Assembly: GCA_016219285.1 (NCBI GenBank)
Contig: JACRNJ010000032.1
Location: 21,721-85,720, forward strand
Origin: Deltaproteobacteria bacterium
Lineage (GTDB): Bacteria > Desulfobacterota > GWC2-55-46 > UBA9637
Direction: 5' to 3'
DNA length: 64,000 nt
In this document: piece after piece, positions 1 through 64,000 of the stretch
Position numbering within the stretch: position 1 is the first letter of the stretch
How the letters are laid out: the number at the start of each line of letters is the position of its first letter
The notes under the pieces: generated by a model
What the model was told of the DNA's origin: nothing
The model's database searches: none
What the model saw: only the letters and a program-made list of their open reading frames with translations
Position numbers and translations under genes: made by a program

Positions 1-36
1 TATCAATTGCCTGTCCTCTCCGTTCAGATTATATTT

Positions 37-732
37 ATGCTTATGATGATATTAAAAATTGCTATATCTCTTTTAATTGTTTCAGCCCTCTCAAGTAAGG
101 GTTATGCTGAGACTGATGTTAAAAAGATATACAATCTCAGGGAGAAAGAGGGGCTTTACAAAATTATAGATGGGGTTGAAAAGAAGATACATTCAGAGCC
201 TTCAGCTAAAGATAGCCTTAAAGTGCTGGGTATTGCATACCACAATTTAGCTGTCCTTGGGATGAAAGGGGCATCTGATAAGGCTGTGGAATACCTTGAA
301 AAGGCAAATCAATTATCACCAGAAGACTATGAAGTGATTGCCTATCTGGGCAGTGCGAAGACAATGGCTGCAAGGGATTCATGGAATTTATTTATCAAAC
401 TGAGTAAGGTGAATGATGGAATAAACATGATGGACAGGGCAGTAAGTAAATCACCTGATAATATTGCTATAAGGATGGTCAGGGCAAATAACAGCCTTAA
501 ACTGCCAAAGTTTTTTGGCAGGAGGGATATTGCAAATAAGGACTTCCTCCATATTGAGGGATTAATAAATGCCCAATCCGATATTGATTCAGATATAAAG
601 GCAGAGGTCTTTTATCATCTCGGTATGCTTTATAAAGAAGAGAATGAGGCATTATCAAAGGGGTATTTCAGGAAGACAATTGAGGCTTCTCCAAATTCAA
701 AATGGGGAGTCGAGGCAAGAAAGGGTTTATAA
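37..732 (+). CDS. secreted helical repeat (TPR-like) protein, function unknown; first gene of a putative exporter cluster
   Basis: ORF 7..732. The ATG at 37 gives a hydrophobic signal-peptide-like N-terminus (MLMMILKIAISLLIVSALSS). The protein is helical and repeat-rich. It is contiguous with the downstream ABC genes. Confidence 0.4.
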   Translation: MLMMILKIAISLLIVSALSSKGYAETDVKKIYNLREKEGLYKIIDGVEKKIHSEPSAKDSLKVLGIAYHNLAVLGMKGASDKAVEYLEKANQLSPEDYEVIAYLGSAKTMAARDSWNLFIKLSKVNDGINMMDRAVSKSPDNIAIRMVRANNSLKLPKFFGRRDIANKDFLHIEGLINAQSDIDSDIKAEVFYHLGMLYKEENEALSKGYFRKTIEASPNSKWGVEARKGL

Positions 733-1398
733 ATGATATCTCTAAAAGATGTAACAAAGGAATACAGGCTTGGTAAGTCCGTTATCAATGCCCTACGGGG
801 GATTGACCTTGAGATTAATGAGGGAGAGTTTATATCCCTTTGCGGACCATCGGGCAGTGGGAAATCTACGCTTCTCAATCTCATAGGGTGTTTAGATTTC
901 CCGACATCAGGAAAGATTATGGTGATGGATAAAGATGTGTCTGAATTATCGGATGCAGTGTTATCAAGATTAAGGAATAACACCATCGGTTTTATATTCC
1001 AGATGTTCAACCTTATCCCTGTTCTTACCGCCTATGAGAATACAGAGTATCCATTACTGATACTTGGCATGAATAGAAAGGAACGGCAGGCAAGGGTATC
1101 AAGGATGCTCGATGAGGTTGGACTTTCTAAATTTATTAAACATAAGCCTGATGAACTCTCCGGTGGGCAGAGACAGAGGGTTGCTATTGCAAGGGCGCTT
1201 GTTACAAACCCTAAAATTGTCCTTGCAGATGAGCCCACTGCAAATCTTGATTCACAAACAGGCATAGAAATACTTGAGCTTATGAAGATGATGAATGAGG
1301 AGCATAAAACCACATTTATCTTTTCAACCCACGATCAAAAAGTTGTGAGATATGCAAAAAAGGTATACAACATCACAGATGGGAGGATAAATAGTTGA
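733..1398 (+). CDS. ABC transporter ATP-binding protein (LolD/MacB/FtsE-like)
   Basis: Walker A GPSGSGKST, ABC signature LSGGQRQRVAIARAL, Walker B LADEPT. The stop overlaps the start of the permease gene. Confidence 0.9.
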   Translation: MISLKDVTKEYRLGKSVINALRGIDLEINEGEFISLCGPSGSGKSTLLNLIGCLDFPTSGKIMVMDKDVSELSDAVLSRLRNNTIGFIFQMFNLIPVLTAYENTEYPLLILGMNRKERQARVSRMLDEVGLSKFIKHKPDELSGGQRQRVAIARALVTNPKIVLADEPTANLDSQTGIEILELMKMMNEEHKTTFIFSTHDQKVVRYAKKVYNITDGRINS

Positions 1399-2618
1399 AG
1401 ACCATATTACTATCACTCCGTAATATATTCAGAAATAAGAGAAGGACTGCTATTACATTCATGGCAATTATCTCGGGTATGACAGGGATTATAGTCTTTG
1501 GCGGTTTTGTTAAATTTACCTATCAGGGCTTAAGGGAATCAACAATAAGGACTCAGCTCGGTCATGTCCAGATATATAAGAAGGGTTATTCGGAAAAGGG
1601 TGTTGCCAACCCAAACAAATACCTGATAAATAATCCGGAGGCTGTTGAAAAGGCATTATCAGTAATACCTGATATAAAGATGGTCAGCAGCAGGCTCACA
1701 TTTTCCGGTCTTATCAGCACAGGAGAAAAGACACTCACATGCAAGGGTATAGGTATTGCCGTAGAAAAGGAAGGAGAGATGAGCGACTTTGAAACCATTG
1801 TAGAGGGCGGACAACTTGAGCCGGATATGCCGGACGGCGGGGTAGTAGGCATCGAGCTCATGAAGGCGCTCGGTGCAAAGGTAGGGGATTATCTGACCAT
1901 CCTTACCACGACAACGGAGGGTGCTATAAATGCCTTAGATTTTAAAGTAGTCGGTGTGGCGCAGACAGGCTCACAAGATTATGACAGCGTATTCGTAAAA
2001 CTGCCGATTAAGCTCGTTCAGAGGGTTTTAGACACGGATTCTGCAGAAAAGATTATAGTTCTTTTAAATGATACTGATAATATCGGCAGGGTGTCCCTGG
2101 TATTGGAGGATATTATCAAAAAGAATGGATTCAATCTTGAGTATAAGCTATGGAGCGACCTTGCGATATTTTACAATAAGGTAGTTCAGCTCTATAACGG
2201 AATATTCGGTGTGATAAAAATCATTATAGGCGTTATTGTCCTTTTCAGCATAGCAAATACTATGAATATGTCCGTATTTGAGAGGGTGAGGGAGATAGGG
2301 ACATTAAGGGCAATCGGGACGACGAGGGCGGGTATTATGAGGTTGTTTATATCAGAGGGGATATTGGTCGGGATAATCGGCGGTTTGTTCGGTATTGCTG
2401 CCGGTATTTTAATAGCATACATCATCAACTTAAGCGGGGGGATATACATACCTCCGCCTCCTAACATGAACAAGGGATATATCGCACTTATATTGATTGT
2501 GCCGGAGGTAATACTCTATGCCTTTGTCTCAACAGTAATTGTATCCGCTCTATCATCAATCTATCCTGCATATAAGGCATCGAAACTAAAGGTAGTGGAG
2601 GCGCTGGGACATGTGTAA
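1395..2618 (+). CDS. ABC transporter permease, FtsX/MacB/LolCE family
   Basis: TTG start overlaps the upstream stop. An N-terminal transmembrane segment is followed by a large periplasmic domain and then three C-terminal transmembrane segments (FtsX fold). Length 407 aa. Confidence 0.85.
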   Translation: MKTILLSLRNIFRNKRRTAITFMAIISGMTGIIVFGGFVKFTYQGLRESTIRTQLGHVQIYKKGYSEKGVANPNKYLINNPEAVEKALSVIPDIKMVSSRLTFSGLISTGEKTLTCKGIGIAVEKEGEMSDFETIVEGGQLEPDMPDGGVVGIELMKALGAKVGDYLTILTTTTEGAINALDFKVVGVAQTGSQDYDSVFVKLPIKLVQRVLDTDSAEKIIVLLNDTDNIGRVSLVLEDIIKKNGFNLEYKLWSDLAIFYNKVVQLYNGIFGVIKIIIGVIVLFSIANTMNMSVFERVREIGTLRAIGTTRAGIMRLFISEGILVGIIGGLFGIAAGILIAYIINLSGGIYIPPPPNMNKGYIALILIVPEVILYAFVSTVIVSALSSIYPAYKASKLKVVEALGHV

Positions 2619-2628
2619 AAAAATCAAG

Positions 2629-3387
2629 ATGCAAGATTCAAGATGCAAGATTCAAGTTTTACATCTTAAGTTTCTACTCGCAACTATTTTCTTACAACTT
2701 GCAACTTGCAACCTGCAACTGTCTTTTGCCCTTACGCCGCAGGAGGTACTTGAAAAGGTAGATAATATAAGGGCGCCTGACAGGACATTCATCTTTAACT
2801 TAAAGGTAACTGTTAAAAAAGGGGATGATGAAGATGTTTCAGAATTTTCTGTAAGGGTCAAAGATGCAAAGAAAAGCCTTGTTGTCTTTAAATCACCCCC
2901 ATCAAATAAAGGACGGGTATTGCTTATGGTAGAAGATAATATGTGGATATACATACCAGGGACAAGAAACCCCATAAGAATATCGCCCCAGCAGCAGATT
3001 ATGGGGAGGGTATCAAACGGAGATGTTGCAAGGGTTGTATATAATCTCGATTACAACGTTGAATCATTGGAAAATGAAGGGGAAATTATAAAGATGACCC
3101 TCGCTGCAAAGACAAAGGGCGCAGCATATAAAAGTATAAATCTGTGGATAGAAAAGGAGACCTTTAAACCTATCAAGGCAGAATTTTTTGCCCTGTCTGG
3201 TAAACTTTTAAAAACAGGATATTACAAAGGCTACAAAGAGATACTTGGCAAAGAGAGACCAACCATCATAGAGATACATGATGGGATAAAGGAACCAGAG
3301 ATATCCATTATGGAATATAGCAACATAAAACTTGAAGACACTCCCGATGCACACTTTCAGAAGACATTTATGGAAAGGGTGAAATAA
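2629..3387 (+). CDS. LolA-like outer-membrane lipoprotein-sorting / periplasmic carrier-like protein
   Basis: About 250 aa periplasmic protein with a signal peptide (LLATIFLQLATCNLQLSFA). The N-terminal region is encoded by the tandem repeat at 2618-2735. The start could be 2611 or 2629. The gene sits in an ABC/FtsX operon, as expected for a LolA_like family member. Confidence 0.55.
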   Translation: MQDSRCKIQVLHLKFLLATIFLQLATCNLQLSFALTPQEVLEKVDNIRAPDRTFIFNLKVTVKKGDDEDVSEFSVRVKDAKKSLVVFKSPPSNKGRVLLMVEDNMWIYIPGTRNPIRISPQQQIMGRVSNGDVARVVYNLDYNVESLENEGEIIKMTLAAKTKGAAYKSINLWIEKETFKPIKAEFFALSGKLLKTGYYKGYKEILGKERPTIIEIHDGIKEPEISIMEYSNIKLEDTPDAHFQKTFMERVK

Positions 3388-3395
3388 AATGTAAA

Positions 3396-4673
3396 ATGCA
3401 AAATGTAAAATGCAAAATTAAGGTAACTTTTTTTGTCTTTTTTATTTTTCTCTCTTGCCTATCCCATGCGCAGGAATTTACCTATGAATTCAGCGGCAAG
3501 ATTATTGAACAGCCCGCATATTATTTTTTAAAAGATGATTATCTCCTGAACCCCAACGGAGAGATACTGGATTTTTCTCTCTCAAAAAACAGGTTTTATG
3601 GCGATATAAATTTCAACCTTGATTACCAGAATTTTAAATTCATCTCAAAATTTAGACCAACAGTTTTATCGGATAAAAAGGATACAAATATAAAAACCAT
3701 TATTGATGACGGGTATCTGGACATTGGTTTTAAAGATAGGTTTTTCCTCTATCTTGGCAAAAGGAATATAAGGGATGGGGTTGGGCTCGGCTCAAATCCT
3801 ACAGATTTCTTAGGTGAAGGAAAAGAGGTTGATATGGCAAAGAGGGAGGAGGAGAGGCGGGTGGAGAGGGAGGGTAATTACCTGATCGGTATGGATACCT
3901 ATTTTAAAGATATTACATTAACTGCAATATTTGCCCCCCATATAAAGGAACTACAGGATGAAAAGGATAGGGTCATTTTAAAGGCAGGTTTTCTGATGGA
4001 GCCGCTCAATACAGACATCTCTTTTCACTATTTTAACAGCAGCATACCGGGGGCGGGCATTAACATATCCACCACCATTGGAGAGAGTCTTGTTCTGCAC
4101 ACAGAGTCAGCCCTTCGATGGGGAAGCGATAGAAAGATAGTCAGGCTCATCCAGGAGGGAAGCCCAAACCTATACGAAATATATCATCCCGATGACAATC
4201 AAACAATCTATCCACATATAGCAGCAGGAGGACATTATACATTTAAAGACGGAACGAATGTTATATTAGAATACCTATATAATGGCGATGGATACAATAG
4301 CGAAGAATGGAATACTCTCAAAGGATTTATAAAATACAGCTATGACGAATACAAAACCGGCTTTTTAAAAGAGCTTATGAAAGGGAACCTACTGCAGGCA
4401 AACGAGATAATGAGATTCAGGGAGTTGAGGAGAAACTATATCTTTGCAAGGATAAGCAACTCCGGCATCACAGAAAAGATAGACGGGGCATTGGTCTTCC
4501 TTTTAAATACAGATGATAAGAGCTTTCTCATTTATCCATCCGTGGATTATAAGATCAAGGGCAATACTACCGTAGGATTTTCTGCCATAATATTTGTCGG
4601 TGAAAATGACACGGAATTTGGTATGACCCACTGGGGGAGCGAAGTTAGTATGGTATATAGGTATTTCTTTTGA
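3396..4673 (+). CDS. putative outer membrane beta-barrel protein
   Basis: Signal peptide ending SHAQEF. The sequence alternates amphipathic beta-like segments rich in Y and G. The C-terminus RYFF ends in an aromatic residue, typical of OMP beta-barrels. It is the last gene of the exporter cluster. Confidence 0.45.
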   Translation: MQNVKCKIKVTFFVFFIFLSCLSHAQEFTYEFSGKIIEQPAYYFLKDDYLLNPNGEILDFSLSKNRFYGDINFNLDYQNFKFISKFRPTVLSDKKDTNIKTIIDDGYLDIGFKDRFFLYLGKRNIRDGVGLGSNPTDFLGEGKEVDMAKREEERRVEREGNYLIGMDTYFKDITLTAIFAPHIKELQDEKDRVILKAGFLMEPLNTDISFHYFNSSIPGAGINISTTIGESLVLHTESALRWGSDRKIVRLIQEGSPNLYEIYHPDDNQTIYPHIAAGGHYTFKDGTNVILEYLYNGDGYNSEEWNTLKGFIKYSYDEYKTGFLKELMKGNLLQANEIMRFRELRRNYIFARISNSGITEKIDGALVFLLNTDDKSFLIYPSVDYKIKGNTTVGFSAIIFVGENDTEFGMTHWGSEVSMVYRYFF

Positions 4674-4707
4674 ATCTCCAAATGCGGGAGCCTTTATTTT
4701 CTTGATT

Positions 4708-6123
4708 TTATTTCTCTATACTTCCTGTCAGGGAATTCGGCGATGCCTTTATTATCCTGACCGGCACAATCCTTCCAATCATGTTTTTGTCAGCGGAAAG
4801 GTTTACCACCTTATTGCATGATGTCCTGCCTGTGAGCTGTGTTATTGCGTTTACAGCGTGATTGCGTTTTGCGTTATTTAATATGGCAGCTCCAACATCC
4901 TCTGCCTTGCTTTTCCCTTCTATTAAAATATCCACTGTCTTTCCTGCCATCTCTTGGTTTTTGCTATGGGTTATATTCATCTGCGTCTTCTGAAGTATTG
5001 CAAGTCTTTCCTCTTTTATTATATCAGGAATCTGTCTATCAAATGACGCAGCCATTGTCTCCTGTCTTGGAGAATACTTAAATGAAAATATATTGTCAAA
5101 CTCCAGTTCTTTTATTAAACTCATGGTATCTCTAAAATCAGCTTCTGTTTCTCCAGGAAAACCGACAATAATATCAGTTGTAATAGCCATGTCAGGATAT
5201 AGCATCTTCAGCTTTAATATTTTATTTGAATAACCTTCCCTTGTATATCCTCTATTCATTCTATTCAATATTGTATCGGAACCGGATTGAAGGGGCAGAT
5301 GAATATGTCTGCAAAGCCTGTCTTCCTCGTCAAACAATTTTATAAGCCCTTCAGACATATCCTTTGGATGCGAAGTTATAAATCTAACCCTTTCTATACC
5401 GTCCAGCCTGCATACCAGCTTAAGAAGTTCTGGAAATGAAATATCTGCGCCGTTATTGCCGTAGGAATTTACATTTTGCCCAAGAAGGGTTATCTCTTTC
5501 ACTCCTGCCTTTATCAGTTTTTTTGCCTCTTGAAGAATATCTGAGCTTTTCCTGCTCATTTCCCTTCCCCGCACATATGGGACTATACAGTATGAGCAGA
5601 AATTATCACATCCCCTCATTATAGTAATGGATGCCTTAACCATGCTGCCATGATTTTCCAATTTATTTTCCGGATATATATACTCCAAGGATTGCTCATC
5701 TTCAATAAAATTGAAGAATTCAGTAGCAGCAACCCTGCTTCTTGTGCTCTCAACCGTCTTAATCAAATCTGGCAGCCGATGAATATTGTGCGTGCCAAAT
5801 ACAACATCAAGATATGGAGCCCTCTTTAATAATCTATTCCCTTCTTGCTGCGCTACACAACCGCCTACACCAATAATTAAACCAGGCTTTTGTTTCTTAA
5901 GTTTTTTAAGCCTGCCCAATGCGCTATAAACCTTTTGTTCTGCCTTGTCCCTGATACTGCACGTATTGAGTATGACGATATCTGCCTTATCCGGACTATC
6001 GGTAGTTTTGCAGTTAAGGCGGTTCATCAGGCCAATTATCCTCTCTGAATCATTGTCATTCATCTGACAGCCAAAGGTTTCAATAAAAATGTATTTTTCT
6101 TTTTTATCTAATTGCGTTTCCAT
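4708..6123 (-). CDS. miaB: tRNA-i6A37 methylthiotransferase MiaB (radical SAM)
   Basis: N-terminal MTTase domain (ETFGCQMNDNDSE) and a radical SAM motif CDNFCSYCIVPYVRG. The ORF track starts at 6231, but the METQLDKK start at 6123 fits MiaB length better. Confidence 0.9.
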   Translation of the reverse strand: METQLDKKEKYIFIETFGCQMNDNDSERIIGLMNRLNCKTTDSPDKADIVILNTCSIRDKAEQKVYSALGRLKKLKKQKPGLIIGVGGCVAQQEGNRLLKRAPYLDVVFGTHNIHRLPDLIKTVESTRSRVAATEFFNFIEDEQSLEYIYPENKLENHGSMVKASITIMRGCDNFCSYCIVPYVRGREMSRKSSDILQEAKKLIKAGVKEITLLGQNVNSYGNNGADISFPELLKLVCRLDGIERVRFITSHPKDMSEGLIKLFDEEDRLCRHIHLPLQSGSDTILNRMNRGYTREGYSNKILKLKMLYPDMAITTDIIVGFPGETEADFRDTMSLIKELEFDNIFSFKYSPRQETMAASFDRQIPDIIKEERLAILQKTQMNITHSKNQEMAGKTVDILIEGKSKAEDVGAAILNNAKRNHAVNAITQLTGRTSCNKVVNLSADKNMIGRIVPVRIIKASPNSLTGSIEK

Positions 6124-6268
6124 AGCTGATGAGATTTGGTGATGGAAGATTATTAGAGGTAAGAAGTTAAGGGATGAGCAGGTCAGAGGCAAGAGATTTT
6201 TGCCTTCAACCTTCAAGCCTCCAACCTCCAACTTCGCTAATTATCTAATTCACTAATTAGACAATTCT

Positions 6269-6940
6269 CTAATTCATATGGTCCATTATCTCTTTTTTAA
6301 CAGGTCTAACCGGCCATATGCCATTTATATTGTAGCCGTTTGATATCTTCTGCCCTACAGCTCTTGCCTCGCTGGCCGAGGAATAAAACCCTATTCTGAG
6401 TCTATACCACTGCTTTCCTTTAAAGTCAAATTCCGTCACATATGCATTGTAATTATCCTGCTTAAATCTTTTTACCATAGCCTCTGCTTCTTCTCTTGAT
6501 ACATAAGATGCGATATGCACAACCCAAGGTTTATACGTCGTCTTCTTGCTGACAGATGGTTTTTGTTCCTCTTTCTTCACTGTTGTTTCCCTTTCAGGAG
6601 CAGATACTTTGTCCTGAGGTTTTTTCTCAATCATGGTTTTTACATCTTCTTTCTTTTTAACCTCAGGTTTCACAACACCAGGCTTGACAGGTGAAATTTC
6701 GGGTTTAGCCAATGCTGGCGCCTGCGCTTGAGCAGCGGCTGGTTTTGCTTCTTCTTTTTTTACTTCGGATGCCGCAGGAACCTCTATCTTCATCCTCTTG
6801 ACAATCTTCTCAGGCTCTGGAGGCGGAGTAACAGCCGTGCCGTGAAAAAATAAAAAATAGGCAATAATCCCTCCGCCTATTACTACAAGTGTAATAAGAA
6901 GCATGCTTGTTCTTTTGTTAAAACTATCGGCAATCCCCAT
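6269..6940 (-). CDS. SPOR-domain cell division protein (membrane anchored, Pro/Lys/Glu-rich linker)
   Basis: N-terminal transmembrane segment (LLITLVVIGGGIIAYFLFF), a low-complexity PEK-rich linker, and a C-terminal SPOR-like fold (HIASYVSREEAEAMVKRF ... YRLRIGFYSSASEARAV). Confidence 0.7.
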   Translation of the reverse strand: MGIADSFNKRTSMLLITLVVIGGGIIAYFLFFHGTAVTPPPEPEKIVKRMKIEVPAASEVKKEEAKPAAAQAQAPALAKPEISPVKPGVVKPEVKKKEDVKTMIEKKPQDKVSAPERETTVKKEEQKPSVSKKTTYKPWVVHIASYVSREEAEAMVKRFKQDNYNAYVTEFDFKGKQWYRLRIGFYSSASEARAVGQKISNGYNINGIWPVRPVKKEIMDHMN

Positions 6941-7065
6941 GGCCTCACCTCCCTAATGGTATTTGATTCACTCAGTCAAATGCTCTAAATTGGTTAGAGA
7001 TCATTATTTTATAACTTAGCAATGTACATCTCTCTAACATTTAACCTATTGATTTGTATAGACTC

Positions 7066-7128
7066 GCAGGGTGGGCTGTGCCCACCGCAAACATTGTCCT
7101 TTGTAATGGTGGGCAAAGCCCACCCTGC
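7066..7128. repeat. REPIN-like palindromic doublet (gggtgggcNNtgcccacc x2, inverted), copy 1 of 3
   Basis: gcagggtgggctgtgcccaccgcaaacattgtcctttgtaatggtgggcaaagcccaccctgc. Each half is itself a palindrome. Near-identical copies lie at 23151-23212 and 49400-49463. Confidence 0.85.
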
Positions 7129-7696
7129 TATTTTCATCCTCCTTTGTGAGCCAATGGCTCGTGAGGATTTGCCCCGAAAAATAAAAACTAAATGCATTTT
7201 TCGAGCAGGTTAACAAGCGCAGACCCAAAAATCAATTTTTGGAATAAGTATATCTTAAAAAAGAAACGTTTGAAAGGAGTTTTTCAGCAGCCTGCTGGAT
7301 TGCACAGATTAAAACTCCCTGGAATATCTGTGTCCTCGCTTTTCCTAATCTGCGCAATCAAGGCTGTTGGTGTCTTTTTCAACAATTTTTTCTTGTCTTT
7401 GGTTTCAACTCATCCTTGCTGTAAGAATAAAAATACATGCATTTTTATGGTTAACCCTTTGGCCATAGCAAAATGAAAAAGCAAATGGAAAAACGAAAAA
7501 AAGCATGTTGACCCTTAACAAATTATGTGTTTTACTTTTGTAAAATGTTTATCCATTTTTAACAAAGCAGCTGGTTTTGCGAGGCAAAATCAGCAAAAGA
7601 GGTTTAGGCATTGAATAAGCCGTCTAGTTGCATGCCTAACAGCATCTTGCACGGATGGCAGGTTGAATTTTATATGAATGGCTCTCTATAAATAAG

Positions 7697-8674
7697 ATGA
7701 AGATTAAGATTAAAATTTCACGCTGCGACCCTATGGGTAAAGGCTGGTGCGAGCCGTTTCTCCAAGCCTATGACATAGAGGTAAAAGAGGGTATGACTAT
7801 CCTTGATGCCATTCATCTTGTGAAGGATGTGCAGGATGGGACGTTGGCATTCAGACGGTCTTGCCGGAGCGCTATCTGCGGTTCCTGTGCTGTGAACATA
7901 AATGGTTTTCCAAAACTTGCTTGTAAGACACAGCTTATTACCGAATACAGGAAAAAAGAGTCAATGGTCATTGAACCCCTTTCAAACCACAGGGTGATAA
8001 AAGACCTTGTTGTTGATTTTAATCCATTCTGGGATAAGATAAATAAAGTGGAACCGTGGTTGAATCGTAAGTCGGCTATCAGCCATCAGCCATCAGCTGT
8101 CAGCAAAAAAGATGTTTTGAAGATAGATAATTCCAGCAAATGTATTATGTGCGGATGCTGTAATGGAGCCTGTAATACATTAGAGATTGATAAACATTTT
8201 ATTGCCCCGGCTGCTTTGGCAAAGGCATGGAGGTTTGTGGGTGATGTAAGGGAAGGGGAGAAGAAGAAAAGACTGGAAAAGCTCAGCGAGGCGCATGGTA
8301 TGTGGGATTGCGTAAGATGCGTAAACTGCACTCAGTATTGCCCAAAAGACGTAGCGCCACTTCAGGCAATAGAAAGATTAAGGGCAGAGGCAATAAATCA
8401 AGGAGTTATAGATAATCATGGCGCAAAACATGTAAAATCAATGGTTGATTCCGTGAAGAGGGTGGGCAGACTGGATGAGGCCGCAATGACTTTCAAGACG
8501 CTTGGTTTTTTGCGCTCTTTAGGCATGATACCCTTTGGGTTGAAAATGGAAATGCACGGAAAAATGCCTATGCCGCTCATATTTCCGCAGATTGAAAAAA
8601 TTGAAGAGGTGAAGAAAATATATGAGGAGATAGAGAAGAGAAAGGAGCAGGTTGAGGTTAAGGTAGAGAAGTAA
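7697..8674 (+). CDS. succinate dehydrogenase/fumarate reductase-type iron-sulfur subunit (FrdB/SdhB-like) with C-terminal extension
   Basis: 2Fe-2S ferredoxin motif CRSAICGSCAVNING plus two 4Fe-4S motifs CIMCGCCNGACN and CVRCVNCTQYCP. An in-frame simple-sequence insert lies at 8077-8104. A C-terminal extension of about 80 aa is present. Confidence 0.75.
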   Translation: MKIKIKISRCDPMGKGWCEPFLQAYDIEVKEGMTILDAIHLVKDVQDGTLAFRRSCRSAICGSCAVNINGFPKLACKTQLITEYRKKESMVIEPLSNHRVIKDLVVDFNPFWDKINKVEPWLNRKSAISHQPSAVSKKDVLKIDNSSKCIMCGCCNGACNTLEIDKHFIAPAALAKAWRFVGDVREGEKKKRLEKLSEAHGMWDCVRCVNCTQYCPKDVAPLQAIERLRAEAINQGVIDNHGAKHVKSMVDSVKRVGRLDEAAMTFKTLGFLRSLGMIPFGLKMEMHGKMPMPLIFPQIEKIEEVKKIYEEIEKRKEQVEVKVEK

Positions 8675-8748
8675 AACATAAAATCCTAATGTCTAATTTC
8701 TAATGAAATACCCACGAGCCTTTGGCTCACAAAGGGGCATGAAAATTA

Positions 8749-8836
8749 ACCCCACCCTCACCTTAATCCTCTCCCTGAGGGAGAGGAGACTTTTTTGTTC
8801 CCTCCCATTCAAGGGGAGGGTTAGGGTGGGGATGGG
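8749..8836. repeat. about 88 bp structured palindromic element (copy A), inverted partner at 9879-9963
   Basis: accccaccctcacc...ctccctgagggagagg...ccctcccattcaaggggaggg...gggtggggatggg. The ends are self-complementary and there are two internal mini-hairpins. Confidence 0.8.
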
Positions 8837-8948
8837 CTATTTTCGGAGCAAATACCCAATGACTGAATTTCTCATTTATGCTTTTTGTCATTTGATATTT
8901 TATTGGAAATTAGGATTTAGAAATTAGAAATTTTTAATTTAAATCGTT

Positions 8949-9839
8949 ATGGCCAAAACCTTGAAATACGCCTACTACCCCGGTTGTGCATCCCAGGCAG
9001 TAACAAAAGAGGCGAATTCAACAACCCGGAAGGTTGCCAAAATACTTGGTATAGAACTCCATGATATGCCAAAGGCAAACTGCTGCGGTGCTGGCCTCTT
9101 GACCGACTACGACTATGACCTTTCTGTCGCCCTGAATGCAAGGATCTTTGCGCAGGCAGAGGAGATAGGCATGGATATAATGACTATATGCTCCACATGC
9201 CTTATGGTGATGTCAACGGCAAACAGGGATTTAAAAAGCGACCCAAAGCTTTTAGAAAAGACAAATGCAATATTGGCAGCGGCAGGTTTACGATACAATG
9301 GCACTATAGAGGTAAAACAGCTTCTTTGGGTTTTAGCTGAAGATTATGGGTTGGAGAATTTGAAGAAGAAAGTGGCAATGCCGTTAAAGAATCTGAAAGT
9401 AGCTCCATTTTACGGATGCCATTCCTTAAGGCCGTCAGATGCATTGGGGTTTGATGACCCTGAAAGGACGTGGTCTCTGGAGGCGGTAATTACAATACTT
9501 GGGGCAGAGGTAGTAGAGTATGAAGGGAAAAACAAGTGCTGCGGATTTCAGGTGGATATGATAACAGAGGATACGGCAGTGGAGATGACAGGAAAGAGGC
9601 TTTTGGATGCTAAAAATGAAGGTGGAAATTGCATGGTTACACCGTGCCCTTTCTGTCATATAAACCTTGACAATTATCAGGGTATGGCAGAGAGAAAACT
9701 AAATATGAAGATAGGCATGCCGGTTTTTCATCTTGCTCAATTGGTTGGCCTTGCCATGGGTATGACAGCCGAGGATCTGGAGCTGTCAAGGCATCTTGTG
9801 TCAGCGAAGGATGTCCTGAAGGAGGCAAATCTTTTATAG
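8949..9839 (+). CDS. CCG-domain protein (HdrB / SdhE / GlpC-like cysteine-rich subunit)
   Basis: Two CCG-type cysteine-rich domains: CxnCCGAG ... CSTC, and CxnCCGF ... CPFC. It pairs with the upstream FrdB-like gene. Confidence 0.7.
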   Translation: MAKTLKYAYYPGCASQAVTKEANSTTRKVAKILGIELHDMPKANCCGAGLLTDYDYDLSVALNARIFAQAEEIGMDIMTICSTCLMVMSTANRDLKSDPKLLEKTNAILAAAGLRYNGTIEVKQLLWVLAEDYGLENLKKKVAMPLKNLKVAPFYGCHSLRPSDALGFDDPERTWSLEAVITILGAEVVEYEGKNKCCGFQVDMITEDTAVEMTGKRLLDAKNEGGNCMVTPCPFCHINLDNYQGMAERKLNMKIGMPVFHLAQLVGLAMGMTAEDLELSRHLVSAKDVLKEANLL

Positions 9840-9878
9840 CGTTCTAAATTGGAGGCTTTGAGGCAAAACCCATGAAAT

Positions 9879-9963
9879 CCCATCCCCACCTTTGTCCTCC
9901 CCTTGAAGGGGAGGAAACTATTTTCCTCTCCCTCAGGGAGAGGATGAAGGTGAGGGTGGGGTT
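9879..9963. repeat. about 88 bp structured palindromic element (copy B, reverse complement of copy A)
   Basis: cccatccccacc...ccccttgaaggggagg...ctccctcagggagagg...ggtgagggtggggtt. This is the reverse complement of 8749-8836, so the pair brackets the CCG gene in inverted orientation. Confidence 0.8.
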
Positions 9964-10025
9964 AAGGGATTTAATGTAAGGTCTCCTATTTTCTACGCTA
10001 CCAAATCTTTTATTAGGAGGTTAAT

Positions 10026-10679
10026 TTGAGCCTTTTTATCACATTTGAAGGAGTTGAGGGAAGCGGAAAAACAACGCAGATGGAGATGTTGAAAGAACAT
10101 CTGGAATGGAAAGGTTTCCATGTTGTTTCTACAAGGGAACCCGGTGGAACAGAACTGGGTGAAAAAATAAGAGGTGTGCTCTTAAATATGGAAGGCCAAA
10201 CTATTGCCCCATGGTCAGAACTTTTACTTTATGAAGTTTGCAGAGCGCAACTGGTTAGCGAGGTCATAAAGCCAGCGCTTCTTGATAAAAAAATAGTTTT
10301 ATGCGACAGATTTGCAGATTCTACTATAGTCTATCAAGGCTGTGTCAGAGGCCTAAACCTTGAGGCGATTGCCAGCCTTAATGAGTGGGTAAGTCAGGGT
10401 GTAATGCCAACCATTACATTTATTATAGATTGTCAGCCTGAAATTGGATTGAAACGCGCATTGGCACGGATAGACACCCGGCCAAACGGCAATAAGGAGG
10501 ATCGTTTTGAAAGGGAAAATATAGAGTTTCATAAACGTATACGGGACGGCTATCTGCAATTAGCTAAAGAATCGCCGGATAGAATTAAGGTTATAAACGG
10601 AAATAGAGATATTCCTGTAATTCACAAGGAGATATGTGGTATACTGGACACAAAATTTGAGGCGATGGGGGAGAAATAG
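10026..10679 (+). CDS. tmk: thymidylate kinase
   Basis: P-loop FEGVEGSGKTTQ, a DRF/DRY region, and a length of 217 aa. Gene order tmk-holB matches Bacillus. Confidence 0.9.
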   Translation: MSLFITFEGVEGSGKTTQMEMLKEHLEWKGFHVVSTREPGGTELGEKIRGVLLNMEGQTIAPWSELLLYEVCRAQLVSEVIKPALLDKKIVLCDRFADSTIVYQGCVRGLNLEAIASLNEWVSQGVMPTITFIIDCQPEIGLKRALARIDTRPNGNKEDRFERENIEFHKRIRDGYLQLAKESPDRIKVINGNRDIPVIHKEICGILDTKFEAMGEK

Positions 10680-10800
10680 GTATAATGCCAAATGTCAAAA
10701 TCCAAATTACAAATAAATTTCAAATGATAAATCTCAAATGACAAATTTAACGTTTGAATTTTGAAATTTGGGTTTTATTTGACATTTGGATTTTGATATT
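10680..10800. repeat. intergenic heptamer-type tandem/inverted simple repeat (caaatg/caaat units)
   Basis: aaatgtcaaaatccaaattacaaataaatttcaaatgataaatctcaaatgacaaattt ... followed by its near reverse complement, giving a long imperfect palindrome. Confidence 0.8.
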
Positions 10801-10820
10801 TGGATTTGTCTATCTATATT

Positions 10821-11882
10821 ATGTCATTCAAAGATATTTTAGGACATGATAGAGAAATAAGCATTTTGAAGAAAGCCATTTCAAATAATAGAGTTGCTCA
10901 TTCATTTTTATTTGCTGGGCATGAAGGGATAGGCAAACGGCTTGTTGCCATTTCCGTTGCAAAGGCGCTTAACTGCTCTGCTGCAAACAAGAGCCCCTCC
11001 TTATCGCCATTTAACAAAACAGGATGTGATGGAAGTAATAATGATTTTTGCGGGGTTTGTCAAAACTGCAAGGATATAGAGGCCTCTTCATACAGCGATG
11101 TCTTTCTGATTGAGCCGAGAGAGCCGGAATCCAAGGGCGGGAAAATAGACCATATAGCCGGCACAATAAAGATTGATGCTGTGAGAGATGTTCAGCAAAG
11201 GCTGTCTTACAGGGCAGCAAGAGGCGGCAAAAAGGTGTGTATAGTAGACTGCGCCGAGAAGATGAATAAAGAGGCTCAGAATGCATTCCTTAAAACACTT
11301 GAAGAGCCACCTTCTGATTCCATTATAATATTGGTTGTTAGCGATGGCGGAGCCATTTTGCCGACAATAACTTCTCGCTGCCAAAGGATCAATTTTACCC
11401 CGCTGCCGCAAAATGTTATGCTTGACATAGTCGGAGAACGATTGGGGGCAGCAAAAGAAACTGCTGTGCTGCTTGCTTGTTTGAGTGGAGGCAGCATAGG
11501 AAAGGCATTAAACTTGGATATGGATACCATGCTTGAACAAAGGAAAAAGATTGTTGAAGTATTATCACGGTTATCTTTGGATGATGCAGAAGGAATGTTC
11601 AAAGCAGCTGAAAAGATATCAAAAGGAGAGAGGCCTGTAGAGTCTCTGGAGTTTCTCAAAATATGGTATAGAGATATTGCGATATTAAAGGAAGGTGTGG
11701 AGGATATGGTTGTAAATTCAGACCTCCTGCCTGTTTTAAGACAGCATATGGAGCGCCAAACTTTTTCAAGGCTTATATCCGATTTTCAAATGGTGCTAAA
11801 TGCCCAATCTGATATTATGCCGCCAAGGTATGCAAATAAACAATTGACTATTGAAAATTTGCTTATGCAGCTTGCCACATAA
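10821..11882 (+). CDS. holB: DNA polymerase III subunit delta-prime
   Basis: AAA+ clamp-loader N-terminus (AHSFLFAGHEGIGKRLVA), a zinc-module-like CxxC...CxxC segment, and a SRC-like TSRCQ motif. Follows tmk. Confidence 0.8.
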   Translation: MSFKDILGHDREISILKKAISNNRVAHSFLFAGHEGIGKRLVAISVAKALNCSAANKSPSLSPFNKTGCDGSNNDFCGVCQNCKDIEASSYSDVFLIEPREPESKGGKIDHIAGTIKIDAVRDVQQRLSYRAARGGKKVCIVDCAEKMNKEAQNAFLKTLEEPPSDSIIILVVSDGGAILPTITSRCQRINFTPLPQNVMLDIVGERLGAAKETAVLLACLSGGSIGKALNLDMDTMLEQRKKIVEVLSRLSLDDAEGMFKAAEKISKGERPVESLEFLKIWYRDIAILKEGVEDMVVNSDLLPVLRQHMERQTFSRLISDFQMVLNAQSDIMPPRYANKQLTIENLLMQLAT

Positions 11883-12075
11883 TGATTTACGAATTACGAT
11901 TTACGAATTACGATTTTAAATACTTCACCTTACTTGCAAATCATAAATCTATACACAGCGACATAAATAGTTGCGCATACAGAGCGTCAGAACAAAGCAG
12001 ACCGAGGAGCAACACAGGTATGCGAAGTTATGACGCTCTGTATAAAATCGTAAATCATAATGGAGGATTGATATA

Positions 12076-12816
12076 ATGCCAAAGGTAGTAGGCGTAAGGT
12101 TTAAAAGGGCGTGCAAAATATATGATTTTGATGTCAATAATCTGGAGCTTAAAACTGGCGAACAGGTCGTTGTGGAGACACAAAAGGGGATGGGTCTGGG
12201 TTGGGTTGCGCGCAGCCCGCTTGACAAACCTGCCCCTGCAAGCAGTAAGCAGAGGGACGAGACAAACCTTGTTCAGCCGTTGAAAAAAGTAATAAGGAAG
12301 GCTACAGGTGGAGATAGGGAGCGGTTTGAATTCAACAAAGAGATGGAAGATGAAGCAGCTGCTGTATGCAGGAAAGAGATAGCCAAACACGGCCTTTCCA
12401 TGAAACTTGTAAATGTAGAATACCTTTTTGACTCAAGCAAGGTCATATTTTCATTTATTTCAGAAAACAGAGTTGATTTCAGGGATCTGGTCAAAGATAT
12501 GGCTAACGAGCTTCATACGAGAATAGAAATGCGTCAGATAGGGGTCAGGGATGAGGCTAAGATGTTAGGCGGTGTGGGCCCATGCGGAAGAATGCTCTGC
12601 TGTTCAACTCATCTTGTGGATTTTGAACCGGTAAGCGTTAAAATGGCAAAAGAGCAAAATATCTCTCTCAATCCTGCAAAGTTGTCAGGTGTTTGCGGCA
12701 GGCTTATGTGCTGTCTTTCGTATGAAGCATCGCAAGATGCCTGTGATTCAGGTTCAAATTGTTGCCATTCTCATAAGCCAGAACAAAGCCAACCATCCTC
12801 TTTACCAGGGGCATAA
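12076..12816 (+). CDS. PSP1 C-terminal domain protein (YaaT/RicT-like)
   Basis: Conserved PSP1 N-terminal region (VVGVRFKRACKIYDFD...) and a Cys-rich C-terminus (CGRMLCCSTH...CGRLMCCLSYE). Position after holB is as in Bacillus yaaT. Confidence 0.75.
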   Translation: MPKVVGVRFKRACKIYDFDVNNLELKTGEQVVVETQKGMGLGWVARSPLDKPAPASSKQRDETNLVQPLKKVIRKATGGDRERFEFNKEMEDEAAAVCRKEIAKHGLSMKLVNVEYLFDSSKVIFSFISENRVDFRDLVKDMANELHTRIEMRQIGVRDEAKMLGGVGPCGRMLCCSTHLVDFEPVSVKMAKEQNISLNPAKLSGVCGRLMCCLSYEASQDACDSGSNCCHSHKPEQSQPSSLPGA

Positions 12817-12822
12817 ATCCAG

Positions 12823-14367
12823 ATGCAGCAAAACAAGAAGGTATTTTACATAACAACGCCCATCTATTATGTCAATGATGTGCCGCATATCGGCCATGCT
12901 TATACCACCGTTGCAGCGGACTGCCTTGCAAGGTATAAAAGGCTCAAGGGGCGCAATGTCCTTTTTCTGACCGGCACGGATGAACATGGACAGAAGGTGG
13001 AGAAGGCCGCAAAGGACAGGGGAAGGACTCCAAAGGAACATGCAGACCTGATGGTGGATAATTTCAAGAACCTCTGGAAAACCTTAAATATAACCAACGA
13101 TGCATTCATACGGACGACAGATGATGGGCATAAAAATATTGTAAGAGAAGTTCTCCAGAAGCTGTGGGGCAAAGGAGAGATAGAGAAACGTTCATATCAA
13201 GGGCTCTACTGTACGCCGTGCGAGAGATTTTGGACAGAAAAGGATATTACGGAAGGCAGCTGTCCTGATTGCAAACGGCCTGTTGAACATATAGAAGAAG
13301 AGAATTATTTCTTCCTCATGTCAAAGTATCAGACGAGGCTTGTTGAACATATAGAAAAGAATCCCGGGTTTATACTTCCGGAGATGAGAAGAAATGAGGC
13401 GTTGGGCTTTCTCAAAAACAGAATCCTTGGAGACCTCTGCATATCACGGCCAAAGGCCAGACTTGCGTGGGGCATACCTCTTCCCTTTGATGAAAACTAC
13501 ACCACCTATGTCTGGTTTGACGCCCTGCTGAACTATTATTCCGCCACGAAATATCTTGCGCCCACAGATACAGAGTGGTGGCCTGCCGACCATCATCTTA
13601 TTGGAAAAGACATCCTTACTACCCATGCGGTTTATTGGTCTACCATGCTTATGGCCCTTGACATGAACCTGCCAAAGAATGTCTTTGCCCACGGCTGGTG
13701 GACCGTGGAAGGCCAGAAGATGAGCAAGTCTCTGGGAAATGTGGTTGACCCAAATGAGATAATTGATAAATACGGTGTTGACCAGTTCCGATATTTCTTA
13801 TTGCGTGAGGTTCCGTTCGGACTTGATGGAGATTTTTCAGTAAATGCATTGAAGGGAAGGATAAACGGGGATTTGGCCAATGATCTGGGGAATTTATTGA
13901 GCCGAGCGCTAACAATGATTGAAAAATATTGCGAGGGTAAAATTCCTGCTTATAGCTTTAATATTAGTACGGAACAGCAGAGTGAAGCCAATATCAAAAA
14001 CCGTTTTCCTATTGATATAGACCTTCACATGGGCAACCTTCAATTCCATCTGGTTTTGTTTGATATATGGTCTGTTATAAATAGTATGAACAGATATATT
14101 GAAGAAACTACGCCGTGGAAGGTATATAAACAAGGAAATAAAATAAAACTCAACGACATTCTTTACACCCTTGCCCAAGGTTTGAGAATAATTGCAATTT
14201 ATCTTTATCCCTTCATGCCATCCACTGCTGAAAAGATATGGCAACAGCTTGGCTTGGAAAAAAGTTTCAAAGGCATAGATTTTGATGAAGAAGTAACATG
14301 GGGCAAAGACATCAGCGGCACAAAGGTGTGTAAAGGAGATGTGCTGTTTCCTAAAGTAGAGACTTAA
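12823..14367 (+). CDS. metG: methionine--tRNA ligase
   Basis: HIGH motif (PHIGHAYT), a zinc knuckle CTPCERF...CPDCKRP, and KMSKS. Length 514 aa. Confidence 0.95.
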   Translation: MQQNKKVFYITTPIYYVNDVPHIGHAYTTVAADCLARYKRLKGRNVLFLTGTDEHGQKVEKAAKDRGRTPKEHADLMVDNFKNLWKTLNITNDAFIRTTDDGHKNIVREVLQKLWGKGEIEKRSYQGLYCTPCERFWTEKDITEGSCPDCKRPVEHIEEENYFFLMSKYQTRLVEHIEKNPGFILPEMRRNEALGFLKNRILGDLCISRPKARLAWGIPLPFDENYTTYVWFDALLNYYSATKYLAPTDTEWWPADHHLIGKDILTTHAVYWSTMLMALDMNLPKNVFAHGWWTVEGQKMSKSLGNVVDPNEIIDKYGVDQFRYFLLREVPFGLDGDFSVNALKGRINGDLANDLGNLLSRALTMIEKYCEGKIPAYSFNISTEQQSEANIKNRFPIDIDLHMGNLQFHLVLFDIWSVINSMNRYIEETTPWKVYKQGNKIKLNDILYTLAQGLRIIAIYLYPFMPSTAEKIWQQLGLEKSFKGIDFDEEVTWGKDISGTKVCKGDVLFPKVET

Positions 14368-14383
14368 AGATTTCAAACCTATA

Positions 14384-14622
14384 GTCAGCGACATAAATTT
14401 GTAGTATGCCGATTTACCCCGTTAGAAGCTTTTCAATTGAAGATTTTGATGAAACTTTATTAACATTAACTCCCTTAAAATGAACTTCTAACGGGGTTTA
14501 TCGGCGATTTTAAACTTGTCCCCGCAGGCTTTAAGCTGGGATACGCCCATGGGGGCACCCAACAGAAAGTTGGGTCGGGCAAACTACATCTACATTATTT
14601 TTATCGTCAACTATAAAGCCTT
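14384..14622. mobile_element. composite/nested MITE-like element (family: gtagtNtgcc...caaactac) directly after the metG stop
   Basis: Shares both ends (agcgacataaatttgtagt...ggcacccaacagaaNgttgggtcgggcaaactac...atttttNtcgtc) with the 45190-45312 copy. It carries an extra internal inverted-repeat insert (ccccgttagaag...cttctaacgggg). Confidence 0.8.
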
Positions 14623-14640
14623 GATAACACAGGAGATGCT

Positions 14641-15096
14641 ATGAAAAACTTACTGACTTTATTCACAATGCTTGCCTTTATTTCCAGTTGTTCAAAAGGA
14701 AACAATGCAGATGTGAAACCTGCTCAGGATAAGAAGCCTGCCAGAGTTGTGAAGTTGAATGTAGATATGACCGAGGAACAGAGACTTCAGAAGGCTGCGG
14801 ACAGTGGATATCAGTCATGGAGGAACAGCCCTGTAGATGTTGCGCAAGCCGCGCTTGTGAACGCAGGGGCAAATGTAAATATGGCGGACTGCAGATTATT
14901 GTCAGAGAAGGTAGACGAGGCAGTGGTTTCAGCAAGCAATAAAAAAGGCAGCTATAAGGTTATCTGTAAAAGAGTTGTAAAGGATGGAGGTATATGGACT
15001 GCAACAGAAGTTGAGGTCGGTGAATTATCAGGTGAAGCCGGCCATCAAATAGGTGGAGAAAATATGGAACATGAGCATAGGGAGCATGAACATTAA
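14641..15096 (+). CDS. lipoprotein with His-rich C-terminal tail, function unknown
   Basis: Signal peptide plus lipobox (FISSCSK). The C-terminus is GENMEHEHREHEH. Confidence 0.45.
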   Translation: MKNLLTLFTMLAFISSCSKGNNADVKPAQDKKPARVVKLNVDMTEEQRLQKAADSGYQSWRNSPVDVAQAALVNAGANVNMADCRLLSEKVDEAVVSASNKKGSYKVICKRVVKDGGIWTATEVEVGELSGEAGHQIGGENMEHEHREHEH

Positions 15097-15174
15097 AGAA
15101 AAGGTTAAGGCTGAGGTTAAGGTGAATGTATTTCTCAACCTTAACCTGTCTTTAGTATAGGTTAGGTTACCATA

Positions 15175-16599
15175 TTGTCAAACCAATATAAACTCATAGA
15201 CACCCATGCCCATCTTGACGACCCTAAATTTAAGAACGACCTGGATGACGTGATAAAAAGGGCAAAGGATGCAGGCGTTGGACATATAATCACTGTAGGC
15301 ACATGGCAAATTGAAAAAGGACTCAAGCATGTTGCAGAGCTTGCCGATGAATACGATTTTATCTATACTGCCCTTGGTGTTCATCCACATGATGCCAAAG
15401 ATGCAAATGATGACGCATTTAATGAAATCAAGGAACTGGCGCTCCATCCAAAGGTTATCGCCATTGGCGAAACAGGGCTTGATTATCATTACGAACACTC
15501 GCCGAGGGATGTTCAAAAAGCAGTATTTGCAAGGCAAATCCAAATAGCCCGTGAATTAAATCTGCCTCTTACCATTCACAGCAGGGAAGCACAGAACGAC
15601 ACTTTGGATATGCTTGCGCAGGAAGGTGTCAGAGACATCGGAGGTGTTTTGCATTGTTTTTCCGGCAGCTATGAAATGGCAAAGAAATGCCTTGATATGG
15701 GTCTCTATCTCTCCTTTACAGGTGTTGTCACATTTCCAAAGGCGGCAAATGTCCATGAGGTTGTAAAAAAGATTCCTATTGAAAGAATGCTCCTTGAAAC
15801 CGATTGCCCGTATCTGGCTCCTGAGCCGCACAGGGGCAAGAGGAATGAACCGGCATTTGTTGCAGAAACTGGAAAAAGGATTTCTGAGATAAAGGGATTA
15901 TCGTTTGACGATGTGGCAAGGATTACCACATTAAATGCAAAGGAACTATTCGGCATTGAGAAAGAAAATAAAGAAACCAGAATAGCGTATCCCATCAGGA
16001 ATTCACTTTACCTCAATATCACCAACCGATGCACCAACTACTGCACATTCTGCGCAAAGCATGCCCCCGCAGGCTTTAAGCGGGGGTCGAATGATTATAC
16101 TGTCAAGGGTCATTATTTGAGATTGAAGCAAGAGCCGGTCTTTCTTGATGTAATAATGGCTGTGGGCGACAGGCCTGCTGAAAAATATAACGAGATTGTA
16201 TTTTGCGGGTTTGGCGAGCCGCTTATAAGACTCGACCTTGTTAAAGAGGTTGGATTGTTTCTAAAAAAACAGGGTTGTAAGATACGGATAGATACAGACG
16301 GCCTTGCCAATCTTGTTCATGAAAGAAATATCCTGCCTGAACTTAAGTTTGTGGATACAATCTCCGTAAGTCTCAATGCCCCGGATTCAGCAACATATCA
16401 AAAACTCATCAAAACACCATTTGGCGACAAGGCATTTCCTGCCATAGTTTGGTTTTTGAAAGAGGCAAAAAAGCATATTTCAACGGTTGTTGCCACCGTA
16501 GTTGCTGTGCCAGAACTTGATATAGAGCCGTGCAGGAAATTGGCCGAAGATGAGCTCGGCGTTGGTTTCAGGGTGAGGGAGTATGATGAGGTGGGATAA
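15175..16599 (+). CDS. tatD: fusion protein: TatD-family metal-dependent hydrolase (N-terminal) plus TatD-associated radical SAM domain (C-terminal)
   Basis: TTG start. N-terminus DTHAHLDD ... GLDYHY ... ETDCPYL is a TatD fold. The C-terminal part of about 200 aa has CTNYCTFC (CxxxCxxC) and GFGEPL, a radical SAM core. It forms a single uninterrupted ORF of 474 aa downstream of metG, as Bacillus metS-yabD. Confidence 0.8.
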   Translation: MSNQYKLIDTHAHLDDPKFKNDLDDVIKRAKDAGVGHIITVGTWQIEKGLKHVAELADEYDFIYTALGVHPHDAKDANDDAFNEIKELALHPKVIAIGETGLDYHYEHSPRDVQKAVFARQIQIARELNLPLTIHSREAQNDTLDMLAQEGVRDIGGVLHCFSGSYEMAKKCLDMGLYLSFTGVVTFPKAANVHEVVKKIPIERMLLETDCPYLAPEPHRGKRNEPAFVAETGKRISEIKGLSFDDVARITTLNAKELFGIEKENKETRIAYPIRNSLYLNITNRCTNYCTFCAKHAPAGFKRGSNDYTVKGHYLRLKQEPVFLDVIMAVGDRPAEKYNEIVFCGFGEPLIRLDLVKEVGLFLKKQGCKIRIDTDGLANLVHERNILPELKFVDTISVSLNAPDSATYQKLIKTPFGDKAFPAIVWFLKEAKKHISTVVATVVAVPELDIEPCRKLAEDELGVGFRVREYDEVG

Positions 16600-16745
16600 A
16601 TACAAATTCCAAATTGCAAATCCCAAATAGCAAATAAATCTCAATCACCAATTCCCAATTTCCCAATCATATCCTTTGTTTGGCTATTGTAATTTGGTCA
16701 TTGGTTATTATTTGAATATTGATGCTTGCAATTTGGCGCTTATAT

Positions 16746-17831
16746 TTAATCCTTATATTTCTCAAATATCTCATCAAATGTTGAAGCAGGGAGTTCAATA
16801 AATGTCTTAAGCACTTCAGGGTCAAAGTGTTTCGGTTTTGTTCTTCCGTCACCCTCGGTTATTATTTTACAGGTTTCATTGTGGCTGAGAGGTTTTTTAT
16901 AAGGCCTTTTGCTCCTTAATGCGTCATACTGGTCAACGATTATAGTTATCCTGCCTTCTATTGGTATTCCCTCGCCTTTCAATCCTTGAGGGTATCCTGT
17001 GCCGTCCCATCTTTCGTGATGATTCAAGGCCACGGTTGCCGCCATCTGCAGATGAGGATGCATGGAATCTGCCATCATCTGCTTGCCTATGGTGGTATGC
17101 ATTTTCATAATATTGAACTCTTCCGGTGTGAGAGGGCCTGGCTTTAAGAGAATGTTATCAGAGATGCCTATCTTACCAATGTCATGCATGCTGCTTGCAA
17201 GGGTTATTGTCTCTATAAAATCTTTAGACATGCTCAACGTTTCTGCCAGTTTGCCGGAATACGCCCCTATCCTTTTAATATGCGCCCCGGTATCAATGTC
17301 CCTGTATTCAGATAGCACGGTCAGGCGGTGAACTACCTCTGTATTCATGCTCTTGACCATGATAAGGGCTTCAGCAAGTTCCTGTGTTCTTTCTTTTATA
17401 TCTTTTTCAAGTCTAAATTTATAATTTTTCTCCATCTGCATAAGCCTGTAATAGTCAACCGCCTTTTTTATGGAATGGGTAAGATAAGCAGTATCATAGG
17501 GTTTGAGAATAAAATCAGCCGCCCCTTTTTTAATGGCTTCAACTGCCATATTTAACTCTGCGTATCCGGTCATTAAAATTACCGGAATCTCCTTATTGAA
17601 GATGTGGATTTTTTCAAGAAGCTCAATGCCTGTCATCTCAGGCATGTTTATATCGCTCAGTACCACATCAAACTGTTTTTTTTGCAATTCAGCCAATGCC
17701 TCCCTGGCATTATCACAGGTAGCAACAAGATAACCTGACTCCCCGAAAATCAGAGAGGTGGCTTTAAGCACAGCAGGGTCATCGTCTACAATAATCATTG
17801 AAATCTGGTTTTCTATGTTTACAAGGGTCAT
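16746..17831 (-). CDS. response regulator with HD-GYP phosphodiesterase output domain
   Basis: REC domain (IVDDDP...DVVLSDINMPEMTG) followed by an HD-GYP domain (HDIGKIGI...HHERWDGTGYP). Confidence 0.85.
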   Translation of the reverse strand: MTLVNIENQISMIIVDDDPAVLKATSLIFGESGYLVATCDNAREALAELQKKQFDVVLSDINMPEMTGIELLEKIHIFNKEIPVILMTGYAELNMAVEAIKKGAADFILKPYDTAYLTHSIKKAVDYYRLMQMEKNYKFRLEKDIKERTQELAEALIMVKSMNTEVVHRLTVLSEYRDIDTGAHIKRIGAYSGKLAETLSMSKDFIETITLASSMHDIGKIGISDNILLKPGPLTPEEFNIMKMHTTIGKQMMADSMHPHLQMAATVALNHHERWDGTGYPQGLKGEGIPIEGRITIIVDQYDALRSKRPYKKPLSHNETCKIITEGDGRTKPKHFDPEVLKTFIELPASTFDEIFEKYKD

Positions 17832-20146
17832 TTATCCAGCGCCTCTCTTATCTTTGTTAAAAGCTCATTCGGCGCTATTGGTTTTGGAAGAAGAACAAAT
17901 CCTGGTTTAAGCAAATCTTTTGCCTTTATCACATCCGCTGTATATCCGCTTATAAAGATGGCCTTGATATTTAGGTCTAACTTTTTTATCCCTTCATAAG
18001 CCTGTCTGCCGTTTAGTCTTGGCATTATCATGTCAAGGATAAGGAGATTTATTTCATCTTTTTTATCAGTAAATTTGCTTATCGCATCTATTCCATCCAC
18101 AGCCTCTATAACCTTATAATTATATTCTTCAAGCACAGCTTTTATTGTTATTCTGCTGTCAGGGTCATCCTCTGCAACAAGAATGGTTTCCATATTGCCT
18201 TTTGGAGCGGCAGCCTCCGTCTCTTTCTTTTTACCCAAGACGCCTTTTTCTAACAGAGGCAAGTATATTTTAAATGCTGTGCCCTGCCCCGGTTCGCTGT
18301 AGACATTTATATAGCCGTTGTGTTGTTTAATAATACCATAGACCATTGACAGTCCAAGCCCTGTGCCTTTTCCAACCTCTTTGGTTGTGAAGAATGGCTC
18401 AAATATCCTTGATTGAATATTTTTATCAATGCCGATGCCTGTATCTGCAAAGGTTATAAGCGCATATTGTCCTTGAATACCGTAATCGTGGTTGTTTATA
18501 AGGTCATTGTCCAATTTCACACGGCTGACATCTATGGTTAATTTTCCCCCTTCCGGCATAGCATCTCTTGCGTTTGCGGCAAGATTTAAGAAAACCTGTT
18601 CAATCTGAGTGGTATCCATTTTCACTATCAGATTTTTATCTGCAAGGGTTACCTTAAGTTCAATGTGTTCGCCAATCACCCTTGCCAGAATCCTTTCAAC
18701 CATTTTTACAAGTTCATTCAAAAGAGCAGGCTGGGGGTTTATAGCATGTTTTCTGCTGAATGTAAGCAGATCCCTGGTAAGGACAGCCGCGCGGTTGGCC
18801 GAGGTTATTATCTCGCCTGTATATTCCTTTACAAGATTGTCGTCGGGTTTTTTTCTAATCAAAAGGGTTCCATATCCTATTATTGCAGTCAGGATATTGT
18901 TGAAATCATGGGCAATGCCGCTGGCAAGCTGGCCTATTGCCTCCATCTTCTGAGAATGTATTAATTGTTCTCCAAGCATCTTTTTTTCTGTGATGTCTCT
19001 GTATACCACCTGGATAGCTATAATTTTTCCATTCTTAAAAACAGGAGAACCATTTGCCTCTATAATGAAAGGATCCCCGTCTTTCCTTATTGCCTTAAGC
19101 TCTACCATCTCCAAAGTCTTGCTGCTCGCCATATCACAAAAGGCCTGTGAAGCCTTTGGGATATCAGTTTCAGCAATGAAATGCTTGAAGTGTTTTCCTA
19201 TAATTTCGTCGGGTTTGTATCCGGCAACCCTCTCCACCGCCGGGGAGGAGTAGATAAATATTCCATCCATATCTATAATATGTATCGCATCAAAGTTCCT
19301 CTCAACCATACTTCTAAACTTTTCCTCACTCTCCTTCAAACTGTCGGTCATGGTTTTGATATGATACGTCATAGTATTGAATGAGGTTGAGAGCATCCCT
19401 ATCTCGTCCCCGTATAATACCGGCACTGTCTGGGAAATGTCTCCTGAGGCCGCAGCCGTCACCGCCACGTTGAGCTTTTTGATTGGTTTAATGATAACAC
19501 TATAAAGAGCAATAAGGCTCCCCAATACAATGAGGCCGCTTAAAAATAAAAACGCAATTTGTAATTGGCGCAGCCTGTTAATCTTTTTCTCTGAAGGAAT
19601 CTTAAACAACATAACCAATCCATTTATATCATCAAGATATGTAAAAATCTCCTGCCTGTAGTCTTTTAATTTCCCTTTGATTCCCACTTTGTCAAAGGGG
19701 GATACAGGGGGATTATTTTCACTGCTTGATGCAAAAAGCATGTTTTGAAACATTGGCTTTACACTCTTATTCCATTTATCTATATTCTGATTAAGCTTGG
19801 CTATTATTTCAGGCGAGTCTTGCTTCTTAAGGTTATAGCTCTGATTACCGTCTCTGAGTCCGAAGAGGATATCTTCAAACAGATTTATCTCTTTATCAAG
19901 TTCGGTCTTTGCCCCTGCATCCTGTTCTATCCCCTCATCATAATTTTCTGCTAAAAACGCAATCTTCAATAATCTCACCCGCTCGGCACCAACCATATTT
20001 ATGATAACGGAGTTTCCCTTTAATGCAGCCACGGTATTTTCCCATATCATAAACAGCATGAGTTCAAGAAAACAGGCAGCAAACAAAACCACAGCAGTTT
20101 TGAAAAAAAGCGATTTTTTACCTTGGATATTAAACATATTTGTCAC
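17828..20146 (-). CDS. hybrid sensor histidine kinase (TM-sensor-HAMP-PAS-HisKA-HATPase-REC)
   Basis: HisKA H-box LASGIAHDFNNIL, an HATPase G-boxes region (DTGIGI...GTGLGLSMV), and a C-terminal receiver (ILVAEDDPD...LILDMIMPRLNG). Overlaps the downstream response regulator by 4 nt. Confidence 0.85.
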   Translation of the reverse strand: MTNMFNIQGKKSLFFKTAVVLFAACFLELMLFMIWENTVAALKGNSVIINMVGAERVRLLKIAFLAENYDEGIEQDAGAKTELDKEINLFEDILFGLRDGNQSYNLKKQDSPEIIAKLNQNIDKWNKSVKPMFQNMLFASSSENNPPVSPFDKVGIKGKLKDYRQEIFTYLDDINGLVMLFKIPSEKKINRLRQLQIAFLFLSGLIVLGSLIALYSVIIKPIKKLNVAVTAAASGDISQTVPVLYGDEIGMLSTSFNTMTYHIKTMTDSLKESEEKFRSMVERNFDAIHIIDMDGIFIYSSPAVERVAGYKPDEIIGKHFKHFIAETDIPKASQAFCDMASSKTLEMVELKAIRKDGDPFIIEANGSPVFKNGKIIAIQVVYRDITEKKMLGEQLIHSQKMEAIGQLASGIAHDFNNILTAIIGYGTLLIRKKPDDNLVKEYTGEIITSANRAAVLTRDLLTFSRKHAINPQPALLNELVKMVERILARVIGEHIELKVTLADKNLIVKMDTTQIEQVFLNLAANARDAMPEGGKLTIDVSRVKLDNDLINNHDYGIQGQYALITFADTGIGIDKNIQSRIFEPFFTTKEVGKGTGLGLSMVYGIIKQHNGYINVYSEPGQGTAFKIYLPLLEKGVLGKKKETEAAAPKGNMETILVAEDDPDSRITIKAVLEEYNYKVIEAVDGIDAISKFTDKKDEINLLILDMIMPRLNGRQAYEGIKKLDLNIKAIFISGYTADVIKAKDLLKPGFVLLPKPIAPNELLTKIREALDK

Positions 20147-20184
20147 AAAAATGGGATGAGGCCGCCCCTTGGTTAGGCACTGTT

Positions 20185-20218
20185 AAAACCGTGCCTACAA
20201 AAGTGTAGGCACGGTTTT
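20185..20218. promoter_or_regulatory. perfect 15-bp-stem palindrome in a divergent promoter region
   Basis: aaaaccgtgcctacaAAAGtgtaggcacggtttt, lying between the divergently transcribed histidine kinase gene and the cysteine desulfurase family gene. Confidence 0.4.
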
Positions 20219-20320
20219 ATTCGTGCTAAGAGCATAGCACAAACTTTATGAATTGCAAGGAGGGGCATTCTTTTCTTGAACAATCCATAGAAATTGATAT
20301 TATGATTGAGATTTTAGAAT

Positions 20321-20373
20321 GTAGTTTGCCCATTTATGGGCGTCTTAAAAATCGCCGATAAATCGGCAACTAC
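20321..20373. mobile_element. MITE-like palindromic element, canonical 53 bp copy
   Basis: gtagtt-tgcccatttatgggcg-tcttaaaaat-cgccgataaatcggca-actac. It has terminal inverted repeats and two internal perfect palindromes. Confidence 0.85.
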
Positions 20374-20392
20374 AACTTGAGGTTATAGAACC

Positions 20393-21523
20393 ATGATATA
20401 CTTAGACAATGCAGCCACATCATATCCAAAACCCGAATCGGTCTATCAAAGGATAGACCATATCTTGAGGCACACAGGCGGAAATCCGGGGAGGAGCGGC
20501 CACAGAATGGCCCTGGACGCAAGCCGTGTGATATTTGAGGCAAGGGAAAGCGCTGCCAGACTTTTTAACATCAAAAATGCCTCAAGGATTGTATTTACAA
20601 AGAATGCCACAGAGGCTATAAATATTGCGTTTAAGGGTATTTTAAGACAAGAAGAACATGTTGTTACGACATCCATTGAGCATAATGCGGTTGTAAAACC
20701 TCTAAAAAGACTGGAGGCGCGGGGGGTTCAAGTTACACAACTTAAGGTTGATAAAAACGGCTGGGTTGAGCCAAAGGATATTGAAAAGGCAATAAGAAAA
20801 GAGACAAAACTCATATCTGTTGTCCATGCCTCGAATGTGTTCGGCGCAATACTTCCTGTGGCAGAGATAGGCAGGATATGCAGAAAGAAAAATGTTTTAT
20901 TCATGGTTGATGCCGCTCAAACAGCAGGCGCAATGCCCATAGATATTGAGGCATTAAATGTGGATATATTCGCTGCCACAGGACACAAGAGCCTGTTTGG
21001 CCCGCAGGGCACAGGGTTATTGTATGTTAGGGAAGGGATTGAACCGTTGCCTTTTATTGACGGAGGCACAGGCGAGGATGATGAGCTGGTAGAAATCCCT
21101 GACAGGCTTGAATCAGGCACCATAAACACCCCAGGCATAGGAGGGCTTGGCGCAGGCATAGAATTTCTCTTAAAAGAGGGTGTTAAAAAGATAAGGCGGT
21201 ATGAAGAGGGGCTAATAAGGCAGATATTGGATGGTTTATCAGGCATAAAAGGCATAGAGATTATCGGGCCGCAGGATGAAAAAAAGAGAACACATCTTGT
21301 TTCGTTTAATATGCAAGGCAAAGACCCTTCGGATATCGGTTACAGACTGGATAATGAATTCGGCATTATGTTAAGATGCGGTCTTCACTGCGCCCCTTGC
21401 GCTCATAGGTCTGCCGGCACTTATCCATCAGGGGCTGTTAGGGTAAGCCCGGGATATTTTAATACGGCTGATGATATAGAGGAGTTTTTGAGGGGAGTGA
21501 GGGAGATAAGTTGCGGGTTTTAA
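20393..21523 (+). CDS. cysteine desulfurase family protein (aminotransferase class V, NifS/CsdA-like subgroup)
   Basis: PLP-dependent class V fold with a conserved lysine region (ATGHKSL) and a C-terminal Cys loop (RCGLHCAPCAH). Length 376 aa. Confidence 0.75.
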   Translation: MIYLDNAATSYPKPESVYQRIDHILRHTGGNPGRSGHRMALDASRVIFEARESAARLFNIKNASRIVFTKNATEAINIAFKGILRQEEHVVTTSIEHNAVVKPLKRLEARGVQVTQLKVDKNGWVEPKDIEKAIRKETKLISVVHASNVFGAILPVAEIGRICRKKNVLFMVDAAQTAGAMPIDIEALNVDIFAATGHKSLFGPQGTGLLYVREGIEPLPFIDGGTGEDDELVEIPDRLESGTINTPGIGGLGAGIEFLLKEGVKKIRRYEEGLIRQILDGLSGIKGIEIIGPQDEKKRTHLVSFNMQGKDPSDIGYRLDNEFGIMLRCGLHCAPCAHRSAGTYPSGAVRVSPGYFNTADDIEEFLRGVREISCGF

Positions 21524-21600
21524 GTTATTAAGATTTAAGTTGTAAGATTTAAGTCTTTTACTTACAACTTTCAACCTACAACTTGAATCTTTAATTTATT

Positions 21601-22716
21601 ATGTTAATCCTCGGTATTGAATCTTCATGCGATGATATGGCTGCTGCGGTTGTAAAAGACGGCAGGTATATCCTTTCCAATGTTGTGTCTTCTCAAGATG
21701 AGATACATAAAAAATATGGCGGTATTGTGCCTGAACTTGCGTCAAGAAGGCACCTTGAGACAGTTATACCGGTAGTAGAGGAGGCATTAAATCAGGCAAA
21801 AGTAACATTGGATGATATAGATGCCATTGGTGTCACGCAGGGTCCCGGGTTGGTTGGCTCCATACTTGTCGGTCTTTCATTTGCAAAGGCTATCTGCTAT
21901 GTAAAGGACATGTCATTTGTCGGAGTGAATCATATAACAGCGCATCCTATGGCAGTGTTTTTAGAGGCAGGGAGCAGGGAACAGGGAACAGGGAATGGAA
22001 ATGATAATATCCGACCCCCGATCCCTGATCCCCAATATCCGATTTTTCCCTTCATCGCCCTTGTTGTATCAGGCGGGCATACCACACTTTTTAAATTTAA
22101 AGACTTTGATAATTATGAAATCCTTGGCCAAACCAGAGACGACGCGGCAGGAGAGGCGTTTGACAAGGTTGCAAAACTTTTGGGGCTCGGCTATCCGGGC
22201 GGCGCTGTTATAGACAGGCTTGCAAAAAGCGGAAATGTTTCTGCAATAGAGTTTACACGGCCATATATATCAAAGGATACCCTTGATTTCAGCTTCAGCG
22301 GCATTAAGACAGCAGTTCTTAATTATCTTAAGGAAACTGAAAGTCATGGGTCAGGGGTCAGTGGTCAGGGGTCAGGGTTTAAATCGAAAATCGAAAATCG
22401 AAAATCGAAAATCAATATAAACGACCTTGCGGCCAGTTTTCAAGAGGCAATCGTTGATGTGCTGACAGACAAGGCTGTTTCGGCATGCAAGGCTAATAAC
22501 ATAGATAGCCTGGTAGTTTCCGGCGGAGTTGCCTGCAACAGCAGATTGAGAGAAAAAATGCGCATAAAATCTAAAGACAATAGCATAAAGATTTTTATCC
22601 CGGAGCCAGGACTGTGCAGCGATAACGGCGCTATGATTGCGGCGGCAGCGTATCATTTTTTAAAGAATGGAATCAGAGGCGGGCTTGATATGAATGCGAT
22701 ACCAAATATGGAATAA
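21601..22716 (+). CDS. tsaD: tRNA N6-adenosine threonylcarbamoyltransferase TsaD (Kae1/Gcp) carrying two in-frame repeat insertions
   Basis: Conserved motifs LGIESSCDD, GGIVPELASRRH, VSGGHT and GGVACN are present. There are two low-complexity inserts (EQGTGNGND..., HGSGVSGQGSGFKSKIENRKSKI), each encoded by DNA tandem repeats. Confidence 0.9.
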   Translation: MLILGIESSCDDMAAAVVKDGRYILSNVVSSQDEIHKKYGGIVPELASRRHLETVIPVVEEALNQAKVTLDDIDAIGVTQGPGLVGSILVGLSFAKAICYVKDMSFVGVNHITAHPMAVFLEAGSREQGTGNGNDNIRPPIPDPQYPIFPFIALVVSGGHTTLFKFKDFDNYEILGQTRDDAAGEAFDKVAKLLGLGYPGGAVIDRLAKSGNVSAIEFTRPYISKDTLDFSFSGIKTAVLNYLKETESHGSGVSGQGSGFKSKIENRKSKININDLAASFQEAIVDVLTDKAVSACKANNIDSLVVSGGVACNSRLREKMRIKSKDNSIKIFIPEPGLCSDNGAMIAAAAYHFLKNGIRGGLDMNAIPNME

Positions 22717-22721
22717 AGAAT

Positions 22722-22790
22722 GTAGTGTGCCCATTTATGGGCGTATTTAAAAACGTAGATAAACCGATAAGCTGCAAATCATTGACTACA
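22722..22790. mobile_element. MITE-like element, degenerate copy
   Basis: gtagtgtgcccatttatgggcg...cgtagataaaccgataagc...gactacaatc. Confidence 0.6.
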
Positions 22791-22797
22791 ATCAAGA

Positions 22798-23763
22798 TTG
22801 CCGATGTTAAACAAACCAAAGAAAAATTCTAAAACGCCGATAAATCGGCAACTACAATCTTACGGTTTTTCTCCCTTAAAAAGATTCAGCCAAAACTTTC
22901 TCACCGATGAACGGATTGCCGGCAAGATTATTGATGCGTTTGAACTGAAAGAGGACGATACGGTAATAGAAATAGGCCCCGGTCTTGGCATGCTGACAGA
23001 GCGGCTGTTGGACACAGGGGCAAAGGTTCTGGCAATAGAGATAGATAAGGGTTTTGCAGATATTCTTGATAAAAGATTCGGCAGCAGGGATAATTTTGAA
23101 AAAATAATATGTCAAGATGCATTAAAAATTTCGTATAAAGAATTGTTTTGTAGGGTGGGCTGCGCCCACCAAAAACAGACGGATAAAAATGGCGGGCAAA
23201 GCCCGCCCTACAACGATAACAAGAAGCTTGCCCCTGCGGGCATAAAACAGTGGTTTAAGGTTATTTCCAATCTCCCTTACAACATCTCAACACCCATTAT
23301 TTTTAAACTTCTTGAGGAGCGCGAGATATTTTCAATGTTCCTGCTTATGCTGCAAAAAGAGGTGGCCGAACGGATTGTATCGCAGCCTGACACAAAAGAG
23401 TACGGTGTTTTGTCTATATTTGTTCAACTGTTTGCAGATGTAAATATAGAGTTTGATGTGCCGCCATCTTCATTTTATCCAAAACCAAATGTCTATTCTT
23501 CTGTTGTTAGGTTCACTATATTGCAGAAACCGAGAGTTGAAATATATGACATCAGCTTTTTTAAAAGAGTTGTTAAGGCGTCTTTTGGGCAGAGGAGGAA
23601 AACCCTGCTAAATGCCTTAAAGGTTTTAAAACTGACAACCCAGGAGATTAGAAATGCCTTAGAGCAATCTGGTATAGAGCCGCAGGCAAGGGGGGAGACC
23701 CTTAGCCTTAAAGAATTTGGAATATTAAGCAATAACTTGAAGAAAATAGCAGAACATATTTAA
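22798..23763 (+). CDS. rsmA: 16S rRNA (adenine1518/1519-N6)-dimethyltransferase KsgA/RsmA with in-frame REPIN-derived insert
   Basis: Conserved motifs FSQNFL, IEIGPGLGMLT and NLPYNIST are present. A half-MITE (22832-22860) encodes part of the N-terminus. The full REPIN-like doublet at 23151-23212 is translated in frame as CRVGCAHQKQTDKNGGQSPPYN. Confidence 0.85.
   Translation: MPMLNKPKKNSKTPINRQLQSYGFSPLKRFSQNFLTDERIAGKIIDAFELKEDDTVIEIGPGLGMLTERLLDTGAKVLAIEIDKGFADILDKRFGSRDNFEKIICQDALKISYKELFCRVGCAHQKQTDKNGGQSPPYNDNKKLAPAGIKQWFKVISNLPYNISTPIIFKLLEEREIFSMFLLMLQKEVAERIVSQPDTKEYGVLSIFVQLFADVNIEFDVPPSSFYPKPNVYSSVVRFTILQKPRVEIYDISFFKRVVKASFGQRRKTLLNALKVLKLTTQEIRNALEQSGIEPQARGETLSLKEFGILSNNLKKIAEHI
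23151..23212. repeat. REPIN-like palindromic doublet, copy 2 of 3, located inside the rsmA coding sequence
   Basis: tagggtgggctgcgcccaccaaaaacagacggataaaaatggcgggcaaagcccgccctaca. Confidence 0.85.
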
Positions 23764-23830
23764 AAAGGCTTTTATAATTGGATATGACTTTAAAAATTTT
23801 AACAATGCGCAACTTGAAAGAGGAGACAAT

Positions 23831-24151
23831 ATGGAAAAATATATCATGGTTTTGATTGCTGCAGGCTCCTTGCAGGAGGGGGAGGAGATAGGGAGCGAAC
23901 TTGTGAAACATGGTTTGGCAGCCTGCTGCAATATCATACCTGAGATAAAATCCATGTTTAAGTGGAAGGGTGAAATATGCAAACAAACCGAGGTTCTGCT
24001 TTTGGTGAAAAGCAAGGCATCTCTCTTTAAAAAGCTGGAAAAACGGGTTAAAAAACTGCACAGTTACGAGGTGCCGGAGATTATAGCCTTTCCAATAGAG
24101 GCAGGGTTGCAGGATTACTTTAAATGGATGGATGAGGTATTGAAAACATAA
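23831..24151 (+). CDS. cutA: divalent-cation tolerance protein CutA
   Basis: Size 106 aa with the CutA1 pattern (HGLAACCNI...KWKGEI...SYEVPEI). Confidence 0.8.
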   Translation: MEKYIMVLIAAGSLQEGEEIGSELVKHGLAACCNIIPEIKSMFKWKGEICKQTEVLLLVKSKASLFKKLEKRVKKLHSYEVPEIIAFPIEAGLQDYFKWMDEVLKT

Positions 24152-24159
24152 AAACCGTG

Positions 24160-24230
24160 AGCCGTGACCGTTTCCAGTGTCCGTATTTGTATTTTACGGT
24201 CACGGTAAACGGACACTGACAACGATATTT
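24160..24230. repeat. long inverted repeat (ccgtgaccgt / acggacacgg family) in a 5' leader
   Basis: gtgaccgtttccagtgtccgta...tacggtcacggtaaacggacact. A related copy lies at 60395-60480. Confidence 0.7.
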
Positions 24231-24233
24231 TCT

Positions 24234-24899
24234 ATGTCCATTTCCGTCATAATTCCAACCTTGAATGAAGAAGATAATCTTGAACATACCTTGAAATCAG
24301 TTGGCCAAGATGCGGAGATTATTATTGCAGACGCCGGAAGCAGTGATTCCACAATCAAAATAGCCAATGGGTTCACAGACAAGATTATCATGTCGGAAAA
24401 AGGAAGAGGCGCTCAGATGGATAACGGGGCAAGAATGGCGACAGGCGATATATTCCTTTTCCTACATGCAGACACAAGGCTTCCTGATGGCTGGATGGAA
24501 AAAGTTGCAGAAGCGCTAAAAGATGCTAAAGTTGTTGGAGGGGGGTTCAGGTTAAAAATAAACTCAGGAAAATTCTCTTTTAGTATTATAGAGGCAATAG
24601 TTAATCTTCGGTCAAGACGCCTTGGCTTTATCTACGGGGACCAGGCTATATTTGTCAGAAGGGATGTCTTTTTATCGGTTGGAGGTTTTATGGGGCTTCC
24701 ACTGATGGAGGATGTGGACTTAATGAGAAGGCTCAAGAAGGTTGGCAAGGTTATTTTAGTGGATGCGCAGGCCTCTACATCTCCGAGGCGCTGGGAGAAG
24801 AGAGGTGTTTTGAGGACAACTTTAAGAAACTGGATGTTTTTGAGCCTTTATTATCTTGGTGTTTCTCCGCAAAAATTATATAAATGTTATTATCAGTAG
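24234..24899 (+). CDS. family 2 glycosyltransferase
   Basis: N-terminal pattern SVIIPTLNEE...IIADAGSSD...GRGAQMDNG...GDIFLFLHADT is a GT-A fold with a DxD region. The ATG at 24234 is preferred over the ORF-track start at 24177, which lies in the hairpin. Confidence 0.7.
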   Translation: MSISVIIPTLNEEDNLEHTLKSVGQDAEIIIADAGSSDSTIKIANGFTDKIIMSEKGRGAQMDNGARMATGDIFLFLHADTRLPDGWMEKVAEALKDAKVVGGGFRLKINSGKFSFSIIEAIVNLRSRRLGFIYGDQAIFVRRDVFLSVGGFMGLPLMEDVDLMRRLKKVGKVILVDAQASTSPRRWEKRGVLRTTLRNWMFLSLYYLGVSPQKLYKCYYQ

Positions 24900-25014
24900 T
24901 CTGCCGATTTATCGGCGATTGTAACTCAAACCTTCAGATTTGAGTTTTTCAAGGCTAAAGCCTTGAGTTACAAAATGCGCCCATAAATGGGCAGGCTGCA
25001 AAAATATTAACTAC
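24896..25014. mobile_element. MITE-like element, inverted orientation with nested internal hairpin insert
   Basis: gtagtctgccgatttatcggcg...(gtaactcaaa...ttgagttac insert)...cgcccataaatgggcag...aactac. Confidence 0.8.
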
Positions 25015-25062
25015 GTCCAATAAGATTAATCCTGCGGCTATAAAGCATTTACAGGTAATTTT

Positions 25063-25274
25063 ATGTGTAAAACTAAGATTGTTGCCACATTAGGACATTC
25101 TACTACGACTTTAGAAGGAATAAAAAACTTACCAGGACATGGCTTCTGAAAGACGGAAAACCAATAAGGCTTATTAAATCAGGAAACCATATTACCATAA
25201 CCACACGAGATATTTATGGCAAAGAAGGGCTTATTGCCGCATCGTATAATCAAAAATCAAAAAAAGATTCTTGA
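25063..25274 (+). pseudogene. pyk: pyruvate kinase remnant (severely deleted, frameshifted)
   Basis: MCKTKIVATLGHSTTTLEGIKNL matches the pyruvate kinase N-terminus (TKIVxTLGP). After a stop and frameshift, DGKPIRLIKSGNHITITT...GLIAASYNQ resembles the B-domain. Only about 0.2 kb of a roughly 1.4 kb gene remains. Confidence 0.5.
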
Positions 25275-25411
25275 AAAGGGGGGATGTGGTTGTTATAGTC
25301 TAGGGGGGCTTCACCGACAACGGGTGCAACAAATATGATGAAGGCGAGCAGGGTAGGGGAGTAAAAAGACTTTAAACTTCAAATTGAAATCCTAACAACA
25401 AGGAGGTTTTT

Positions 25412-26857
25412 ATGGAGCTTAAGAAAACGGTTTCGGATGTCTATGATTCCCTGAAAGGCGTTGTAAAGGTTGAAAAAGAAAAGGCAGATGTGCTGGATAT
25501 TAAAAGATTCAGGGATGCAGTGGATTGGCTTGTTTATAATGCAGTGTTTAATGACAGCAAAGAAATAAAGGCCAATTGCAGGTGGCTGATAAAATCTGCC
25601 GCATTATCTATGCAGACAGGCGCTGCATCAATCCAGAGGCTTTATGAGGCAATGGGGATGGGAGAGGTTTGCGGATTTACAGTTCCTGCCGTAAATGTAA
25701 GAGGCCTTGCCTATGATACTGCAAGGGCATTATTCCGTTCAGCAATTAAAAATAAGGCGGGAGCCTTTATCTTTGAGATAGCAAAAAGCGAGATGGGGTA
25801 TACAGACCAGAGCCCCTATGAATATGCAGCTGTGGTGCTTGCTGCTGCATTAAGAGAAGGTTACAAAGGCCCTGTATTTATTCAAGGAGACCATTTTCAG
25901 GTAAATCCTAAAAATTATGCGCAGGATAAGGAAAAAGAAATTGACGGCTTAAAAGACTTGATAACAAAGGCGGTTAATGCCGGTTTTTACAATATAGATA
26001 TTGATTCGTCAACAGTTGTGGATTTAAGCAAGCCGAATGTTGTGGATGAGCAGCGGCCTAATTTTGAGGTTACGGCGCAGCTTACTGAATTTATACGGGA
26101 TATTGAGCCTGATGAAACGCCGATATCAATAGGCGGAGAGATAGGCGAGGTAGGAGGCAAGAATTCAACCGAAGAGGATCTAATGGTATTTATGAACAAC
26201 TATCTTGCAACCCTCGCCGGCATGGGCAACAATATGAAAGGTATCAGCAAAATGAGCATCCAGACCGGCACAAGCCACGGCGGCGTTGTTTTGCCTGACG
26301 GCACAATCGCAAAGGTTAAGGTTGATTTTGACACCATTGAAAAACTTTCCAATCTGGCGCGCAAGGCTTACGGCCTTGCTGGCGTTGTCCAGCACGGCGC
26401 ATCAACCCTGCCTGATGATGCCTTTGACCTGTTTCAGAAAAAAGGGGCTGCGGAGGTTCATCTGGCCACAGGTTTTCAGAACATGATTTATGACAGCAGA
26501 TATCTTCCGGATAGCCTGAAACAGGAGATTTATAAATATCTGCGCGAGAATATGGCAAAAGAGAAAAAGCAAGGGGAAACAGATGAGCAGTTTATATACA
26601 AGACAAGGAAAAAGGGATTAGGGCCATTTAAAGAAAAATTATGGAATCTGCCGGTATCTGTCAGGCAAGGAATTGGAAAAGAGTTGGAGGAGAGGTTTGA
26701 CCTTCTATTTAAGAAATTAAAGGTAAACGATACATACAATCTGGTTCTCAAATGGGCAGTACCTGTAAGGTCAGGCTTAAAGCTTGAGAAGGAGATAGAG
26801 GGATCTGCCTCTGAAGCTAAAAAGGTAAAACAAGAAAAGGGAGACAGAGGAGAGTAG
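25412..26857 (+). CDS. class II fructose/ketose-bisphosphate aldolase family protein (long form)
   Basis: Aligns by eye to class II FBA motifs: IQGDHF (DHxx metal ligand), ISIGGEIGEVGG (ELG..GGEED), TSHGGV (NVHG) and VQHGAST (HGGSG). Length 481 aa. Confidence 0.55.
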   Translation: MELKKTVSDVYDSLKGVVKVEKEKADVLDIKRFRDAVDWLVYNAVFNDSKEIKANCRWLIKSAALSMQTGAASIQRLYEAMGMGEVCGFTVPAVNVRGLAYDTARALFRSAIKNKAGAFIFEIAKSEMGYTDQSPYEYAAVVLAAALREGYKGPVFIQGDHFQVNPKNYAQDKEKEIDGLKDLITKAVNAGFYNIDIDSSTVVDLSKPNVVDEQRPNFEVTAQLTEFIRDIEPDETPISIGGEIGEVGGKNSTEEDLMVFMNNYLATLAGMGNNMKGISKMSIQTGTSHGGVVLPDGTIAKVKVDFDTIEKLSNLARKAYGLAGVVQHGASTLPDDAFDLFQKKGAAEVHLATGFQNMIYDSRYLPDSLKQEIYKYLRENMAKEKKQGETDEQFIYKTRKKGLGPFKEKLWNLPVSVRQGIGKELEERFDLLFKKLKVNDTYNLVLKWAVPVRSGLKLEKEIEGSASEAKKVKQEKGDRGE

Positions 26858-26930
26858 TCTAATATTTAATCTTACTTTAATGTATCTTTTGGTAGTGTGG
26901 TATTGAAAAACAGCAAGGTGGAGATGGGAG

Positions 26931-27404
26931 ATGAAGAAAGGCAGAGTATTTTATATCGCACTATTTATTACGATTTTTGCGGCAGGCTGGTTCCTTTTTG
27001 GAAATGTTTTTTCTGGCGCAGAGATGGCTGATGATAAGAAGTTGTCAAAGGGTATATCCTACCACAGAGAAAAAGAAAAAATGGAGAACATAATGCAGCA
27101 GAATTTTGCACATGTCCATACAATGCTAAATGGGCTCATATATAGCAAATCCGATATTATCCTGGATGCAGCCCAGTTGTTAAGGAAACATGCATATGAA
27201 CTAAAACAATTAAAGCCCGATAAGAATCTGGGAAATATTAAAATATATCAATTTCTTGCAGAAGACTTGATTGCGCATACCGATAACATCATATTAGCTG
27301 CTAAAAATAATAATCTTGAACTTATTTCCACAGAGCTTGGAAAGATGGTAAACGAATGTGTTACATGTCATATAAAATTCAGAGATAAGCCTATTCAGAA
27401 ATAA
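26931..27404 (+). CDS. class II cytochrome c (cytochrome c-prime-like)
   Basis: Signal/anchor segment, a helical body, and a single CxxCH (CVTCH) six residues from the C-terminus, which is the cytochrome c-prime architecture. Confidence 0.55.
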   Translation: MKKGRVFYIALFITIFAAGWFLFGNVFSGAEMADDKKLSKGISYHREKEKMENIMQQNFAHVHTMLNGLIYSKSDIILDAAQLLRKHAYELKQLKPDKNLGNIKIYQFLAEDLIAHTDNIILAAKNNNLELISTELGKMVNECVTCHIKFRDKPIQK

Positions 27405-27453
27405 ACCTTGTCGGGAATGCATTTTCTGGGTGAAGCCGTAAAAGGAGATTTGG

Positions 27454-28122
27454 GTGGAAAATAATGAATATAAGGCAGTAAAGGTATGGGATTGGCAGAC
27501 AAGGATTTTGCACTGGTTTAATGCAATACTCATTATTACCCTTGCCATACTTGCATTTGGTTTTGAGATAGCAAAGGAGCTTGGCATGCCAAAACAGGGG
27601 AGAGGGGTCTTAAAGGAGATACATGCAATAATCGGCTACTTTTTTGTTGCCACCTTTACCTTGAGGATTTTATGGGGTTTTCTTGGGAATGAATATGCAA
27701 GATGGGGTGATATCATCCCTTACCATAGAGAGAAATGGCAGATGATAGGCTCTCATATAAAGTGGTATTTAAGCGGTTTTAAGGCAAAACCGCCGATTAT
27801 CCCAGGGCACAACCCCGTTGCTTCCCTTTTCTATATTTTTTTATTTATTATTCTAATCAGCCAGGTGATTACAGGCCTTACCCTTGCCGGCCTTGCATTT
27901 GATTTTTTCCCGGGCTCATTATTCTTTAGCGGATGGAGTGAAGGGGCAAAAGAGGCTTTGGAAGATGTTGCTGAAGAAATCCATGAATTTGGCTTTTTCT
28001 TCATTATATTATTTCTTGTTGCGCATATTGGCGGTCTGGTTGTTCATGAGATAGGTGAGAAAACAGGGCTTTTTTCCTCAATGATTCACGGAAGAAAGTA
28101 TTTGCCGAAGGATGGCGATTGA
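27454..28122 (+). CDS. cytochrome b561 / Ni-Fe hydrogenase b-type cytochrome family membrane protein
   Basis: Four transmembrane helices with conserved His residues in helices 1, 2 and 4 (HWFNAIL...HAIIGY...HIGGLVVH). Length 222 aa. Confidence 0.7.
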   Translation: MENNEYKAVKVWDWQTRILHWFNAILIITLAILAFGFEIAKELGMPKQGRGVLKEIHAIIGYFFVATFTLRILWGFLGNEYARWGDIIPYHREKWQMIGSHIKWYLSGFKAKPPIIPGHNPVASLFYIFLFIILISQVITGLTLAGLAFDFFPGSLFFSGWSEGAKEALEDVAEEIHEFGFFFIILFLVAHIGGLVVHEIGEKTGLFSSMIHGRKYLPKDGD

Positions 28123-28142
28123 ACATAGAGACAAGGGCGGCT

Positions 28143-29489
28143 TTATTTGGCGCTGACCGGTATTGTAAACCTAAAAGTGGTTCCTTTGTCCAGTTCACTT
28201 TCTATTGAAATAGTGCCGCCGTGCCTCTCAATTATATGCCTTGTCATGGCAAGGCCAAGACCTGTGCCTTTTGTTGTTTTTATAACATTACCAGCCCTGA
28301 AGAATTCTTCAAAGATGTGCGGCATGTCATTTGACGGTATGCCAATCCCTGTATCTTTTATCTCCGCAATAATGTAGCCATTTTTTCGTGAAACCTTTAT
28401 CCAGACATTTCCTCCATGTTGAGTATATTTGAACGCATTGGCAATGAGGTTTAGGAAGGCATAGGTTATTAATTCCCTGTCAGCCTTTATATCTGGCAAC
28501 TGCGCATCAATTTCTATGTTTAACTGTATATCCTTTTCTCCCATCTTCGACGATGCAATCTCCACAGCGGTATCTATAGCCTCTTTTATATTAAATATCT
28601 TCAGATTAAGATTTTTCTCCGCCCTTATTCTGGAGAGATCAAGAAGGTCTTTTGCATAATGATGGAGAAATTCTGTTTTTTTCTGAATTCTCTGCAAAAC
28701 CTCTTTTACCTTTTCATCAAGGGTACCGGCAAACCCGCCTATCACTACCTCCAAAAGGCTCTGAATGGAGGCAAGGGGAGACTTTAAATCATGGCTGACC
28801 ATCTTTACATATTCATCTTTAAGTCTATCCTTTTCCAATAATTTCAGGTGAGCCTCCTCTAACTCTTTTTCCCTGTTTTTAAGCTTTTCTGCCAGGGATG
28901 CAGTGAAAAAGGTGGCGATGAAAATGGTGGATGTCAATACGAATGATATAGCTGCCGTATATATCTTATTTTTGTAAAGGTCTATGCCCAAAAATCCATT
29001 TACAGAGTGGTGAGGTAGAGTGTTTAGATATTCAAGCGTAAAGAGGCCGACTGTCAGAATAGAAATAATGCATGCCTGGATATAGGCCTCTTTTTTTGAG
29101 AGGAGCATGCTCGTAAGTATAGTATGGAAGATGAAATAAAATATAAATGGGTTTTCAGCGCCGCCTGTAAAGTGTATGAGAACAGTCAGGCTCAAAATGT
29201 CCAGCATACTCTGAAGAATCGCAAATCTCCGTATGGTCTTATGCAGATTGCCGGCAGATCTCTTGTTTATATAAAACTTAAAAATGGCATTATAAAGAGC
29301 TATGAATATGGCGATGAGATATACAGGAAGGTCAGGAAAGGAGACATTGAATAGATAGATAGACGTAAACGTTGCGGCAATAATAAATATCACAGCAGCC
29401 CAGCGTATATTTATGAGCCACTTTAGTCTTTCTACGAGTTCTTCTTGCCACAGATCTGTCTTATGCACATTTGTTTGCAGTTGCCGCAT
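28143..29489 (-). CDS. membrane sensor histidine kinase
   Basis: N-terminal 5-6 transmembrane segments, HisKA H-box MVSHDLKSPL, and an HATPase (DTGIGIP...GTGLGLAM). Confidence 0.85.
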   Translation of the reverse strand: MRQLQTNVHKTDLWQEELVERLKWLINIRWAAVIFIIAATFTSIYLFNVSFPDLPVYLIAIFIALYNAIFKFYINKRSAGNLHKTIRRFAILQSMLDILSLTVLIHFTGGAENPFIFYFIFHTILTSMLLSKKEAYIQACIISILTVGLFTLEYLNTLPHHSVNGFLGIDLYKNKIYTAAISFVLTSTIFIATFFTASLAEKLKNREKELEEAHLKLLEKDRLKDEYVKMVSHDLKSPLASIQSLLEVVIGGFAGTLDEKVKEVLQRIQKKTEFLHHYAKDLLDLSRIRAEKNLNLKIFNIKEAIDTAVEIASSKMGEKDIQLNIEIDAQLPDIKADRELITYAFLNLIANAFKYTQHGGNVWIKVSRKNGYIIAEIKDTGIGIPSNDMPHIFEEFFRAGNVIKTTKGTGLGLAMTRHIIERHGGTISIESELDKGTTFRFTIPVSAK

Positions 29490-29530
29490 TTATTGGGCTT
29501 ATTAAAGGCGCCGATAAATCGGCACACTAC
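29476..29530. mobile_element. MITE-like element, degenerate copy
   Basis: gcagttgccgcatttattgggc...ggcgccgataaatcggcacactac. Confidence 0.55.
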
Positions 29531-29913
29531 TTTTTCCTAAGAAGTTTTTCAACTTTTACAAGCAGGTCTTTTGGTTTTATGGGTTTTTCAACCAATTCAT
29601 CCACTGGCAGATAATCTTCGTCGGTTTCTTTGCTGAATTTAAAACCAGTCTCTTTGCCTATAGATGTAAGCATAAGTATTGGTATCTTGGAAAGCTCCGC
29701 ATGGTTTTTTAATTTGTAGCTTGTTTGAAAGCCCTGATCCTTGGTTTTCATTACAACATCAAGGATTATGAGGTCTGGCTTCTCCGCCTCCGCTTTTTTA
29801 TAGCCAGCGTCGCCTTCACTGGCAGATATGACTTTATAACCCTTACTTTCAAGCACTATCTTGATTGCTTCAACTATATCAGCGTCATCGTCAATAATTA
29901 GGATTTTGGACAT
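29527..29913 (-). CDS. single-domain response regulator (CheY-like receiver)
   Basis: ILIIDDD...DLIILDVVM...LMLTS with Asp and Lys at canonical positions. Length 128 aa with no output domain. Confidence 0.85.
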   Translation of the reverse strand: MSKILIIDDDADIVEAIKIVLESKGYKVISASEGDAGYKKAEAEKPDLIILDVVMKTKDQGFQTSYKLKNHAELSKIPILMLTSIGKETGFKFSKETDEDYLPVDELVEKPIKPKDLLVKVEKLLRKK

Positions 29914-29996
29914 AATTCCTCCGCACTTAAAACAGGTTGGGGTTTAGGCTAAGTATTTTTTCCTCAGCCTTAACCTTGACCTTAATCTTTATGCTT

Positions 29997-31298
29997 TTAT
30001 ACAAACCTTACATCCATTATATGCGTAGAGCACGAAATACACGGGTCATACGCCCTGACCAGTGTCTCAATATTTCTCACTATCTCATGCTTTGGCTTAT
30101 CTAAAATTGTCGGCACAAAACCCCTTAAATCTTCTTCTATCATGCGCAGGTTTTGGGCAGTCGGTATAATGCAGTTTGCATCTGTTACAATGCCGTTCTT
30201 GTCAATAGTATATTCATGATACAGGGTTCCCCTCGGCGCCTCAACAATGCCTACGCCTGTGCTGCGCCCGGAGTGCGGCAGCTTTGGTTTTTTTAATTCT
30301 TCTTTTTTAAGGCCGCTTGATAAGAGTTTATCTATCAGCTTTATGGCATCCTCTGTGCAGTGGAATGACTCCACAAGTTGTGCGGTATTATTCATAAACG
30401 GGTTGAAGCAGAGGGGAGTAAGGCCCAGTTCTTTTGCAGCCTTTTTTGCCTTTGGAGAAAGCTGTTTAAAGTTATTGCATACCCTCGCAAGGGCGCCTAC
30501 CATATAAATACCTTTCTTACTTTTTGTATGTTTTGCGGTGGAGTAAGGGACAATGCTCTCTTTTATAAGTTTTCTGTAGTCCCTTGGTTTAGTGCTGTAT
30601 TTCAGGTTTGAAACCATATTGCCGTCATAGAAGGCAAACTCCCCCTCTTGTTTCAGCGACAGATATTCTCTTTCTTTAGAATATTCCAATGTCTTAAAGC
30701 CTTTGAAAAGTTCAAGCGTGGCCTCCAAATCTTCAAATGAATCTTCAAGTTTTTTCTTCAAGGTTTTCAACTCGCTGATTTTCGGCAGATGGGCAACGCC
30801 TCCTGGAAAAAGGGAAATAGGATGTATGTGTCTCCCTGCAATGATTTCGCATATCTCATTGCCAAGTTTTTTAAGTCGCAGTCCGCGTGTTACAGCATCA
30901 GGATTGGTCTTTGTCAAAGGCACGACACTGCCAACCTTGAAAAAATCCGGCAAGACAAGAAAATAGAGATGAAGGATGTGGCTCTGGAGTATTTCTCCAT
31001 GAAAGGCGAGTTTTCGCAATAAAGTTGCCTGCTTTGAAATGGTTATGCCGAGGGCATCCTCAATCGCCTTGAGCGATGCCGATGTATGGCTTACAGCGCA
31101 TATCCCGCATATCCTTGACATGATATGCTGAGCCTCATCATACTTTCTGCCTCTGAGCATTGCCTCATAAAACCGTGGAGACTCCACAATCTCAAGCTTC
31201 AGCTCTTTTATGACGCCCTTCTTAATATCAATAACCACATTCCCGTGTCCTTCAACACGGGTGATGTGGTGGATGTCTATTTTAATGTTTTTGTGCAT
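29997..31298 (-). CDS. [NiFe] hydrogenase large subunit (group 3-like, cytoplasmic)
   Basis: L1 motif RICGICAVSH near the N-terminus and L2 motif DPCISCSTH near the C-terminus. Only 7 residues follow the His. Length 433 aa. Confidence 0.9.
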   Translation of the reverse strand: MHKNIKIDIHHITRVEGHGNVVIDIKKGVIKELKLEIVESPRFYEAMLRGRKYDEAQHIMSRICGICAVSHTSASLKAIEDALGITISKQATLLRKLAFHGEILQSHILHLYFLVLPDFFKVGSVVPLTKTNPDAVTRGLRLKKLGNEICEIIAGRHIHPISLFPGGVAHLPKISELKTLKKKLEDSFEDLEATLELFKGFKTLEYSKEREYLSLKQEGEFAFYDGNMVSNLKYSTKPRDYRKLIKESIVPYSTAKHTKSKKGIYMVGALARVCNNFKQLSPKAKKAAKELGLTPLCFNPFMNNTAQLVESFHCTEDAIKLIDKLLSSGLKKEELKKPKLPHSGRSTGVGIVEAPRGTLYHEYTIDKNGIVTDANCIIPTAQNLRMIEEDLRGFVPTILDKPKHEIVRNIETLVRAYDPCISCSTHIMDVRFV

Positions 31299-31362
31299 AA
31301 GAGGTTTATATGAGTATTGAATGACTCTGTTTGTTCTGCCTGTAAGGGTCTGAAGGCAGCCA

Positions 31363-31554
31363 TCATGTCTTTTCGTATGCCTTTATGAAATCGTCTCTTG
31401 AAATGCCAGCTTGTGTGCAAATTGTTCTTAATGTGGAAGCCTTTATTTTGGGATGATTTGGCATGGTCAAAGGAGTTTTACTACCATCAGGGTTCTCCCG
31501 CACCATTGAGATATGTTCTTTTTCACGAACGATACGGAAACCTAAGATTTCCAA
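31363..31554 (-). CDS. hicA: HicA-family toxin (mRNA interferase)
   Basis: 63 aa with the pattern GF...E..HI.M....DGSKTPLTMPNHPKIKASTLRTICTQAGIS, typical of HicA/YcfA. Immediately downstream of hicB. Confidence 0.6.
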   Translation of the reverse strand: MEILGFRIVREKEHISMVRENPDGSKTPLTMPNHPKIKASTLRTICTQAGISRDDFIKAYEKT

Positions 31555-31602
31555 TGCCTTTACTACTTTCCGCTTTGTGGCGTCAACTGGAAACTTAGGT
31601 AT

Positions 31603-31827
31603 TTAAGCATCTACCCCTGTTTCGGCAACAAATGCCTCAAGGATAGGTGGTTCAATATCAAGGCCTTCTTCTCCAAAAGTCTCTATATGAAAACGGATTG
31701 CGGATTTAACATCCGCCAACGCCTCTTCGTATGTATCACCTTGGCCAACTACAATACTCTTGATTCCTAAAGGATATGCAACATAGCCATCAGTATGTTT
31801 TTCCACTATTATTTTATACTGTTTCAT
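31603..31827 (-). CDS. hicB: HicB-family antitoxin
   Basis: 74 aa with YKIIVEKHTDGYVAYPLGIKSIVVGQGDTYEEALADVKSAI, typical of the HicB N-domain (UPF0150). Confidence 0.65.
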   Translation of the reverse strand: MKQYKIIVEKHTDGYVAYPLGIKSIVVGQGDTYEEALADVKSAIRFHIETFGEEGLDIEPPILEAFVAETGVDA

Positions 31828-31890
31828 ACCATCTCCTTTGATTTTCTTTTGATTGAATTATATAACAAAAAAATGATTTGTTCATCATTT

Positions 31891-32100
31891 TTAAATGTTG
31901 CCTAACGTGATTGGTCTTTGTGAAGTCCCGCCCTTGGCGGGATTTGGGCGAATGAAGTGAGTCACAAACACCCTGTTATCTGCCGTTGCAGGCAATCTTA
32001 AAGTAAATCCATCCAATTTTTCTTCAAATGCTAAAAAGCAAGACCTGACCCCCATGCCCTCTGCTGGCACAGATACCAATCTTTCGCGTGACAATTTAGA
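31891..32100 (-). pseudogene. vapC: C-terminal half of a PIN-domain (VapC) toxin gene, displaced by the RAYT element insertion
   Basis: ...LDGFTLRLPATADNRVFVTHFIRP resembles the PIN C-terminal D..IAATA...LVT.N..DF region. It lies immediately outside the left inverted repeat of the RAYT element, while the N-terminal half lies outside the right inverted repeat. Confidence 0.45.
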
Positions 32101-32101
32101 G

Positions 32102-32723
32102 GTAGGTTGGGTTGAGCAAAGCGAAACCCAACAATTCATTCATACCCTACATCCTCATCAAATTGAATCTCACAACCTGCCCCCCAATCGCTCTTGTAAA
32201 TGCCCTGTTTAACATAACGATGAAAACTTGAATATGCCCAGTCGCGTGGCAATGTTACCAGACTATGTTTAACAGGATTGTAATGGATGTAATTACAATG
32301 CGCCTCAAAATCTTTCTCGTCTCTAATCTGATGCTCCCAAAACCGCCTCTGCCAAACCGCTTGTTCTCCCTTACTTAATTTTGAGGCAGATCTAAAGCCT
32401 TTATATCCATCCTGACATTGTCTGCTAAAATAGCTTTTTATAAGCCCCCATCGCAGAGAAAAATCATTATCGTTGTGCGGCAATGTCCAGATACAGTGAA
32501 TATGATCGGGCAGCAAAACAAATGCGTCAATCCGAAAGGTGTGTCTGTTGATAACATACTGAAACGCTTCTTTTATCAACCGTATGTTTGCTTCATGGCA
32601 TAAAATCCTTTTCCTCCCGTGCGTTACCACCGTAAAGAAAAATGCCGCCCCTTTTGCCTTTGACCTGCGATAACGCATTGCTTTTTATGATTATGTTGGG
32701 TTTCGTTCCTCAACCCAACCTAC
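32102..32723. mobile_element. RAYT (REP-associated tyrosine transposase) unit bounded by hairpin inverted repeats
   Basis: Left end is gtaggttgggttgagcaaagcgaaacccaaca. Right end is tgttgggtttcgttcctcaacccaacctac, its inverse, and each end is an 8-bp-stem hairpin. The unit encloses one transposase gene. Confidence 0.8.
32136..32678 (-). CDS. REP-associated tyrosine transposase (IS200/IS605 TnpA-like, Y1 HUH family)
   Basis: HuH motif LPDHIHCIW and catalytic Tyr region NYIHYNPVKH. Length 180 aa, which is longer than IS200 TnpA and typical of RAYTs. Confidence 0.8.
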   Translation of the reverse strand: MRYRRSKAKGAAFFFTVVTHGRKRILCHEANIRLIKEAFQYVINRHTFRIDAFVLLPDHIHCIWTLPHNDNDFSLRWGLIKSYFSRQCQDGYKGFRSASKLSKGEQAVWQRRFWEHQIRDEKDFEAHCNYIHYNPVKHSLVTLPRDWAYSSFHRYVKQGIYKSDWGAGCEIQFDEDVGYE

Positions 32724-32898
32724 CAACTTCAGTAAGGGTTATGACAGAAGAAAAAGCGCTCAATCTCTCTGACTGAAAAGAATCAACCACTTCTTTGGCA
32801 ATTGATCCAAACTGAGGATTAGCTTCGATGTAATAAATGATGGGCGCTGTATCTATGAAAATAGTATTTATTTGATCAAGTTCATCCGAGAGGGTCAT
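32710..32898 (-). pseudogene. vapC: N-terminal half of PIN-domain (VapC) toxin gene truncated at the RAYT element boundary
   Basis: IFIDTAPIIYYIE has the first PIN Asp and ITLTEV has the second acidic residue. The ORF ends inside the right inverted repeat of the RAYT unit. Confidence 0.5.
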
Positions 32899-33119
32899 AT
32901 CCGATCCTCTCTCAAACGATTAACATACTCTTGAGCATCTTCACCTTTCCATAACCCTTTCCCAAGGCCATAGAGTTTATTCCAGTCAAGTTCCTTTTTC
33001 ATAGCAAGTCCTGTCTTGCCTAATTGATGAACAAGCCTTTCTACTAATTTTAACTGTTCCTGAGGCGTAAGTTTTCCTATCTCTTTTCCAATCTTTTCTA
33101 AGGTAACTCCTTTTTTCAT
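32895..33119 (-). CDS. putative antitoxin partner of the disrupted PIN toxin
   Basis: 74 aa, 4-nt overlap with the vapC fragment, positioned upstream as antitoxins usually are. Family not recognised with confidence. Confidence 0.35.
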   Translation of the reverse strand: MKKGVTLEKIGKEIGKLTPQEQLKLVERLVHQLGKTGLAMKKELDWNKLYGLGKGLWKGEDAQEYVNRLREDRI

Positions 33120-33577
33120 TTTAACCCCCTTTCTTTAATTTATTATCATTCTCCAAGGTAAACAAATATGTCTGTATTATAATATCAACACAAAAGTTTT
33201 GCTATATTATTAAAGCGCCCCAAAAATAGATATTGATTTTTTGAGAAACCTGCAAGTCCTTGACAGACGTTTCACCTGTCAAGGGCAAGTTGGCTGTTAG
33301 ACAACACACCCCTAAATCCCCTCTCGAGAGGGGACTAAAGGGGCGTGTTATTTACAACGAGCCCTCCCCCTTTATCCCCCTCATGGAGGGGGACAGGGGG
33401 AGGATACGGTGAGGAGCAAAGATGTGCCGATAACGAAGTATGGCAGGCAAATCGCAGGTTTGTAAAATAGCGAGGTTTTTAATCGCTATTTTACGGAAGT
33501 GCTTAATGGTGTCTGACGTGTTCATAGGCGAATAATTCGCTTTTTTATTTGGGAACAGTCTCCTTGGAAGTCTTTTC

Positions 33578-34342
33578 TCATTTGCCTTCCCCATGCCTCT
33601 CCCACCCTCCATACAAATCAAATTTGTTTACTACCCCTTCTGCTGTCAATCCGTATCGTTTCAAGGTTTCCTCATGCGCCTCTATATTCGGGTCATCAAC
33701 CAGTCCTCTACATCCCCAGCATACACAGCCGTAGGTAACACATATTGCGGAGCAGCCTGCGCGTGTAACCGGGCCCACGCATGTCATGCCTTTTTCAAAT
33801 ACACAGATATTTCCTGCCATCTTGCAGTCAACACATACAGGGTAATTGGGTATTTCCGGTTTTTTGCCAAGAAGCAGAGACTTGAGCACATCCAGGAATT
33901 CTGATTTTGTTATGGGACAGCCGTGGATGTAGTAGTCTACAGGGATTACAGCATCAATCGGCCTTGCAGGTATGGTATCAAGGTGTTTGTATTTTTTAGC
34001 CTTGTCGCCATAAACGACTCTTTGCACCTCTTCCATGGGGAATCTATTTTTAAGGCAATTCAGCCCTCCGGTTGCAGAACATGCGCCTAAGGCCACAATA
34101 ATCTTTGCCTTTTCCCGTATCTTTTTAACCTCTTCTATCTCATGGTTTCTGCTAACGCTTCCTTCAATGAAGGCAATGTCATAGTCATCCCGTTTTTCAT
34201 CAATGGCCTCTCTGAAGTTTACGATGTCAACAAGGCTTAATATATCGGGGAGTTCGTCCTCGCATGCAAGGACCTGAAGCTGGCAGCCTTCACAGCAGGT
34301 GAAGGAGAAAAAGGCGAACTTGGGTTTGTGTTTGGTTTTCAT
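33578..34342 (-). CDS. [NiFe] hydrogenase small subunit (group 3-like, no Tat signal)
   Basis: N-terminal proximal-cluster motif FTCCEGCQLQV, as in group 3 delta/MvhG/FrhG small subunits. There are additional C-terminal Cys clusters. No twin-arginine leader is present. Confidence 0.85.
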   Translation of the reverse strand: MKTKHKPKFAFFSFTCCEGCQLQVLACEDELPDILSLVDIVNFREAIDEKRDDYDIAFIEGSVSRNHEIEEVKKIREKAKIIVALGACSATGGLNCLKNRFPMEEVQRVVYGDKAKKYKHLDTIPARPIDAVIPVDYYIHGCPITKSEFLDVLKSLLLGKKPEIPNYPVCVDCKMAGNICVFEKGMTCVGPVTRAGCSAICVTYGCVCWGCRGLVDDPNIEAHEETLKRYGLTAEGVVNKFDLYGGWERHGEGK

Positions 34343-34732
34343 GGTTCAATATAGACAAAAGTCCATATGAATGGGTAATCTGTCAAGTGCAAATAGTTTC
34401 TGCCCTCATCAATATTTTGAGGGATATCACAAAACAATAAGGAATACAAATAAAAAGAAAGAAAATGTTCCTTTATCAAACACATCGTCTGTCAAGATTG
34501 TATTGATTTTTAGGTTTAGTTTTGGTAAAAGGCAGAAAATATATTATATAGAGTGTGCTATAGCATCTCACTTTGGACATTTGAAACGATTCACGTTGCA
34601 AAATAGTGATGACGCTTCAAATGCGGAACCAAGAAGTAGAATCTATCGCTGCCTTGCCTGGCATAATAAACAATGTGGAGGTAATATCGTCCACTTTATA
34701 AATTTAGGTGTAGCAAGTTGGAATAGCGGTAG

Positions 34733-34969
34733 TTACATCTTTTTTGCGGGTTCTTCAGGTTTTGTTGCAGACGTAGGTTTTGTTCCTGCGGCAGATTCCA
34801 ATTTTTCCTTTTGGGGAGTTACATCTATCTCTTCTTCGGAAGATGACTTTTTAAAGTTTCTGATAGCCTCGCCAAGACCGCTGCCTATACTGGGCAGTTT
34901 CCCAACGCCAAATATTATCAGGATGATTACAAGGATAATTATAAGTTCAGTTGTTCCTATGCCAAACAT
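34733..34969 (-). CDS. tatA: twin-arginine translocase subunit TatA/E
   Basis: [26 protein letters not shown]...G.G.AIRNFKK is the canonical TatA transmembrane helix plus amphipathic helix. Confidence 0.8.
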
Positions 34970-35021
34970 ATAAAAATATACCTCCCAACGAGGCTTTTAT
35001 TATTGCAAGATTGTTTTATAT

Positions 35022-35873
35022 ATGTCAATAAAAATCTTATCTCTGGATAAAGGTCAGCTCTTTGTTTTTTTGATAATTTCCATTCTTCTCCATATTGGGA
35101 TTATTTTGATTGTTCCACATGCAAGAGAAGACAAAAAGGTTTTGCCAAGGTTGATACCTGTTGATGTAATAGAATTGCCGCAGCCAAAAAAGATAGAAGA
35201 AGGCAAGACGGTGGAGAAGGTTCAGGGTGGGGAACAAAAAAAAGAAATATTACCTGTGCCACCGCCGGCAAAAGAGGAAGAAACAGCAAACCATATTCCT
35301 ATTAAGGGGCATCCTGTAGAACCAGAACAAGCCCTGCCTCTAGAGACAAAAAATTCACTAAAAGAAGAAGAGCAGGAGATTCAAAGCCAGAAGTCAGAAA
35401 AAAACAAAGAAACACCTCAGTCACCAGAGGCATTAAAACAAGAAAAGCCTTTAAGTCTCTATCCCACAGGAGAACGTCTTTCAGAGTTATCAGAGAAATA
35501 TGAAAAGGAAACCCCTGTGGCAGAGGAGAATAAAAGCCTTTCCCTTGAGGCAAGCGACCCTAAATCTATTTCCTATCTTCAAGGGCTCAAAGGCAAAATT
35601 TATCACAAATGGGAATATCCTGAAGCTGCTGCAAGAACGGGACAGACAGGCAGGCTTTGGGTTCGGTTTATTATTAAGAAAGACGGGGAATTAGAAGAAG
35701 TAATAGTTATAAAATCCTCTGGCTATCCAATGCTTGACGATGCGGCGCTCTCTGCTATACGATTGGCAGCGCCCTATTATCCCTTTCCAAATGGCTTTGG
35801 CAGCCTTGAAAGGATTACCATTAATGCCTCTTTCGAATACATGATAGAATTTCTACCGCGTGTGAAGAGATAA
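35022..35873 (+). CDS. TonB-family energy transducer
   Basis: N-terminal transmembrane anchor, a Pro/Glu/Lys-rich spacer, and a C-terminal TonB fold (KIYHKWEYPEAAARTGQTGRLWVRFIIKKDGEL...SSGYPMLDDAAL). Confidence 0.75.
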   Translation: MSIKILSLDKGQLFVFLIISILLHIGIILIVPHAREDKKVLPRLIPVDVIELPQPKKIEEGKTVEKVQGGEQKKEILPVPPPAKEEETANHIPIKGHPVEPEQALPLETKNSLKEEEQEIQSQKSEKNKETPQSPEALKQEKPLSLYPTGERLSELSEKYEKETPVAEENKSLSLEASDPKSISYLQGLKGKIYHKWEYPEAAARTGQTGRLWVRFIIKKDGELEEVIVIKSSGYPMLDDAALSAIRLAAPYYPFPNGFGSLERITINASFEYMIEFLPRVKR

Positions 35874-35904
35874 TTTTACAGGATAATAAAGGAGTTTATT
35901 TATC

Positions 35905-36543
35905 GTGAAGATGTCCGAGATATTCTTAAGCATTCAAGGCGAGTCAAGCTACACAGGGCTTCCCTGTATATTTATCAGGCTTGCAGGCTGCAACCTGCGC
36001 TGTAGCTGGTGCGATACCACATATGCCCAGACTTCTGAGCAGGGTGAGAATCTTTCCATTGAACAGATAATCGGCGAGCTAAAAAAAATCAATTGCAAGT
36101 TGGTGGAGATTACCGGCGGCGAACCGCTGTTTCAGAAAGAGACACCTGTACTGGTAAACAGGCTGTTGAAACTGGGCTATGAAGTGCTCCTTGAAACCAA
36201 TGGCAGCATCAATCTTGAGCCAGTTAATACAAATGCAGTAAAGATAGTGGATGTCAAGTGCCCCTCCAGCGGTCATGACGGAAGCTTCTTCATGGAAAAT
36301 CTCAGATTTATTACATTGAAGGATGAGGTAAAATTTGTTATAGCGGACCGGAAAGATTACGAGTTTGCCTGCGATTTTTTGGAGACATGCATTAAAGATA
36401 AAGCCACAAAGATTCTTTTTGCTCCGGTGTATCCCGATATGCCTTCTCAGGAGCTTGCCAAATGGATACTTGCAGACGGGATTAAGGTAAGGCTTCAACT
36501 TCAGATGCATAAATTGATTTGGGGAGAAGAAAAAGGAAGGTAA
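35905..36543 (+). CDS. queE: 7-carboxy-7-deazaguanine synthase
   Basis: EIFLSIQGES...RLAGCNLRCSWCDT (QueE-type CxxxCxxC after a Gly-rich cap). Length 212 aa. Confidence 0.85.
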   Translation: MKMSEIFLSIQGESSYTGLPCIFIRLAGCNLRCSWCDTTYAQTSEQGENLSIEQIIGELKKINCKLVEITGGEPLFQKETPVLVNRLLKLGYEVLLETNGSINLEPVNTNAVKIVDVKCPSSGHDGSFFMENLRFITLKDEVKFVIADRKDYEFACDFLETCIKDKATKILFAPVYPDMPSQELAKWILADGIKVRLQLQMHKLIWGEEKGR

Positions 36544-37341
36544 ATGAGGTTATTTGTTTTCAGCGCTTTAATTCTATACATTTTAACTTTTCTGCTTGTT
36601 ATCTTCTATCACATAACAAAAAAAGAGAGCATTGAAACCCTTTCCAAATCTGCCGTCATAATCGGGCTTATCACCCATACCATTGCTTTATCTATAAGGA
36701 CATATGAATCAGGCCATGCGCCCATGATGGCCATGTATGAAACACTGCTTTTTTATAGCTGGTCAACTATTCTTGTAAGCGCCATTGTGATATTCCGATA
36801 CAATGAAAGACTTACAGAGCTTATAACCATCCCTGTTGCCATACTGGCAATGGTCTTCGCTCAACTCAATGAAACGTCTGCAAAACCATTAACGTTGATA
36901 TTAAAGACACGTTGGTTTGAAACCCATGTAATAGCGTCATTTGCAGCATACGCCATGTTTACACTATCATTTTCAGGAGCGCTGTTATATTTACTCTCTG
37001 AACTCCGCGTCAGTTCTGCGGGCGCCCAAAACGCTGAACTTAAAAAAGATTTCCAGGACATTGCCAATAGAAGCATCCTCTGGGGGTTTTTCTTCTTTTC
37101 CGCTTCCATGTTTGCAGGCGCGATATGGGCATACCTTGCATGGGGCACATACTGGCTTTGGGAGCCGAAGGTCATCTGGTCATTCATCGTCTGGTTTTAC
37201 TATGCAGGCGCAATGCATGCATATTATGTAAAGGAGTGGAGGGGCAGAGGCTTGGTAATTGCAACTGTGCTCGGATTTTTTGTGGTGCTGTTTACATATC
37301 TTGGGGTGAGTCTCTTAATGAAGAGTAGCCACAGTTTTTGA
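36544..37341 (+). CDS. ccsA: cytochrome c assembly protein CcsA/ResC family (heme handling)
   Basis: Polytopic membrane protein with a tryptophan-rich WWD-type segment (WAYLAWGTYWLWEPKVIWSFIVW) and conserved His residues. Confidence 0.7.
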   Translation: MRLFVFSALILYILTFLLVIFYHITKKESIETLSKSAVIIGLITHTIALSIRTYESGHAPMMAMYETLLFYSWSTILVSAIVIFRYNERLTELITIPVAILAMVFAQLNETSAKPLTLILKTRWFETHVIASFAAYAMFTLSFSGALLYLLSELRVSSAGAQNAELKKDFQDIANRSILWGFFFFSASMFAGAIWAYLAWGTYWLWEPKVIWSFIVWFYYAGAMHAYYVKEWRGRGLVIATVLGFFVVLFTYLGVSLLMKSSHSF

Positions 37342-37428
37342 CGGCTTTGTAAAAAGTCCATCTGTGGAGCCTGTTCCGAGCAAAGTGAGAAATCTTGGTC
37401 TTCGCTGCGGCTTCTGCGTTCAACACCT

Positions 37429-37483
37429 GTAGTTTGCCCATTTATGGGCGTTTTTTAAAAGCGCCGATAAATCGGCAGACTAC
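37429..37483. mobile_element. MITE-like element, canonical copy
   Basis: gtagtttgcccatttatgggcgttttttaaaagcgccgataaatcggcagactac. Confidence 0.85.
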
Positions 37484-37530
37484 ACCCATATTCTATAGAT
37501 ACAGAAGAAAGAAAAACCATTTTATTATTC

Positions 37531-37830
37531 ATGGCGATACTTAGTATTGTTTTGTCTTGGAGTTTTTATAATGTAATTAACAGTTATCAAATTATTTTGC
37601 CTTGGTGGGTTGAAAGTCCTTCTGTGTTGTTTTTCTATGGATTACTTTTTGTTGTCTTTGATAAATGGGCTTGGAAATATTTTAGGAAGATCGGTATTGT
37701 AAGAACTCCTAATCTAAATAGGGAGCGGAACGGACATTTAAAATTTTCTTTTGATGAGCATTCATCAGAAATAAAAGCAACTTTACGAATTTTTCAAACT
37801 TGGACAAAAATAAAAACTTTATATCTCTAA
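37531..37830 (+). CDS. small two-transmembrane-helix membrane protein, function unknown
   Basis: ORF only, with two hydrophobic helices. No recognisable family. Confidence 0.3.
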   Translation: MAILSIVLSWSFYNVINSYQIILPWWVESPSVLFFYGLLFVVFDKWAWKYFRKIGIVRTPNLNRERNGHLKFSFDEHSSEIKATLRIFQTWTKIKTLYL

Positions 37831-37943
37831 AAATTAGTCAGACTACCATCAAACACCGCATTGAACAGCGAACTCTATAACGTTGAGGAAAATAGAGGGA
37901 ACAGCAACCATTTAAATTGCCTTTGTCTGTAAGAATATATGGA

Positions 37944-38007
37944 AATAAAATCAGGACAGGCATTTTTCTTCTGTATTGCAAAAGTGGGAAACGCCACAGG
38001 CGCATTA
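37944..38007. repeat. direct repeat DR-left bracketing a toxin-antitoxin islet
   Basis: aatcaggacaggcatttttcttctgtattgcaa...gccacagg. A 35 bp near-identical core is repeated at 39497-39530. Confidence 0.8.
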
Positions 38008-38071
38008 TCTTTCAGAACAAAATGTAAGAGATTGCAATTGTGAAGGGGAAAGGGTAAAATGGAGAAAATCA

Positions 38072-38266
38072 ATGAAAGTGCGTGATATTATAAAGCTGAT
38101 AGAGGCTGATGGATGGTATAGAGTGGACACAAAGGGCAGTCATAGGCAATACAAACATGCATGGAAAACTGGCAGGGTTACTATTGCTGGACATCCGAAC
38201 TACGATTTAGCCCCTGGCACTCTGAACAGCATCTTAAAACAATCTAAGTTAAAGGAGGTAAAGTAG
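38072..38266 (+). CDS. hicA: HicA-family toxin
   Basis: MKVRDIIKLIEADGWYRVDTKGSHRQYKH...GRVTIAGHPNYDLAPGTLNSILKQ is the canonical HicA motif. A GGAG ribosome-binding site lies upstream. Confidence 0.75.
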   Translation: MKVRDIIKLIEADGWYRVDTKGSHRQYKHAWKTGRVTIAGHPNYDLAPGTLNSILKQSKLKEVK

Positions 38267-38479
38267 ATGCATCGTTTTCTTATTGTAATTGAAAAAGCCG
38301 AGGGTAACTACTCGGCATATTCTCCAGATTTGCCGGGTTGCATTGCAACAGGCGCAAGCAGGGAAGAAACGGAACGCAACATGCATGAAGCAATTGAAAT
38401 GCATGTGCGCGGTTTGATAGAGGATAATCTGCCTGTCCCTGTGTCAACATCTTTTGCTGAATATGTGGCAGTTCCCTGA
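38267..38479 (+). CDS. hicB: HicB-family antitoxin
   Basis: FLIVIEKAEGNYSAYSPDLPGCIATGASREETERNMHEAIEMHV is a HicB/UPF0150 fold. Confidence 0.7.
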   Translation: MHRFLIVIEKAEGNYSAYSPDLPGCIATGASREETERNMHEAIEMHVRGLIEDNLPVPVSTSFAEYVAVP

Positions 38480-38506
38480 ACCGGACTTGTATGAAACCAC
38501 GGTAAG

Positions 38507-38707
38507 TTGTCCCTCGCTGCTCAAATCCTCGCCGCCAAAAAGCAACACACCCCTCAATCCCCTCTTGATAGAGGGGAATTACCCAACGCCGATACCTCCG
38601 CCTTTGAGCGTCAGATTGATGAAATGGTTTATAAACTCTACGACCTCACACCGGAGGAGATTGCAATTGTGGAGGGGTTGGATATTGATGTTGACAAATT
38701 ACAATAA
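38507..38707 (+). pseudogene. C-terminal tail remnant of a DNA methyltransferase/restriction-modification type gene
   Basis: ERQIDEMVYKLYDLTPEEIAIVEG is the conserved C-terminal helix of many N6-adenine methyltransferase and type IIG restriction-modification proteins. Only about 66 aa are present. Confidence 0.35.
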
Positions 38708-38778
38708 GCCTATTGATACAACAGTCTGTTTCTGTTATGATAGTCTTAATTCTGGTCAACCAGAAAGGAGGTTAAAAA

Positions 38779-39039
38779 ATGAAAACATTGTCGCTCTCTG
38801 AGGCAAAGATGAAACTAAGCAGCCTTGTGGATTCGGTATATAAAACTGACGAGGAGGTCATCATTACAAAAAACGGCTCACCTGCTGCAGTCCTGATAAG
38901 CCCTGATGAATTTGAAGGATGGAAGGAGACTATTGCCATACGTTCTGATGCTGCCTTTATGGAGGAAATAAAGAAGGGGTTGGCATCCCTGAAAAAAGGC
39001 AGGGCAAAGTTCTATACACTCGAGGAGCTGTTCAGATAG
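38779..39039 (+). CDS. Phd/YefM-family antitoxin
   Basis: MKTLSLSEAKMKLSSLVD...EEVIITKNGSPAAVLISPDEFE is the Phd/YefM signature. Confidence 0.8.
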   Translation: MKTLSLSEAKMKLSSLVDSVYKTDEEVIITKNGSPAAVLISPDEFEGWKETIAIRSDAAFMEEIKKGLASLKKGRAKFYTLEELFR

Positions 39040-39330
39040 ATGAGCATTCTCAGGCTGAAAATGTCTGATGAGATGGCGGACTTAATCCGCTCCCTTCACC
39101 CTGATATAAAACGAAAGATTAAGGCCGCATTACAAACTGTTTTAAGTGACCCCCTGTCAGGCAAGGCATTAAAAGATGAACTTGAGGGACTGCAAAGTTT
39201 TAAAGTGGGGAAGTTCAGGGTGATTTATAAAACAACAAAAGACAAAGGAGTTATTGAAGTTGTAACCATTGGACCTCGAAAAACTATATATGAAGAAACT
39301 TTGAGGCTTTTAAAAAGGGGAAAATTATAA
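39040..39330 (+). CDS. relE: RelE/ParE-family toxin
   Basis: 96 aa. The 1-nt junction with the antitoxin and the pattern ...KVGKFRVIYKTTKDKGVIEVVTIGPRK is the RelE/ParE fold. Confidence 0.75.
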   Translation: MSILRLKMSDEMADLIRSLHPDIKRKIKAALQTVLSDPLSGKALKDELEGLQSFKVGKFRVIYKTTKDKGVIEVVTIGPRKTIYEETLRLLKRGKL

Positions 39331-39490
39331 GACAAGAATTTAGTCTTCTCTGAAGACAGCCTTATCGAACAACCAGCCATTTAGATTTTCAGGTCTCTCG
39401 CCTATGCACATCTGGACTGCTATAACGAAACCTTTGGCGAGACCGGCACTCTCGGCAGAGAGACTTCAACTGATGCTGTTTTAAAACCAG

Positions 39491-39568
39491 AATAAAAATC
39501 AGGACAGGCATTTTTCTTCTGTCTTGCAATCTGTCTTGCAATAGAGAAAAGCCACAGACATATAATGA
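39491..39568. repeat. direct repeat DR-right bracketing the toxin-antitoxin islet
   Basis: aatcaggacaggcatttttcttctgtcttgcaatctgtcttgcaa...gccacagac. The ttgcaa unit is duplicated relative to DR-left. Confidence 0.8.
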
Positions 39569-39613
39569 GTGCATTAATATTCGCAATGTGCTAATCAGTG
39601 CTTGCCAAAATAC

Positions 39614-39642
39614 TTGACAAAATTATTAAGGTATATTAGAAT
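39614..39642 (+). promoter_or_regulatory. sigma70-type promoter for the isc operon
   Basis: TTGACA, then a 17 bp spacer, then TAGAAT, lying 31 nt upstream of the iscR start. Confidence 0.55.
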
Positions 39643-39672
39643 TTTTGCAATTGATTAAACAGTATCAATACT

Positions 39673-40119
39673 ATGAGGTTATCTACCAAAGGGCAATATG
39701 CAGTAAGGGCGATGGTCAGCCTTGTTTGCCATGAAAATGGAGGGCCTATTACACTGAAAGATATATCTGAGAGCGAGGGTATATCACTGGCTTATCTTGA
39801 GCAGCTGTTTGTTAAGCTCAGGAAGGGCAATATTGTAAAGAGTGTAAGGGGGCCTGGCGGCGGATATGTGTTGGCGAGGCCGGCAAGCGAGATAAAAGTT
39901 GGAGAGGTTATAACCGTGGTAGAAGAGTCTTTAAACCCGGTTGCATGTCTTGATGGTGACATTTCCATGTGCACAAGGACAAATAAGTGCGTAACCCAAC
40001 GTGTTTGGAAAGGGCTGGGCGATAAGATGAAGGAGTTCTTGGATTCAATAACAATAGAAGATTTAAGCCGAGAGGCAAATGAGTTAAAGAGTGCTGGAGT
40101 TAAGGAGTTTAGGAGTTAA
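39673..40119 (+). CDS. iscR: Rrf2-family Fe-S cluster regulator IscR
   Basis: Rrf2 helix-turn-helix (LSTKGQYAVRAMVSL) and three Cys ligands (C...C....C) at IscR spacing. Sits upstream of iscS-iscU. Confidence 0.85.
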   Translation: MRLSTKGQYAVRAMVSLVCHENGGPITLKDISESEGISLAYLEQLFVKLRKGNIVKSVRGPGGGYVLARPASEIKVGEVITVVEESLNPVACLDGDISMCTRTNKCVTQRVWKGLGDKMKEFLDSITIEDLSREANELKSAGVKEFRS

Positions 40120-40164
40120 CTCCTAAACTCCTTAACTCTCAACTTAAAAAATAAGGAGGTTGTT

Positions 40165-41376
40165 TTGAAGAGAATATACCTTGATAACAATGCAACAACA
40201 CCAATCCACCCTGAGGTTTTTGATGCGATGCTTCCATATCTGAAACATGAATTTGGAAATCCATCCAGCATCCATTGGGCAGGGAGGAATCCCAGAAGGG
40301 TTGTTGATGATGCGAGAGAGAAAGTGACGAAGCTTCTCAATTGTGATGCAAATGAAATCATTTTCACAAGCTGCGGGTCAGAAAGTAACAATCTTGCTAT
40401 AAAGGGAGTTGCCGAATCAAAAAAAGATAAAGGCAACCATATTATTACTACTAAAGTGGAGCATCCAGCCGTTTTGAGTACTTGCAAATACCTTGCAAAA
40501 AACGGTTTTGATGTAACCTTTCTTGATGTTGATAATCATGGCATGCTGGATTTAGACCAGCTTAAAAAGGCAATAACTCCAAAGACAATACTTATTACGA
40601 TAATGTTTTCAAATAATGAGACGGGAGTGATATTTCCCATAGAGGAGATAGGCAAGATTGCAAAAGAGCATAATATTCCTTTCCATACCGATGCTGTTCA
40701 GGGTGTGGGAAAGGTTCCTATAGATGTAAAGAAAATGAATGTAGACCTGTTGACGCTTTCAGGCCATAAGCTCTATGCGCCAAAGGGGATTGGCGCACTC
40801 TATGTCAAAAGAGGTGTAAGGTTGGTGCCATTAATTCATGGCGGTCATCAGGAGCGGAACAGAAGGGGCGGCACAGAAAATGTCGCCGGTATTGTTGCAC
40901 TTGGAAAGGCGTGCGAGATTGCCGCCAGAGACATGGAGCAAGAGATAAAACATATTACAGCTTTAAGAGACAGACTTGAAAAAGGACTGATGCAAAGGGT
41001 AACGCATGTGCGGCTTAATGGCCATCCAATAGAGAGGATTCCTAACACGGTAAACCTAAGTTTTGAATTTGCAGAGGGAGAGTCGCTGCTTTTAAACCTT
41101 GATATGAAGGGGATAGCTGCATCGTCTGGTTCGGCATGCACATCCGGAACATTGGAGCCGTCCCATGTGCTTGTGGCTATGGGTGTTCCGATGGAGGCAT
41201 CTCACAGTTCTGTGCGATTTAGCCTTGGGCGTGGGAATACGATAGAGGATATTGACTATGTTATAGATGTCTTGCCGGCAATGGTGGAAAGGATGAGGAG
41301 CATGTCGCCGCTTTATTCTACGATTACCGGAAAAGGTGAGAATATAACGTTCAGTGAAAGCAATTGCAGCCATTAA
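40165..41376 (+). CDS. iscS: cysteine desulfurase IscS/NifS
   Basis: PLP Lys motif SGHKLYAPKGIGALYV and active-site Cys loop SSGSACTSG. Length 403 aa. Confidence 0.9.
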   Translation: MKRIYLDNNATTPIHPEVFDAMLPYLKHEFGNPSSIHWAGRNPRRVVDDAREKVTKLLNCDANEIIFTSCGSESNNLAIKGVAESKKDKGNHIITTKVEHPAVLSTCKYLAKNGFDVTFLDVDNHGMLDLDQLKKAITPKTILITIMFSNNETGVIFPIEEIGKIAKEHNIPFHTDAVQGVGKVPIDVKKMNVDLLTLSGHKLYAPKGIGALYVKRGVRLVPLIHGGHQERNRRGGTENVAGIVALGKACEIAARDMEQEIKHITALRDRLEKGLMQRVTHVRLNGHPIERIPNTVNLSFEFAEGESLLLNLDMKGIAASSGSACTSGTLEPSHVLVAMGVPMEASHSSVRFSLGRGNTIEDIDYVIDVLPAMVERMRSMSPLYSTITGKGENITFSESNCSH

Positions 41377-41509
41377 GAAAGATTCAAGATTTAAGATACA
41401 AGATTTAAGATACAAGATGCAATATGCAAGATTCAATATTTATAATTATTTTTGGCTGCAATCTGAAACTTGTAACTTGCAACCATATTCATTGAAAGGA
41501 GATTGAGAT
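41377..41509. repeat. intergenic tandem simple repeat (aagatttaagatacaagat units) plus tgcaa-type tail
   Basis: gattcaagatttaagatacaagatttaagatacaagatgcaatatgcaagattcaa...ctgcaatctgaaacttgtaacttgcaacc. Confidence 0.8.
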
Positions 41510-41881
41510 ATGTATAGCGAAAAGGTAATGGATCATTTCAGCAACCCACGTAATGTAGGAGAGATAGATAATGCCGATGGTGTAGGTACGGTTGGAAACC
41601 CTGCCTGTGGTGATATCATGAAGCTTTCTATCAAAATAGAAGACGATGTTATTAAGGATGTCAAATTCAAGACATTCGGATGCGGCGCTGCCATTGCAAC
41701 AAGTTCAATGGTGACAGAGCTTGTAAAGGGAAAGCACCTCGCTGAGGCGGAGACAATATCCAATGCGACTGTTGCAGAGGCGCTTGATGGGCTTCCGCCA
41801 GTCAAGCAGCACTGTTCAAACCTGGCAGCAGATGCGCTTCATGCTGCGATTGAGGATTATAAGAAAAAGCATACAAAATAG
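41510..41881 (+). CDS. iscU: Fe-S cluster scaffold IscU/NifU
   Basis: Contains the conserved segments GNPACGD, FKTFGCGAAIATSS and LPPVKQHCS, giving three Cys ligands. Confidence 0.9.
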   Translation: MYSEKVMDHFSNPRNVGEIDNADGVGTVGNPACGDIMKLSIKIEDDVIKDVKFKTFGCGAAIATSSMVTELVKGKHLAEAETISNATVAEALDGLPPVKQHCSNLAADALHAAIEDYKKKHTK

Positions 41882-41941
41882 TTTTTAGCTGATAGTTATT
41901 AAGTTAAAAATAAAAATCAACAGCTAAAAGCTGTATTGCTT

Positions 41942-41972
41942 GGCGGACTTTTTGTCCGCCACTTTTTATTTA
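41942..41972 (+). terminator. rho-independent terminator-like hairpin after iscU
   Basis: ggcggactttttgtccgcc (7-bp GC-rich stem) followed by the T-rich tract actttttattta. Confidence 0.55.
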
Positions 41973-41992
41973 TGGATGCAGTTTCTAATACA

Positions 41993-43087
41993 ATGGTCCG
42001 AAAAAAGTCAAGGGTAGTTATTGCCATGAGCGGTGGCGTGGATTCATCCACTGCCGCAGCGCTGCTCAAGGAGCAGGGTTATGATGTAATCGGCATATCC
42101 ATGCAGTTATGGGATTATACGGATGGAGAGAGAGACAGGTTTGGAAGCTGTTGTTCTCTGGATGACCTCTATGATGCGAGGAGGGTTGCGGATAAGTTAG
42201 ATATACCGTTTTATGTGGTCAATTTTGAAGAGGCATTTTCGAAATCAGTTGTGAATTACTTTGTAGAAGGTTACCTCAATGGAGAGACCCCAAATCCTTG
42301 CCTTAAATGTAATCAGATTTTAAAATTTGAGGCGCTTTTAAAAAGGGCATTGGAATTGGAGGCAGATTATCTTGCCACAGGCCATTATGCAAGGGTTGCC
42401 TATGATGACAAAAGCGGCAGATATCTTCTCTTAAGAGGAAAGGATGCGTCAAAAGATCAGTCTTATTTCCTTTTTACCATGACGCAGGAGCAGCTTGCAA
42501 AGACCATTTTCCCTCTGGGAGATTTAACAAAACCTGAAGTCAGAAAGCTTGCAGCAAGATTCAACCTGAATGTTGCCGATAAAAAAGACAGCCAGGAGAT
42601 ATGTTTTGCGCCGGAGGATTATCCATCTTTTATCATGCAGCGCGCAGGTAACGCTATTACTGCAAAAGGTGAGATAGTTGATATAAGCGGCAATGTCCTT
42701 GGAATGCATAACGGGCTTTATAAATACACAATTGGCCAGAGAAAGGGTATAGGGGTAGCTAATGGAGGGCCTCTTTATGTGCTTAAGATAGATAGTAAAA
42801 GGAATAGGCTTGTGGTTGGCGCTGAGGAAGGTTTATTATCAAATGGTCTTGTCGCAAAAGAAACGAATTGGTTCGGGATTTCTTTTCCAAAGGATGAGAT
42901 AGAGGTTATTGCCAAAATAAGATACAGACATAAGGGTATGGAGGCTAAAGTTGTGCCTTTGGACAACAAAAGGGTTGATGTTCGTTTTAAAAGGCCTGAA
43001 AAATCTGTAACACCCGGGCAGGCAGTCGTGTTTTATAATGGAGATGAGGTGATTGGAGGAGGATGGATTGAAAAATATAACTCCTAA
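41993..43087 (+). CDS. mnmA: tRNA-specific 2-thiouridylase MnmA
   Basis: PP-loop VIAMSGGVDSS, catalytic Cys region, and an OB-fold C-terminus. The start at 41993 is preferred because the ORF-track start at 41936 lies inside the terminator hairpin. Confidence 0.9.
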   Translation: MVRKKSRVVIAMSGGVDSSTAAALLKEQGYDVIGISMQLWDYTDGERDRFGSCCSLDDLYDARRVADKLDIPFYVVNFEEAFSKSVVNYFVEGYLNGETPNPCLKCNQILKFEALLKRALELEADYLATGHYARVAYDDKSGRYLLLRGKDASKDQSYFLFTMTQEQLAKTIFPLGDLTKPEVRKLAARFNLNVADKKDSQEICFAPEDYPSFIMQRAGNAITAKGEIVDISGNVLGMHNGLYKYTIGQRKGIGVANGGPLYVLKIDSKRNRLVVGAEEGLLSNGLVAKETNWFGISFPKDEIEVIAKIRYRHKGMEAKVVPLDNKRVDVRFKRPEKSVTPGQAVVFYNGDEVIGGGWIEKYNS

Positions 43088-43154
43088 TTTCTAATTACAA
43101 ATTCCAAATGCGGTTGGGGAATTAAGTATTCCATTGGAAACTTATCATTAGAAA

Positions 43155-44489
43155 TTGGAAATTGATCCGGAGGTTTTCTTGCGGGCTTCCATAACAACAC
43201 TTGGCTGCAAATCCAACCAGTATGATTCGGCTGCCATAGAGGATATTTTAAAGGAAAATAACTTTAATATAACCGCGTCCAAAGGGCGTCAGTCTGAGCC
43301 GGCAGATGTCTGTATAATAAATACATGCACTGTTACAGGCAATACAGACTACCAATCACGTCAGCTTATAAGAAAGGCGGTGGCGGCAAACCCGGACGCT
43401 ATTATCCTGGTAACCGGTTGTTATGCCCAGGTTTCATCACAGGAGATTGCCGATATAGAAGGTGTTGATTATGTAGTGGGAAATCTGGAAAAGGAAAGGG
43501 TTTTGCACTACATACTTGAAGGGAAGAGAAAACATCCAAAAATAGATATAAACGGGGCAGTTCAAGACAGGCCTTTGACCCTTAGGGCAAAAGGTTCTTC
43601 CAATAGAACGCGGGCATATATCAAGGTGCAGGATGGCTGCAACAATTCATGCTCCTACTGCATCATCCCTGCGGCAAGAGGCATATCTAGAAGTTTATCG
43701 CTATCTAGTATTCTTAAAGAGATAGACATCCTTATTGCAAATGGATATAAAGAGATTATACTTACAGGCATACATCTTGGCGCATATGGGTTGGATTTGG
43801 ATTCAAAGGTTAATATTACAGGCCTTATAAAGGCTATCGCAGATAAAGATTATCCGTGCAGATTCAGGATTAGTTCGTTAGACCCTGACGAGGTGTCAGA
43901 TGAACTGATTGAGATAATGGCCGATTCCAAAACCATTTGCAACCATCTCCATTTGCCGTTGCAAAGCGGGGATGATGATATTGTAAAGATGATGAACAGG
44001 CGATATACAGGAAGGTTATTTGCGGAGCTGATAGAAAAGATAGTAAAGGCAGTCCCTGAAATTTCTATAGGTGTGGATGTGATTGCCGGTTTTCCGGGAG
44101 AAGGAGAAAAAGAATTTTTAAATACATACAACCTGCTCAGAGATTTGCCTATTGCCTATATGCACGTTTTTCCATTTTCAAGGAGAAAGGGAACGTTTGC
44201 GGCAGAATTTTCAAATCAGGTAGATGCAAAAATTGCAAAACAAAGATGTGAAATGCTTAAGAATCTGGATAAGATAAAGAGGAGGAATTTCTATGAAGGT
44301 TTTATTGGGAAAAGGGTCTCTGTTTTGGTTGAAGCCTCACGGGATAAAGACACAGGGTTTTTCACAGGCAGATCCAGAAATTATATTCCATTTCTTATAA
44401 AAAACCATAACGGCCTTAAAAATGTTGAGATAGATTTCATTTGCAGCGCAATTGATGGAGACAGGGCGGTGGGCTATGCAGGCAGCTAA
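43155..44489 (+). CDS. MiaB/RimO/MtaB-family radical SAM methylthiotransferase (MtaB-like)
   Basis: MTTase N-domain (TLGCKSNQYDS), radical SAM CNNSCSYCIIPAARG, and a C-terminal TRAM-like domain. Length 444 aa. Confidence 0.8.
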   Translation: MEIDPEVFLRASITTLGCKSNQYDSAAIEDILKENNFNITASKGRQSEPADVCIINTCTVTGNTDYQSRQLIRKAVAANPDAIILVTGCYAQVSSQEIADIEGVDYVVGNLEKERVLHYILEGKRKHPKIDINGAVQDRPLTLRAKGSSNRTRAYIKVQDGCNNSCSYCIIPAARGISRSLSLSSILKEIDILIANGYKEIILTGIHLGAYGLDLDSKVNITGLIKAIADKDYPCRFRISSLDPDEVSDELIEIMADSKTICNHLHLPLQSGDDDIVKMMNRRYTGRLFAELIEKIVKAVPEISIGVDVIAGFPGEGEKEFLNTYNLLRDLPIAYMHVFPFSRRKGTFAAEFSNQVDAKIAKQRCEMLKNLDKIKRRNFYEGFIGKRVSVLVEASRDKDTGFFTGRSRNYIPFLIKNHNGLKNVEIDFICSAIDGDRAVGYAGS

Positions 44490-44493
44490 TAAG

Positions 44494-45183
44494 ATGGATT
44501 TGGAAGAGTTGGCTTTAAAGCTTTCCTACACATTCAATAATCTTAACATCCTTGAGCAAGCCCTTATACACCGTTCTTTTCTTAATGAAAAGAGCGACCA
44601 GAATAGAAAAAACAACGAGAGATTGGAATTTATGGGCGACGCCGTTCTTTCTGCCGCTATAAGCCATCTTCTTATTAACAAGTTTCCTGATGCAGATGAA
44701 GGAATACTTTCCAAATTCAGGGCAAGATTGGTAAACGAGAATACACTGGCCAAACTTGCAATGGATATTGAATTGGGAAAGTATCTTTTGCTTGGCAAGG
44801 GTGAATATCTTACTGGCGGCAGAGAAAAGCCATCTATACTTTCTGACGCATACGAAGCAGTGATAGCGGCTGTATATCTGGACGGAGGATTTGAAAAGGC
44901 GTTTTCTCTGGTATCAAGGCAGTTTTCCGTTATTATGGAAGATGTCTCTATGGCAGAGAGTTCCAGAGATTATAAGACAGAGCTGCAGGAGCAGACCCAG
45001 GAATTATTTAAGGTTGCGCCAATATATGAACTCATTAGCGAAAAAGGGCCGGAGCATAACAAAATTTTTGAGGTTGAGGTTTTAATTAAAGGTGAAAGAT
45101 TTGGAAAAGGGCATGGAAAGGCAAAGAAAGAGGCTGAACAGCGGGCCGCGATGGAGACACTGAGGATATTAAAAGAGCCATAG
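44494..45183 (+). CDS. rnc: ribonuclease III
   Basis: RNase III signature ERLEFMGDAVL and a C-terminal dsRBD (KTELQEQTQ...GPEHNKIFEVEV...GKGHGKAKKEAEQRAA). Confidence 0.9.
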   Translation: MDLEELALKLSYTFNNLNILEQALIHRSFLNEKSDQNRKNNERLEFMGDAVLSAAISHLLINKFPDADEGILSKFRARLVNENTLAKLAMDIELGKYLLLGKGEYLTGGREKPSILSDAYEAVIAAVYLDGGFEKAFSLVSRQFSVIMEDVSMAESSRDYKTELQEQTQELFKVAPIYELISEKGPEHNKIFEVEVLIKGERFGKGHGKAKKEAEQRAAMETLRILKEP

Positions 45184-45189
45184 ATTATA

Positions 45190-45312
45190 GGCAGCGACAT
45201 AAATTTGTAGTCTGCCGATTTATCGGCGGTTTTAAAATACGCCCATGGGGCACCCAACAGAAGGTTGGGTCGGGCAAACTACAGCTACTTATTTTTGTCG
45301 TCCACTATAGAA
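45190..45312. mobile_element. MITE-like element (long form) directly after the rnc stop
   Basis: agcgacataaatttgtagtctgccgatttatcggcgg...cgcccatggggcacccaacagaaggttgggtcgggcaaactacagctac...atttttgtcgtc. It is the un-nested counterpart of 14384-14622. Confidence 0.8.
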
Positions 45313-45398
45313 GTTAGAGATTAGATATTGCCCATTAAGCTGGCAGAAAGCAGAGTTTGACGCCAGAAGAATGGAAATGATGAGTTTGAAAAATGTTT

Positions 45399-45890
45399 TT
45401 ATATCTTTCCACATTCTTCCTGGCTTCCCTTTATCTTTTCTATAGTATGACTTATGGTTGGCAAAACAACAGTCAGGTTTTCTCTGACAGCCTTCGGGCT
45501 CCCTGGAAGATTTATGATAAGAGAGTTTTTCCTGATACCGCATACAGCCCTTGATATCATTGCATTTGGCGTCTTCTTAAGCGACTCAAATCTCATTGCC
45601 TCTGACATGCCTGGGAGTTCTCTTTCAATGACCGCCTTTGTAGCCTCTGGCGTAACATCTCGGGGGGTAACACCTGTCCCGCCTGTTGTTACGATTAAAT
45701 CAAGTTTTTTATCATCAACGTATTCAATTAGTTTTTTAGAAATTATTTCTGACTCATCAGGGATTATCTCATAAGCCTTTACCTCTGCAGGAAGGGCTTT
45801 TATCATCCTCTCTATTTCCTTTCCGCTAAGGTCTTCCCGTTCACCACGAAAGCCTTTATCACTCATTGTAAGTATGCCGACTGTTATCAT
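45399..45890 (-). CDS. mogA: molybdenum cofactor biosynthesis protein MogA/MoaB family
   Basis: ITVGILTMSDKG ... TTGGTGVTPRDVTPEA (the GGTG motif). The start at 45890 gives an ATGA overlap with the moaE stop. Confidence 0.8.
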   Translation of the reverse strand: MITVGILTMSDKGFRGEREDLSGKEIERMIKALPAEVKAYEIIPDESEIISKKLIEYVDDKKLDLIVTTGGTGVTPRDVTPEATKAVIERELPGMSEAMRFESLKKTPNAMISRAVCGIRKNSLIINLPGSPKAVRENLTVVLPTISHTIEKIKGSQEECGKI

Positions 45891-46309
45891 GGGCGCTCCT
45901 CCACCCATACATCGCCCTTTTTCGTTGTCTCTTTCTTCCATATGGGCGTTATCCTCTTTAGTTCTGATATTGCCCACTCGCAAGCCATGAACGCATCGTT
46001 TCTGTGTCTTGCAGCAGCAATGATGAGGACAATATTTTCGCCAATGGCAATCTTCCCAATCCGGTGAATCAAAGCCATCTCAATTATATTAAAGTTCTTA
46101 ATCGCCCTCTCTCTTATATCATTAAGTTTTTTCTCCGCCATCTCAGGATAACTTTCAAACTCAAGTTCAATTATGTCCTCTCCCTTTGATACATCTCTTG
46201 CGGTACCAAGAAATACAACAACACCCCCGATGCTCATGGAGGATGCCTTTACCATTTCAACTTCTTCTGAAACTGAAAAATCCTTTTTCTGTATTCTGAC
46301 AAGACTCAT
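45887..46309 (-). CDS. moaE: molybdopterin synthase catalytic subunit MoaE
   Basis: 140 aa with the MoaE pattern (GAVVTFLG..R...G ... HRIG.L.IGE) and a conserved Lys region. Confidence 0.8.
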   Translation of the reverse strand: MSLVRIQKKDFSVSEEVEMVKASSMSIGGVVVFLGTARDVSKGEDIIELEFESYPEMAEKKLNDIRERAIKNFNIIEMALIHRIGKIAIGENIVLIIAAARHRNDAFMACEWAISELKRITPIWKKETTKKGDVWVEERP

Positions 46310-46342
46310 TGTTATAACCCCTCTCTAATGTTCTTGAACGGA

Positions 46343-46588
46343 TTAGCCTCCTGAAAAAGGCGGCAGTAGCGCAACTTCGTCGCCATCTTTAATGATTGTG
46401 CCTGATGCGGCAAATTCCTGATTAACTGAAATCAGTACACTTTTATCTATAAATCCGCTTATGCATGGAAATTCTTTTTTAAGAATGTCCTTAAATTCCA
46501 TAAGGGTAATCTGACCAGGGATTGATATAGCGGCTTCGTCCCTGCCAACCTTATTCTTCAGCATGGCAAAAAACTTGATTGTAATCAT
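46343..46588 (-). CDS. moaD: molybdopterin synthase sulfur-carrier subunit MoaD
   Basis: 81 aa ThiS/MoaD fold ending in Gly-Gly (PPFSGG). Confidence 0.8.
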   Translation of the reverse strand: MITIKFFAMLKNKVGRDEAAISIPGQITLMEFKDILKKEFPCISGFIDKSVLISVNQEFAASGTIIKDGDEVALLPPFSGG

Positions 46589-46870
46589 TAAGTGAAAAAA
46601 TAGCAGAAGAGAATAGAAAAGTCAATCAGGCGTTATAGGTAATGTCAATCATTACCGGTATTAGCACAAAACTTGCCTTTTCTAATATATTGATATATCC
46701 TTTGTAAAAATGAAGATATGCACTTGAAGAGCCGCACAGCTTGCCAGGAACAGAAATTGCAGCACTCTGTTTAGAAATCAAAATACAAAAAGAAAAATTT
46801 AAAAAACTATTCATCAGATTTTAATTTCGACATTTCATTTTACATTTTCTCATTCACCGGAGGCCTTTGT

Positions 46871-48256
46871 ATGCGCAAGTTTGATGTCCTGATAATCGGC
46901 TCTGGGCCAGGGGGGCAAAGGGCTGCCTTCCAGGCATCAAAACTCAGGAAAAAGGTTGCAGTCATAGAGCGGCAGCCGTATATCGGCGGCGCAGGCATTC
47001 ACACAGGCACGTTGCCTAGCAAGACCTTAAGAGAGGCTGCGCTTTTTCTCGCAGGCTTTAAACAGAGGGCTGTCTTCGGCTTCCAGCTCGCAATCGGCAG
47101 GGAAGTAACCTTGCAAGAGCTAATGCACAGAAAGATGGATGTCATAAAAAGACAGATGGAGGTCATCATAGAGCAGTTCAGCAGAAACAATGTAGAGATA
47201 ATCTATGGAGAGGCTTCATTCATAGACGGGCATAAGTTAACTGTAAAAGGCGCAACCACCTCAGAACAAATCTATGCAGAGGTTATAATAATAGCAACAG
47301 GCACAAGGCCGCTTCGGCCAAGAGATGTTCCGTTTGATGAAGCGCATATATACGATACAGACACGATTCTGAAGATAGATAATATCCCATCAACACTTAC
47401 TATAATCGGCGGCGGCGTAATAGGCTGCGAATATGCATGTATATTTGCATCTCTGGGAGTAAAAGTTACGCTTATAGAAAAAAAGCCAAGGCTATTGCCA
47501 TTTGCAGATGAGGAGATTGTAAACAATCTGAGCTACTGGATGAGGCAGAGCGGAATTACACTGAGACTTAGCGAAGAGGTAGTAAAGATAACTGTAGAGA
47601 CAAAGAATAGAGTTGTTACAACATTAAAAAGCGGCAAACAGGCTGCTTCTGAAAAGCTGCTCTATACCATGGGACGGGTTGGGAATACGGATATGCTCAA
47701 TCTTGAGGCTATAGGAATTAAGCCAAATGAACGCGGCGGCCTGAATGTGAATGAAAATTTTCAAACTACCCTGCCGCATATCTATGCAATCGGAGATGTT
47801 ATAGGATTTCCAGCCCTTGCATCCACCTCAATGGATCAGGGCAGAAGGGCAGTTTGCAACGCATTTCATACAGAAGGCGTTACCTGCGAGGTTGTATCCC
47901 ATCTTCCTTTTGGGATATACACAATACCGGAAATTTCCATGGTTGGGGCAACAGAAGAAGAATTGACTAAAAAAAGAGCGCCTTATGAAATCGGATGCGC
48001 GCTCTTTCAGGAAGTTGCAAAGGGACAAATAATAGGCGATACCCACGGCATGTTAAAGCTTTTGTTTAATAGAGAAAACAGGGGGCTTTTAGGCGTTCAT
48101 ATAATTGGAGAAAGGGCTACAGAACTGATTCATATAGGCCAGGCGGTCATGAGCTTTGGCGGAACAATAGATTATTTCAAGGATACGGTATTTAATTATC
48201 CCACCCTTTCTGACGCATACAAGGTTGCGGCATTGAACGGATTGAACAGGCTATAG
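46871..48256 (+). CDS. FAD/NAD(P)-binding pyridine nucleotide-disulfide oxidoreductase family protein (SthA/Lpd-like, lacking redox-active CxxxxC)
   Basis: FAD site VLIIGSGPGG, NAD site TIIGGGVIGCEYA, and a C-terminal dimerisation domain with HxxxxE-like region. The usual GGxCxxxGCxP disulfide is replaced by GGAGIHTGTLP. Confidence 0.75.
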   Translation: MRKFDVLIIGSGPGGQRAAFQASKLRKKVAVIERQPYIGGAGIHTGTLPSKTLREAALFLAGFKQRAVFGFQLAIGREVTLQELMHRKMDVIKRQMEVIIEQFSRNNVEIIYGEASFIDGHKLTVKGATTSEQIYAEVIIIATGTRPLRPRDVPFDEAHIYDTDTILKIDNIPSTLTIIGGGVIGCEYACIFASLGVKVTLIEKKPRLLPFADEEIVNNLSYWMRQSGITLRLSEEVVKITVETKNRVVTTLKSGKQAASEKLLYTMGRVGNTDMLNLEAIGIKPNERGGLNVNENFQTTLPHIYAIGDVIGFPALASTSMDQGRRAVCNAFHTEGVTCEVVSHLPFGIYTIPEISMVGATEEELTKKRAPYEIGCALFQEVAKGQIIGDTHGMLKLLFNRENRGLLGVHIIGERATELIHIGQAVMSFGGTIDYFKDTVFNYPTLSDAYKVAALNGLNRL

Positions 48257-48268
48257 GGCGCTGCCTAA

Positions 48269-48979
48269 TTATCTGCCTAACCGGAGATATTTTTTTCTTC
48301 TTTCTTCAGGAAACTTTTTTATTGCGTACCGCAACATAGTACGGGGCATAGCCTTGTAATGTTTTTTTAAAAAACCCTCTTCTGCTCTGATATTTAGTTT
48401 CCCTATCTCCCTGAGCATCCAACCAACAGCTTTATGAATTAAATCTTCTTTATCATGTAATAAAATCTCTGAAACCTTCAATGACTCAATAAATTCATTA
48501 TTTTTTATAAAATGGAAAGTAGACATTATTGAAATTCTACGTTCCCATAAACTTTTGGAAACAGCAAGATTATAAATCGGCTGCTTATTGCGTTCCCGCA
48601 GATAAGCGCCAACAATATGTTCGGCAGAACAGTCAACAATATCCCAATTGTTAATAAATTTTGTGTTATTGAGATACAGGGTGTAAATGAGTTCTTTGTC
48701 TTCCTCATTTGTCTTTTTGAAGATATTTATAAGCATAAGAAGGGACAACAATCGTTCTTCGTGGAATTGAGATTTAAGCAGCCGAGAGGCTTCTTCAATG
48801 GATACTCCTTGATACTTCCTTGCCAATTTCCTTAATACAGGAACCCGAACTCCCAAAAATCTATCTCCTTCACCATACCCTCCCTCTCCTGTTCTAAAGA
48901 ATCTTTGAGAATGTTCTGCTATTTTTTTATTGCCTAACTTTCTTAGTTCATTCTGAATGCTTAGTAGTTTACCGTTCAT
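48269..48979 (-). CDS. DNA alkylation repair protein (AlkD/AlkC-like HEAT-repeat glycosylase family)
   Basis: N-terminus L..L...G....A.....FF.TG.G.YGEGD.FLG..VP.LR is characteristic of the DNA_alkylation family. Length 236 aa. Confidence 0.7.
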   Translation of the reverse strand: MNGKLLSIQNELRKLGNKKIAEHSQRFFRTGEGGYGEGDRFLGVRVPVLRKLARKYQGVSIEEASRLLKSQFHEERLLSLLMLINIFKKTNEEDKELIYTLYLNNTKFINNWDIVDCSAEHIVGAYLRERNKQPIYNLAVSKSLWERRISIMSTFHFIKNNEFIESLKVSEILLHDKEDLIHKAVGWMLREIGKLNIRAEEGFLKKHYKAMPRTMLRYAIKKFPEERRKKYLRLGR

Positions 48980-49047
48980 TGGGAGGTATTAATTATTTAA
49001 CGCTGGAACTGTGCGGCAGGCAACAGCCTGTCCGCATAAGTGAAATG

Positions 49048-49269
49048 TTATGCCATTACCAGTTCTAATTTTTCTTTTGTAGCAGTAGGTAGCCTTACAG
49101 GAGCAAAAAAACTTTCAGGATATAAATAATCCTCCCCTGATTCATCAATAACTCTTATTTGGTGATGTTTTTCAGCCATCCTGTCCGTCAACACCTCATA
49201 TAGTTTTCTTGCCTCCAATGACGATTCGTAGCCACGATTATCTACACATATCATGAAATGCTTTCTCAT
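49048..49269 (-). CDS. small hypothetical protein
   Basis: ORF only, 73 aa. Sits in a decayed region next to a small ORF disrupted by a REP-like element. Confidence 0.3.
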   Translation of the reverse strand: MRKHFMICVDNRGYESSLEARKLYEVLTDRMAEKHHQIRVIDESGEDYLYPESFFAPVRLPTATKEKLELVMA

Positions 49270-49399
49270 AGTTACCTCCTCATAAATACCTTTTGATTTT
49301 TATTTCTTTCTTACCTATGCCGTGTCCTTCATACCAGTGAACTTCCGCCTTCAAAACAGCGCCATCTTCCAGTTCTACATTGCAAATGCCTTTGATCTG

Positions 49400-49463
49400 G
49401 TAGGGTGGGCTATGCCCACCTTTTTGATTGTGCCGCAATTTTGGTGGGCATAGCCCACCCTAC
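49400..49463. repeat. REPIN-like palindromic doublet, copy 3 of 3, interrupting a small ORF
   Basis: gtagggtgggctatgcccacctttttgattgtgccgcaattttggtgggcatagcccaccctac. The minus-strand ORF 49375-49566 reads through it and is then frameshifted. Confidence 0.85.
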
Positions 49464-49583
49464 TACCTTTTCCATGCACCTTGTTTAAGCGATTCAAATT
49501 CTTTATTCCATGCCCTGTTGCAATAATTTCAATCTCCAGAATTTCCCCTTTTATCTTAAAAGGCATATCTCATTTAACCATTT

Positions 49584-49928
49584 TTATGAATTTTTGCATA
49601 GGTATAACAAAGAGCTCAAAAGCGGAAGATTAGCGCCGCCCTTGCCGCCTGCCGCAAAAAATCCCAAATCCTTTTCTATCCCCTTTATCCCCTCCTTTAC
49701 AGCGCCGCAGACCGTTGTAGTAACACCACTGCTGTGCCAGTCAAAACCCAATGCACAGCCAAAGGCCTGAAACCAGTGGGGGTCTGACAATCGTTTTAAA
49801 GTCTCTTCTGGCCCAAACTCCTGTATGATGATTATAATAATCTCCCTCGCAAGCCTCGTCATCCTCTCAAAAAGCCAGCGAGGGGCTTTGCCGCCATGAA
49901 GCGGCAGGTGAGCAATACCAGTTTTCAT
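49584..49928 (-). pseudogene. N-terminal fragment of a DUF763-like protein (truncated)
   Basis: KTGIAHLPLHGGKAPRWLFERMTRLAREI...GPEETLKRLSDPHWFQAFGCALGFDWHSSGVTT matches, from memory, the conserved DUF763 N-terminus. Only 114 aa remain of a family that is usually about 400 aa. Confidence 0.4.
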
Positions 49929-49978
49929 AGGACATAATTATAGCAACAATATGGGGATTATGATATAGATTTGCCCTT

Positions 49979-52900
49979 ATGCTAAAAAACCCATTACATA
50001 TGCAAGAAAATACAGCCTTGCTTCATGTAAAAGGTTTAGGCTTTTCTGAAGAGGCAAAGACGCTCCAGAACCTAAGGCTTTTAAATGAAACACCTTTTAA
50101 AGAACATATTGAAGAGCTGATAAATCTTATTCTAACCGCACCCTCTCCTGATGATGCCATGAATAATATGGAGAGAGTAGTTTCACAGCTTTACGTAAAA
50201 AGCATAAATGCATTTATAGCTGATAGAGAAAAACTTAAAAATCTCGTCATTATATGCGGCTCATCTAATCTTTTATCAAATACTATTGTAACCAATCTTA
50301 TCTATGCAGAGCAGCTTTTTTTAGAACAAGGCCTTTATAAGAAAAAGGATATAACACTTTTTCTCAAAGAATTAGAAATGGAGGCTCAAAACCTCTCCAA
50401 TCTTAACTCTGCTGCCACGGCGCTTCGTCTTTACAAACAAAAGGAGTATCTGAGGATAGGGACAAGAGATATTCTTGGACTGGCGTCCATGCAAGAAACA
50501 ACATTGGAACTGTCCGACCTTGCAAGCGCATGCCTTGAGATTGCATACAGATTTTGCCTCAAACAACTCAAGGCAGAATACGGGACGCCTCTCTACAAAG
50601 ATATTGACGACAAAGATGTGGAATCAGAATTTGCAGTCATAGGAATGGGAAAGCTGGGCGGCAGGGAGTTAAACTTTAACTCAGATATTGATATTATCTA
50701 TATATATTCCTCTGACAAGGGGGAAACATCCGGAATAGAAAATCCTCCCTCACCCCCCTTTACTAAAGGGGGGATGGGGGGATTTAATAACAAAATATCA
50801 CTCCATGCCTTTTATGTAAAACTCTCAGAGATGATAACAAAAATCATAGGTAATGTGACAGAGGATGGAATTGTATTCAGGGTTGATTTGAATCTCAGGC
50901 CTGAGGGAAAGGGCGGCGACCTTGCCAACTCTATCAGAAGCGCAGAGATTTATTACGAATCATGGGGGCAGGCATGGGAGCGGGCAGCTATGATAAAGGC
51001 AAGGGTTGTTGCAGGAAGCTTAAAACTCGGAGAGGCATTTTTAAGTATGATTGAGCCCTTTGTCTACCGCAGATATCTTGACTTTACGGCTATTGAAGAG
51101 ATACGGGGCATGAAGGAAAAGATTGACGTAAGCCTGCTGCGGGCAGCCCCCGATGCAGTTGATGTCAAATTAGGGGTTGGAGGAATACGAGAGATAGAAT
51201 TCTTTGTTCAGGCTATTCAACTTATAAACGGAGGAAAGGATAAGGCTATCAGGGAGAAGAACAGCCTCCGTGCTATAGAGTTACTAAAACAAAAGGGATA
51301 CATTAATGAACAAGATGCATCTGCAATAAGCAATGCATATATATTTTTAAGAAATTTAGAGCACAGGATTCAGATTGTGGAAGGGAGGCAGACACAGGTA
51401 ATTCCATCAAAGGCAGGGGAGATAGAAAGGCTTGCCAGAATGCTTGGATTTGAAGATACCGCTTCGCCCACTCCACTTGAAGCAGGGGGAAAGATAAGCG
51501 CGGCGGAACAATTCCGGGACGAATATAAAAAACAGACCAACATTGTGCATGAGATATACAACACGCTTTTTTTCAAGGCTTCAAAGGATCTGGATGAAAA
51601 AATATCAAAATATGTGATCCTTATCCTTGGCGAAAGTTTAGATAAGCAGGAAGTGGTCTCAAGATTATCTCAATCCGGCTTCCATGAGCCGGAAGCTGCC
51701 TATGAAAACCTTAAGCTCTTAAAAGACGGGCCTCCCTTTGCACACTTTCCTGTCAGGACAAAGATGCTTTTAAAAAAGATAGCCCCGTTTCTCCTGACCT
51801 GCATTATGGAGTCCCCTGCCCCGGACATGGCACTTAATCACCTTGAACGATTTCTTTCCGCCATCGGCGCAAGAACCACCTTCTATTCGCTCCTTGCAGA
51901 AAACAGGAAGGTAATGGAGCTGCTCGTCAAATTATTTGGCACAAGCATATTTTTGTCAATGGCAATCATTGAGCATCCTGAAAATATTGATACCCTTCTC
52001 TCGCCTGAATTAAACAAGCCATTCAAGAATAAACAAGAGCTTCTGCAAGAACTTTCAGCAATGCTTGATGCGGCTGCAGACCATGAAGAACATCTGGATT
52101 GTATAAGGAGGTTCAGAAATGGCGAGATATTAAGGATAGGGATACATGACATATTTGAAGAACTAAAACCGGCAGAGGTCTCGAGGCAGATTACCTGTCT
52201 CGCAGACGTTTGTCTGATCAAGGCATATGAGATTTCATTGCTGGAGTTGAAAAAAAGATTCGGCACTCCCGGACAAGACGATGGTGAAAATGCTCAGTTT
52301 GCCGTCCTTGCCCTTGGCAAGATGGGCAGCGAGGAACTCATCTACAGCTCGGACCTTGATATAATCTTTATCTATTCAAAAGGCGGAGAAACTTCAGGGC
52401 CGAAGGTCATATCAAATCACGAGTTTTTTGCAAAGTTGTCGCAGCGCATTATATCAACCCTGTCAATCATTACCAGGGAAGGGGTTGCCTTTAAAATTGA
52501 TGCGCGGCTCAGGCCATCCGGCAGCTCAGGCCCCCTTGTCATATCCGAGGATACCTTTATAAAATACCATAAGGAAACCGCTCATATGTGGGAAAAGCAG
52601 GCCATGCTCAAGGCAAAATTTGCTGCAGGGGACGATAAGTTCGGGGCTAAGGTGTTAGATGAAATACAAAAACATATATACGCAGCAGCGCCAAATCATG
52701 AGGATTTGAAAGAACTTTATCGGATTAGGAAACGGATGGAGGCGGAGATTGCTAAAGAAGATTTTGGAAAGTATAATATCAAATTTGGAAAGGGAGGGCT
52801 TGTAGATGTGGAGTTTGCTGTTCAGGTTCTTCAGTTAAAGTTCGGCAGGCAAAAACTATCTATAAGAAAACCAAACACTGCTGATGCAATACATGCATTA

Positions 52901-53209
52901 AAAGATATTGACATAATCTCAAAAACGGATTATGAGATTCTCATAAATGCTTATAATTTCTACAGACTGCTGGAAAACCGCTTGAGGATTGTGCAAAACA
53001 GGGCAGAAGGCGAGATTGTAAAGGATTCCAGAGAACTTCTTATCCTTGCGAAAAGGCTTGGTTACAAAGGTGAGGGTGCCGGCGCAAAACTTCTTGAAGA
53101 TTATCTGAGCCATGCAGCCAAGGTAAGGAATTTATACGAGAGGGTAATGAATTTTTTGGTGAACTGTGATTTTACACCTCATAGCAGAATCGGATGGAGT
53201 GCGCAATAA
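49979..53209 (+). CDS. glnE: bifunctional glutamine synthetase adenylyltransferase/deadenylyltransferase
   Basis: Two nucleotidyltransferase cores (GKLGGRELNFNSDIDIIYIYS and GKMGSEELIYSSDLDIIFIYS). Length 1076 aa. A palindrome-encoded insert lies at 50747-50784. Confidence 0.9.
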   Translation: MLKNPLHMQENTALLHVKGLGFSEEAKTLQNLRLLNETPFKEHIEELINLILTAPSPDDAMNNMERVVSQLYVKSINAFIADREKLKNLVIICGSSNLLSNTIVTNLIYAEQLFLEQGLYKKKDITLFLKELEMEAQNLSNLNSAATALRLYKQKEYLRIGTRDILGLASMQETTLELSDLASACLEIAYRFCLKQLKAEYGTPLYKDIDDKDVESEFAVIGMGKLGGRELNFNSDIDIIYIYSSDKGETSGIENPPSPPFTKGGMGGFNNKISLHAFYVKLSEMITKIIGNVTEDGIVFRVDLNLRPEGKGGDLANSIRSAEIYYESWGQAWERAAMIKARVVAGSLKLGEAFLSMIEPFVYRRYLDFTAIEEIRGMKEKIDVSLLRAAPDAVDVKLGVGGIREIEFFVQAIQLINGGKDKAIREKNSLRAIELLKQKGYINEQDASAISNAYIFLRNLEHRIQIVEGRQTQVIPSKAGEIERLARMLGFEDTASPTPLEAGGKISAAEQFRDEYKKQTNIVHEIYNTLFFKASKDLDEKISKYVILILGESLDKQEVVSRLSQSGFHEPEAAYENLKLLKDGPPFAHFPVRTKMLLKKIAPFLLTCIMESPAPDMALNHLERFLSAIGARTTFYSLLAENRKVMELLVKLFGTSIFLSMAIIEHPENIDTLLSPELNKPFKNKQELLQELSAMLDAAADHEEHLDCIRRFRNGEILRIGIHDIFEELKPAEVSRQITCLADVCLIKAYEISLLELKKRFGTPGQDDGENAQFAVLALGKMGSEELIYSSDLDIIFIYSKGGETSGPKVISNHEFFAKLSQRIISTLSIITREGVAFKIDARLRPSGSSGPLVISEDTFIKYHKETAHMWEKQAMLKAKFAAGDDKFGAKVLDEIQKHIYAAAPNHEDLKELYRIRKRMEAEIAKEDFGKYNIKFGKGGLVDVEFAVQVLQLKFGRQKLSIRKPNTADAIHALKDIDIISKTDYEILINAYNFYRLLENRLRIVQNRAEGEIVKDSRELLILAKRLGYKGEGAGAKLLEDYLSHAAKVRNLYERVMNFLVNCDFTPHSRIGWSAQ

Positions 53210-53397
53210 CTTAAAAAAACAGACTTTGTTTTTATATGGTGATATTGAGTATCATTTTCAATATTTGTCAAGTTTTTTTAGAACGTGAAAAACATGGGAT
53301 TTGTGTTTTGTCATAAAACAACATGCAAGATATAAAAATATATCCGAGCATGGATAGAGGGGCGGAATGTATAAGAAGATAAATTTACCTTAAGCCA

Positions 53398-54513
53398 TCA
53401 GCCTTTCGCCTGCCTTTCAGGTATTATCCAGATACTCTCTTTTTTCAAAGATACTGTTATGGTTTTGCCTTTGCTGAGTTTAAGCTTTCTATATGCGAAG
53501 TTTGGGATTTCTATCTTAATGGTTGCGTCTCTGTCTCTTACCTTAAAATAAATGGTATGGCTCGCCCCTTTACCAAGGGTTGTCAATACCTCGCCTTCCA
53601 ACAGATTATCCTGCACCTTTTTGTCTATCGGCTTGTCGGGTCTTATAATCATAATCTCTTCAGGCCTTATTCCAAATGTCACCTTTTCTCCAACAGTCAT
53701 GCGCTGCTCTTCATGGTGGAGCAATGCCTTAATCTCTCCAATATCGGGGTTTTCTATTGCCACTGCTTTTTCATACAGAGAAACAATTATGCCGCTAAAG
53801 ATATTCCTTGCCCCCAAAAACCTTGCGACATTTTTAGTCTTTGGCTTATAAAATACATCTTCCCTTGCGCCGAACTGTTCAAGCCTGCCGTTGTTTATTA
53901 TGGCTATATTTTCCCCCATAACAAATGACTCCTCAAGGTCGTGGGTAACAAAGAGTGTTGTTATCGGGTATTTCTGATGTATGAGCAACAGGTCTGCCCT
54001 GAGCTTTTCCCTGACCTGATAGTCAAGGGCTGAAAACGGTTCATCCAGAAGCAGTATACTTGGTTCTGCTGCAAGCGTTCTTGCAAGGGCTGCCCTCTGT
54101 TTTTGCCCGCCCGACAGCTCCTTTGGAAATCTGTGTTCAAGCCCGCCAAGCCGCATGAGGTCAAGAAGTTCTTCTACTTTTGTCTTGCTCTTATTTTTAG
54201 GTTCATGGCTTATGCCGTAAGCTATATTCTCAAAAACAGTCATGTGCGGGAAAAGGGCATAATCCTGAAAAAGATAGCCTATCTTTCTCTCTCTTATGGG
54301 AATATTTATTCCGGTTGCAGAATTAAAAATTTCCCTGCCTTCAATTCTCACAAAACCTTCATCAGGTTTTATAATGCCAGAGATTAAATTTAACAAGAGG
54401 CTCTTGCCGGCGCCTGATGGGCCAAACACAACAGCCATGTTTTCCTCAATGGAAAACGCTATATCAATTGAAAAGTCGCGGAAATGCTTTTTGAGATGAA
54501 AGGAAAGAGACAT
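53398..54513 (-). CDS. modC: molybdate/tungstate ABC transporter ATP-binding protein with C-terminal TOBE/Mop domain
   Basis: Walker A GPSGAGKS and signature LSGGQKQRAALAR, with a TOBE-like C-terminal domain of about 130 aa. Operon with modB and modA. Confidence 0.85.
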   Translation of the reverse strand: MSLSFHLKKHFRDFSIDIAFSIEENMAVVFGPSGAGKSLLLNLISGIIKPDEGFVRIEGREIFNSATGINIPIRERKIGYLFQDYALFPHMTVFENIAYGISHEPKNKSKTKVEELLDLMRLGGLEHRFPKELSGGQKQRAALARTLAAEPSILLLDEPFSALDYQVREKLRADLLLIHQKYPITTLFVTHDLEESFVMGENIAIINNGRLEQFGAREDVFYKPKTKNVARFLGARNIFSGIIVSLYEKAVAIENPDIGEIKALLHHEEQRMTVGEKVTFGIRPEEIMIIRPDKPIDKKVQDNLLEGEVLTTLGKGASHTIYFKVRDRDATIKIEIPNFAYRKLKLSKGKTITVSLKKESIWIIPERQAKG

Positions 54514-54586
54514 AAAAAAATTGTAGATTTACGAATTACGAATTACGATTTAAAATCTAAAATCATAAATCTAAAATAGTAAATCC
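54514..54586. repeat. intergenic tandem simple repeat (attacga / aaatcta units)
   Basis: gtagatttacgaattacgaattacgatttaaaatctaaaatcataaatctaaaatagtaaatc. Confidence 0.8.
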
Positions 54587-55246
54587 CTAATACCTGCCTT
54601 TGGTAAATCTATTTACAAAATAAATAACTGAAAACGAAAACAGCGTTATAATTCCTACAAGGATGTTTGCCAAACTTGTATTTCCCATTTGAACCGCATC
54701 GTATATGGCAATAGGGATGGTCTGGGTCATGCCTGGGATATTTCCTGCAACCATAAGTGTTGCGCCGAACTCGCCTGTCGCCCTTGCAAATGCTATGATG
54801 CTGCCCGCCGCTATTCCTCTCCAGGCCAGAGGAATTGTTATGGTCTTCAATACCGCCCACTCTGTTTTGCCCAGAAGCCTTGCCGCATTTTCCAGATTTT
54901 TATCCACCCCTTCAATTGCAGCCCTTGCCGGTCTCACAAATAGCGGCAGAGAGGCTACAAATGCCGCAACTACGGCCGCCTTCCATGTAAATACAAGGGT
55001 TATGCCTAATGTATCTTCAAGAATCCTTCCGAACGGGCTTGACCTTCCAAGAAGCACAAGAAGGTAATATCCAAGAACAGTCGGTGGAATAACAATGGGC
55101 TGCATAACAAGGGCATCCAGAATTCCTTTTCCAAAAAATTCCTTTCTCGCCATGAGCCATGCCAGACAAAGCCCTATAATTATGGAAAAAAAGGTGGCAA
55201 CAAAAGAAACCTTTAAGGTAAGGTATAGTGGGAATAAGTCTATCAT
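54587..55246 (-). CDS. modB: molybdate ABC transporter permease
   Basis: Five transmembrane helices with the MetI-type EAA loop (ARLLGKTEWAVLKTITIPL). Length 219 aa. Confidence 0.85.
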   Translation of the reverse strand: MIDLFPLYLTLKVSFVATFFSIIIGLCLAWLMARKEFFGKGILDALVMQPIVIPPTVLGYYLLVLLGRSSPFGRILEDTLGITLVFTWKAAVVAAFVASLPLFVRPARAAIEGVDKNLENAARLLGKTEWAVLKTITIPLAWRGIAAGSIIAFARATGEFGATLMVAGNIPGMTQTIPIAIYDAVQMGNTSLANILVGIITLFSFSVIYFVNRFTKGRY

Positions 55247-56067
55247 TAAAATTCTCCCGGCAGAAGAAAACCGTATTTTTTCATGATTGGCCTGCCTATA
55301 GGGCTGGTTACATAGTGTATAAATTCCCTTGCCTCTTTTTCAGCCTTTGTCTTTTTTATCACAGCCGCCGCCTGATTGATAGGGTTATGAAGGATATTAT
55401 CAATAGGTGTATAGGTTATTTCAGGCACATTGGCAACCGATAATGCAATAATGCCAACAGGCACATCTCCTGTCTGGAGATACTGCAATGCCTGTCTTAT
55501 AATTTCGCCATAAACAAGTTTGGGTTTAAGTTTATCCCATAATTCAAGTTTTAGCAGTGCCTCTTTTGCGGCAATGCCATAAGGCGCATGGTCTGGATTG
55601 GCAATAGAAATCTTTTTAATAGACGGGTCAAGGAGGTCTTCAAGTTTTTTTGCGTTTATCCCATATGTTTTATTCGCAGCCAGAACGATCCTGCCCTGGG
55701 CATACAGTTTTTGTGTATCTGGAATAATGAGCCCGCCGTTTTTTAATTCATCAATATATTTTTCGTTGGCAGCAAAAAAAATATCAAATGGGGCGCCGTT
55801 TTCTATTTGCCTGGCAAGCATGCCTGTGGAACCGAATGACAGTACAACCCTCGTGCCGGTATTTATCTCAAATTGTTTGGCTATTTCCTTTAATGCAAAA
55901 GAAAGGTCGCTGGCGGCGGCAATAGTGAGAGATTTTTGTTCCGCAAAAATAGCAGCAGGCAGTAGGCAGTAGGCAGTAAGCAGTAACAGGATTTTAGATT
56001 TTAGATTTACGATTTTAGATTTATGATTTTTTAATTCGTAATTCGTAATTCGTAATTCGTAAATCAT
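55246..56067 (-). CDS. modA: molybdate-binding periplasmic protein ModA; N-terminus and start codon encoded by an intergenic-type tandem repeat
   Basis: Mature part LTIAAASDLSFALKEIAKQFE...GTRVVLSFGSTGMLARQIENGAPFDIFFAA is the ModA fold. The only in-frame canonical start is the ATG at 56067, inside the repeat atgatttacgaattacgaattacg. Confidence 0.8.
   Translation of the reverse strand: MIYELRITNYELKNHKSKIVNLKSKILLLLTAYCLLPAAIFAEQKSLTIAAASDLSFALKEIAKQFEINTGTRVVLSFGSTGMLARQIENGAPFDIFFAANEKYIDELKNGGLIIPDTQKLYAQGRIVLAANKTYGINAKKLEDLLDPSIKKISIANPDHAPYGIAAKEALLKLELWDKLKPKLVYGEIIRQALQYLQTGDVPVGIIALSVANVPEITYTPIDNILHNPINQAAAVIKKTKAEKEAREFIHYVTSPIGRPIMKKYGFLLPGEF
55985..56066. repeat. tandem simple repeat (gattttagat and aattcgt units) spanning the gpsA-modA junction
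   Basis: gattttagattttagatttacgattttagatttatgattttttaattcgtaattcgtaattcgtaattcgtaaatcat. Confidence 0.85.
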
Positions 56068-56068
56068 A

Positions 56069-57067
56069 TCACTCTTCCTTCAATCTCCTTGTCATCAAAT
56101 CCATAACTGCATGCTTTGGCGATTTATTTTCATACAGGACGCGGTATACCTGCTCTGTAATCGGCATTTCCACACCATGCTTTTTAGCAAGCGCATACGC
56201 CGCTTCTGCGGTTTTTACGCCTTCTGCCACCATTTTCATCTCCGACAGAATGTCAGGAAGTTTTATCCCCTTTCCTATCAATATGCCGACAGACCTGTTT
56301 CTGCTAAGTTCGCCTGTGCATGTCAGAACAAGGTCGCCAAGCCCGGATAACCCTGCAAATGTTGCGGCGTCAGCGCCCATGCTTATGCCAAGCCTTGACA
56401 TCTCAGCAAGCCCTCTGGTTATTAGCGCCGCCCTTGCATTCATGCCCAACCCCAGCCCATCGGATATGCCGGCCGATATGGCGATGACATTTTTTAACGC
56501 GCCGCCGAGTTCTACGCCGAGCATGTCGTTGTTGGTGTAAACCCTGAAGGAGCTGGTGTTGAAGAGCTTCTGCACCTTTTCCGCCGCCGCCTTTTTATTA
56601 GATGCAACACAAATAGCGGTCGGGAGTTTCCGGCTTACCTCTTTTGCAAAGGTCGGCCCTGAAAGCACGGATAGATTTTTATGCATTGCCTTCGGAAGGG
56701 TTTGTTTTAAAATCTGAGATACGGTTAGCAGGGTTTCCTGCTCAATCCCCTTTGATGCGTTCACGACTATTGCATCTTTAGGCAAGATAACGGCTGCTTT
56801 TTGGAATACGTCTCTTACGCCGTGAGACGGAACCACGCATACGACAACAGCCCTGCCTTTTACAGCCTCTTCTATAGAATTTGCAGGTGTTATATTTTGG
56901 GCAAGCTTTATACCGGGCAGAAAAAAGGCATTCTCTCTCGTTTTCAGTACGATATGATATAATTCTTCTTCCCTTATCCAGAGGCTTATATCAAAACCTT
57001 TCTCAGCCAGTATATTGGCAAGGGTTGTTCCCCAGCTTCCGGCGCCAAGAACGCAAATCTTTTCCAT
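56069..57067 (-). CDS. gpsA: NAD(P)H-dependent glycerol-3-phosphate dehydrogenase
   Basis: Rossmann N-terminus ICVLGAGSWGT plus the catalytic domain, 332 aa. The conserved GxxKN (GGALKNV) region is present. Confidence 0.9.
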   Translation of the reverse strand: MEKICVLGAGSWGTTLANILAEKGFDISLWIREEELYHIVLKTRENAFFLPGIKLAQNITPANSIEEAVKGRAVVVCVVPSHGVRDVFQKAAVILPKDAIVVNASKGIEQETLLTVSQILKQTLPKAMHKNLSVLSGPTFAKEVSRKLPTAICVASNKKAAAEKVQKLFNTSSFRVYTNNDMLGVELGGALKNVIAISAGISDGLGLGMNARAALITRGLAEMSRLGISMGADAATFAGLSGLGDLVLTCTGELSRNRSVGILIGKGIKLPDILSEMKMVAEGVKTAEAAYALAKKHGVEMPITEQVYRVLYENKSPKHAVMDLMTRRLKEE

Positions 57068-57068
57068 G

Positions 57069-57944
57069 TCAATTCTCCTTAAGCGCCATCGGCGTATTCT
57101 TTTTCTCTCTTGCCTCTATTGCATCTAATCTTATCTTTATGACACCAGGGTTGGGATAGCTTTTTTCCAATGCCTTATAAAGCCCTATTGCCTCTGCAAG
57201 GTTTCCTGTTTCTTCAATGCAGACGGCCTTGCCGAGTTGCGCCTCATAAGCGTATTGGCTGTTTGGATATGATGAAAATACCAGTTCGTATGCCTTTATA
57301 GCCTCTTTGTAATTACCCTCCATGTAATAGGTGTTTGCCATCTCATAATAAACATTAGGGCCAAGCTCAGAAGACGGAGAGTTTTTGATAATTTCCTGAA
57401 GTTCAATCCTTGCCTGTTTGATGTCAGTGAGTTTAAGATATGCCATTGCTATCTGATATTGAAAATTGTCGCTCAGGGCCCCGCCTGTATTTTTTATAAG
57501 CCATTGATATTCCCCTATTGCCTTTCTATAATTGCCACTTTTAACATATATCTCCGCTATATCCTGCCTTGCCAGTACTATTTCTTTGCTGTTTGGATAC
57601 AACAGCATCAATGTCGCATATGCATTCATGGCCTTTTTAACATCCTTTAGATAAAGGTTATAGATAAGGCCAATCTTATACTGGCTTGCAGAGGCATACT
57701 GGCTTTCCGGATATTTGGTTACAATATTACTGTACCTCGCAATAGCCTTTACATATGCGCGTTGGCCGAAAAGTTCTTCTGCCTTTTCATAAGCAGGAAG
57801 GGTGTGGTCCTGGGAGCAGGATAAAAGAAAAATACATATTGCAAGTTGTAAAATGCAAAGGGGAAAATGCAAATTTAAAGGAAAAGACTTTAAGTTTTGT
57901 AATTTACAATTTACAATTTGCAATTTGCAATTTGCATTTTGCAT
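57069..57944 (-). CDS. TPR-repeat lipoprotein (BamD/YbgF-like)
   Basis: Lipobox LLSCSQ and multiple TPRs (AYEKAEELFGQRAYVKAIARY...). The N-terminal 17 aa are encoded by a tgcaaat tandem repeat, and an internal TTG is a plausible alternative start. Confidence 0.5.
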   Translation of the reverse strand: MQNANCKLQIVNCKLQNLKSFPLNLHFPLCILQLAICIFLLSCSQDHTLPAYEKAEELFGQRAYVKAIARYSNIVTKYPESQYASASQYKIGLIYNLYLKDVKKAMNAYATLMLLYPNSKEIVLARQDIAEIYVKSGNYRKAIGEYQWLIKNTGGALSDNFQYQIAMAYLKLTDIKQARIELQEIIKNSPSSELGPNVYYEMANTYYMEGNYKEAIKAYELVFSSYPNSQYAYEAQLGKAVCIEETGNLAEAIGLYKALEKSYPNPGVIKIRLDAIEAREKKNTPMALKEN

Positions 57945-60383
57945 TTAAGATTCCTCCTCCTCTTCCTCTTTCTCCGCAATCGGCGCGATGCCTGTTACCC
58001 GTTCTTCTTTTTCAACATCTATCAGCTTCACGCCCTGCGTATTTCTGCCGATGACCGATACGCCCTTCATGGCGATTCTGATGATCTTGCCTATATCGGT
58101 AGTAATCATGAGTTCATCTTCAGAAGTTACCTGTGCAATGCCGACCACAGGGCCGTTCTTTTCCGTAACCTTGATATTTATTATGCCCATGCCCCCGCGG
58201 AGTTGGCTCCTGTATTCTTCTGTTTCCGTCCTCTTGCCATATCCCCTCTCGGTTACGGTCAGGATGGTTCTGTTTTCCTCAAGCGCCTCCATTGCCACAA
58301 CCGCATCTCCTTTGCCGAGTTTTATTGCCCGCACCCCTCTTGCAATCCTTCCCATGTCTCTTACCTGCGATTCATTGAATCTTATTGCCTGGCCATCTCT
58401 TGTGCCGAGGAATATTTCTTTAGAGCCGTCGGTAAGCCGCGTTGCGATGAGCTCATCCCCTTCATCCAATCCAAGCGCAATCAGGCCGCCGGAGCGGATA
58501 TTGGCAAAGACTGTCAAATCCGTCTTTTTTATTACACCGTGCTTAGTGGCCATAACAATAAATTTACCTTCGGTAAATTCCTTGACCGAAAGAAATGCAG
58601 TCATTTTTTCGCCTTGAGAAAGATTTAAGAGATTTACAATGGCCTTGCCCTTTGCGGCGGGGCCTGCCTGAGGGATGTCATAGACCTTGAGTGAATACGC
58701 CTTGCCCTTGTCTGTAAAGAAGAGTATGTAACTGTGGGTAGAGGCAACAAACATATTTTCCACAAAGTCTTCTTCCTTTGTCGTCATGCCTGTCCTGCCT
58801 TTGCCTCCGCGTCTCTGTGTTCTGAACAGGCTTGTCGGATTTCTCTTGATGTATCCGCCGTGGCTGATGTTCACCATCATGTCCTCTTCGGCAATGATGT
58901 CTTCCATGGTTATCTCTCCGGTCTTTTCAATAATCTCTGTTCGCCTTTCATCGCCAAATTGTTTTTTAATCTCCTTAAGCTCATTGACAATGACCTCTAT
59001 AAGAAGTTTTTCACTTGCCAGTATTTCCTCAAGCCTTTTTATCAGATTTAAAACTTCCTTATATTCCTCAACTATTTTTTCTCTCTCAAGCGCAGTGAGC
59101 CTCTGTAGTCTCATATCAAGGATTGCCTGTGCCTGAATCTCGGAGAGCTTAAACTTATTCATCAGGCCTTCTTTGGCCTCTTGCGGACCCTTGCTCTTTC
59201 GTATCAGGGTTATGACAGCATCAAGATTGTCTAATGCAATCTTCAATCCCTCTAATATGTGCACCCTTTCCCTGGCCTTTTTAAGTTCAAAGATTGTCCT
59301 GCGTGTTACAACCTCTTTTCTGAACCGCACAAATTGCTGAAGAAGTTGCTTGAGGTTTAAAACACGCGGCTGGCCATCCACAATGGCAAGATTTATTATG
59401 CCGAAGGTGCCTTGCATCTGAGTATGCAAAAACAGATTGTTGAGGACAACCTCTCCAACTTCATCCCTTTTTAAATCAACAACAATTCTCATTCCGTCCC
59501 TGTCAGACTCATCCCTTATATCTGAAATGCCTTCAATCTTCTTATCCCTTACCAGTTCGGCAATCTTTTCAATCAGCTTTGCCTTATTGACCTGATAGGG
59601 GATTTCGGTGATGACAATTGCCTGCCTGTTTGTCCTCGGATTTTTTTCAATTGATGCCCTTGCACGCATCTGTATAATGCCCCTGCCTGTTTCATACGCG
59701 GCCTTAATCCCTTCCCTTCCGTGGATAAAACCTGCGGTCGGGAAATCAGGGCCTGGAATAAATTTCATCAGTTCTTTGATGGTTGCGTCGGGTTTATTTA
59801 TGATATGTATGATGCCGTCTATTACCTCTGAAAGGTTATGAGGGGGCATGTTCGTTGCCATGCCCACGGCAATGCCTGATGAGCCGTTCACCAGCAGATT
59901 GGGGAAGGCGGCAGGCATGACAAGCGGTTCTTTTAAAGAGTCATCATAGTTTGGACCCCAGTCAACGGTTTCTTTTTCTATATCAGCCAGAAGCCCGCCG
60001 GCAAGCCTTGACATTCTGACTTCCGTATATCGCATAGCAGCAGGCGAATCTCCGTCAACAGAGCCAAAGTTGCCCTGACCGTCTATGAGAGGATATCTAA
60101 GGGAGAAATCCTGCACCATCCTTGTTATTGCATCATATACTGCTGTATCTCCGTGCGGATGATATTTGCCGATTACATCTCCAACCACACGGGCAGATTT
60201 TTTGTATGGCTTATTCCATTCAACGCCCATCTCATGCATGGCATAAAGAATTCGCCGGTGAACAGGTTTTAAGCCGTCCCGCACATCAGGCAATGCCCTT
60301 CCCACAATGACGCTCATTGCATAGCCAAGATATGATTTTTTCATCTCGTCTTCAATATAAACCGGAATCTTTTCCTGTGACAT
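57945..60383 (-). CDS. gyrA: DNA gyrase subunit A
   Basis: [29 protein letters not shown] with active-site Tyr region. A C-terminal beta-pinwheel is followed by an acidic tail. The start at 60383 ([14 protein letters not shown]) is preferred. Confidence 0.95.
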
Positions 60384-60394
60384 TGAACCTCCAA

Positions 60395-60480
60395 AAATAC
60401 CGTGTTTCGTGTCCGTTGTCCGTGTCCGTATAAAAGCTGCATTTGTTTCTACGGACACGGGATACGGTCACGGATAACGT
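60395..60480. repeat. long inverted repeat (cgtgtccgt / acggacacg family) between gyrA and rarA
   Basis: cgtgtccgttgtccgtgtccgta ... tacggacacgggatacggtcacgg. Related to 24160-24230. Confidence 0.7.
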
Positions 60481-60644
60481 TTTTTATCTCCGATATAATA
60501 AGGTGGAATTATAGGGCTGTCAAGATTATAAAGAAGATTATAAAGGAGCCCCAAAAATCAATGTCTATCTTGTGGAGAAGGCCAAAAACCTGATAGGATT
60601 CAGGAAGTATTACCTATTTGCCCTCTTTTTGATTCTATAGTATA

Positions 60645-61952
60645 TTGAAAGCTATTATGGAACTTTTTGAAAAAAAGATTAAGAGGGAAGAAAGCAAAAC
60701 AAGCCCTCTGGCAGACAGAATGAGGCCAAGGAATAGAGAAGAGGTTGTTGGCCAGAGGCATTTGCTGGGAGCAGGAAGGTTTATAACAAGGCTTATAGAT
60801 AAAAAGGGACTCATATCTTTAATCCTCTGGGGGCCTCCGGGTACCGGCAAGACAACCCTCGCCAATATTATTGCTGAGGCATCGGGCGTAAATTTTGTAT
60901 CTTTTTCGGCAGTGCTTTCAGGGGTAAAGGATATAAGGGCGGTAATAGATGAGGCAAAGGGTGAGTTAAGGCTCCGCAACCGCAGGACAATCCTTTTTGT
61001 AGATGAGATACATAGGTTTAACAAGGCACAGCAGGATGCATTTCTCCATTATGTGGAGGATGGCACCATAACCTTAATCGGCGCTACAACAGAAAACCCT
61101 TCCTTCGAGGTTAATGCCCCGCTTTTGTCCAGATGCAAGGTTCTGGTCCTTGAACAGCTTGTGTCCGAGGATCTAAAAATTATCATCAAAAGGGCCATTG
61201 AGGATAAGGAAAGGGGCATGGGAAATCTCAATGTCTCGTTTGGTGAAGACGCCCTTGATTTTCTGGCCGATTATTCCCAGGGTGATGCAAGGGCTGCGCT
61301 CAATGGATTGGAGGCCTCTGTTATGATAACCCCCGATAGAGGCATTCGGGGGCAGGCTCAGCCGGATAAGGATAACAGCCGCAGGATTACCCTGGAGATA
61401 ATGCAGGAAGCTGTTCAGAAGATGGCCATTTTGTATGATAAAGGCGGCGAGGATCACTACAATATAATATCTGCATTTATAAAATCCATGAGGGGAAGCG
61501 ACCCTGATGCAGCCCTTTACTGGCTTGCAAGGATGTTAGAGGCAGGTGAAGCTCCTTTGTTTATTGTCAGAAGAATGGTTATATTTGCCTCAGAGGATAT
61601 TGGCAATGCAGACCCCAATGCCATATCTGTTGCCGTTGCTGTAAAAGATGCAGTGGATTTTGTGGGTATGCCTGAGGCATGGATTCCCCTTGCCCAGGGC
61701 GTTACCTATCTTGCAACAGCGCCCAAGAGCAATGCTTCATATCTGGCATATCTTGAAGCCTTGGAGGATGTGAAGAAAAAAGGCGCTTTGCCGGTTCCCC
61801 ATCATATAAGAAATGCGCCCACAGGGCTTATGAAAGAACTTGGATATGGAAAAGGCTATAAGTATCCCCATAATTATGAAGGCGCAAAGATAGAGCAGGA
61901 GTATCTGCCGGAGGCCTTGAAAGGAAGGAAATATTATAAAAAGAAAGGATAA
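60645..61952 (+). CDS. rarA: replication-associated recombination protein A (AAA+ ATPase)
   Basis: Walker A GPPGTGKTT, Walker B/sensor VDEIHRFNKAQQDAFL, and a MgsA C-terminal domain. Length 435 aa. Confidence 0.9.
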   Translation: MKAIMELFEKKIKREESKTSPLADRMRPRNREEVVGQRHLLGAGRFITRLIDKKGLISLILWGPPGTGKTTLANIIAEASGVNFVSFSAVLSGVKDIRAVIDEAKGELRLRNRRTILFVDEIHRFNKAQQDAFLHYVEDGTITLIGATTENPSFEVNAPLLSRCKVLVLEQLVSEDLKIIIKRAIEDKERGMGNLNVSFGEDALDFLADYSQGDARAALNGLEASVMITPDRGIRGQAQPDKDNSRRITLEIMQEAVQKMAILYDKGGEDHYNIISAFIKSMRGSDPDAALYWLARMLEAGEAPLFIVRRMVIFASEDIGNADPNAISVAVAVKDAVDFVGMPEAWIPLAQGVTYLATAPKSNASYLAYLEALEDVKKKGALPVPHHIRNAPTGLMKELGYGKGYKYPHNYEGAKIEQEYLPEALKGRKYYKKKG

Positions 61953-62207
61953 TTTTGTTCCCTGTTTTCTTTAAATTTTACCGCCGCTATACCAACCATC
62001 TGCCTCAATCAATTTTGTAATATCACGAATCTTCATTACAACTCTTTTATTCGGGCATTTCCGCTAACGGTTTGGGGCTTGCCGCTGTGTGGGATTAACT
62101 GCTACGGAATTGTCCCACGAAAAAAACTCTGGAAACCGCACCAACTGTCGCATTGCTTGGCAGCCCGCATAATAGCAAGCCATTGTTATTTGCTGCGCTT
62201 TTTATTT

Positions 62208-63209
62208 TTAAATCTTCCACCCTCTAAGTTTGTTTGCTTCTCTGATGAAATTAATATTCGGTCTGTCGTTCACTGCTGGCGGAACATTTATGATTGGTCG
62301 TAGGTCTTTCATAAACCTGTCCATTCCACCATCAAAGCCAATTTTTTTGAGCTTTTTCATTTCGTTTGTATTCACGATGATTTGATATTGCTCATTGAAA
62401 GTTACAAGTCCTTTGTCGTATGCACGATGATATAAAGCCGAAAGTGATATGCCGTTCGCTGTGTCATCAGTTGAATCATTGTAGTTAACAGGAACGATGT
62501 GAGCAGCGTCAACAAGTTTCAACTGCATTCCGCTAAATGCACATTTGTTGCTGTATGCTGTCAAAACTCTTGTCTTGAAACTTGTATCGCGAAGTTTTTT
62601 GCTTAACTGAATAACCGCTGTCTGCCTTTGCTTGCTTACTTGCTGAATAAGTTCTGCGTTTAATTCAAGAGGCTGGTCTGAAACTTCCGCTAAAACCTTG
62701 AAGTCTTTTGTGGAAACTCCGAAGCTGTGTAGTTGTTCTAAACTCTGAACATAGTTCACAAAAAAATCAGGACGAAATGCAGTTGCAATTTCTCCATTGC
62801 CTTTGTCGCAAGGGGAGAAACCATTGATGAGGGCTTTACGCAGAAATTCCTCTCTGATTTGCATTGATGGCGAAAAGCCAAGTTTTCCAGTGTGTTTCGT
62901 ATAATCAAAACCCGCGAAAACGCCAACTTCACTCCACCAGCCAAGTATTAATGTTTTCTCACCTTCTTTTTGTTCAAAATGGTCAGCGCCCGTAATTTGA
63001 ATACGATACTCGTCTTTTGGTCTTGCTGTACCACCCCCGTGAGTTAAATTCCAAATATAAATTCGGAGTAAATAACTTTCTTCATTGTTGTAAATTTTGA
63101 TGACAAAAGGATGGTTTGAAATGTCGCCAACATATAGCACATTCCAACCGCTATCGTTTATTGATTGAACGATAATATCAAGTAAGTCATACTTTCTGTG
63201 CTTTGTCAT
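62208..63209 (-). CDS. putative type II restriction endonuclease with C-terminal HNH nuclease motif
   Basis: C-terminal HNH core (CAFSGMQLKLVDAAHIVPV...NGISLSALYHRAYDKGL). Overlaps the upstream methyltransferase gene by 23 nt on the same strand. The segment is compositionally distinct. Confidence 0.5.
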   Translation of the reverse strand: MTKHRKYDLLDIIVQSINDSGWNVLYVGDISNHPFVIKIYNNEESYLLRIYIWNLTHGGGTARPKDEYRIQITGADHFEQKEGEKTLILGWWSEVGVFAGFDYTKHTGKLGFSPSMQIREEFLRKALINGFSPCDKGNGEIATAFRPDFFVNYVQSLEQLHSFGVSTKDFKVLAEVSDQPLELNAELIQQVSKQRQTAVIQLSKKLRDTSFKTRVLTAYSNKCAFSGMQLKLVDAAHIVPVNYNDSTDDTANGISLSALYHRAYDKGLVTFNEQYQIIVNTNEMKKLKKIGFDGGMDRFMKDLRPIINVPPAVNDRPNINFIREANKLRGWKI

Positions 63210-64000
63210 TTAGTTTATGCTCTGAATAGAAAAGGTCATGTTCTTCTTCAAAACGGATTTTACTTCCTTCTAAATATGGTTCGTTTATTTCTATTGCTAT
63301 CCATTTCCGATTAAGCAACTCAGCGACATAGCCAGTCGTATTGCTACCGGCAAAAGGGTCAAGGACTAAATCCCCCCTGTTTGTTGTGAACTTGATAAAG
63401 AAGTCCGCAAAGTCCTTCGGAAATCTTGCGGGGTGTGATTTTATTTCTAATTCTTTACAACGCCTCATATATTGGCTGTTGCTCTCAGTGTTTGCAAGTC
63501 CCAAAAGGTTTGGTGGAATTGCCCCGCCATTATCCGTTTTAAATTTTTCAGAAATGTCGTGCCCGCTTGGACGCATTTGTGCTTTGTAGCCATTTTTCAA
63601 AAGAGCTTTCATGCTGTCGCTGTATGGCTTCAAAACTTTTCTGTTGTCCGATTTTGGATATTCCGATTTTGAAAGCCACCAAACAACATTAACACTGTCC
63701 TTAACTCTTATTCTGCGAACTGTTACCCACTCGGCGGGTGTTGGTAGCCGTGCAGGGTTGTAATGAAAAAACTCTTGTGCAAGAAAAAAGTTTTGCTCTC
63801 GGCAAAGTCGCACAAGTAATTCATATTGATAAATGCTTCTTACAGGATGTCCAGGTAAATATGCACCCCCTAAGTCAATTACAAGTGAGCCATCATTTTT
63901 AAGCAGACGATGAAACTCTTTTGAGAACTGTAAAAACCAGCCAATGTAATGTTCTTCCAGTTTGTTGCCGTATTCCTTTTGTCGTGTCAGTGCAAAAGGT
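63187..64000 (-). CDS. DNA methyltransferase, N4/N6 beta-class (5' end beyond window)
   Basis: C-terminal motif I DPFAGSNTT preceded by the HPARFP (HPtxKP-like) motif. The reading frame stays open to position 64000 (…KNDGSLVIDLGG…), so the N-terminus with the DPPY motif lies outside the window. Confidence 0.8.
   Translation of the reverse strand, partial: PFALTRQKEYGNKLEEHYIGWFLQFSKEFHRLLKNDGSLVIDLGGAYLPGHPVRSIYQYELLVRLCREQNFFLAQEFFHYNPARLPTPAEWVTVRRIRVKDSVNVVWWLSKSEYPKSDNRKVLKPYSDSMKALLKNGYKAQMRPSGHDISEKFKTDNGGAIPPNLLGLANTESNSQYMRRCKELEIKSHPARFPKDFADFFIKFTTNRGDLVLDPFAGSNTTGYVAELLNRKWIAIEINEPYLEGSKIRFEEEHDLFYSEHKLNDKAQKV

Follow-up and report, generated by a model that had tools for sequence, protein, structure and literature searches.

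The ksgA gene of an uncultured groundwater 'Deltaproteobacteria' MAG embeds a complete REPIN-like doublet, that is, two REP units in inverted orientation, which lies in the reading frame of an intact and conserved gene and is missing from syntenic orthologues. On the basis of these three findings, we conclude that the insertion was tolerated within the coding sequence. This is in agreement with a sequence-only reading of the same DNA, which had recognised here a phenomenon of the Rickettsia palindromic element (RPE) type involving a REPIN-like element. We suggest, with a probability of about 0.8 for the explanation as a whole, that a doublet of the RAYT type was inserted once, was tolerated in a loop of KsgA, and was then spread by short-patch recombination. 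In the following, "the window" is the whole stretch of 64,000 nucleotides that was analysed, whose features are listed in Table 1; L numbers designate the loci compared with it.

Table 1. Repeats and genes of the window discussed in the text.
Positions	Strand	Feature	Details
7066..7128	.	Family-A REP doublet, intergenic	Tag GCAG, not GTAG
22721..22743	+	Left half of family-B doublet	TGTAGTGTGCCCATTTATGGGCG; tsaD-ksgA spacer, just after the tsaD stop
22804..23763	+	ksgA/rsmA CDS	319 aa from ATG at 22804; alternative TTG start at 22798
22831..22857	+	Right half of family-B doublet	AAAACGCCGATAAATCGGCAACTACAA; read as KTPINRQLQ within the KsgA N-terminal extension
23146..23226	+	81-nt patch	FCRVGCAHQKQTDKNGGQSPPYNDNKK; 21 nt (e.g., AGKYGKK) in insert-less orthologues
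23150..23170	+	Left REP unit	GTAGGGTGGGCtgcGCCCACC; GTAG tag and 7-bp GC-rich hairpin
23171..23190	.	Doublet spacer	AAAAACAGACGGATAAAAAT; unique to the ksgA copy
23191..23211	-	Right REP unit, inverted	GTAGGGCGGGCtttGCCCGCC on the minus strand
23227..23253	+	Separate loop extension, 27 nt	LAPAGIKQW; 5-bp mini-hairpin TGCCC/GGGCA
32102..32133	+	REP flanking the RAYT gene	GTAGGTTGGGTTgagcaaagcgaAACCCAACA; form related to family A, hairpin different
32136..32678	-	RAYT gene, 180 aa	NF047646, 193 bits (cut-off 80)
32694..32723	-	Inverted partner REP, other side of the RAYT gene	
49280..49566	-	Remains of a conserved hypothetical gene (76 aa) interrupted by a doublet	Post-doublet part IKGICNVELEDGAVLKAEVHWYEGHGIGKKEIKIKRYL out of frame
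49400..49463	.	Family-A REP doublet within a small minus-strand gene	GTAG tags at 49400 and 49463

The doublet in ksgA and its place in the protein

The host ORF encodes the 16S rRNA dimethyltransferase KsgA/RsmA, as revealed by its matches to the Pfam family RrnaAD (9e-60) and to the equivalog-level profile TIGR00755 (266 bits, with a cut-off of 171), and the gene order around it, tsaD-ksgA-cutA-GT2-pyk, is common to the orthologue loci. The protein does not differ from an NCBI entry designated 'MAG: Deltaproteobacteria bacterium'. The catalytic motifs, including the SAM-binding and the NLPY ones, are invariant across the orthologue alignment. Purifying selection acts on ksgA, the amino acid identity with the relatives (76-81%) being much higher than that at third codon positions (45-63%).

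The doublet occupies positions 23150-23211, so that the sequence-only reading, which had located it at 23151-23212, was right about a real 62-nt element and wrong by one base about its position. It consists of GTAGGGTGGGCtgcGCCCACC and GGCGGGCaaaGCCCGCCCTAC separated by a 20-nt spacer (written out, GTAGGGTGGGCTGCGCCCACC and GGCGGGCAAAGCCCGCCCTAC) and, as is typical of GTAG-type REPs, it bears a GTAG tag at both ends, at 23150 on the plus strand and at 23211 on the minus strand. The right hairpin departs from the family consensus GGTGGGC/GCCCACC by T>C in one arm and a matching A>G in the other, so that the arms still pair, and the entire region is predicted to fold into one long hairpin, both as RNA (-41.9 kcal/mol, z = -5.7) and as DNA (z = -5.0). 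In the frame of ksgA the doublet is read as CRVGCAHQKQTDKNGGQSPPYN. Two of the six frames of the doublet, with the TAG triplet of the tag in phase, are closed; the other four are open. The peptide that the doublet encodes is hydrophilic and rich in Gly and Pro, and those predicted from the insert-bearing stretch of KsgA include VGCAHQK, GGQSPPYN, and NGGQSPPYNDNK.

Both the translated ORF and the alignment place the insert where it had been proposed to be, i.e., between the DALK motif of the SAM-binding region and NLPYNIS, after the helix that follows DALK and before the strand leading into NLPYNIS. The passage from 21 to 81 nt in the patch containing the doublet corresponds to a gain of 60 nt, that is, of 20 codons; a clean insertion was not recovered from the orthologue alignment at this patch, with no target duplication or exact junction definable. 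The adjacent 27-nt segment accounts for nine further codons; L006 and L009 have it, too, whereas L001, L004, L005, L007, and L008 lack it. As no second copy of this segment was found in the window or among the related loci, we treated it as a separate loop extension rather than as a mobile element. In total, KsgA is 29 residues longer than its nearest empty orthologues and 26 residues longer than B. subtilis KsgA. Hence, the extra length of about 25 residues formerly ascribed to the doublet does exist, but not all of it is REP, because the patch contributes 20 residues and the unrelated segment nine.

The mapping of the insert onto the structure, which the sequence-only reading had indicated as a check, was performed on an AlphaFold2 model whose alignment input consisted of 23 orthologues. 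The mean pLDDT is 82, and values below 50 are found only at residues 1-27 and 121-147, corresponding to the N-terminal extension and to the insert, respectively. The best Foldseek matches of the model are solved KsgA structures (6ift, E = 1e-29), and the match breaks at query residues 115-151, opposite 11 residues of the B. subtilis enzyme. The insert and the N-terminal extension would thus represent low-confidence parts of a confidently predicted KsgA fold, and the former is predicted to form a flexible surface loop; as far as the model can be trusted, we are dealing with an in-frame insert on the surface of a protein whose fold is preserved, as in the case of RPEs.

Filled and empty alleles and the history of the insert

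The comparison of KsgA homologues, suggested in the sequence-only reading as well, revealed empty orthologous sites. The doublet is absent from the syntenic orthologues L005 and L007 (about 80% nucleotide identity) and L008 (94%), and these loci, together with L009, possess a 21-nt loop, such as GCCGGCAAATACGGCAAGAAA (AGKYGKK), opposite the 81 nt of the window. Filled alleles, sharing the same spacer and flanks, were found in the window itself (NCBI MAG), in L001-L003 (three Logan runs), in L004 (ENA), and in L130 (JGI), the last being a second deposited assembly in which the L004-type allele recurs. The reading frame is intact in the four separately assembled alleles, despite a 3-nt indel in L001.

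The degree of divergence of the doublet is not that of the gene in which it resides. The window and L004 ksgA sequences are 68.5% identical on shared columns (45% at third positions), and their doublets differ at one of 62 nt; the window and L001 genes are 74.9% identical, with doublets that differ at four of 62 nt, plus an in-frame AGT. In L001, the right hairpin is decayed (GCCTGTCC) and the peptide is changed (PP>LS, T>V, and an additional S), and the ORF is still open. L004 and L008 share 93.9% of their ksgA nucleotides, and yet L008 is empty. Of the differences between L004 and L008, all the 21 located within alignment columns 389-537 match the window or the L001 allele (elsewhere this is true for 16 of 41), and eight of these 21 fall in the 45 nt preceding the doublet; the mosaic tract carrying the insert in L004 is about 150 nt long. 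The ksgA gene of the window is a mosaic, too: its 5' third is 87-98% identical to L005/L006, the patch is 86-96% identical to L001/L004, and the 3' part (two-thirds of the gene) shows an identity of about 78% with any of the alleles compared. As for the adjacent gene, the TsaD protein of the window shows 78-83% identity to those of L005/L006.

A near-identical insert in diverged ksgA genes, along with a mosaic tract of about 150 nt, argues for spreading by recombination rather than for repeated transposition. On these sequence comparisons, the data are best explained by an insertion that would have arisen once and by an insert-bearing segment that would have moved between lineages through short-patch homologous recombination. 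Vertical descent accompanied by many precise losses was also considered and does not fit the mosaic tracts; had a master copy inserted independently in each case, shared flanks would not be expected. A less clear case is that of L006, whose site reads FCRGGKK and which, by eye, matches a hypothetical deletion scar at 16 of 21 nt and the loop of its sister at 13 of 21; it could be either the scar left by the deletion of the doublet or a pre-insertion allele.

According to the scenario that we propose, a GTAG-tagged, 62-nt REPIN-like doublet of a family mobilised by RAYT tyrosine transposases would have entered the ksgA segment coding for a surface loop a single time, the original transposition being presumably catalysed by a RAYT. 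The doublet would be transcribed and, most probably, translated as part of KsgA. Since the gain of 60 nt is a multiple of three, four of the six frames are open, and the peptide is hydrophilic, the enzyme would keep its fold and the allele would survive, presumably as a passenger that is neutral or nearly so. The insert segment would then have been passed among related, co-occurring groundwater lineages by recombination within the conserved ksgA flanks, and it is this recombination that would account for both its patchy distribution and its near-identity across diverged backgrounds.

The KsgA loop appears to be permissive to such insertions, since in another clade it is occupied by a different GTAG palindrome: L131 and L132 harbor GTAGGGGCGCACGGCCGTACGCCCCTAC and GTAGTGGCGCACGGCCGTGCGCCACTAC, respectively, with changes on both arms and the pairing kept, and the sister locus L133 is empty. 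The finding that two GTAG REP families lie in the same loop in different clades, which means that the site was hit or tolerated repeatedly, might speak for a hot spot into which the same REPIN master copy was transposed independently in three lineages and without any recombination. It is also known that IS200/IS605-type enzymes have target preferences, which counts in the same direction. However, the shared sequence outlasts the doublet and includes the flanks TTTTGT and ACAAC..ACAAGAAG, and L004 displays the eight further donor-type substitutions upstream; moreover, the spacers of the other two doublets of the window are completely different from, and unrelated to, the ksgA one, and a pattern specific for the latter matched ksgA alone in the JGI metagenomes. 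For this reason, independent transposition seems quite improbable to us. Least probable of all are a pseudogene, an assembly artefact, or the bypass or removal of the insert before translation. All the sequences do come from metagenome assemblies, and repeats can mislead assemblers, but the same insert was recovered from NCBI, Logan, ENA, and JGI assemblies. Besides, a full-length ORF with all its motifs, an amino acid identity far above the third-position identity, and an indel among alleles that is a multiple of three are at odds with a pseudogene. The intron or intein alternative, raised in the sequence-only reading, was looked at as well, and 62 nt are far too short for a group I/II intron or an intein; in addition, no Rfam match was found in the window and no extra Pfam domain in the insert-bearing KsgA.

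Other possibilities concern the force(s) that might have favored the insert. It could have been co-opted, in the sense that the loop or the mRNA/DNA hairpin would be functional, for instance in 30S recognition, in ksgA regulation, or as a protein/DNA-binding site. Selection would then explain the near-identity across lineages (one difference in 62 nt within genes that are 68.5% identical) and the import of the segment into new backgrounds, at least two of which it entered by recombination; the strong predicted structure of the doublet, the paired change of its right hairpin, and the compensating changes between the L131 and L132 palindromes might be regarded in the same light. Nevertheless, we consider co-option improbable: most close relatives lack the insert and have an ordinary 7-residue loop, L001 has kept its ORF with a decayed hairpin and a changed peptide, the peptide is located in a low-confidence loop of the AlphaFold2 model, and recent transfer alone explains the near-identity. 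Rather unlikely, in our opinion, is also that the insert-bearing segment is a spreading cassette, because the doublet promotes its own transfer or because the altered loop is favored by selection. In the former case, the site might be nicked by a RAYT, or broken because of the hairpin, and then repaired with an insert-bearing allele as template, in a homing-like process involving a non-coding palindrome.

If the insertion and recombination scenario is correct, it offers a route for the spreading of REP elements that needs no transposition. The case is unusually well documented, since filled and empty alleles are available in conserved synteny and the element would have travelled inside a short recombination tract. 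Moreover, REPs of at least two different families have found room in a single surface loop of KsgA. From a practical viewpoint, inserts of this kind inflate or fragment the alignments of MAG marker genes and can be mistaken for lineage-specific domains.

Family A, the RAYT genes, and the known palindromic elements

The element in ksgA belongs to a repeat family, here called family A, whose hairpin motif was searched for in the 64-kb window using shuffled sequences as a chance control. The 10-12 matches obtained are all located at three doublet sites, whereas 0.08-0.11 were expected from the shuffles. The idea that the ksgA doublet is related to the copies at 7066-7128 and 49400-49463 is therefore corroborated, in that the motif lies at exactly these sites and three doublets are dispersed over a region for which about 0.1 matches were expected. 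All three are inverted pairs with spacers of 20-22 nt, as in REPINs. The other two copies had been described as intergenic, which holds for the first of them; the second one sits inside, and disrupts, a small gene of a 76-aa family. The intact homologues of the split gene (80-86% identity) read ...LNRLNKVYGKASWRKLKGICNVELEDG..., and Pfam has no family for it. Thus, two of the three doublets of the window are found within genes, one in frame in a housekeeping gene (ksgA) and one, destructive, in a small accessory gene, which is the pattern to be expected if insertion is random and selection acts afterwards. In the minus-strand region 49280-49928, a DUF763 gene cut to its first ~114 residues (49584-49928) is followed by the REP-disrupted gene and then by a 73-aa ORF (49048-49269), and the whole region looks like decayed accessory DNA.

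The scan of a contig collection revealed the 19-nt family-A REP motif in more than 120 stretches belonging to many phyla, among the matches listed, including Cyanobacteria, Planctomycetota, Poribacteria, Nitrospirota, and others. In L088 (Nitrospirota) and L067 (Isosphaeraceae), family-A REPs are present on both sides of a Y1-transposase (RAYT) gene, and the L088 protein matches NF047646, 'REP-associated tyrosine transposase', with 190 bits. Within the 64-kb window, no RAYT gene flanked by family-A REPs was found; the RAYT present there has a different flanking REP and constitutes a complete unit (32102-32723) with inverted flanking REPs GTAGGTTGGGTT...AACCCAAC (also written GTAGGTTGGGTT...AACCCAACA) that are not of the ksgA family. 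In-frame family-A REPs were also detected in two loci of Planctomycetota, the only ones whose REP-spanning ORFs were analysed with Pfam: a penicillin-binding-protein transpeptidase gene in L011 (three units) and a PMT_2 glycosyltransferase gene in L080 (a doublet). Other candidates were discarded, namely the long REP-spanning ORFs of the GC-rich loci L044, L084, L087, L116, and L117, judged from their translation to be likely spurious, and those of L070, L051, and L072, in which the REP is probably upstream of the real start.

Two super-families of REPs, GTAG and CGTC, were distinguished across eight phyla by Di Nocera et al. (2013; PMC3733652). In the same paper, intragenic singlets and dimers of both super-families are listed for Opitutus terrae, Rickettsia conorii, Thioalkalivibrio, Pseudomonas putida, and others, more than half of the intragenic inserts being dimers or groups that encode 20-30 residues; its supplement reports a CGTC dimer at the N-terminus of the R. 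conorii dimethyladenosine transferase (KsgA). The ksgA element shares with the GTAG REPs/REPINs the GTAG tag, the GC-rich hairpin, the inverted pair giving rise to a larger hairpin, the multi-copy nature, and the fact that family-A REPs flank RAYT genes (NF047646) in other genomes; it shares with the intragenic dimers an encoded stretch of 20-30 residues and a host ORF that stays open. Unlike those cases, its host is an uncultured groundwater 'Deltaproteobacteria' MAG, and this copy appears to have been spread by host-gene recombination. The family-A REP (GTAGGGTGGGC nnn GCCCACC) has no match in the text or the supplements of PMC3733652, either as GGGTGGGC or GCCCACC or through the peptides that it typically encodes. 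Intragenic REP dimers are therefore already known, and what is new with respect to that paper is the family-A sequence and the host lineage; the suggestion of an RPE-type phenomenon in a new lineage with a REPIN-type element stands for the lineage and has to be given up as regards the type of element, since intragenic cases of the REP type had already been listed.

RPEs have been summarised as an extreme case of in-frame MITE fusions in a 2024 review (PMC10969869). Like the ksgA element, they are selfish palindromes lying in frame in housekeeping genes and tolerated at surface regions (Ogata et al. 2000; PMC10969869). Nonetheless, RPE-1 is about 100-150 bp long, and RPEs make up different sequence families restricted to Rickettsia, whereas the element described here measures 62 nt, is a RAYT-associated REP doublet, and resides in a free-living lineage. 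Its behavior is that of an RPE, but size and host set it apart from these elements. RAYT-type REP doublets would thus be tolerated in conserved housekeeping genes of free-living, uncultured groundwater bacteria, beyond Rickettsia and a few cultured species.

A further parallel is represented by cyanobacteria, in which Elhai and colleagues are said to have described, in 2008, small dispersed repeats/MITEs inside genes. These are reportedly very short mobile palindromes located in genes and in each other, and they reportedly give rise to variable loop insertions among close relatives, as the ksgA element does; they are said to belong to different sequence families. We know of no GTAG/RAYT link described for them.

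The N-terminal family-B doublet and the neighboring repeats

A second doublet family, B (TGTAGTTTGCCCATTTATGGGCG ... CGCCGATAAATCGGCAGACTACA), is represented by at least six copies in the window and contributes to the N-terminal extension of KsgA. The sequence at 22831-22857 matches the right half of this family (CGCCGATAAATCGGCAACTACA), and the start codon of ksgA falls between the two halves, an arrangement also found in L007. Since there is no in-frame start codon downstream of the right half, KTPINRQLQ must be translated, so that the proposal of an N-terminus derived from a half-copy of another repeat family proved correct; the orthologues devoid of this half start with MKNIPSLLKSYG. Family B is more abundant than the ksgA family and has unlike hairpins, GCCCAT/ATGGGC and GCCGAT/ATCGGC. 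Its sites are 14380-14615, 20316-20375, 22717-22857, 24895-24992, 29487-29531, 37428-37484, and 45186-45309, and some of the copies are split by 50-90 nt or fused to a CCCAAC/GTTGGG hairpin. Additional in-frame sequences were observed in the ksgA genes of two relatives, that is, IRLPVCHRTGRRRQV inside the N-terminal family-B half in L006 (1127-2056, P0005) and PMSRSVGIKGEAG before the GxGxG motif in L007 (3145-4035, P0006).

The upstream gene tsaD (21601-22716) contains two in-frame low-complexity inserts, at 21967-22050 and 22334-22423, one of which is GGGAACAGGGAAC...GATCCCTGATCCCC and the other (GGTCAGG)x4 followed by (AAATCGA)x4. Both sites hold a different repeat-derived sequence in every relative, with almost none in L006. 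The TsaD proteins of the relatives possess two hypervariable, repeat-derived loops, and that of L007 has an in-frame pair of GTAGGGGCGAAC-type REPs.

Repeats of other types are scattered throughout the window. The ORF 8949-9839 is bordered on both sides by a longer composite repeat (CCCACCCTCACCTTAATCCTCTCCCTGAGGGAGAGGAG...GGGAGGG), whose copies at 8706-8836 and 9879-9965 are inverted with respect to each other. AT-rich short tandem motifs (AAGATGCAAGATTCAA, TGTAAAATGCAAAA, and GATTTACGAATTACGA) are located at gene boundaries (2626-2655, 3390-3421, 11882-11921, 41407-41436, 54526-54585, 55998-56067, and 57847-57878), several of them overlapping the N-termini of predicted ORFs. A glnE-like ORF (49979-53209, 1076 aa) contains GIENPPSPPFTKGGMGGFNNK, a peptide of the type encoded by short G/C-run palindromes, which may be an in-frame repeat. 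Lastly, other Y1_Tnp genes are inserted in the same cutA-GT2 neighborhood in two relatives, L132 (14788-15486) and L009 (3598-4545), and the latter encodes a protein of 315 aa with a helix-turn-helix-like region at its C-terminus.

Follow-up and report, generated by a model that had tools for sequence, protein, structure and literature searches.

Pyruvate kinase catalyzes an irreversible step that serves glycolysis only, whereas the aldolase step is reversible. The pyruvate kinase family is characterized by a PF00224 barrel and a PF02887 C-terminal domain (TIGR01064), and intact genes of this family (pyk) are present in related metagenomic loci, e.g., L004, L005, L006, L013, and L021. Positions 25063 to 25364 of the 64-kb stretch of DNA analyzed here (the window) align with these genes in the same order, on the same strand, and in the same slot. 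In contrast to intact pyruvate kinase, this segment lacks 79% of the gene, including the entire catalytic A-domain barrel, and contains frameshifts and stops. It is almost certainly a nonfunctional pseudogene of pyk: a relic of the pyruvate kinase family rather than a member of it, and an ordinary, routine pseudogene. A literature search for precedents of pyk pseudogenes revealed nothing relevant. Taken jointly, a pyk pseudogene that decayed stepwise, a retained aldolase promoter, and a pathway read in the direction of sugar synthesis form the best overall explanation of the locus, with a probability of about 0.85.

The pyruvate kinase remnant and the adjoining repeat

Intact 468-amino-acid pyruvate kinases from the syntenic loci of the related metagenome-assembled genomes (MAGs) L004, L005, and L006 were used as tblastn queries against the whole window. 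Significant matches were confined to four collinear segments on the plus strand at 25063 to 25361, corresponding to amino acids 1 to 23 (25063 to 25131), 73 to 124 (25134 to 25295; E = 4.5e-10), 434 to 450 (25256 to 25306), and 450 to 468 (25305 to 25361) of pyruvate kinase. Every other match in the 64-kb window had an E value above 0.5. The DNA identity of the surviving pieces to the intact genes was 72 to 82% (blastn). The first piece (A) gave E = 6e-9 (L004, 82% over 55 nucleotides [nt]; L006, 72% over 96 nt), the second (B) gave E = 5.6e-22 against L006 with 78% identity over 116 nt, and the third (C) gave E = 1e-18 to 3e-19. The preliminary description of this DNA had proposed a decayed pyruvate kinase upstream of an aldolase gene; the translated search, the blastn matches, and the intact pyk in the same slot of relatives bear this out.

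Analysis of the concatenated remnant peptide with the NCBIfam pyruvate kinase models revealed matches at both ends (model positions 5 to 30 and 416 to 471; E = 7e-6 to 7e-5), with scores far under the cutoffs, as expected for a fragment. Pfam recognized no PF00224 barrel in this peptide, and PK_C remained below threshold (14.3 bits versus a cutoff of 28); close orthologues from related MAGs were therefore needed for the identification. The remnant shares 56 to 64% amino acid identity with the intact orthologues, which are 65 to 75% identical among themselves over the same segments, and 8 of the 49 residues that are invariant in the intact orthologues are altered in it. Significant collinear similarity and the orthologous position both point to descent from the pyruvate kinase family. 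The uninterrupted open reading frame (ORF) of approximately 470 codons with the PF00224 barrel and catalytic residues, which defines a functional pyruvate kinase, is missing. The longest ORFs in the remnant have 28 and 40 codons, and no pyruvate kinase protein can be made from it.

All features of the locus lie on the plus strand. A family 2 glycosyltransferase gene at 24177 to 24899 (PF00535, E = 4e-22; probable true start near 24240) ends with its last codon and stop (CAG TAG, 24894 to 24899) running into an inserted repeat at 24896 to 25014. The repeat is followed by a spacer at 25015 to 25062, which is homologous to the L013 spacer and leads to the pyk start. The last approximately 25 nt of this spacer are similar to the glycosyltransferase 3' end found ahead of pyk in loci of the ancestral type (pairwise alignments in both cases).

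The remnant itself comprises three collinear pieces of the 468-codon gene, i.e., codons 1 to 25, 73 to 110, and 434 to 468 with the original stop, and the deletion junctions were mapped to the codon level. Piece A (25063 to 25136) contains the start codon and codons 1 to 25 (MCKTKIVATLG...), with the KTKIVATLG motif at 25069 to 25095. One base is missing between 25121 and 25122, resulting in a -1 frameshift, and the start frame terminates at a TGA at 25147 to 25149. The junction between pieces A and B lies in an AGG microhomology (25134 to 25136; ATMAGG), where approximately 48 codons (26 to 72) were removed in frame. Piece B (25134 to 25249) was delimited by tblastn, blastn, and codon-level junction comparison; it covers codons 73 to 110 of the B-domain and has a 3-nt insertion near 25171. 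The second junction (25250 to 25255) consists of A-rich filler with a duplicated TCAAAAA; here, codons 111 to 433 (approximately 970 nt) are missing, and with them the whole catalytic barrel. Piece C (25256 to 25364) covers codons 434 to 468 and the original TAA (25362 to 25364) and corresponds to positions 416 to 471 of the NCBIfam models. It is interrupted by an in-frame TAG (25301 to 25303) and a +1 insertion near 25300. Three-frame translation of 24990 to 25415 reads MCKTKIVATLGHSTTTLEGIKNL in one frame from 25063 and WLLKDGKPIRLIKSGNHITITTRDIYGKEGLIAASYN in a second frame; further frames read IKKRFLKRGDVVVIV and GASPTTGATNMMKASRVGE, each ending in a stop. Downstream, the ribosome binding site AAGGAGG (25400 to 25406), read from the sequence and kept in relatives, precedes the gene of a 481-amino-acid long-form protein of the class II aldolase superfamily (25412 to 26857; named class II fructose-bisphosphate aldolase [FBA] by NCBI).

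Several details given in the preliminary description hold at this resolution: the TKIVATLG motif is present (25072 to 25095), a B-domain stretch survives as piece B, and the stop and the frameshift are those of piece A. The start at 25063 is also correct, but the end lies at 25364 and not at 25274, the C-terminal 35 codons and the TAA having been missed. Approximately 302 of 1,407 nt of pyk survive, so that about a fifth of the gene is left and the loss of approximately 85% stated before has to be lowered to approximately 79%.

The repeat at 24896 to 25014 is a REP/MITE-like palindromic element with the outer arms TGCCGATTTATCGGCG (24902 to 24917) and CGCCCATAAATGGGCA (24978 to 24993). A nested palindrome of approximately 60 nt inside it (about 24918 to 24977) is single copy in the window. 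The predicted fold of the repeat has an energy of -50.3 kcal/mol (z = -8.2 versus shuffled controls), and the basic form of the family reads GTAGTnTGCCGATTTATCGGCG...CGCCCATAAATGGGCAAACTAC. The window contains at least seven copies of the family, including arm copies at 20327 to 20368, 22728 to 22850, 29509 to 29524, 37435 to 37477, and 45213 to 45228 and a split copy at 14401 to 14510; copies are also present in L011 and L013. Multiple copies with conserved inverted termini are thus a property of this element. Inspection of seven copies by eye revealed no consistent target-site duplication. At the copy studied here, approximately 25 to 30 nt resembling the glycosyltransferase 3' end are found on both sides, which is not a typical target-site duplication.

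The pyk slot in related genomes and a candidate aldolase promoter

When species-representative genomes were scanned with the neighbouring aldolase, nine loci were obtained. In L004, L005, and L006, a pyruvate kinase gene of 468 codons lies between the glycosyltransferase and the aldolase, and an intact pyk occupies the same slot in at least 10 related metagenomic loci (L004 to L006, L013 to L019, L021, and L042 to L044). Comparison of the junction with those of L002 and L004 to L006 showed that, in relatives of the ancestral type, the glycosyltransferase stop and the start of pyk overlap (TATTATGCGTAA). Compared with that of L019, to which it is 98% identical, the pyk gene of L020 lacks one base at each of two positions, reflecting either another inactivation or a sequencing error. 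Smaller pyk remnants were found in the same slot of L002, L003, L012, and L041, where pieces A and B are wholly absent. L002, L003, and L012 have a common junction, ATGCGT(AAA/CCA)A joined to TAAAAAAGACCCTTGAAAA, which connects pyk nt 1 to 10 to approximately nt 1302. In L041 the start codon is gone as well, and TATTAT is joined to AAAAAAAACTCTTGAAAAA. Toxin-antitoxin cassettes are present in the interval in L003 (MNT/HepT) and L012 (BrnT/BrnA) and 3' of the intact pyk in L044 (MNT/HepT). The L011 sequence begins with a copy of the repeat, only 40 nt away from the aldolase start on the upstream side; no pyk 3' end is visible in the 90 nt available, which counts against the aldolase promoter proposed below.

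The aldolases of the four smaller-remnant loci are only 84 to 85% identical to that of the window, so the loss of pyk is not confined to one strain: either it is old and common to these genomes, or it has recurred. The loss of pyk, at a site where relatives turned out to keep the gene beside the aldolase gene, was correctly recognized in the preliminary description, but the word "recent" used there was too strong: two large deletions, three small indels, extra stops, and 8 changed residues among 49 invariant ones require that it be qualified. The locus also appears to be mosaic, since the repeat and spacer are common to the window and the L013 group and piece B is closest to L021.

A consensus scan of 24700 to 25500 revealed a putative aldolase promoter inside piece C at 25259 to 25299. 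It consists of an A-tract (25259 to 25267), a -35 hexamer TTGAAA (25271 to 25276), a 17-nt spacer, and the extended -10 sequence TGTTATAGT (25291 to 25299), with a predicted transcription start near 25306. With 10 of 12 matches (TTGAAA-17-TATAGT and an upstream TG), it is the best of four sites in this region, where 1.7 are expected by chance, and its -35 and -10 hexamers are of the sigma-70 type with a spacing within 16 to 18 nt. The candidate lies approximately 113 nt upstream of the aldolase ATG. A proximal subsite of the UP element was reportedly described by Estrem and colleagues in 1999, and the A-tract, at about -47 to -39, presumably resembles this subsite. A search of 24700 to 25500 against Rfam gave no match to a known RNA family.

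The five pyk-less alleles (the window allele, L002, L003, L012, and L041) all retain the A-tract, the -35 hexamer, the 17-nt spacing, and TGTTATAGT. They are joined differently on the 5' side: TCAAAAA is followed by TCAAAAAAAGA in the window, ATGCGTnnnA by TAAAAAAGA in L002, L003, and L012, and TATTAT by AAAAAAAA in L041. In all five, the deletions end within approximately 3 nt of each other, at the start of the A-tract. The hexamer is TTGAAA in every pyk-less allele versus TTGAAT in every intact gene, a change toward the consensus; TTGAAT is fixed in the intact genes because AAT encodes the invariant Asn440. Within five intact pyk lineages, codons 438 to 447 ranked lowest in synonymous diversity among 260 sliding windows (0.18; mean, 0.43; next lowest, 0.19) in a scan computed after the conservation had been noticed by eye, and the variation in these codons falls in the promoter spacer only. 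In the pseudogene alleles, 1 of 14 core positions versus 3 to 6 of 15 spacer positions was changed, a difference that is not significant (Fisher P = 0.08 to 0.6). Judged from these sequence comparisons, the 3' end of pyk somewhat more probably than not carries a candidate promoter of the aldolase gene, which would explain the retention of piece C.

The decay most likely proceeded as follows. The ancestral order was glycosyltransferase-pyk-aldolase, and the first two genes overlapped by stop and start codon, as is still the case in related genomes. One deletion removed codons 26 to 72 at the AGG microhomology, and a second removed codons 111 to 433 at the A-rich junction and thereby the entire barrel with its catalytic residues. 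Afterwards, the gene accumulated small indels, premature stops, and substitutions. The last approximately 105 nt of pyk would have been kept as the carrier of the candidate promoter of the downstream gene. Deletions extending further would silence the aldolase, and this is the reason proposed for the position of the breakpoints near the A-tract in every pyk-less allele.

Alternatively, the pyk 3' end might be without function, the common 3' breakpoint might stem from one ancestral deletion or from a microhomology hotspot in the A-run, and the decay might simply be unfinished. The coincidence of the 3' breakpoints agrees with this explanation, as do the -35 T-to-A change and the G at the third position of codon 444 that the window allele shares with the L002-type alleles, the position of both large junctions in A-rich or AGG microhomology, and the nonsignificant difference between core and spacer in the pseudogene alleles. 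The window likewise groups with the other pyk-less loci in neighbor-joining trees built from the aldolase and from cutA together with the glycosyltransferase, but the bootstrap values are weak (18 to 50%). Furthermore, the derived insertion of repeat and spacer is common to the window and the pyk-intact L013 group but absent from the L002 group, which speaks against a simple common descent of the entire locus. A functionless 3' end also leaves two observations unexplained: the synonymous-site minimum of the intact genes falls at exactly this spot, and the erosion in L002, L003, L012, and L041 hit both sides of the 29-nt element but never the element. We consider a functionless 3' end plausible but less probable and prefer the retention of a candidate promoter in piece C.

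Three further explanations were rejected. The insertion of the repeat might have caused or triggered the loss of pyk, e.g., by uncoupling its translation from that of the glycosyltransferase or by promoting deletions, as the preliminary description had suggested for what it called a MITE copy. The element, which is a real multicopy palindromic repeat adjoining the remnant, does occupy the very point at which the stop of the glycosyltransferase gene and the start of pyk once overlapped, so any translational coupling must have been broken. However, it touches neither deletion junction, and a short form of it with the same spacer is present at the same nucleotide in L013, L014, and L015 together with a full-length pyk that aligns to L004 pyruvate kinase residues 1 to 463/464. 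In addition, the more strongly deleted L002, L003, L012, and L041 have no repeat at this site. A causal role of the repeat is thus very unlikely. It is still less credible that the remnant encodes a small protein (a 28-codon ORF from the pyk start or a 40-codon ORF at 25216 to 25338) or serves as an aldolase leader RNA. The pyk start codon is retained and the remnant is probably part of the aldolase 5' region, but the pyk-less alleles do not conserve the reading frames, pieces A and B are missing entirely from four of them, and the Rfam search found no match. Hardly any weight can be given to an assembly or binning artefact, i.e., a collapsed or chimeric contig that hides an intact pyk. The source is a MAG, and the contig L001 from Logan, an independent assembly, jumps abruptly from 18% divergence to identity at 24668, which indicates that strain mixtures exist in these data. 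L001 is nevertheless 100% identical to the window over 24669 to 27025 and reproduces the remnant base for base; the remnant is therefore not an assembly artefact. Moreover, besides the two junctions, the pieces show substitutions, indels, and stops of their own, and analogous remnants occur in other assemblies from other samples. The stepwise decay of pyk down to a candidate promoter thus remains the preferred reading.

The neighbouring aldolase and a possible direction of the pathway

The 481-amino-acid protein passed the Pfam cutoff for PF01116 (55.4 bits versus 25.5; residues 88 to 379) but none of the curated models of FBA and tagatose-bisphosphate (TBP) aldolase (TIGR01859, TIGR00167, NF009497, and others). 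The best NCBIfam score was obtained with TIGR00167 (42.5 bits versus a cutoff of 215.6), and TIGR01859 gave 31.4 versus 343. Comparison with the metal-binding His triad and catalytic Asp of the Escherichia coli enzyme (D109/H110, H226, and H264) revealed the corresponding residues D160-H161, H289, and H328, which are invariant in 41 family members. In the alignments, the His motifs of Giardia FBA and the KbaY-like SqiA fall on GTSHGG and QHGAS, and the GGDH of the GatZ-like structure 2fiq falls on GDH. The Asn of the KxNxDT motif is replaced in this family by an invariant His (H350). The AF2 model has a pLDDT of 89, the Lys/Glu-rich tail (469 to 481) excepted. Foldseek assigned it a probability of 1.0 to many FBAs and aligned it with class II aldolases at 11 to 18% identity, which places it in the class II aldolase TIM-barrel fold. 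A profile search of the family against the PDB sequences gave nothing at E ≤ 0.001 and weak partial alignments at E ≤ 10, and no characterized member turned up in the PDB or in the literature search.

The subfamily has at least 8,000 matches. The best 120 listed are mostly 446 to 482 amino acids long, and their sources are Deltaproteobacteria/Thermodesulfobacteriota, Nitrospinae, and Nitrospirae; members from anammox bacteria and Roizmanbacteria were added by the genome scan. NCBI already names members of the family class II FBA. The protein is typical of this large uncharacterized long subfamily (447 to 481 amino acids) of the class II aldolase superfamily. The atypical length noted in the preliminary description is therefore real with respect to E. 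coli FbaA but normal within its own subfamily. Distant members stand alone among housekeeping genes and not in sugar-catabolic operons; in this clade, the aldolase gene adjoins pyk. Judged from this genomic context, fructose-bisphosphate aldolase is the most likely activity of the protein, an assignment that we consider probable.

An intact pyk, pyruvate phosphate dikinase (PPDK), or PEP synthase gene, any of which might serve as a functional replacement, was found nowhere in the 64-kb window (tblastn with pyruvate kinase; Pfam on the 20 largest other ORFs). The loss of the kinase together with the retention of the aldolase suggests a pathway that is gluconeogenic only. From pathway knowledge and the 64 kb of the genome that are visible, the organism might run the pathway only toward sugar synthesis, a reading whose chances appear evenly balanced. 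In a wider picture, pyk would have been lost once or repeatedly in a clade of uncultured groundwater Thermodesulfobacteriota, with selection trimming the dead gene to exactly the piece that bears the promoter of the neighbour. The aldolase family, spread over Nitrospinota, Nitrospirota, anammox bacteria, CPR bacteria, and Thermodesulfobacteriota and with a His for the substrate-binding Asn, would be nearer in architecture to GatZ and tagatose 4-epimerase enzymes than to classical aldolases and, as the main aldolase of gluconeogenesis in these lineages, might work by an altered mechanism or on an altered substrate. This picture is speculative and, in all its parts together, unlikely.

No pyruvate kinase should be credited at the ancestral locus to this MAG or to at least four relatives, and in metabolic modelling the glycolytic direction should not be assumed for pyk-less genomes. 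The alleles form a natural deletion series, from the intact gene through the three-piece remnant and a 110-nt remnant to the loss of the start codon. Such a series is indicative of a promoter concealed within coding sequence and would illustrate how the regulatory needs of a neighbour can fix the point at which gene decay stops. In several autotrophic phyla of environmental importance, the annotated FBA belongs to this aldolase family.

Comparison with known systems

Like REP/BIME palindromes and MITEs, the repeat is short (approximately 55 nt in its basic form), noncoding, intergenic, strongly palindromic, and present in many copies per genome; it is common to related genomes, and its copies are hotspots for nested insertions. 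Unlike these elements, it has no evident target-site duplication, a cognate RAYT or IS transposase was not seen in the window, and each of its arms folds into a small hairpin of its own (GCCGA-TTTA-TCGGC and GCCCA-TAAA-TGGGC). None of the named families that could be tested matches it.

The candidate promoter resembles internal operon promoters in its sigma-70-like -35 and -10 hexamers, 17-nt spacer, extended -10 TG, and A-tract, all located inside the last 40 codons of the upstream gene. In comparison with internal operon promoters, the candidate site is defined solely by retention in the alleles and reduced synonymous variation. With respect to the erosion of pseudogenes by deletion bias, the locus would be a case in which the promoter-bearing piece outlives the rest of pyk.

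The 481-amino-acid protein agrees with the short FBA and TBP aldolases (E. coli FbaA and the Thermus, Giardia, AgaY/KbaY, SqiA, and YdjI enzymes) in scoring above the PF01116 gathering threshold, and its invariant GDH, GTSHGG, and QHGAS motifs line up with the metal- and phosphate-binding motifs of Giardia FBA, KbaY-like SqiA, and GatZ-like 2fiq. In contrast to this agreement, its identity to every solved structure is only 12 to 19%, and it has extra helical parts, comprising approximately 85 N-terminal and approximately 100 C-terminal amino acids. These parts align better with the long GatZ/T4E/UxaE forms (342 residues) than with the short FBAs (approximately 260).

Toxin-antitoxin cassettes and possible pyk lesions in relatives

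Inspection of the interval between the pyruvate kinase gene (pyk) and the aldolase gene in related metagenomic loci revealed toxin-antitoxin cassettes in L003 and L012, which are pyk-less, and in L044, in which pyk is intact. The cassette is of the MNT/HepT type in L003 (positions 3416 to 4149) and L044 (2235 to 2976) and of the BrnT/BrnA type in L012 (1153 to 1687). In L003, the old pyk start codon is joined in frame to the MNT open reading frame (ORF). Comparison of pyk in the related contig L020 with that of the 98%-identical, pyk-intact contig L019 revealed two single-base deletions, at about positions 859 and 1126 of L020, one of them within the invariant DGTDAVML motif. These deletions represent either a further independent inactivation or sequencing error.

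Palindromic repeats and the alignment with L001

In addition to the copy adjacent to pyk, the palindromic repeat occurs in the window at 14401 to 14510, 20320 to 20375, 22722 to 22856, 29470 to 29531, 37430 to 37483, and 45207 to 45290, and members of the same family are located in the relatives L011 (1 to 53) and L013 (2237 to 2290). Nested insertions are present in several copies. At 14401 to 14510, another palindrome interrupts the hairpin of the left arm and is flanked on both sides by a duplicated TTTA; at 45207 to 45290, the right arm is interrupted.

Alignment of the independently assembled Logan contig of the same locus (L001) with the window shows 18% divergence at 24463 to 24668, within the glycosyltransferase gene, and 100% identity from 24669 on. 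This switch points to a recombination boundary or to a contig that is chimeric between strains.

Other genes of the window and the long aldolase

A cytochrome c'-like gene (26931 to 27404; PF01322, E = 3e-5) is positioned between the aldolase and cytochrome b561 genes in this genome only; in L002, L003, L011, and L012, the b561 gene directly follows the aldolase gene. A single 474-amino-acid ORF (15175 to 16599) encodes both a complete TatD-type hydrolase domain (residues 8 to 260) and a radical SAM domain (residues 280 to 458). The ORF at 62208 to 63209 (minus strand) contains an MTaX1 (methylase-associated X1) and an HNH endonuclease domain. A Pfam search at E <= 1e-5 with the 425-amino-acid ORF at 3396 to 4673 (plus strand) revealed no match.

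In the aldolase (25412 to 26857), the Asn of the class II aldolase KxNxDT motif is replaced by His (H350), which is invariant across the long aldolase family. The N-terminal half of this family aligns best with GatZ-like proteins, and the C-terminal half aligns best with catalytic aldolases.

Follow-up and report, generated by a model that had tools for sequence, protein, structure and literature searches.

The window analysed here, a 64,000-nucleotide stretch within which all coordinates are given, carries on its minus strand the genes for the small and large subunits of a [NiFe] hydrogenase, separated by 2.3 kb of toxin-antitoxin and transposase sequence and followed by a response regulator and a membrane histidine kinase. 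The question raised by this arrangement is whether the two subunits form a unit that senses H2 on the basis of a group 3 scaffold, as proposed in a first-pass annotation, or the core of a conventional enzyme whose partner subunits are encoded elsewhere, the fallback offered in the same annotation. The gene order and minus-strand layout described at the outset, from tatA to the kinase, were largely borne out by domain searches (Table 1).

Table 1. Features of the hydrogenase locus, in order of descending position
Feature	Position	Strand	Evidence
tatA	34733..34969	-	Pfam TatA_B_E 1e-16
Region upstream of hyhS, 135 nt	34343..34477	-	blastn
hyhS, small (delta) subunit, group 3b [NiFe] hydrogenase	33578..34342	-	Oxidored_q6 1.9e-26
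Two G/C-rich REP-like hairpins, directly downstream of hyhS	33309..33404		inverted repeats I1, I8, I13, I19
vapB-like antitoxin, 74 aa	32895..33119	-	weak Unstab_antitox and TIGR02574 matches
vapC (PIN) toxin, 5' fragment only	32710..32898	-	tblastn
RAYT element (transposase gene 32136-32678, bordered by inverted REP arms)	32101..32724	-	NF047646 1.8e-57; Y1_Tnp 1e-07
Repeat-bearing spacer (earlier 'vapC C-half', ORF 31891-32139)	31891..32100	-	22-nt REP-like core 31971-31993
hicBA cassette, leader and 64-nt spacer to hyhL	31290..31987	-	nucleotide identity to relatives
hicB antitoxin	31603..31827	-	HicB_lk_antitox 0.0015 (weak)
hicA toxin, mutated start codon	31363..31602	-	HicA_toxin 6.3e-08
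hyhL, large (alpha) subunit, group 3b [NiFe] hydrogenase	29997..31298	-	NiFeSe_Hases 1.1e-38
Stand-alone receiver (CheY-like) response regulator	29527..29913	-	Response_reg 8e-18
Six-helix membrane histidine kinase	28143..29489	-	6TM_PilS, HisKA, HATPase_c

Family placement and integrity of the two subunits

The 433-residue large subunit, HyhL, contains the Ni-Fe motifs RICGICAVSH and DPCISCSTH exactly as first reported; the corresponding RxCGxC and DPCxxCxxH ligands are invariant in 104 aligned large subunits, and all four Ni-Fe cysteines are retained in HyhL. Its best relatives of solved structure were the sulfhydrogenase I alpha chains 9nez and 5yxy (2e-71), the comparison yielding 244 bits for group 3b as against 207 for 3c, 173 for 3d and 154 for the best 3a-type F420-reducing chain, and the NCBIfam ranking placed ShyA and HydA at the top. 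A neighbour-joining tree of the 104 large subunits nested HyhL inside group 3b. Judged by these comparisons HyhL belongs to that multi-subunit group, being nearer to 3b references than to those of groups 3a, 3c, 3d, 1 or 2. The last-motif histidine is followed by a conserved tail of seven residues (IMDVRFV), correctly recorded in the first-pass annotation; a C-terminus at His+7 proved to be typical of all the group 3b enzymes compared, including those with an adjacent maturation protease.

The 254-residue small subunit, HyhS, has the N-terminus MKTKHKPKFAFFSFTCCEGCQ, in which inspection revealed neither a twin-arginine motif nor a Tat signal, in agreement with the initial description, and the protein is predicted to be cytoplasmic. 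Its top NCBIfam match was sulfhydrogenase HydD (8e-62). Both length and clusters are normal: HyhS keeps all 12 of the Fe-S cysteines that show little or no variation across 67 canonical sequences, and the ligands of the distal Fe-S cluster are retained.

The hyhS, hyhL, regulator and hydB genes are under strong purifying selection, with dN/dS values of 0.05-0.07 for hyhS, 0.05-0.09 for hyhL, 0.04-0.07 for the regulator and 0.06-0.18 for hydB, orphan copies included; the 0.05-0.09 recorded for hyhS and hyhL was alike in pairs with and without hyhBG at the locus. On sequence grounds, hyhS and hyhL probably encode the core of a conventional cytoplasmic group 3b hydrogenase linked to NAD(P), whose operon has been interrupted by mobile cargo (toxin-antitoxin and transposase genes). 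HyhS would then be the Fe-S (delta) and HyhL the Ni-Fe (alpha) core subunit of a bidirectional NAD(P)-coupled enzyme.

The interval between hyhS and hyhL

The earlier description of a once-tight gene pair split by a single 2.3 kb insert did not survive comparison with relatives. Both genes were visible in six close relatives, and in every one of these the gap measured 995-3279 bp, whereas at other 3b loci (n = 71) it had a median of -4 bp and reached at most 186 bp. A gap of 1-3.3 kb is thus an old trait of the lineage and a hot spot for cargo exchange, where toxin-antitoxin, defence and REP/RAYT elements have probably long been landing.

Beginning at the hyhS end, the hairpin region contains a 42-nt match to the relative L007, located there within hydB. 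The vapB-like antitoxin that follows clearly resembles the one preceding a PIN gene on a Nostoc plasmid. The vapC fragment, which tblastn aligned at 42% identity with the first 57 residues of a 147-residue PIN protein, is cut after approximately codon 57 by the RAYT element, the end of the open reading frame falling within the left REP arm. The REP-associated tyrosine transposase scored 193 bits on NF047646 (cut-off 80), and the element has at each end one arm of a 19-nt inverted repeat (I2; 32101-32119 and 32706-32724), the two arms being 95% complementary; it accordingly resembles known elements of this family in placing a Y1 transposase between inverted REP hairpins, the insertion in this instance being inside vapC. 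The initial proposal that halves of vapC lie on either side of it holds for the N-half alone: the supposed C-half showed no PIN similarity, by itself or fused to the N-half, there was no PIN match downstream of the RAYT element, and the search for a complete PIN domain returned residues 1-57 only. The 22-nt REP-like core of this repeat-bearing spacer recurs in L001 and, in both orientations, in L087, L088, L089 and L109.

The hicBA block is 94-99% identical at the nucleotide level to its counterparts in L087, L089 and L109, whereas 100-nt segments of hyhL compared with the same relatives were mostly 69-89% identical (one reached 94-96%), with the step located at the hyhL start codon; the block appears to have been exchanged recently. 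Its hicA gene adjoins hicB and exceeds the HicA_toxin cut-off (33 bits as against 27), and the L001 orthologue of hicB has HicB Pfam matches. Translation and comparison with four relatives indicated that the hicA start codon has changed from ATG to ATA. Because two independent Logan assemblies, one covering 28997-32153 and the other 29628-32020, were 100% identical to the window, the RAYT/hicBA/hyhL junction is no assembly artefact.

The truncated vapC and the hicA gene deprived of its start codon, together with the division of the kinase into two open reading frames in L001, could be taken to indicate that the split pair is a remnant turning into pseudogenes after mobile-element insertions. 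Such decay is highly improbable, given that neither hydrogenase gene is disrupted or has lost a metal ligand, that dN/dS remained at 0.05-0.09 over a dS of approximately 1, and that the split arrangement has persisted in relatives down to 75% identity.

Location of the partner subunits

That no diaphorase or maturation-protease genes accompany the pair, as initially noted, was confirmed by tblastn searches with HydB, HydG and protease queries, none of which gave a match anywhere in the 64-kb window. At canonical 3b loci, among the matches listed from a query-similar sample, HydB/G lay upstream in 65 of 66 and the protease was found in 48 of 61. Close relatives of the window show the full B-G-S-L order: L007, L087 and L109 (82-89% identical) carry hyhBG directly upstream of hyhS, and in the first two HydB-HydG occupy the position held by tatA in the window. 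Blastn similarity to L007 and L087 ends at the hyhS start (34342), and the 135 nt upstream are common only to the sister locus L001 (window 33593-34477 aligning to L001 8021-8912). This segment would mark a derived junction lacking hyhBG and could hold a promoter of its own. Promoter-like matches were not above chance (23 seen, 16.9 +/- 5.0 expected).

In the sister genome represented by L001 an orphan hyhBG pair is present approximately 25 kb from hyhS and hyhL on the same 91,314-bp contig, its HydB (P0129) forming part of a series (Aminotran_4, GAF-GGDEF, a small open reading frame, HydB, HydG, MMPL) equivalent to the upstream block of L007. Likewise, in a more distant two-gene subclade an orphan hyhBG pair (P0217, with HydG) stands alone on the same 2.99-Mb contig as the large subunit P0080. 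Sequencing run SRR12113407, which contains the exact large subunit of the window, also yielded a hyhB (P0140) 84% identical to the L001 HydB, a parallel to the large subunits, which are themselves sisters. No other hydrogenase adjoins the orphan hyhBG genes of relatives. By this co-occurrence in a single run and by analogy with the sister genome, the other two subunits of the window's hydrogenase are most likely encoded elsewhere in its genome, and the fallback of the first-pass annotation is therefore the reading favoured by the data. An ancestral hyhBGSL operon would have come apart in this groundwater 'Deltaproteobacteria' lineage, leaving hyhS to stand alone and hyhB (Fe-S) and hyhG (FAD/NAD(P)) at a separate locus from which their products would be supplied in trans. 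The C-terminal peptide of group 3b large subunits is cleaved off by a dedicated protease of the HycI type. In no member of the window's clade was a maturation protease gene found beside the hydrogenase, nor was a protease or any hyp gene located for any member.

A different means of supplying electrons would be for HyhSL to have exchanged HyhBG for another carrier, such as a ferredoxin or the cytochrome b561 and cytochrome c' encoded close by. A Ni_hydr_CYTB-family cytochrome b gene does occur within approximately 5 kb of the hydrogenase in L008, L120, L121 and L122 as well as in the window (27454-28122), and the retained ligands of the distal cluster in HyhS are compatible with such a switch. 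It is nevertheless unlikely: the other cytochrome b genes share no more than 30-34% identity with the window copy and lie on the opposite strand, the hydrogenase is predicted to be cytoplasmic whereas cytochrome c' has a signal or anchor sequence, and the same genomes maintain orphan hyhBG genes under purifying selection with no alternative hydrogenase alongside.

The regulator and kinase, and comparison with known systems

A domain search of the regulator found no output or DNA-binding domain. The protein is 51% identical to one located downstream of a Scalindua 3b operon, compared with 29-31% to the other regulators in the window, and appears to be of the type that accompanies 3b hydrogenase operons. 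The kinase, in which the equivalent search detected no PAS domain, gave a full-length but sub-threshold match to ActS/PrrB/RegB (2.4e-34; 118.9 bits on NF033792, cut-off 350). It contains the motif GGAENPF (residues 109-115) in the loop between predicted helices 3 and 4; the ubiquinone site of RegB is GGxxNPF, in the corresponding periplasmic loop, and the conserved residues of that protein include Arg31 and Gln38 in helix 1 and the redox-active Cys265 (PMC3000548). Helix 1 of the window kinase has an arginine (NIRW) with no glutamine seven residues on, and the cytoplasmic part is devoid of cysteine. The motif points to a sensor of membrane redox conditions and not of H2 and, because it occupies the same membrane position as the RegB quinone site, the kinase may monitor how far the quinones of the membrane are reduced.

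Among the matches listed from a GTDB scan, a sample biased towards query-similar sequences, regulator and kinase were both found downstream in 30 of 61 complete hyhB-hyhG-hyhS-hyhL-protease-type operons from several phyla, and the regulator only in 5 further canonical 3b loci. The regulator/kinase pair is therefore not peculiar to isolated alpha and delta subunits, and would be better regarded as a conserved accessory of bacterial 3b loci.

This distribution bears directly on the original proposal that a HyhSL dimer senses H2 and signals to the adjacent kinase and receiver, in the manner of HupUV with HupT/HupR; in the sister subclade the recipient would be a GAF-GGDEF protein. The strong selection on the genes and the lack of a protease gene at the locus in every clade member accord with that proposal, as does the conservation of hyhL, regulator and kinase as the invariant core of subclade W1, with spacings of 9 nt or overlaps of 4 nt between these genes in some members; in the sister subclade, moreover, a GAF-GGDEF gene follows hyhL in five of six distinct loci with no hyhBG adjoining. 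Sensing is nonetheless unlikely, since the regulator and kinase equally follow complete four-subunit operons with a protease, HyhL keeps its family-typical C-terminal extension, the small subunit is normal, close relatives have hyhBG, orphan hyhBG pairs also occur in the same genomes, and a membrane-embedded kinase without PAS is combined with a regulator that has no DNA-binding output. The first-pass annotation itself named firm placement in a multi-subunit group, with the partners encoded outside the window, as an outcome that would speak against its proposal, and this is essentially what was observed. The window thus probably does not represent a new kind of hydrogen sensor. It is similarly improbable, if conceivable, that its clade is in transition from catalysis to signalling, with HyhSL freed from hyhBG and a linked protease but still tied to the membrane kinase and receiver or, in the sister subclade, to a GAF-GGDEF cyclase; HyhSL would in that event report H2 or the cytoplasmic redox state to a phosphorelay or to c-di-GMP signalling, and would be the first H2 sensor based on group 3.

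Taken as a whole, the locus is best explained as a dispersed group 3b operon with hyhBG acting in trans and a quinone-sensing accessory pair, an interpretation to which we assign a probability of roughly 0.7. We infer that hyhL is co-transcribed with the regulator and kinase, in the window probably with read-through from the hicBA cassette, and that the kinase tunes expression or activity of the hydrogenase via the receiver protein, thereby allowing excess NAD(P)H to be vented as H2 or H2 to be used.

Of known systems, group 3b HyhBGSL, exemplified by the Pyrococcus/Thermococcus sulfhydrogenase I structures cited above, provided the best sequence match for both subunits, and shares with the window the Ni-Fe motifs, a 12-cysteine small subunit devoid of a Tat leader and the His+7 C-terminus. 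The window differs in that its genes are dispersed, hyhBG probably being unlinked, hyhS and hyhL separated and the protease gene absent from the locus, and its scores fall far short of the NCBI equivalog cut-offs set for the archaeal enzymes (298 as against 700).

The group 2b sensors HupUV/HoxBC, which act with HupT/HoxJ and HupR/HoxA, similarly consist of a cytoplasmic two-gene hydrogenase beside a histidine kinase and response regulator. The hydrogenase group and motifs are not the same, however, and the large subunit of a group 2b regulatory hydrogenase ends at the histidine with no C-terminal extension, unlike HyhL. HupT is a soluble PAS kinase and HupR an NtrC-type DNA-binding regulator, in contrast to the six-helix membrane kinase lacking PAS and the receiver-only regulator of the window, a pair that also accompanies full catalytic operons.

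The GAF-GGDEF gene directly after hyhL in the sister subclade, whose large subunits are 62-67% identical to that of the window, recalls the 'diguanylate cyclase-linked' putative sensors of group 2c (HydDB). Here the L2 motif is AYDPCISCSTH, as opposed to the group 2c consensus SFDxCLVCTVH, and orphan hyhBG genes occur in the same genome as a sister-subclade hydrogenase. Finally, the window kinase resembles RegB of the RegB/RegA (PrrB/PrrA) systems in its six membrane helices, its GGxxNPF in a short helix 3-4 loop, its helix-1 arginine and its full-length profile alignment, but has no equivalents of Gln38 and Cys265 and scores below the family cut-off, while the regulator, unlike RegA, is without a helix-turn-helix domain.

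Subunit genes and class of the hydrogenase

Open reading frames taken together with domain and profile matches bore out the minus-strand gene order proposed in the first-pass annotation in all but two details (see table), and the sequence likewise agreed with its description of a small subunit without a Tat leader that carries an FTCCEGCQ motif, and of a large subunit with RICGICAVSH and DPCISCSTH motifs and seven residues past the His. Two stretches of the window, 28997-32153 and 29628-32020, were each 100% identical to an independent Logan assembly (two assemblies), and an Rfam search found no RNA family in the window.

Features of the hydrogenase locus (positions within the window)
Feature	Coordinates	Strand	Remarks
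tatA	34733-34969	minus	
hyhS, small subunit, 254 aa	33578-34342	minus	start ...FSFTCCEGCQ, without twin-arginine leader
Antitoxin (vapB-like), 74 aa	32895-33119	minus	matches Nostoc plasmid PIN pair
PIN/VapC toxin, first ~57 codons	32710-32898	minus	matches Nostoc plasmid PIN pair
RAYT	32136-32678	minus	REP-associated tyrosine transposase; NF047646, 1.8e-57
hicB	31603-31827	minus	hicA next
hyhL, large subunit, 433 aa	29997-31298	minus	RICGICAVSH, DPCISCSTH, then IMDVRFV
Receiver-only regulator, 128 aa	29527-29913	minus	
Kinase, 448 aa	28143-29489	minus	6TM_PilS, HisKA, HATPase_c

For both subunits the top NCBIfam models were archaeal sulfhydrogenase subunits, and the closest solved structures to HyhL were group 3b alpha chains (9nez, 5yxy; 2e-71), with Mvh second (4e-60) and the NAD-reducing enzyme third (7e-50). 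When the 104 large subunits of the fetched loci were compared by neighbour joining, the window's hyhL fell in a clade that is itself nested within ordinary 3b enzymes; membership of group 2c was ruled out by the L2 motif. The short tail past the His is the 3b norm, canonical protease-adjacent 3b enzymes ending likewise (e.g. HFLDVKFV), and the window's HyhS retains each of the 12 cysteines conserved without exception, or almost so, across 67 canonical small subunits.

Probable dispersal of the diaphorase genes

Open reading frames were called in 123 fetched loci (L-numbers below) and labelled with profiles built on those loci, the labels being checked against Pfam (HydB, Fer4_22; HydG, FAD_binding_6 + NAD_binding_1 + DHODB_Fe-S_bind; protease, HycI). 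The GTDB loci are those among the matches listed, in which the window's close relatives are under-sampled, and the metagenome scan contributed just three close relatives of full length and three close fragments. Outside the window's clade, and among the matches listed, the diaphorase subunits HydB and HydG were encoded directly upstream in 65 of 66 loci with enough flank, the gap between small- and large-subunit genes had a median of -4 bp and a maximum of 186 bp (n=71), and downstream of the hydrogenase genes lay a protease gene in 48 of 61 loci, a receiver regulator plus kinase in 30 of 61, and the regulator only in 5 of 61. These loci came from Anaerolineae and other Chloroflexota, Scalindua and other Planctomycetota, Krumholzibacteriia and Lentisphaeria, the regulator without a kinase being found in Spirochaete, Armatimonadetes and Nitrospiraceae loci.

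Within the window's clade, members of subclade W1 (hyhL 75-100% identical to that of the window) always kept hyhL, regulator and kinase together, with hyhS upstream at a distance of 995-3279 bp in all six loci in which both genes were visible. In subclade W2 (hyhL 62-67% identical) the order was hyhS-hyhL, followed in five of six distinct loci by a GAF-GGDEF gene, and then HSP20; a protease gene was absent from the locus in every W1 and W2 member. Upstream of hyhS, the W1 loci L007, L087 and L109 carried GAF-GGDEF, a small lipoprotein, HydB and HydG, a block lacking at that position in the window, in its sister L001 and in L119. The 135 nt upstream of hyhS are common to the window and L001, homology to L007 and L087 ending at the hyhS start codon, and from this shared junction without hyhBG it follows that the loss there predates the split between window and sister. 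As the first-pass annotation had stated, no diaphorase or maturation-protease genes accompany the pair, and the 64-kb window yielded no trace of hyhB, hyhG or a protease gene; this includes the gene-poor stretch 37342-39672 beside an Rrf2-IscS cluster, the site of hyhBG in the sister subclade.

Additional small toxin-antitoxin pairs, one resembling HicA/HicB and another Phd/RelE, lie in that stretch upstream of Rrf2-IscS-NifU, and in the sister-subclade locus L124 hyhBG adjoin the same Rrf2-IscS cluster. GAF-GGDEF genes whose products are homologous to one another (33-38% identity over ~88% of length) adjoin hyh genes throughout the clade; one branch has them with hyhBG (upstream of hydB in L007, L087, L109 and L123) and the other with hyhSL (downstream of hyhL in L004, L008, L009, L120 and L122).

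A search for unlinked partners with the HydB of L087 as the query returned P0129 (75% identity), which lies on a 91,314-bp contig together with the hyhS and hyhL of L001, in a neighbourhood comprising Aminotran_4, GAF-GGDEF, a small ORF, HydB, HydG and then MMPL, i.e. an L007-type block without hyhS or hyhL, ~25 kb from L001's copies. A second match, P0217 (57%), shares a 2,993,941-bp contig with the W2 large subunit P0080 and consists of HydB and HydG alone, adjoining Rrf2-IscS-NifU. A third, P0140 (75%), came from Logan run SRR12113407, one of two runs holding the window's exact large subunit; its nearest relative among the hits compared was the HydB of L001 (84% identical), a closeness that parallels the sister relation of the large subunits; as a sign of partner genes in the window's own genome it is circumstantial, being a link by run rather than by bin. 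Pairwise dN/dS values were 0.05-0.09 for hyhL and hyhS (over dS ~1), and were the same without hyhBG at the locus (window-L001) as with them (L007-L087); those for hydB, orphan copies included, were 0.06-0.18, and those for the regulator 0.04-0.07.

The first-pass annotation had preferred to read the bare alpha/delta pair, set beside a kinase and a receiver, as an H2-sensing unit built on a group-3 scaffold. The regulator-kinase pair follows many complete catalytic 3b operons and is therefore a common accessory rather than one peculiar to a bare pair, and this, together with the ordinary 3b tail and the presence of hyhBG in relatives, leaves the sensor reading unsupported; a signalling role for HyhSL in the window's clade is judged improbable. 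Its fallback, namely that the partner subunits are encoded elsewhere, is favoured by the orphan hyhBG of relatives and by P0140 in a run with the window's hyhL, and these sequences are most simply read as a single enzyme of four subunits whose genes occupy two or three loci. The locus is of interest still, as a dispersed yet selected operon, and as a warning to annotators: where an alpha/delta pair stands alone next to a kinase, unlinked partners should be sought across the whole genome before the pair is called a sensor.

A cytochrome b561 was considered as a hydrogenase partner and rejected (cross-locus identity only 30-34%, opposite strand). On the plus strand of the window (26931-28122), the genes for a cytochrome c'-like protein and for this cytochrome b561, a member of the Ni_hydr_CYTB family, are convergent with the kinase gene; in the sister-subclade loci L008, L120, L121 and L122 a cytochrome b from that Pfam family, only 30-34% identical, lies ~5 kb from the hydrogenase.

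Cargo between hyhS and hyhL

The contents of the gap vary among relatives: hicBA is present in the window, L087, L088, L089 and L109 (hicB only in L001), a BamE-like lipoprotein in L007, L087, L088, L089 and L109, and a second hicAB-like pair plus a 230-aa ORF in L109. In the 75%-identical relative L119 the gap holds (at 4875-7898) genes for a SIR2_2 protein, whose domain is of a defence type, and for a DUF433 protein resembling an antitoxin, together with a YtkA-like gene on the opposite strand. Since the gene ahead of hyhL lies on the opposite strand in both L119 and L002, hyhL must be transcribed from a promoter of its own in these two loci.

The window's gap contains vapB, vapC interrupted by RAYT, and REP hairpins. 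RAYT is flanked by 19-nt inverted arms (95% complementary), the left of which ends the vapC reading frame. The supposed C-terminal half of vapC (31891-32139) proved to have no PIN similarity, alone or joined to the N-terminal half, and tblastn with an intact homologue matched the N-terminal half only; a toxin-antitoxin pair in L002, tried as its homologue, was unrelated. Within this ORF, the 22-nt palindromic core TTGCCTGCAACGGCAGATAACAG (31971-31993) recurs between cassettes: it is present in L001 as well, and L087, L088, L089 and L109 have it in both orientations. Homology breakpoints between loci fall in or near the core, which may therefore mediate cassette turnover. An integron attC site ahead of hicB, suggested by a GTTAGGC box, was dropped as a candidate, the shared part being the both-orientation palindrome, with no integrase seen.

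The hicBA genes with their leader and a 64-nt spacer (31290-31987) showed 94-99% nucleotide identity to L087, L089 and L109, against mostly 69-89% per 100-nt window in the adjoining hyhL (one at 94-96%), the change falling precisely at the hyhL start codon. This difference argues that the cassette is far younger than the genes around it and has moved between lineages, and points to its recent lateral transfer into the same site. The hicA start codon (31600-31602) is ATA in the window vs ATG in four relatives, the same base occurring in two independent assemblies, so the toxin is probably disabled here. Upstream of hicB there is a promoter-like match, and the window scan gave no terminator-like site between hicA and hyhL, promoter and terminator counts overall not exceeding those of shuffled controls.

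G/C-rich REP-like hairpins (CCCCT...AGGGG type) occur at 33309-33404, 19696-19712 and 38550-38565. Inside coding regions such hairpins form in-frame Pro/Gly-rich inserts (e.g. PPVSPFDKVG), as in hydB and hyhL of L007, whose large subunit reaches 450 aa because of two of them. The gap constitutes a persistent cargo site, in which toxin-antitoxin, defence and transposase cassettes turn over between enzyme genes under strong selection.

The regulator-kinase pair

The window's regulator, a receiver without an output domain, is 51% identical to that of Scalindua and 29-31% identical to the window's other regulators; its median identity to 39 hydrogenase-linked regulators outside the clade, among the matches listed, was 46%. 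The hydrogenase-linked regulators form one type. About half of the sampled bacterial 3b operons, from several phyla, carry a conserved receiver with a six-helix RegB-like membrane kinase, a regulatory link for which no description was found in the literature searched.

Hydropathy indicated six helices in the window's kinase. Anaerolineae hydrogenase-linked kinases have an extra GAF domain, and in the sister locus (L001, 11995-13288) either a frameshift or an error of assembly has divided the kinase between a 169-aa membrane part and a kinase core encoded apart from it. The short loop that joins helices 3 and 4 of the window's kinase contains GGAENPF (109-115), at the position held in RegB by the ubiquinone-binding GGXXNPF (PMC3000548); the strict NPF form was confined to the W1 kinases and L073, other hydrogenase-linked kinases having GG..SP[VAL] or GG..NPL. 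Helix 1 contains an Arg, RegB's Gln38 and Cys265 have no counterpart, and a RegB-family profile aligns along the whole kinase, yet scores 119 against a cut-off of 350. The kinase may sense quinone or membrane redox state in the manner of RegB without being a RegB orthologue, and if it does read the quinone pool, the pair would offer a testable route from respiratory redox state to the control of H2 venting or uptake.

Follow-up and report, generated by a model that had tools for sequence, protein, structure and literature searches.

Genes for REP-associated tyrosine transposases (RAYTs, or TnpAREP) that are flanked by REPs have been described as REPtrons (Nunvar 2010, PMC2817692; Bertels & Rainey 2011, PMC3116915; Corneloup 2021, PMC8266576). 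TnpAREP cleaves at CT or CA beside the REPs, guided by GTAG (PMC8266576). RAYT genes are reported to occur as a rule in one copy and to lack, as it appears, the ability to copy themselves, and the traits that most resemble those of ISs (duplicates, plasmid copies) are reported for RAYT Groups 1 and 6 (PMC5581495). Here we describe an ordinary RAYT/REP unit (REPtron) that abuts a decayed toxin-antitoxin module, and compare the locus with REPtrons, with elements of the IS200/IS605 type such as IS608, and with VapBC modules.

The window analysed is a stretch of 64,000 nucleotides (64 kb) of a MAG contig, JACRNJ010000032.1, and the features under discussion are collected in Table 1. Genes for the small and large subunits of a [NiFe] hydrogenase, which as a rule are adjacent, stand on either side of an island of ~2.3 kb (31363-33570), on the same strand and in operon order (small subunit 33578-34342, PF01058; large subunit 29997-31298, PF00374). 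The island holds REP-like repeats, an antitoxin gene, the stump of a PIN toxin gene, the RAYT unit and a hicBA module.

Table 1. Features of the locus, and other GTAG-headed REPs, in coordinates of the 64-kb window
Feature	Position	Strand	Remarks
Antitoxin gene	32895..33119	-	74 aa, intact
PIN/VapC toxin stump	32725..32898	-	codons 1-58; family norm 148 aa
62-aa ORF containing the PIN stump	32898..32710	-	PIN codons, 4 REP-encoded codons and stop
Right REP, upstream of RAYT	32694..32724	-	GGTAG head and hairpin GTTGGGTT..AACCCAAC
RAYT gene	32136..32678	-	180 aa, apparently intact
Left REP, downstream of RAYT	32101..32133	+	GGTAGG begins at 32101; inverted with respect to the right REP
Whole REP-RAYT-REP unit	32101..32724	-	624 bp, block common to other contigs
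ORF82	32139..31891	-	82 aa
Segment between RAYT unit and hicB promoter	31895..32100	n/a	~205 bp, probably non-coding
hicB-hicA module including promoter-like site	31363..31893	-	genes 31827..31363; far boundary of the ~205-bp segment
Other GTAG-headed REPs in the window	7066, 7104, 23150, 49400, 49439; 20321, 22722, 24896, 37429, 45207; 14552, 45247		

The transposase is a member of the RAYT clade. It covers positions 1-146 of the 146 in NCBIfam NF047646, the REP_Tyr_transpos equivalog, at 193.3 bits (cutoff 80); it also matches Pfam Y1_Tnp, and its 7971 homologues are mostly 180 aa in length. The likeness to a REPtron lies both in this Y1 HUH enzyme, which is intact and under purifying selection, and in its setting between two inverted REPs, each of which carries the GTAG head 5' of its hairpin. 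None of these GTAG-headed hairpins is expected by chance, and the DNA fold is -7.2 kcal/mol (z -2.7) for the right REP and -8.0 kcal/mol (z -4.2) for the left. Between the RAYT of the window and the copy on metagenome contig L096, 17 codon changes are synonymous and 2 are non-synonymous; the gene has therefore remained under purifying selection after the divergence of the two copies, which is not very recent. In contrast with the REPtrons described, the cognate REP was not seen dispersed: no copies beyond the flanking pair were found in the 64-kb window or in the 8.5-kb loci of the L097 type. In addition, the unit ends on one side within a coding sequence, and units almost identical to it occupy unrelated loci in other contigs. 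The unit is in sum more IS-like than the single-copy picture of RAYTs as a family (PMC5581495).

Several further observations were made on the REPs. The window is rich in several other GTAG-headed REP families, such as GTAGGGTGGGCTGCGCCCACC and GTAGTYTGCCSATTTATSGGCG; their difference from the REP that flanks the RAYT implies that other RAYTs are present elsewhere in the genome. The hairpin GTAGGTTGGGTTGAG..AAACCCAAC is near-invariant beside RAYTs of 50-72% protein identity (L108-L146), at loci assigned to Planctomycetota, Cyanobacteria, Poribacteria, Desulfobacterota and Hyphomicrobium, and it clusters at some of them, as in Prochloron, where locus L127 contains 11 matches to the pattern. When genome contigs were scanned with the RAYT the best match had 72% identity, and a scan of viral contigs for the REP detected four copies, all of them solitary, and no RAYT. 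A pair of C-rich hairpins characterizes an intergenic repeat (33286-33498, and again at 38543-38574) that recurs in the window and shares 73-97% identity with contigs of the L097 type (L097 6765-6982); one of its hairpins gave a sub-threshold match to Rfam whalefall-1 (24.5 bits, gathering score 37). Tandem motifs that are rich in A/T and have a 7-nt period, of the AAGATKC and TTACGAA types, also occupy intergenic positions (2616-2675 and 41362-41456; 11862-11935 and 54511-54570).

As in VapBC modules, the gene for a small antitoxin runs into that for a PIN toxin (the shared ATGA provides the stop of the one and the start of the other), and full-length members of the toxin family match Pfam PIN; the locus differs from such modules in that the toxin keeps 58 of its 148 codons, and is a pseudogene with an orphan antitoxin. 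The antitoxin (MBI5327651.1, encoded on a MAG contig of 96,761 bp) is intact, as the initial annotation had proposed. Its matches to TIGR02574 / Unstab_antitox are weak, but residues 1-74 align end to end, at a mean identity of 68%, with the product of the gene upstream of PIN in 47 of 80 metagenome loci that encode the N-terminal part of the toxin, and homology to the gene in this position extends to 78 of the 80; the antitoxin lies directly upstream of the toxin, as in VapBC.

The toxin fragment had also been recognized from the sequence, together with the ending of its reading frame inside the right repeat, and both points are borne out. Residues 1-58 of the stump match the protein profile of 67 intact homologues at E 1.2e-29, and at positions 1-58 only, while at the DNA level the stump matches positions 1-173 of the family profile (E 7.4e-46); the last four codons of the 62-aa ORF (GRLG) and its stop come from the right REP. 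The stump alone did not reach the Pfam PIN threshold. For a full-length homologue, once its frameshift is corrected, the match to Pfam PIN reaches 1.1e-13 and takes in profile positions 1-119 of 120. Judged by these matches, the N-terminal part is a real vapC-type fragment comprising 58 of 148 codons, and thus less than half of the gene. Colinearity over ~148 codons was observed for 69 of the 80 loci, of which two contain internal stops, leaving 67 that are clean and full-length. The family length of 148 aa, made up of the 58 codons present and 90 that are missing, does not agree with the proposal that halves of 62 and about 65 aa add up to a normal PIN protein.

With only 58 of 148 toxin codons left, the toxin lacks the latter half of its catalytic site. 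Compared with what we take to be the standard placement of acidic residues in PIN domains, the stump keeps two of the four (D16 and E57), and the segment of the family with the DAIQ and TND motifs, which are presumed to hold catalytic residues, is absent from the window. On this reading the product cannot act as a nuclease. A word-indexed protein search with the N-terminal part yielded 55 relatives, all of <=101 aa, a length distribution that is biased and does not reflect biology. The idea that the PIN family is recurrently broken at TLTEV was rejected because this list of short proteins is biased, intact 148-aa genes being the norm at the DNA level, where 67 of the 80 loci retrieved are colinear without internal stops.

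Decay is frequent in the family, with frameshifts, internal stops and deletions in L001, L003/L016, L040 and L063/64. The copy in L001 (366-765) has an internal deletion from codon 55, that in L003 (4001-4443) has a frameshift in an A-run which is present in 14 contigs, and the copies in L063/L064 contain two in-frame stops. A further copy, in L002 (629-898), is truncated within ~3 nt of the breakpoint in the window and has no RAYT. None of the 80 other PIN loci has a RAYT or hicB within 3 kb, and the association is therefore specific to this genome.

The junction between toxin and unit is exact. In intact homologues ...ACTGAAGTT continues as CTGCCTAAGCC, whereas in the window ...ACTGAAGTT continues as GGTAGGTTGGG; the PIN homology ends at 32725, and the outer base of the right REP is 32724. 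The claim of a vapC-type PIN gene whose interruption coincides exactly with the end of the REP-RAYT-REP unit therefore holds. The remainder of the toxin does not lie on the other side of the unit, where the initial annotation had placed a PIN C-half directly outside the left repeat. With a full-length PIN homologue as query, tblastn found no C-terminal part in 31700-32140 or in the rest of the 64 kb. The same outcome was obtained when the six frames of the 64 kb were searched with profiles of the whole protein and of the C-terminal part (hmmsearch --max), and when the 64 kb, including 31700-32140, was searched with a DNA profile of the C-terminal part (nhmmer --max). By all of these approaches the 3' 270 bp (90 codons) of the toxin gene are absent from the window, and vapC is truncated rather than cleanly bisected.

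The reading frame on the far side of the unit, ORF82, provides no substitute for the missing part. The joining of the stump to ORF82 in silico, which had been suggested as a check of the bisection, gave a protein with no Pfam PIN match, an outcome against bisection, and ORF82 on its own matches no family in Pfam or NCBIfam. The motif LPATADNRVFVTHF, to which the supposed C-half had been tied, lies within ORF82 ~35 codons from the REP, and thus does not adjoin it as had been proposed. When the 69 residues unique to ORF82 were compared by phmmer with 1.84 billion representatives, the single match was a 962-aa protein of seven tandem repeats, which we read as an EF-hand repeat protein; a relationship between the two was rejected, as the match was judged to be a repeat-inflated chance match. 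ORF82 should not be annotated as a gene. Most of it falls within the ~205-bp segment 31895-32100, which also contains a GC hairpin (31925-31943); a search of 31300-33600 with Rfam found nothing in this segment, no repeat copy of it occurs elsewhere in the window, and comparison of the 273-bp left flank with 189 fetched loci by blastn and tblastx matched only contigs identical to the window.

The hicBA module that follows was identified by matches to HicA_toxin (3.9e-11) and HicB_lk_antitox (1.5e-3), and hicB is preceded by a palindrome and a promoter-like TGAACA-16-TATAAT at 31857-31884. In the region 31363-31606 the HicA domain match begins ~16 codons upstream of the sole canonical start, a TTG at 31554. 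Since there is no ATG, GTG or TTG between the stop of hicB and this point, hicA may be N-terminally damaged or may use an unusual start codon.

The unit recurs as a block at other loci. A RAYT that is 98.9% identical in protein is present in many metagenome contigs (L096-L104), where the unit has a DUF4139 gene on one side and an unrelated gene of 221 aa on the other, and blastn of the window against these contigs showed 94-96% DNA identity over exactly 32726..32101/2, with flanks that lack similarity. The possibility that this 221-aa gene downstream of the RAYT (L096) is the same as a 221-aa gene downstream of PIN (L003) was considered and rejected; the two are unrelated. The same limits, GGTAGG...CCTACC, also bound an 89%-identical RAYT beside rplS/rnhB (L008) and a 72%-identical RAYT (L010), and the unit keeps its boundaries in four contexts that are unrelated to one another (the window, L008, L010 and L096-L104). 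The dinucleotide TT lies just outside (G)GTAGG in the window, L008, L010 and L096/L097, and is absent in more distant units. The junctions themselves, CCTACC/T in the window and L008, CCTAC/T in L097 and C/A in L096 and L010 (the slash marking the junction), appear compatible with cleavage by TnpAREP. The initial annotation had proposed that the RAYT unit itself transposes, and not only its REPs. The first part of that proposal gains from the occurrence of a discrete block at unrelated loci, which gives a modest hint, at the level of sequence, that the REP-RAYT-REP block may be mobile, or exchanged, as a unit. The contrast with the REPs does not stand: beyond the pair that flanks the gene, the 64 kb contain no copy of the REP cognate to this RAYT, and the abundant REPs belong to other families.

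Similarity to the IS200/IS605 elements comprises a HUH Y1 enzyme related to theirs, hairpins that lie subterminally at either end, and the lack of a target-site duplication at the junctions; the TT 5' of one end in the four contexts may add to it, although more distant units lack this motif. In contrast with these elements, the protein in the window is a RAYT equivalog (193 bits, compared with 22 bits for the IS200 profile, which is below the cutoff of 55), and the ends of the unit are inverted copies of one REP rather than distinct left and right ends. Furthermore, removal of the unit does not restore the target gene: the contiguous target that is typical of IS200/IS605 insertions is not recovered, as the left flank lacks PIN homology.

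We consider it probable that the locus represents a decayed toxin-antitoxin module beside a canonical REP-RAYT-REP unit, and that an event at a REP end joined the unit to codon 58 of vapC. According to this proposal the unit would move, or be exchanged, as a block delimited by GGTAGG...CCTACC; the REP-end event through which it became joined to codon 58 could have been recombination at the REP, or cleavage and joining of single strands by the RAYT; and the 3' 270 bp of the toxin gene may have disappeared on that occasion, or afterwards through a deletion adjoining the unit. The outcome would be the arrangement of orphan antitoxin, toxin stump, RAYT unit, ~205-bp segment and hicBA module. We infer both that the arrival of the unit caused the truncation of vapC and the enzymatic mechanism by which it did so. 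It should be emphasized that the typically single-copy status of RAYTs, and their apparent inability to copy themselves (PMC5581495), make transposase-driven movement of the unit less likely a priori, and that, in view of the break in L002, within ~3 nt of the same site and without a RAYT, the site may be fragile for another reason.

It could be argued, more boldly, that the clade of 180-aa RAYTs is still an autonomous IS-like element rather than an immobile gene that has been domesticated, in which the 624-bp block is cut and pasted at GGTAGG...CCTACC, can enter coding sequence and causes adjacent deletions. We advance this only tentatively, at somewhat less than even chances. If it were true, this activity would have left its traces both in the copy in L096-L104 and at the exact REP/PIN junction, and the lack of dispersed cognate REPs would indicate that the RAYT has yet to found a REPIN population.

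The main rival, a different order of events in which the island was stacked from selfish modules, is less likely but of appreciable probability. In one version an unrelated deletion, or the arrival of hicBA and the 205-bp segment, truncated the PIN gene and the RAYT unit was inserted later; in the other the RAYT unit was resident first, and the antitoxin-PIN cassette recombined in beside it, breaking at the REP. The presence of two toxin-antitoxin modules, REP-like repeats and a RAYT unit between the hydrogenase subunit genes is consistent with such stacking, as are the frequent decay of the PIN family, the truncation in L002 and a left flank that is unrelated to PIN. Such a history, however, demands a coincidence, since an independent truncation would have had to hit precisely the REP's outermost base, and none of the fetched loci shows the stump joined to any sequence other than the REP.

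The integrity of the contig bears on a further alternative. The REP is where Logan contigs that match the window at 100% identity break off (L007 begins with GTAG at 32723; L105 and L107 begin at 32153), and among the contigs found none crosses the PIN/REP junction independently, so the MAG contig is the sole source of this junction. Every contig that encodes the HicB or the RAYT of the window is a piece of its sequence at 100% identity, and look-ups for exact copies of four proteins (RAYT, HicB, antitoxin, hydrogenase small subunit) yielded such identical fragments or nothing at all. The fetched loci include no empty site or RAYT-free allele, and the insertion, which the initial annotation had called datable, therefore offers nothing that can be dated. 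A solitary REP or REPIN within the PIN gene, from which the assembler jumped to the REP flanking the RAYT and so hid the C-half, would explain both why the Logan contigs start at the REP and why the stump protein is absent from the protein collection. We regard this artefact as improbable. A chimera at the REP is unlikely because the hydrogenase subunit genes bracket the island in operon order and on the same strand, an arrangement that a chimera would reproduce only by luck; the 64 kb contain no further copy of the RAYT's REP, and the PIN C-terminal part is missing from the whole window. Finally, a clean simple insertion between codons 58 and 59 that retained both halves of vapC, for which the exact right junction and the 82-aa frame open from the left REP outward might have spoken, is very improbable and, for the sequence analysed here, clean bisection is excluded, given that the joined protein fails Pfam PIN, that positions 59-148 cannot be traced in the window by profiles or tblastn, that ORF82 has no family or credible homologue, and that the lengths fail, 90 aa being needed.

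For annotation, the consequence of the favoured reading, a REPtron beside a decayed toxin-antitoxin module, is that vapC should be labelled a pseudogene stump, its antitoxin an orphan and ORF82 no gene. The sequences GGTAGG...CCTACC are candidate ends of the unit. The interest of the locus is modest, and arises only because RAYT genes are usually considered to be immobile: an end of the unit inside a gene, together with a near-identical twin at an unrelated locus, provides a small piece of evidence that some REP-RAYT-REP blocks may move, or be exchanged, as units.
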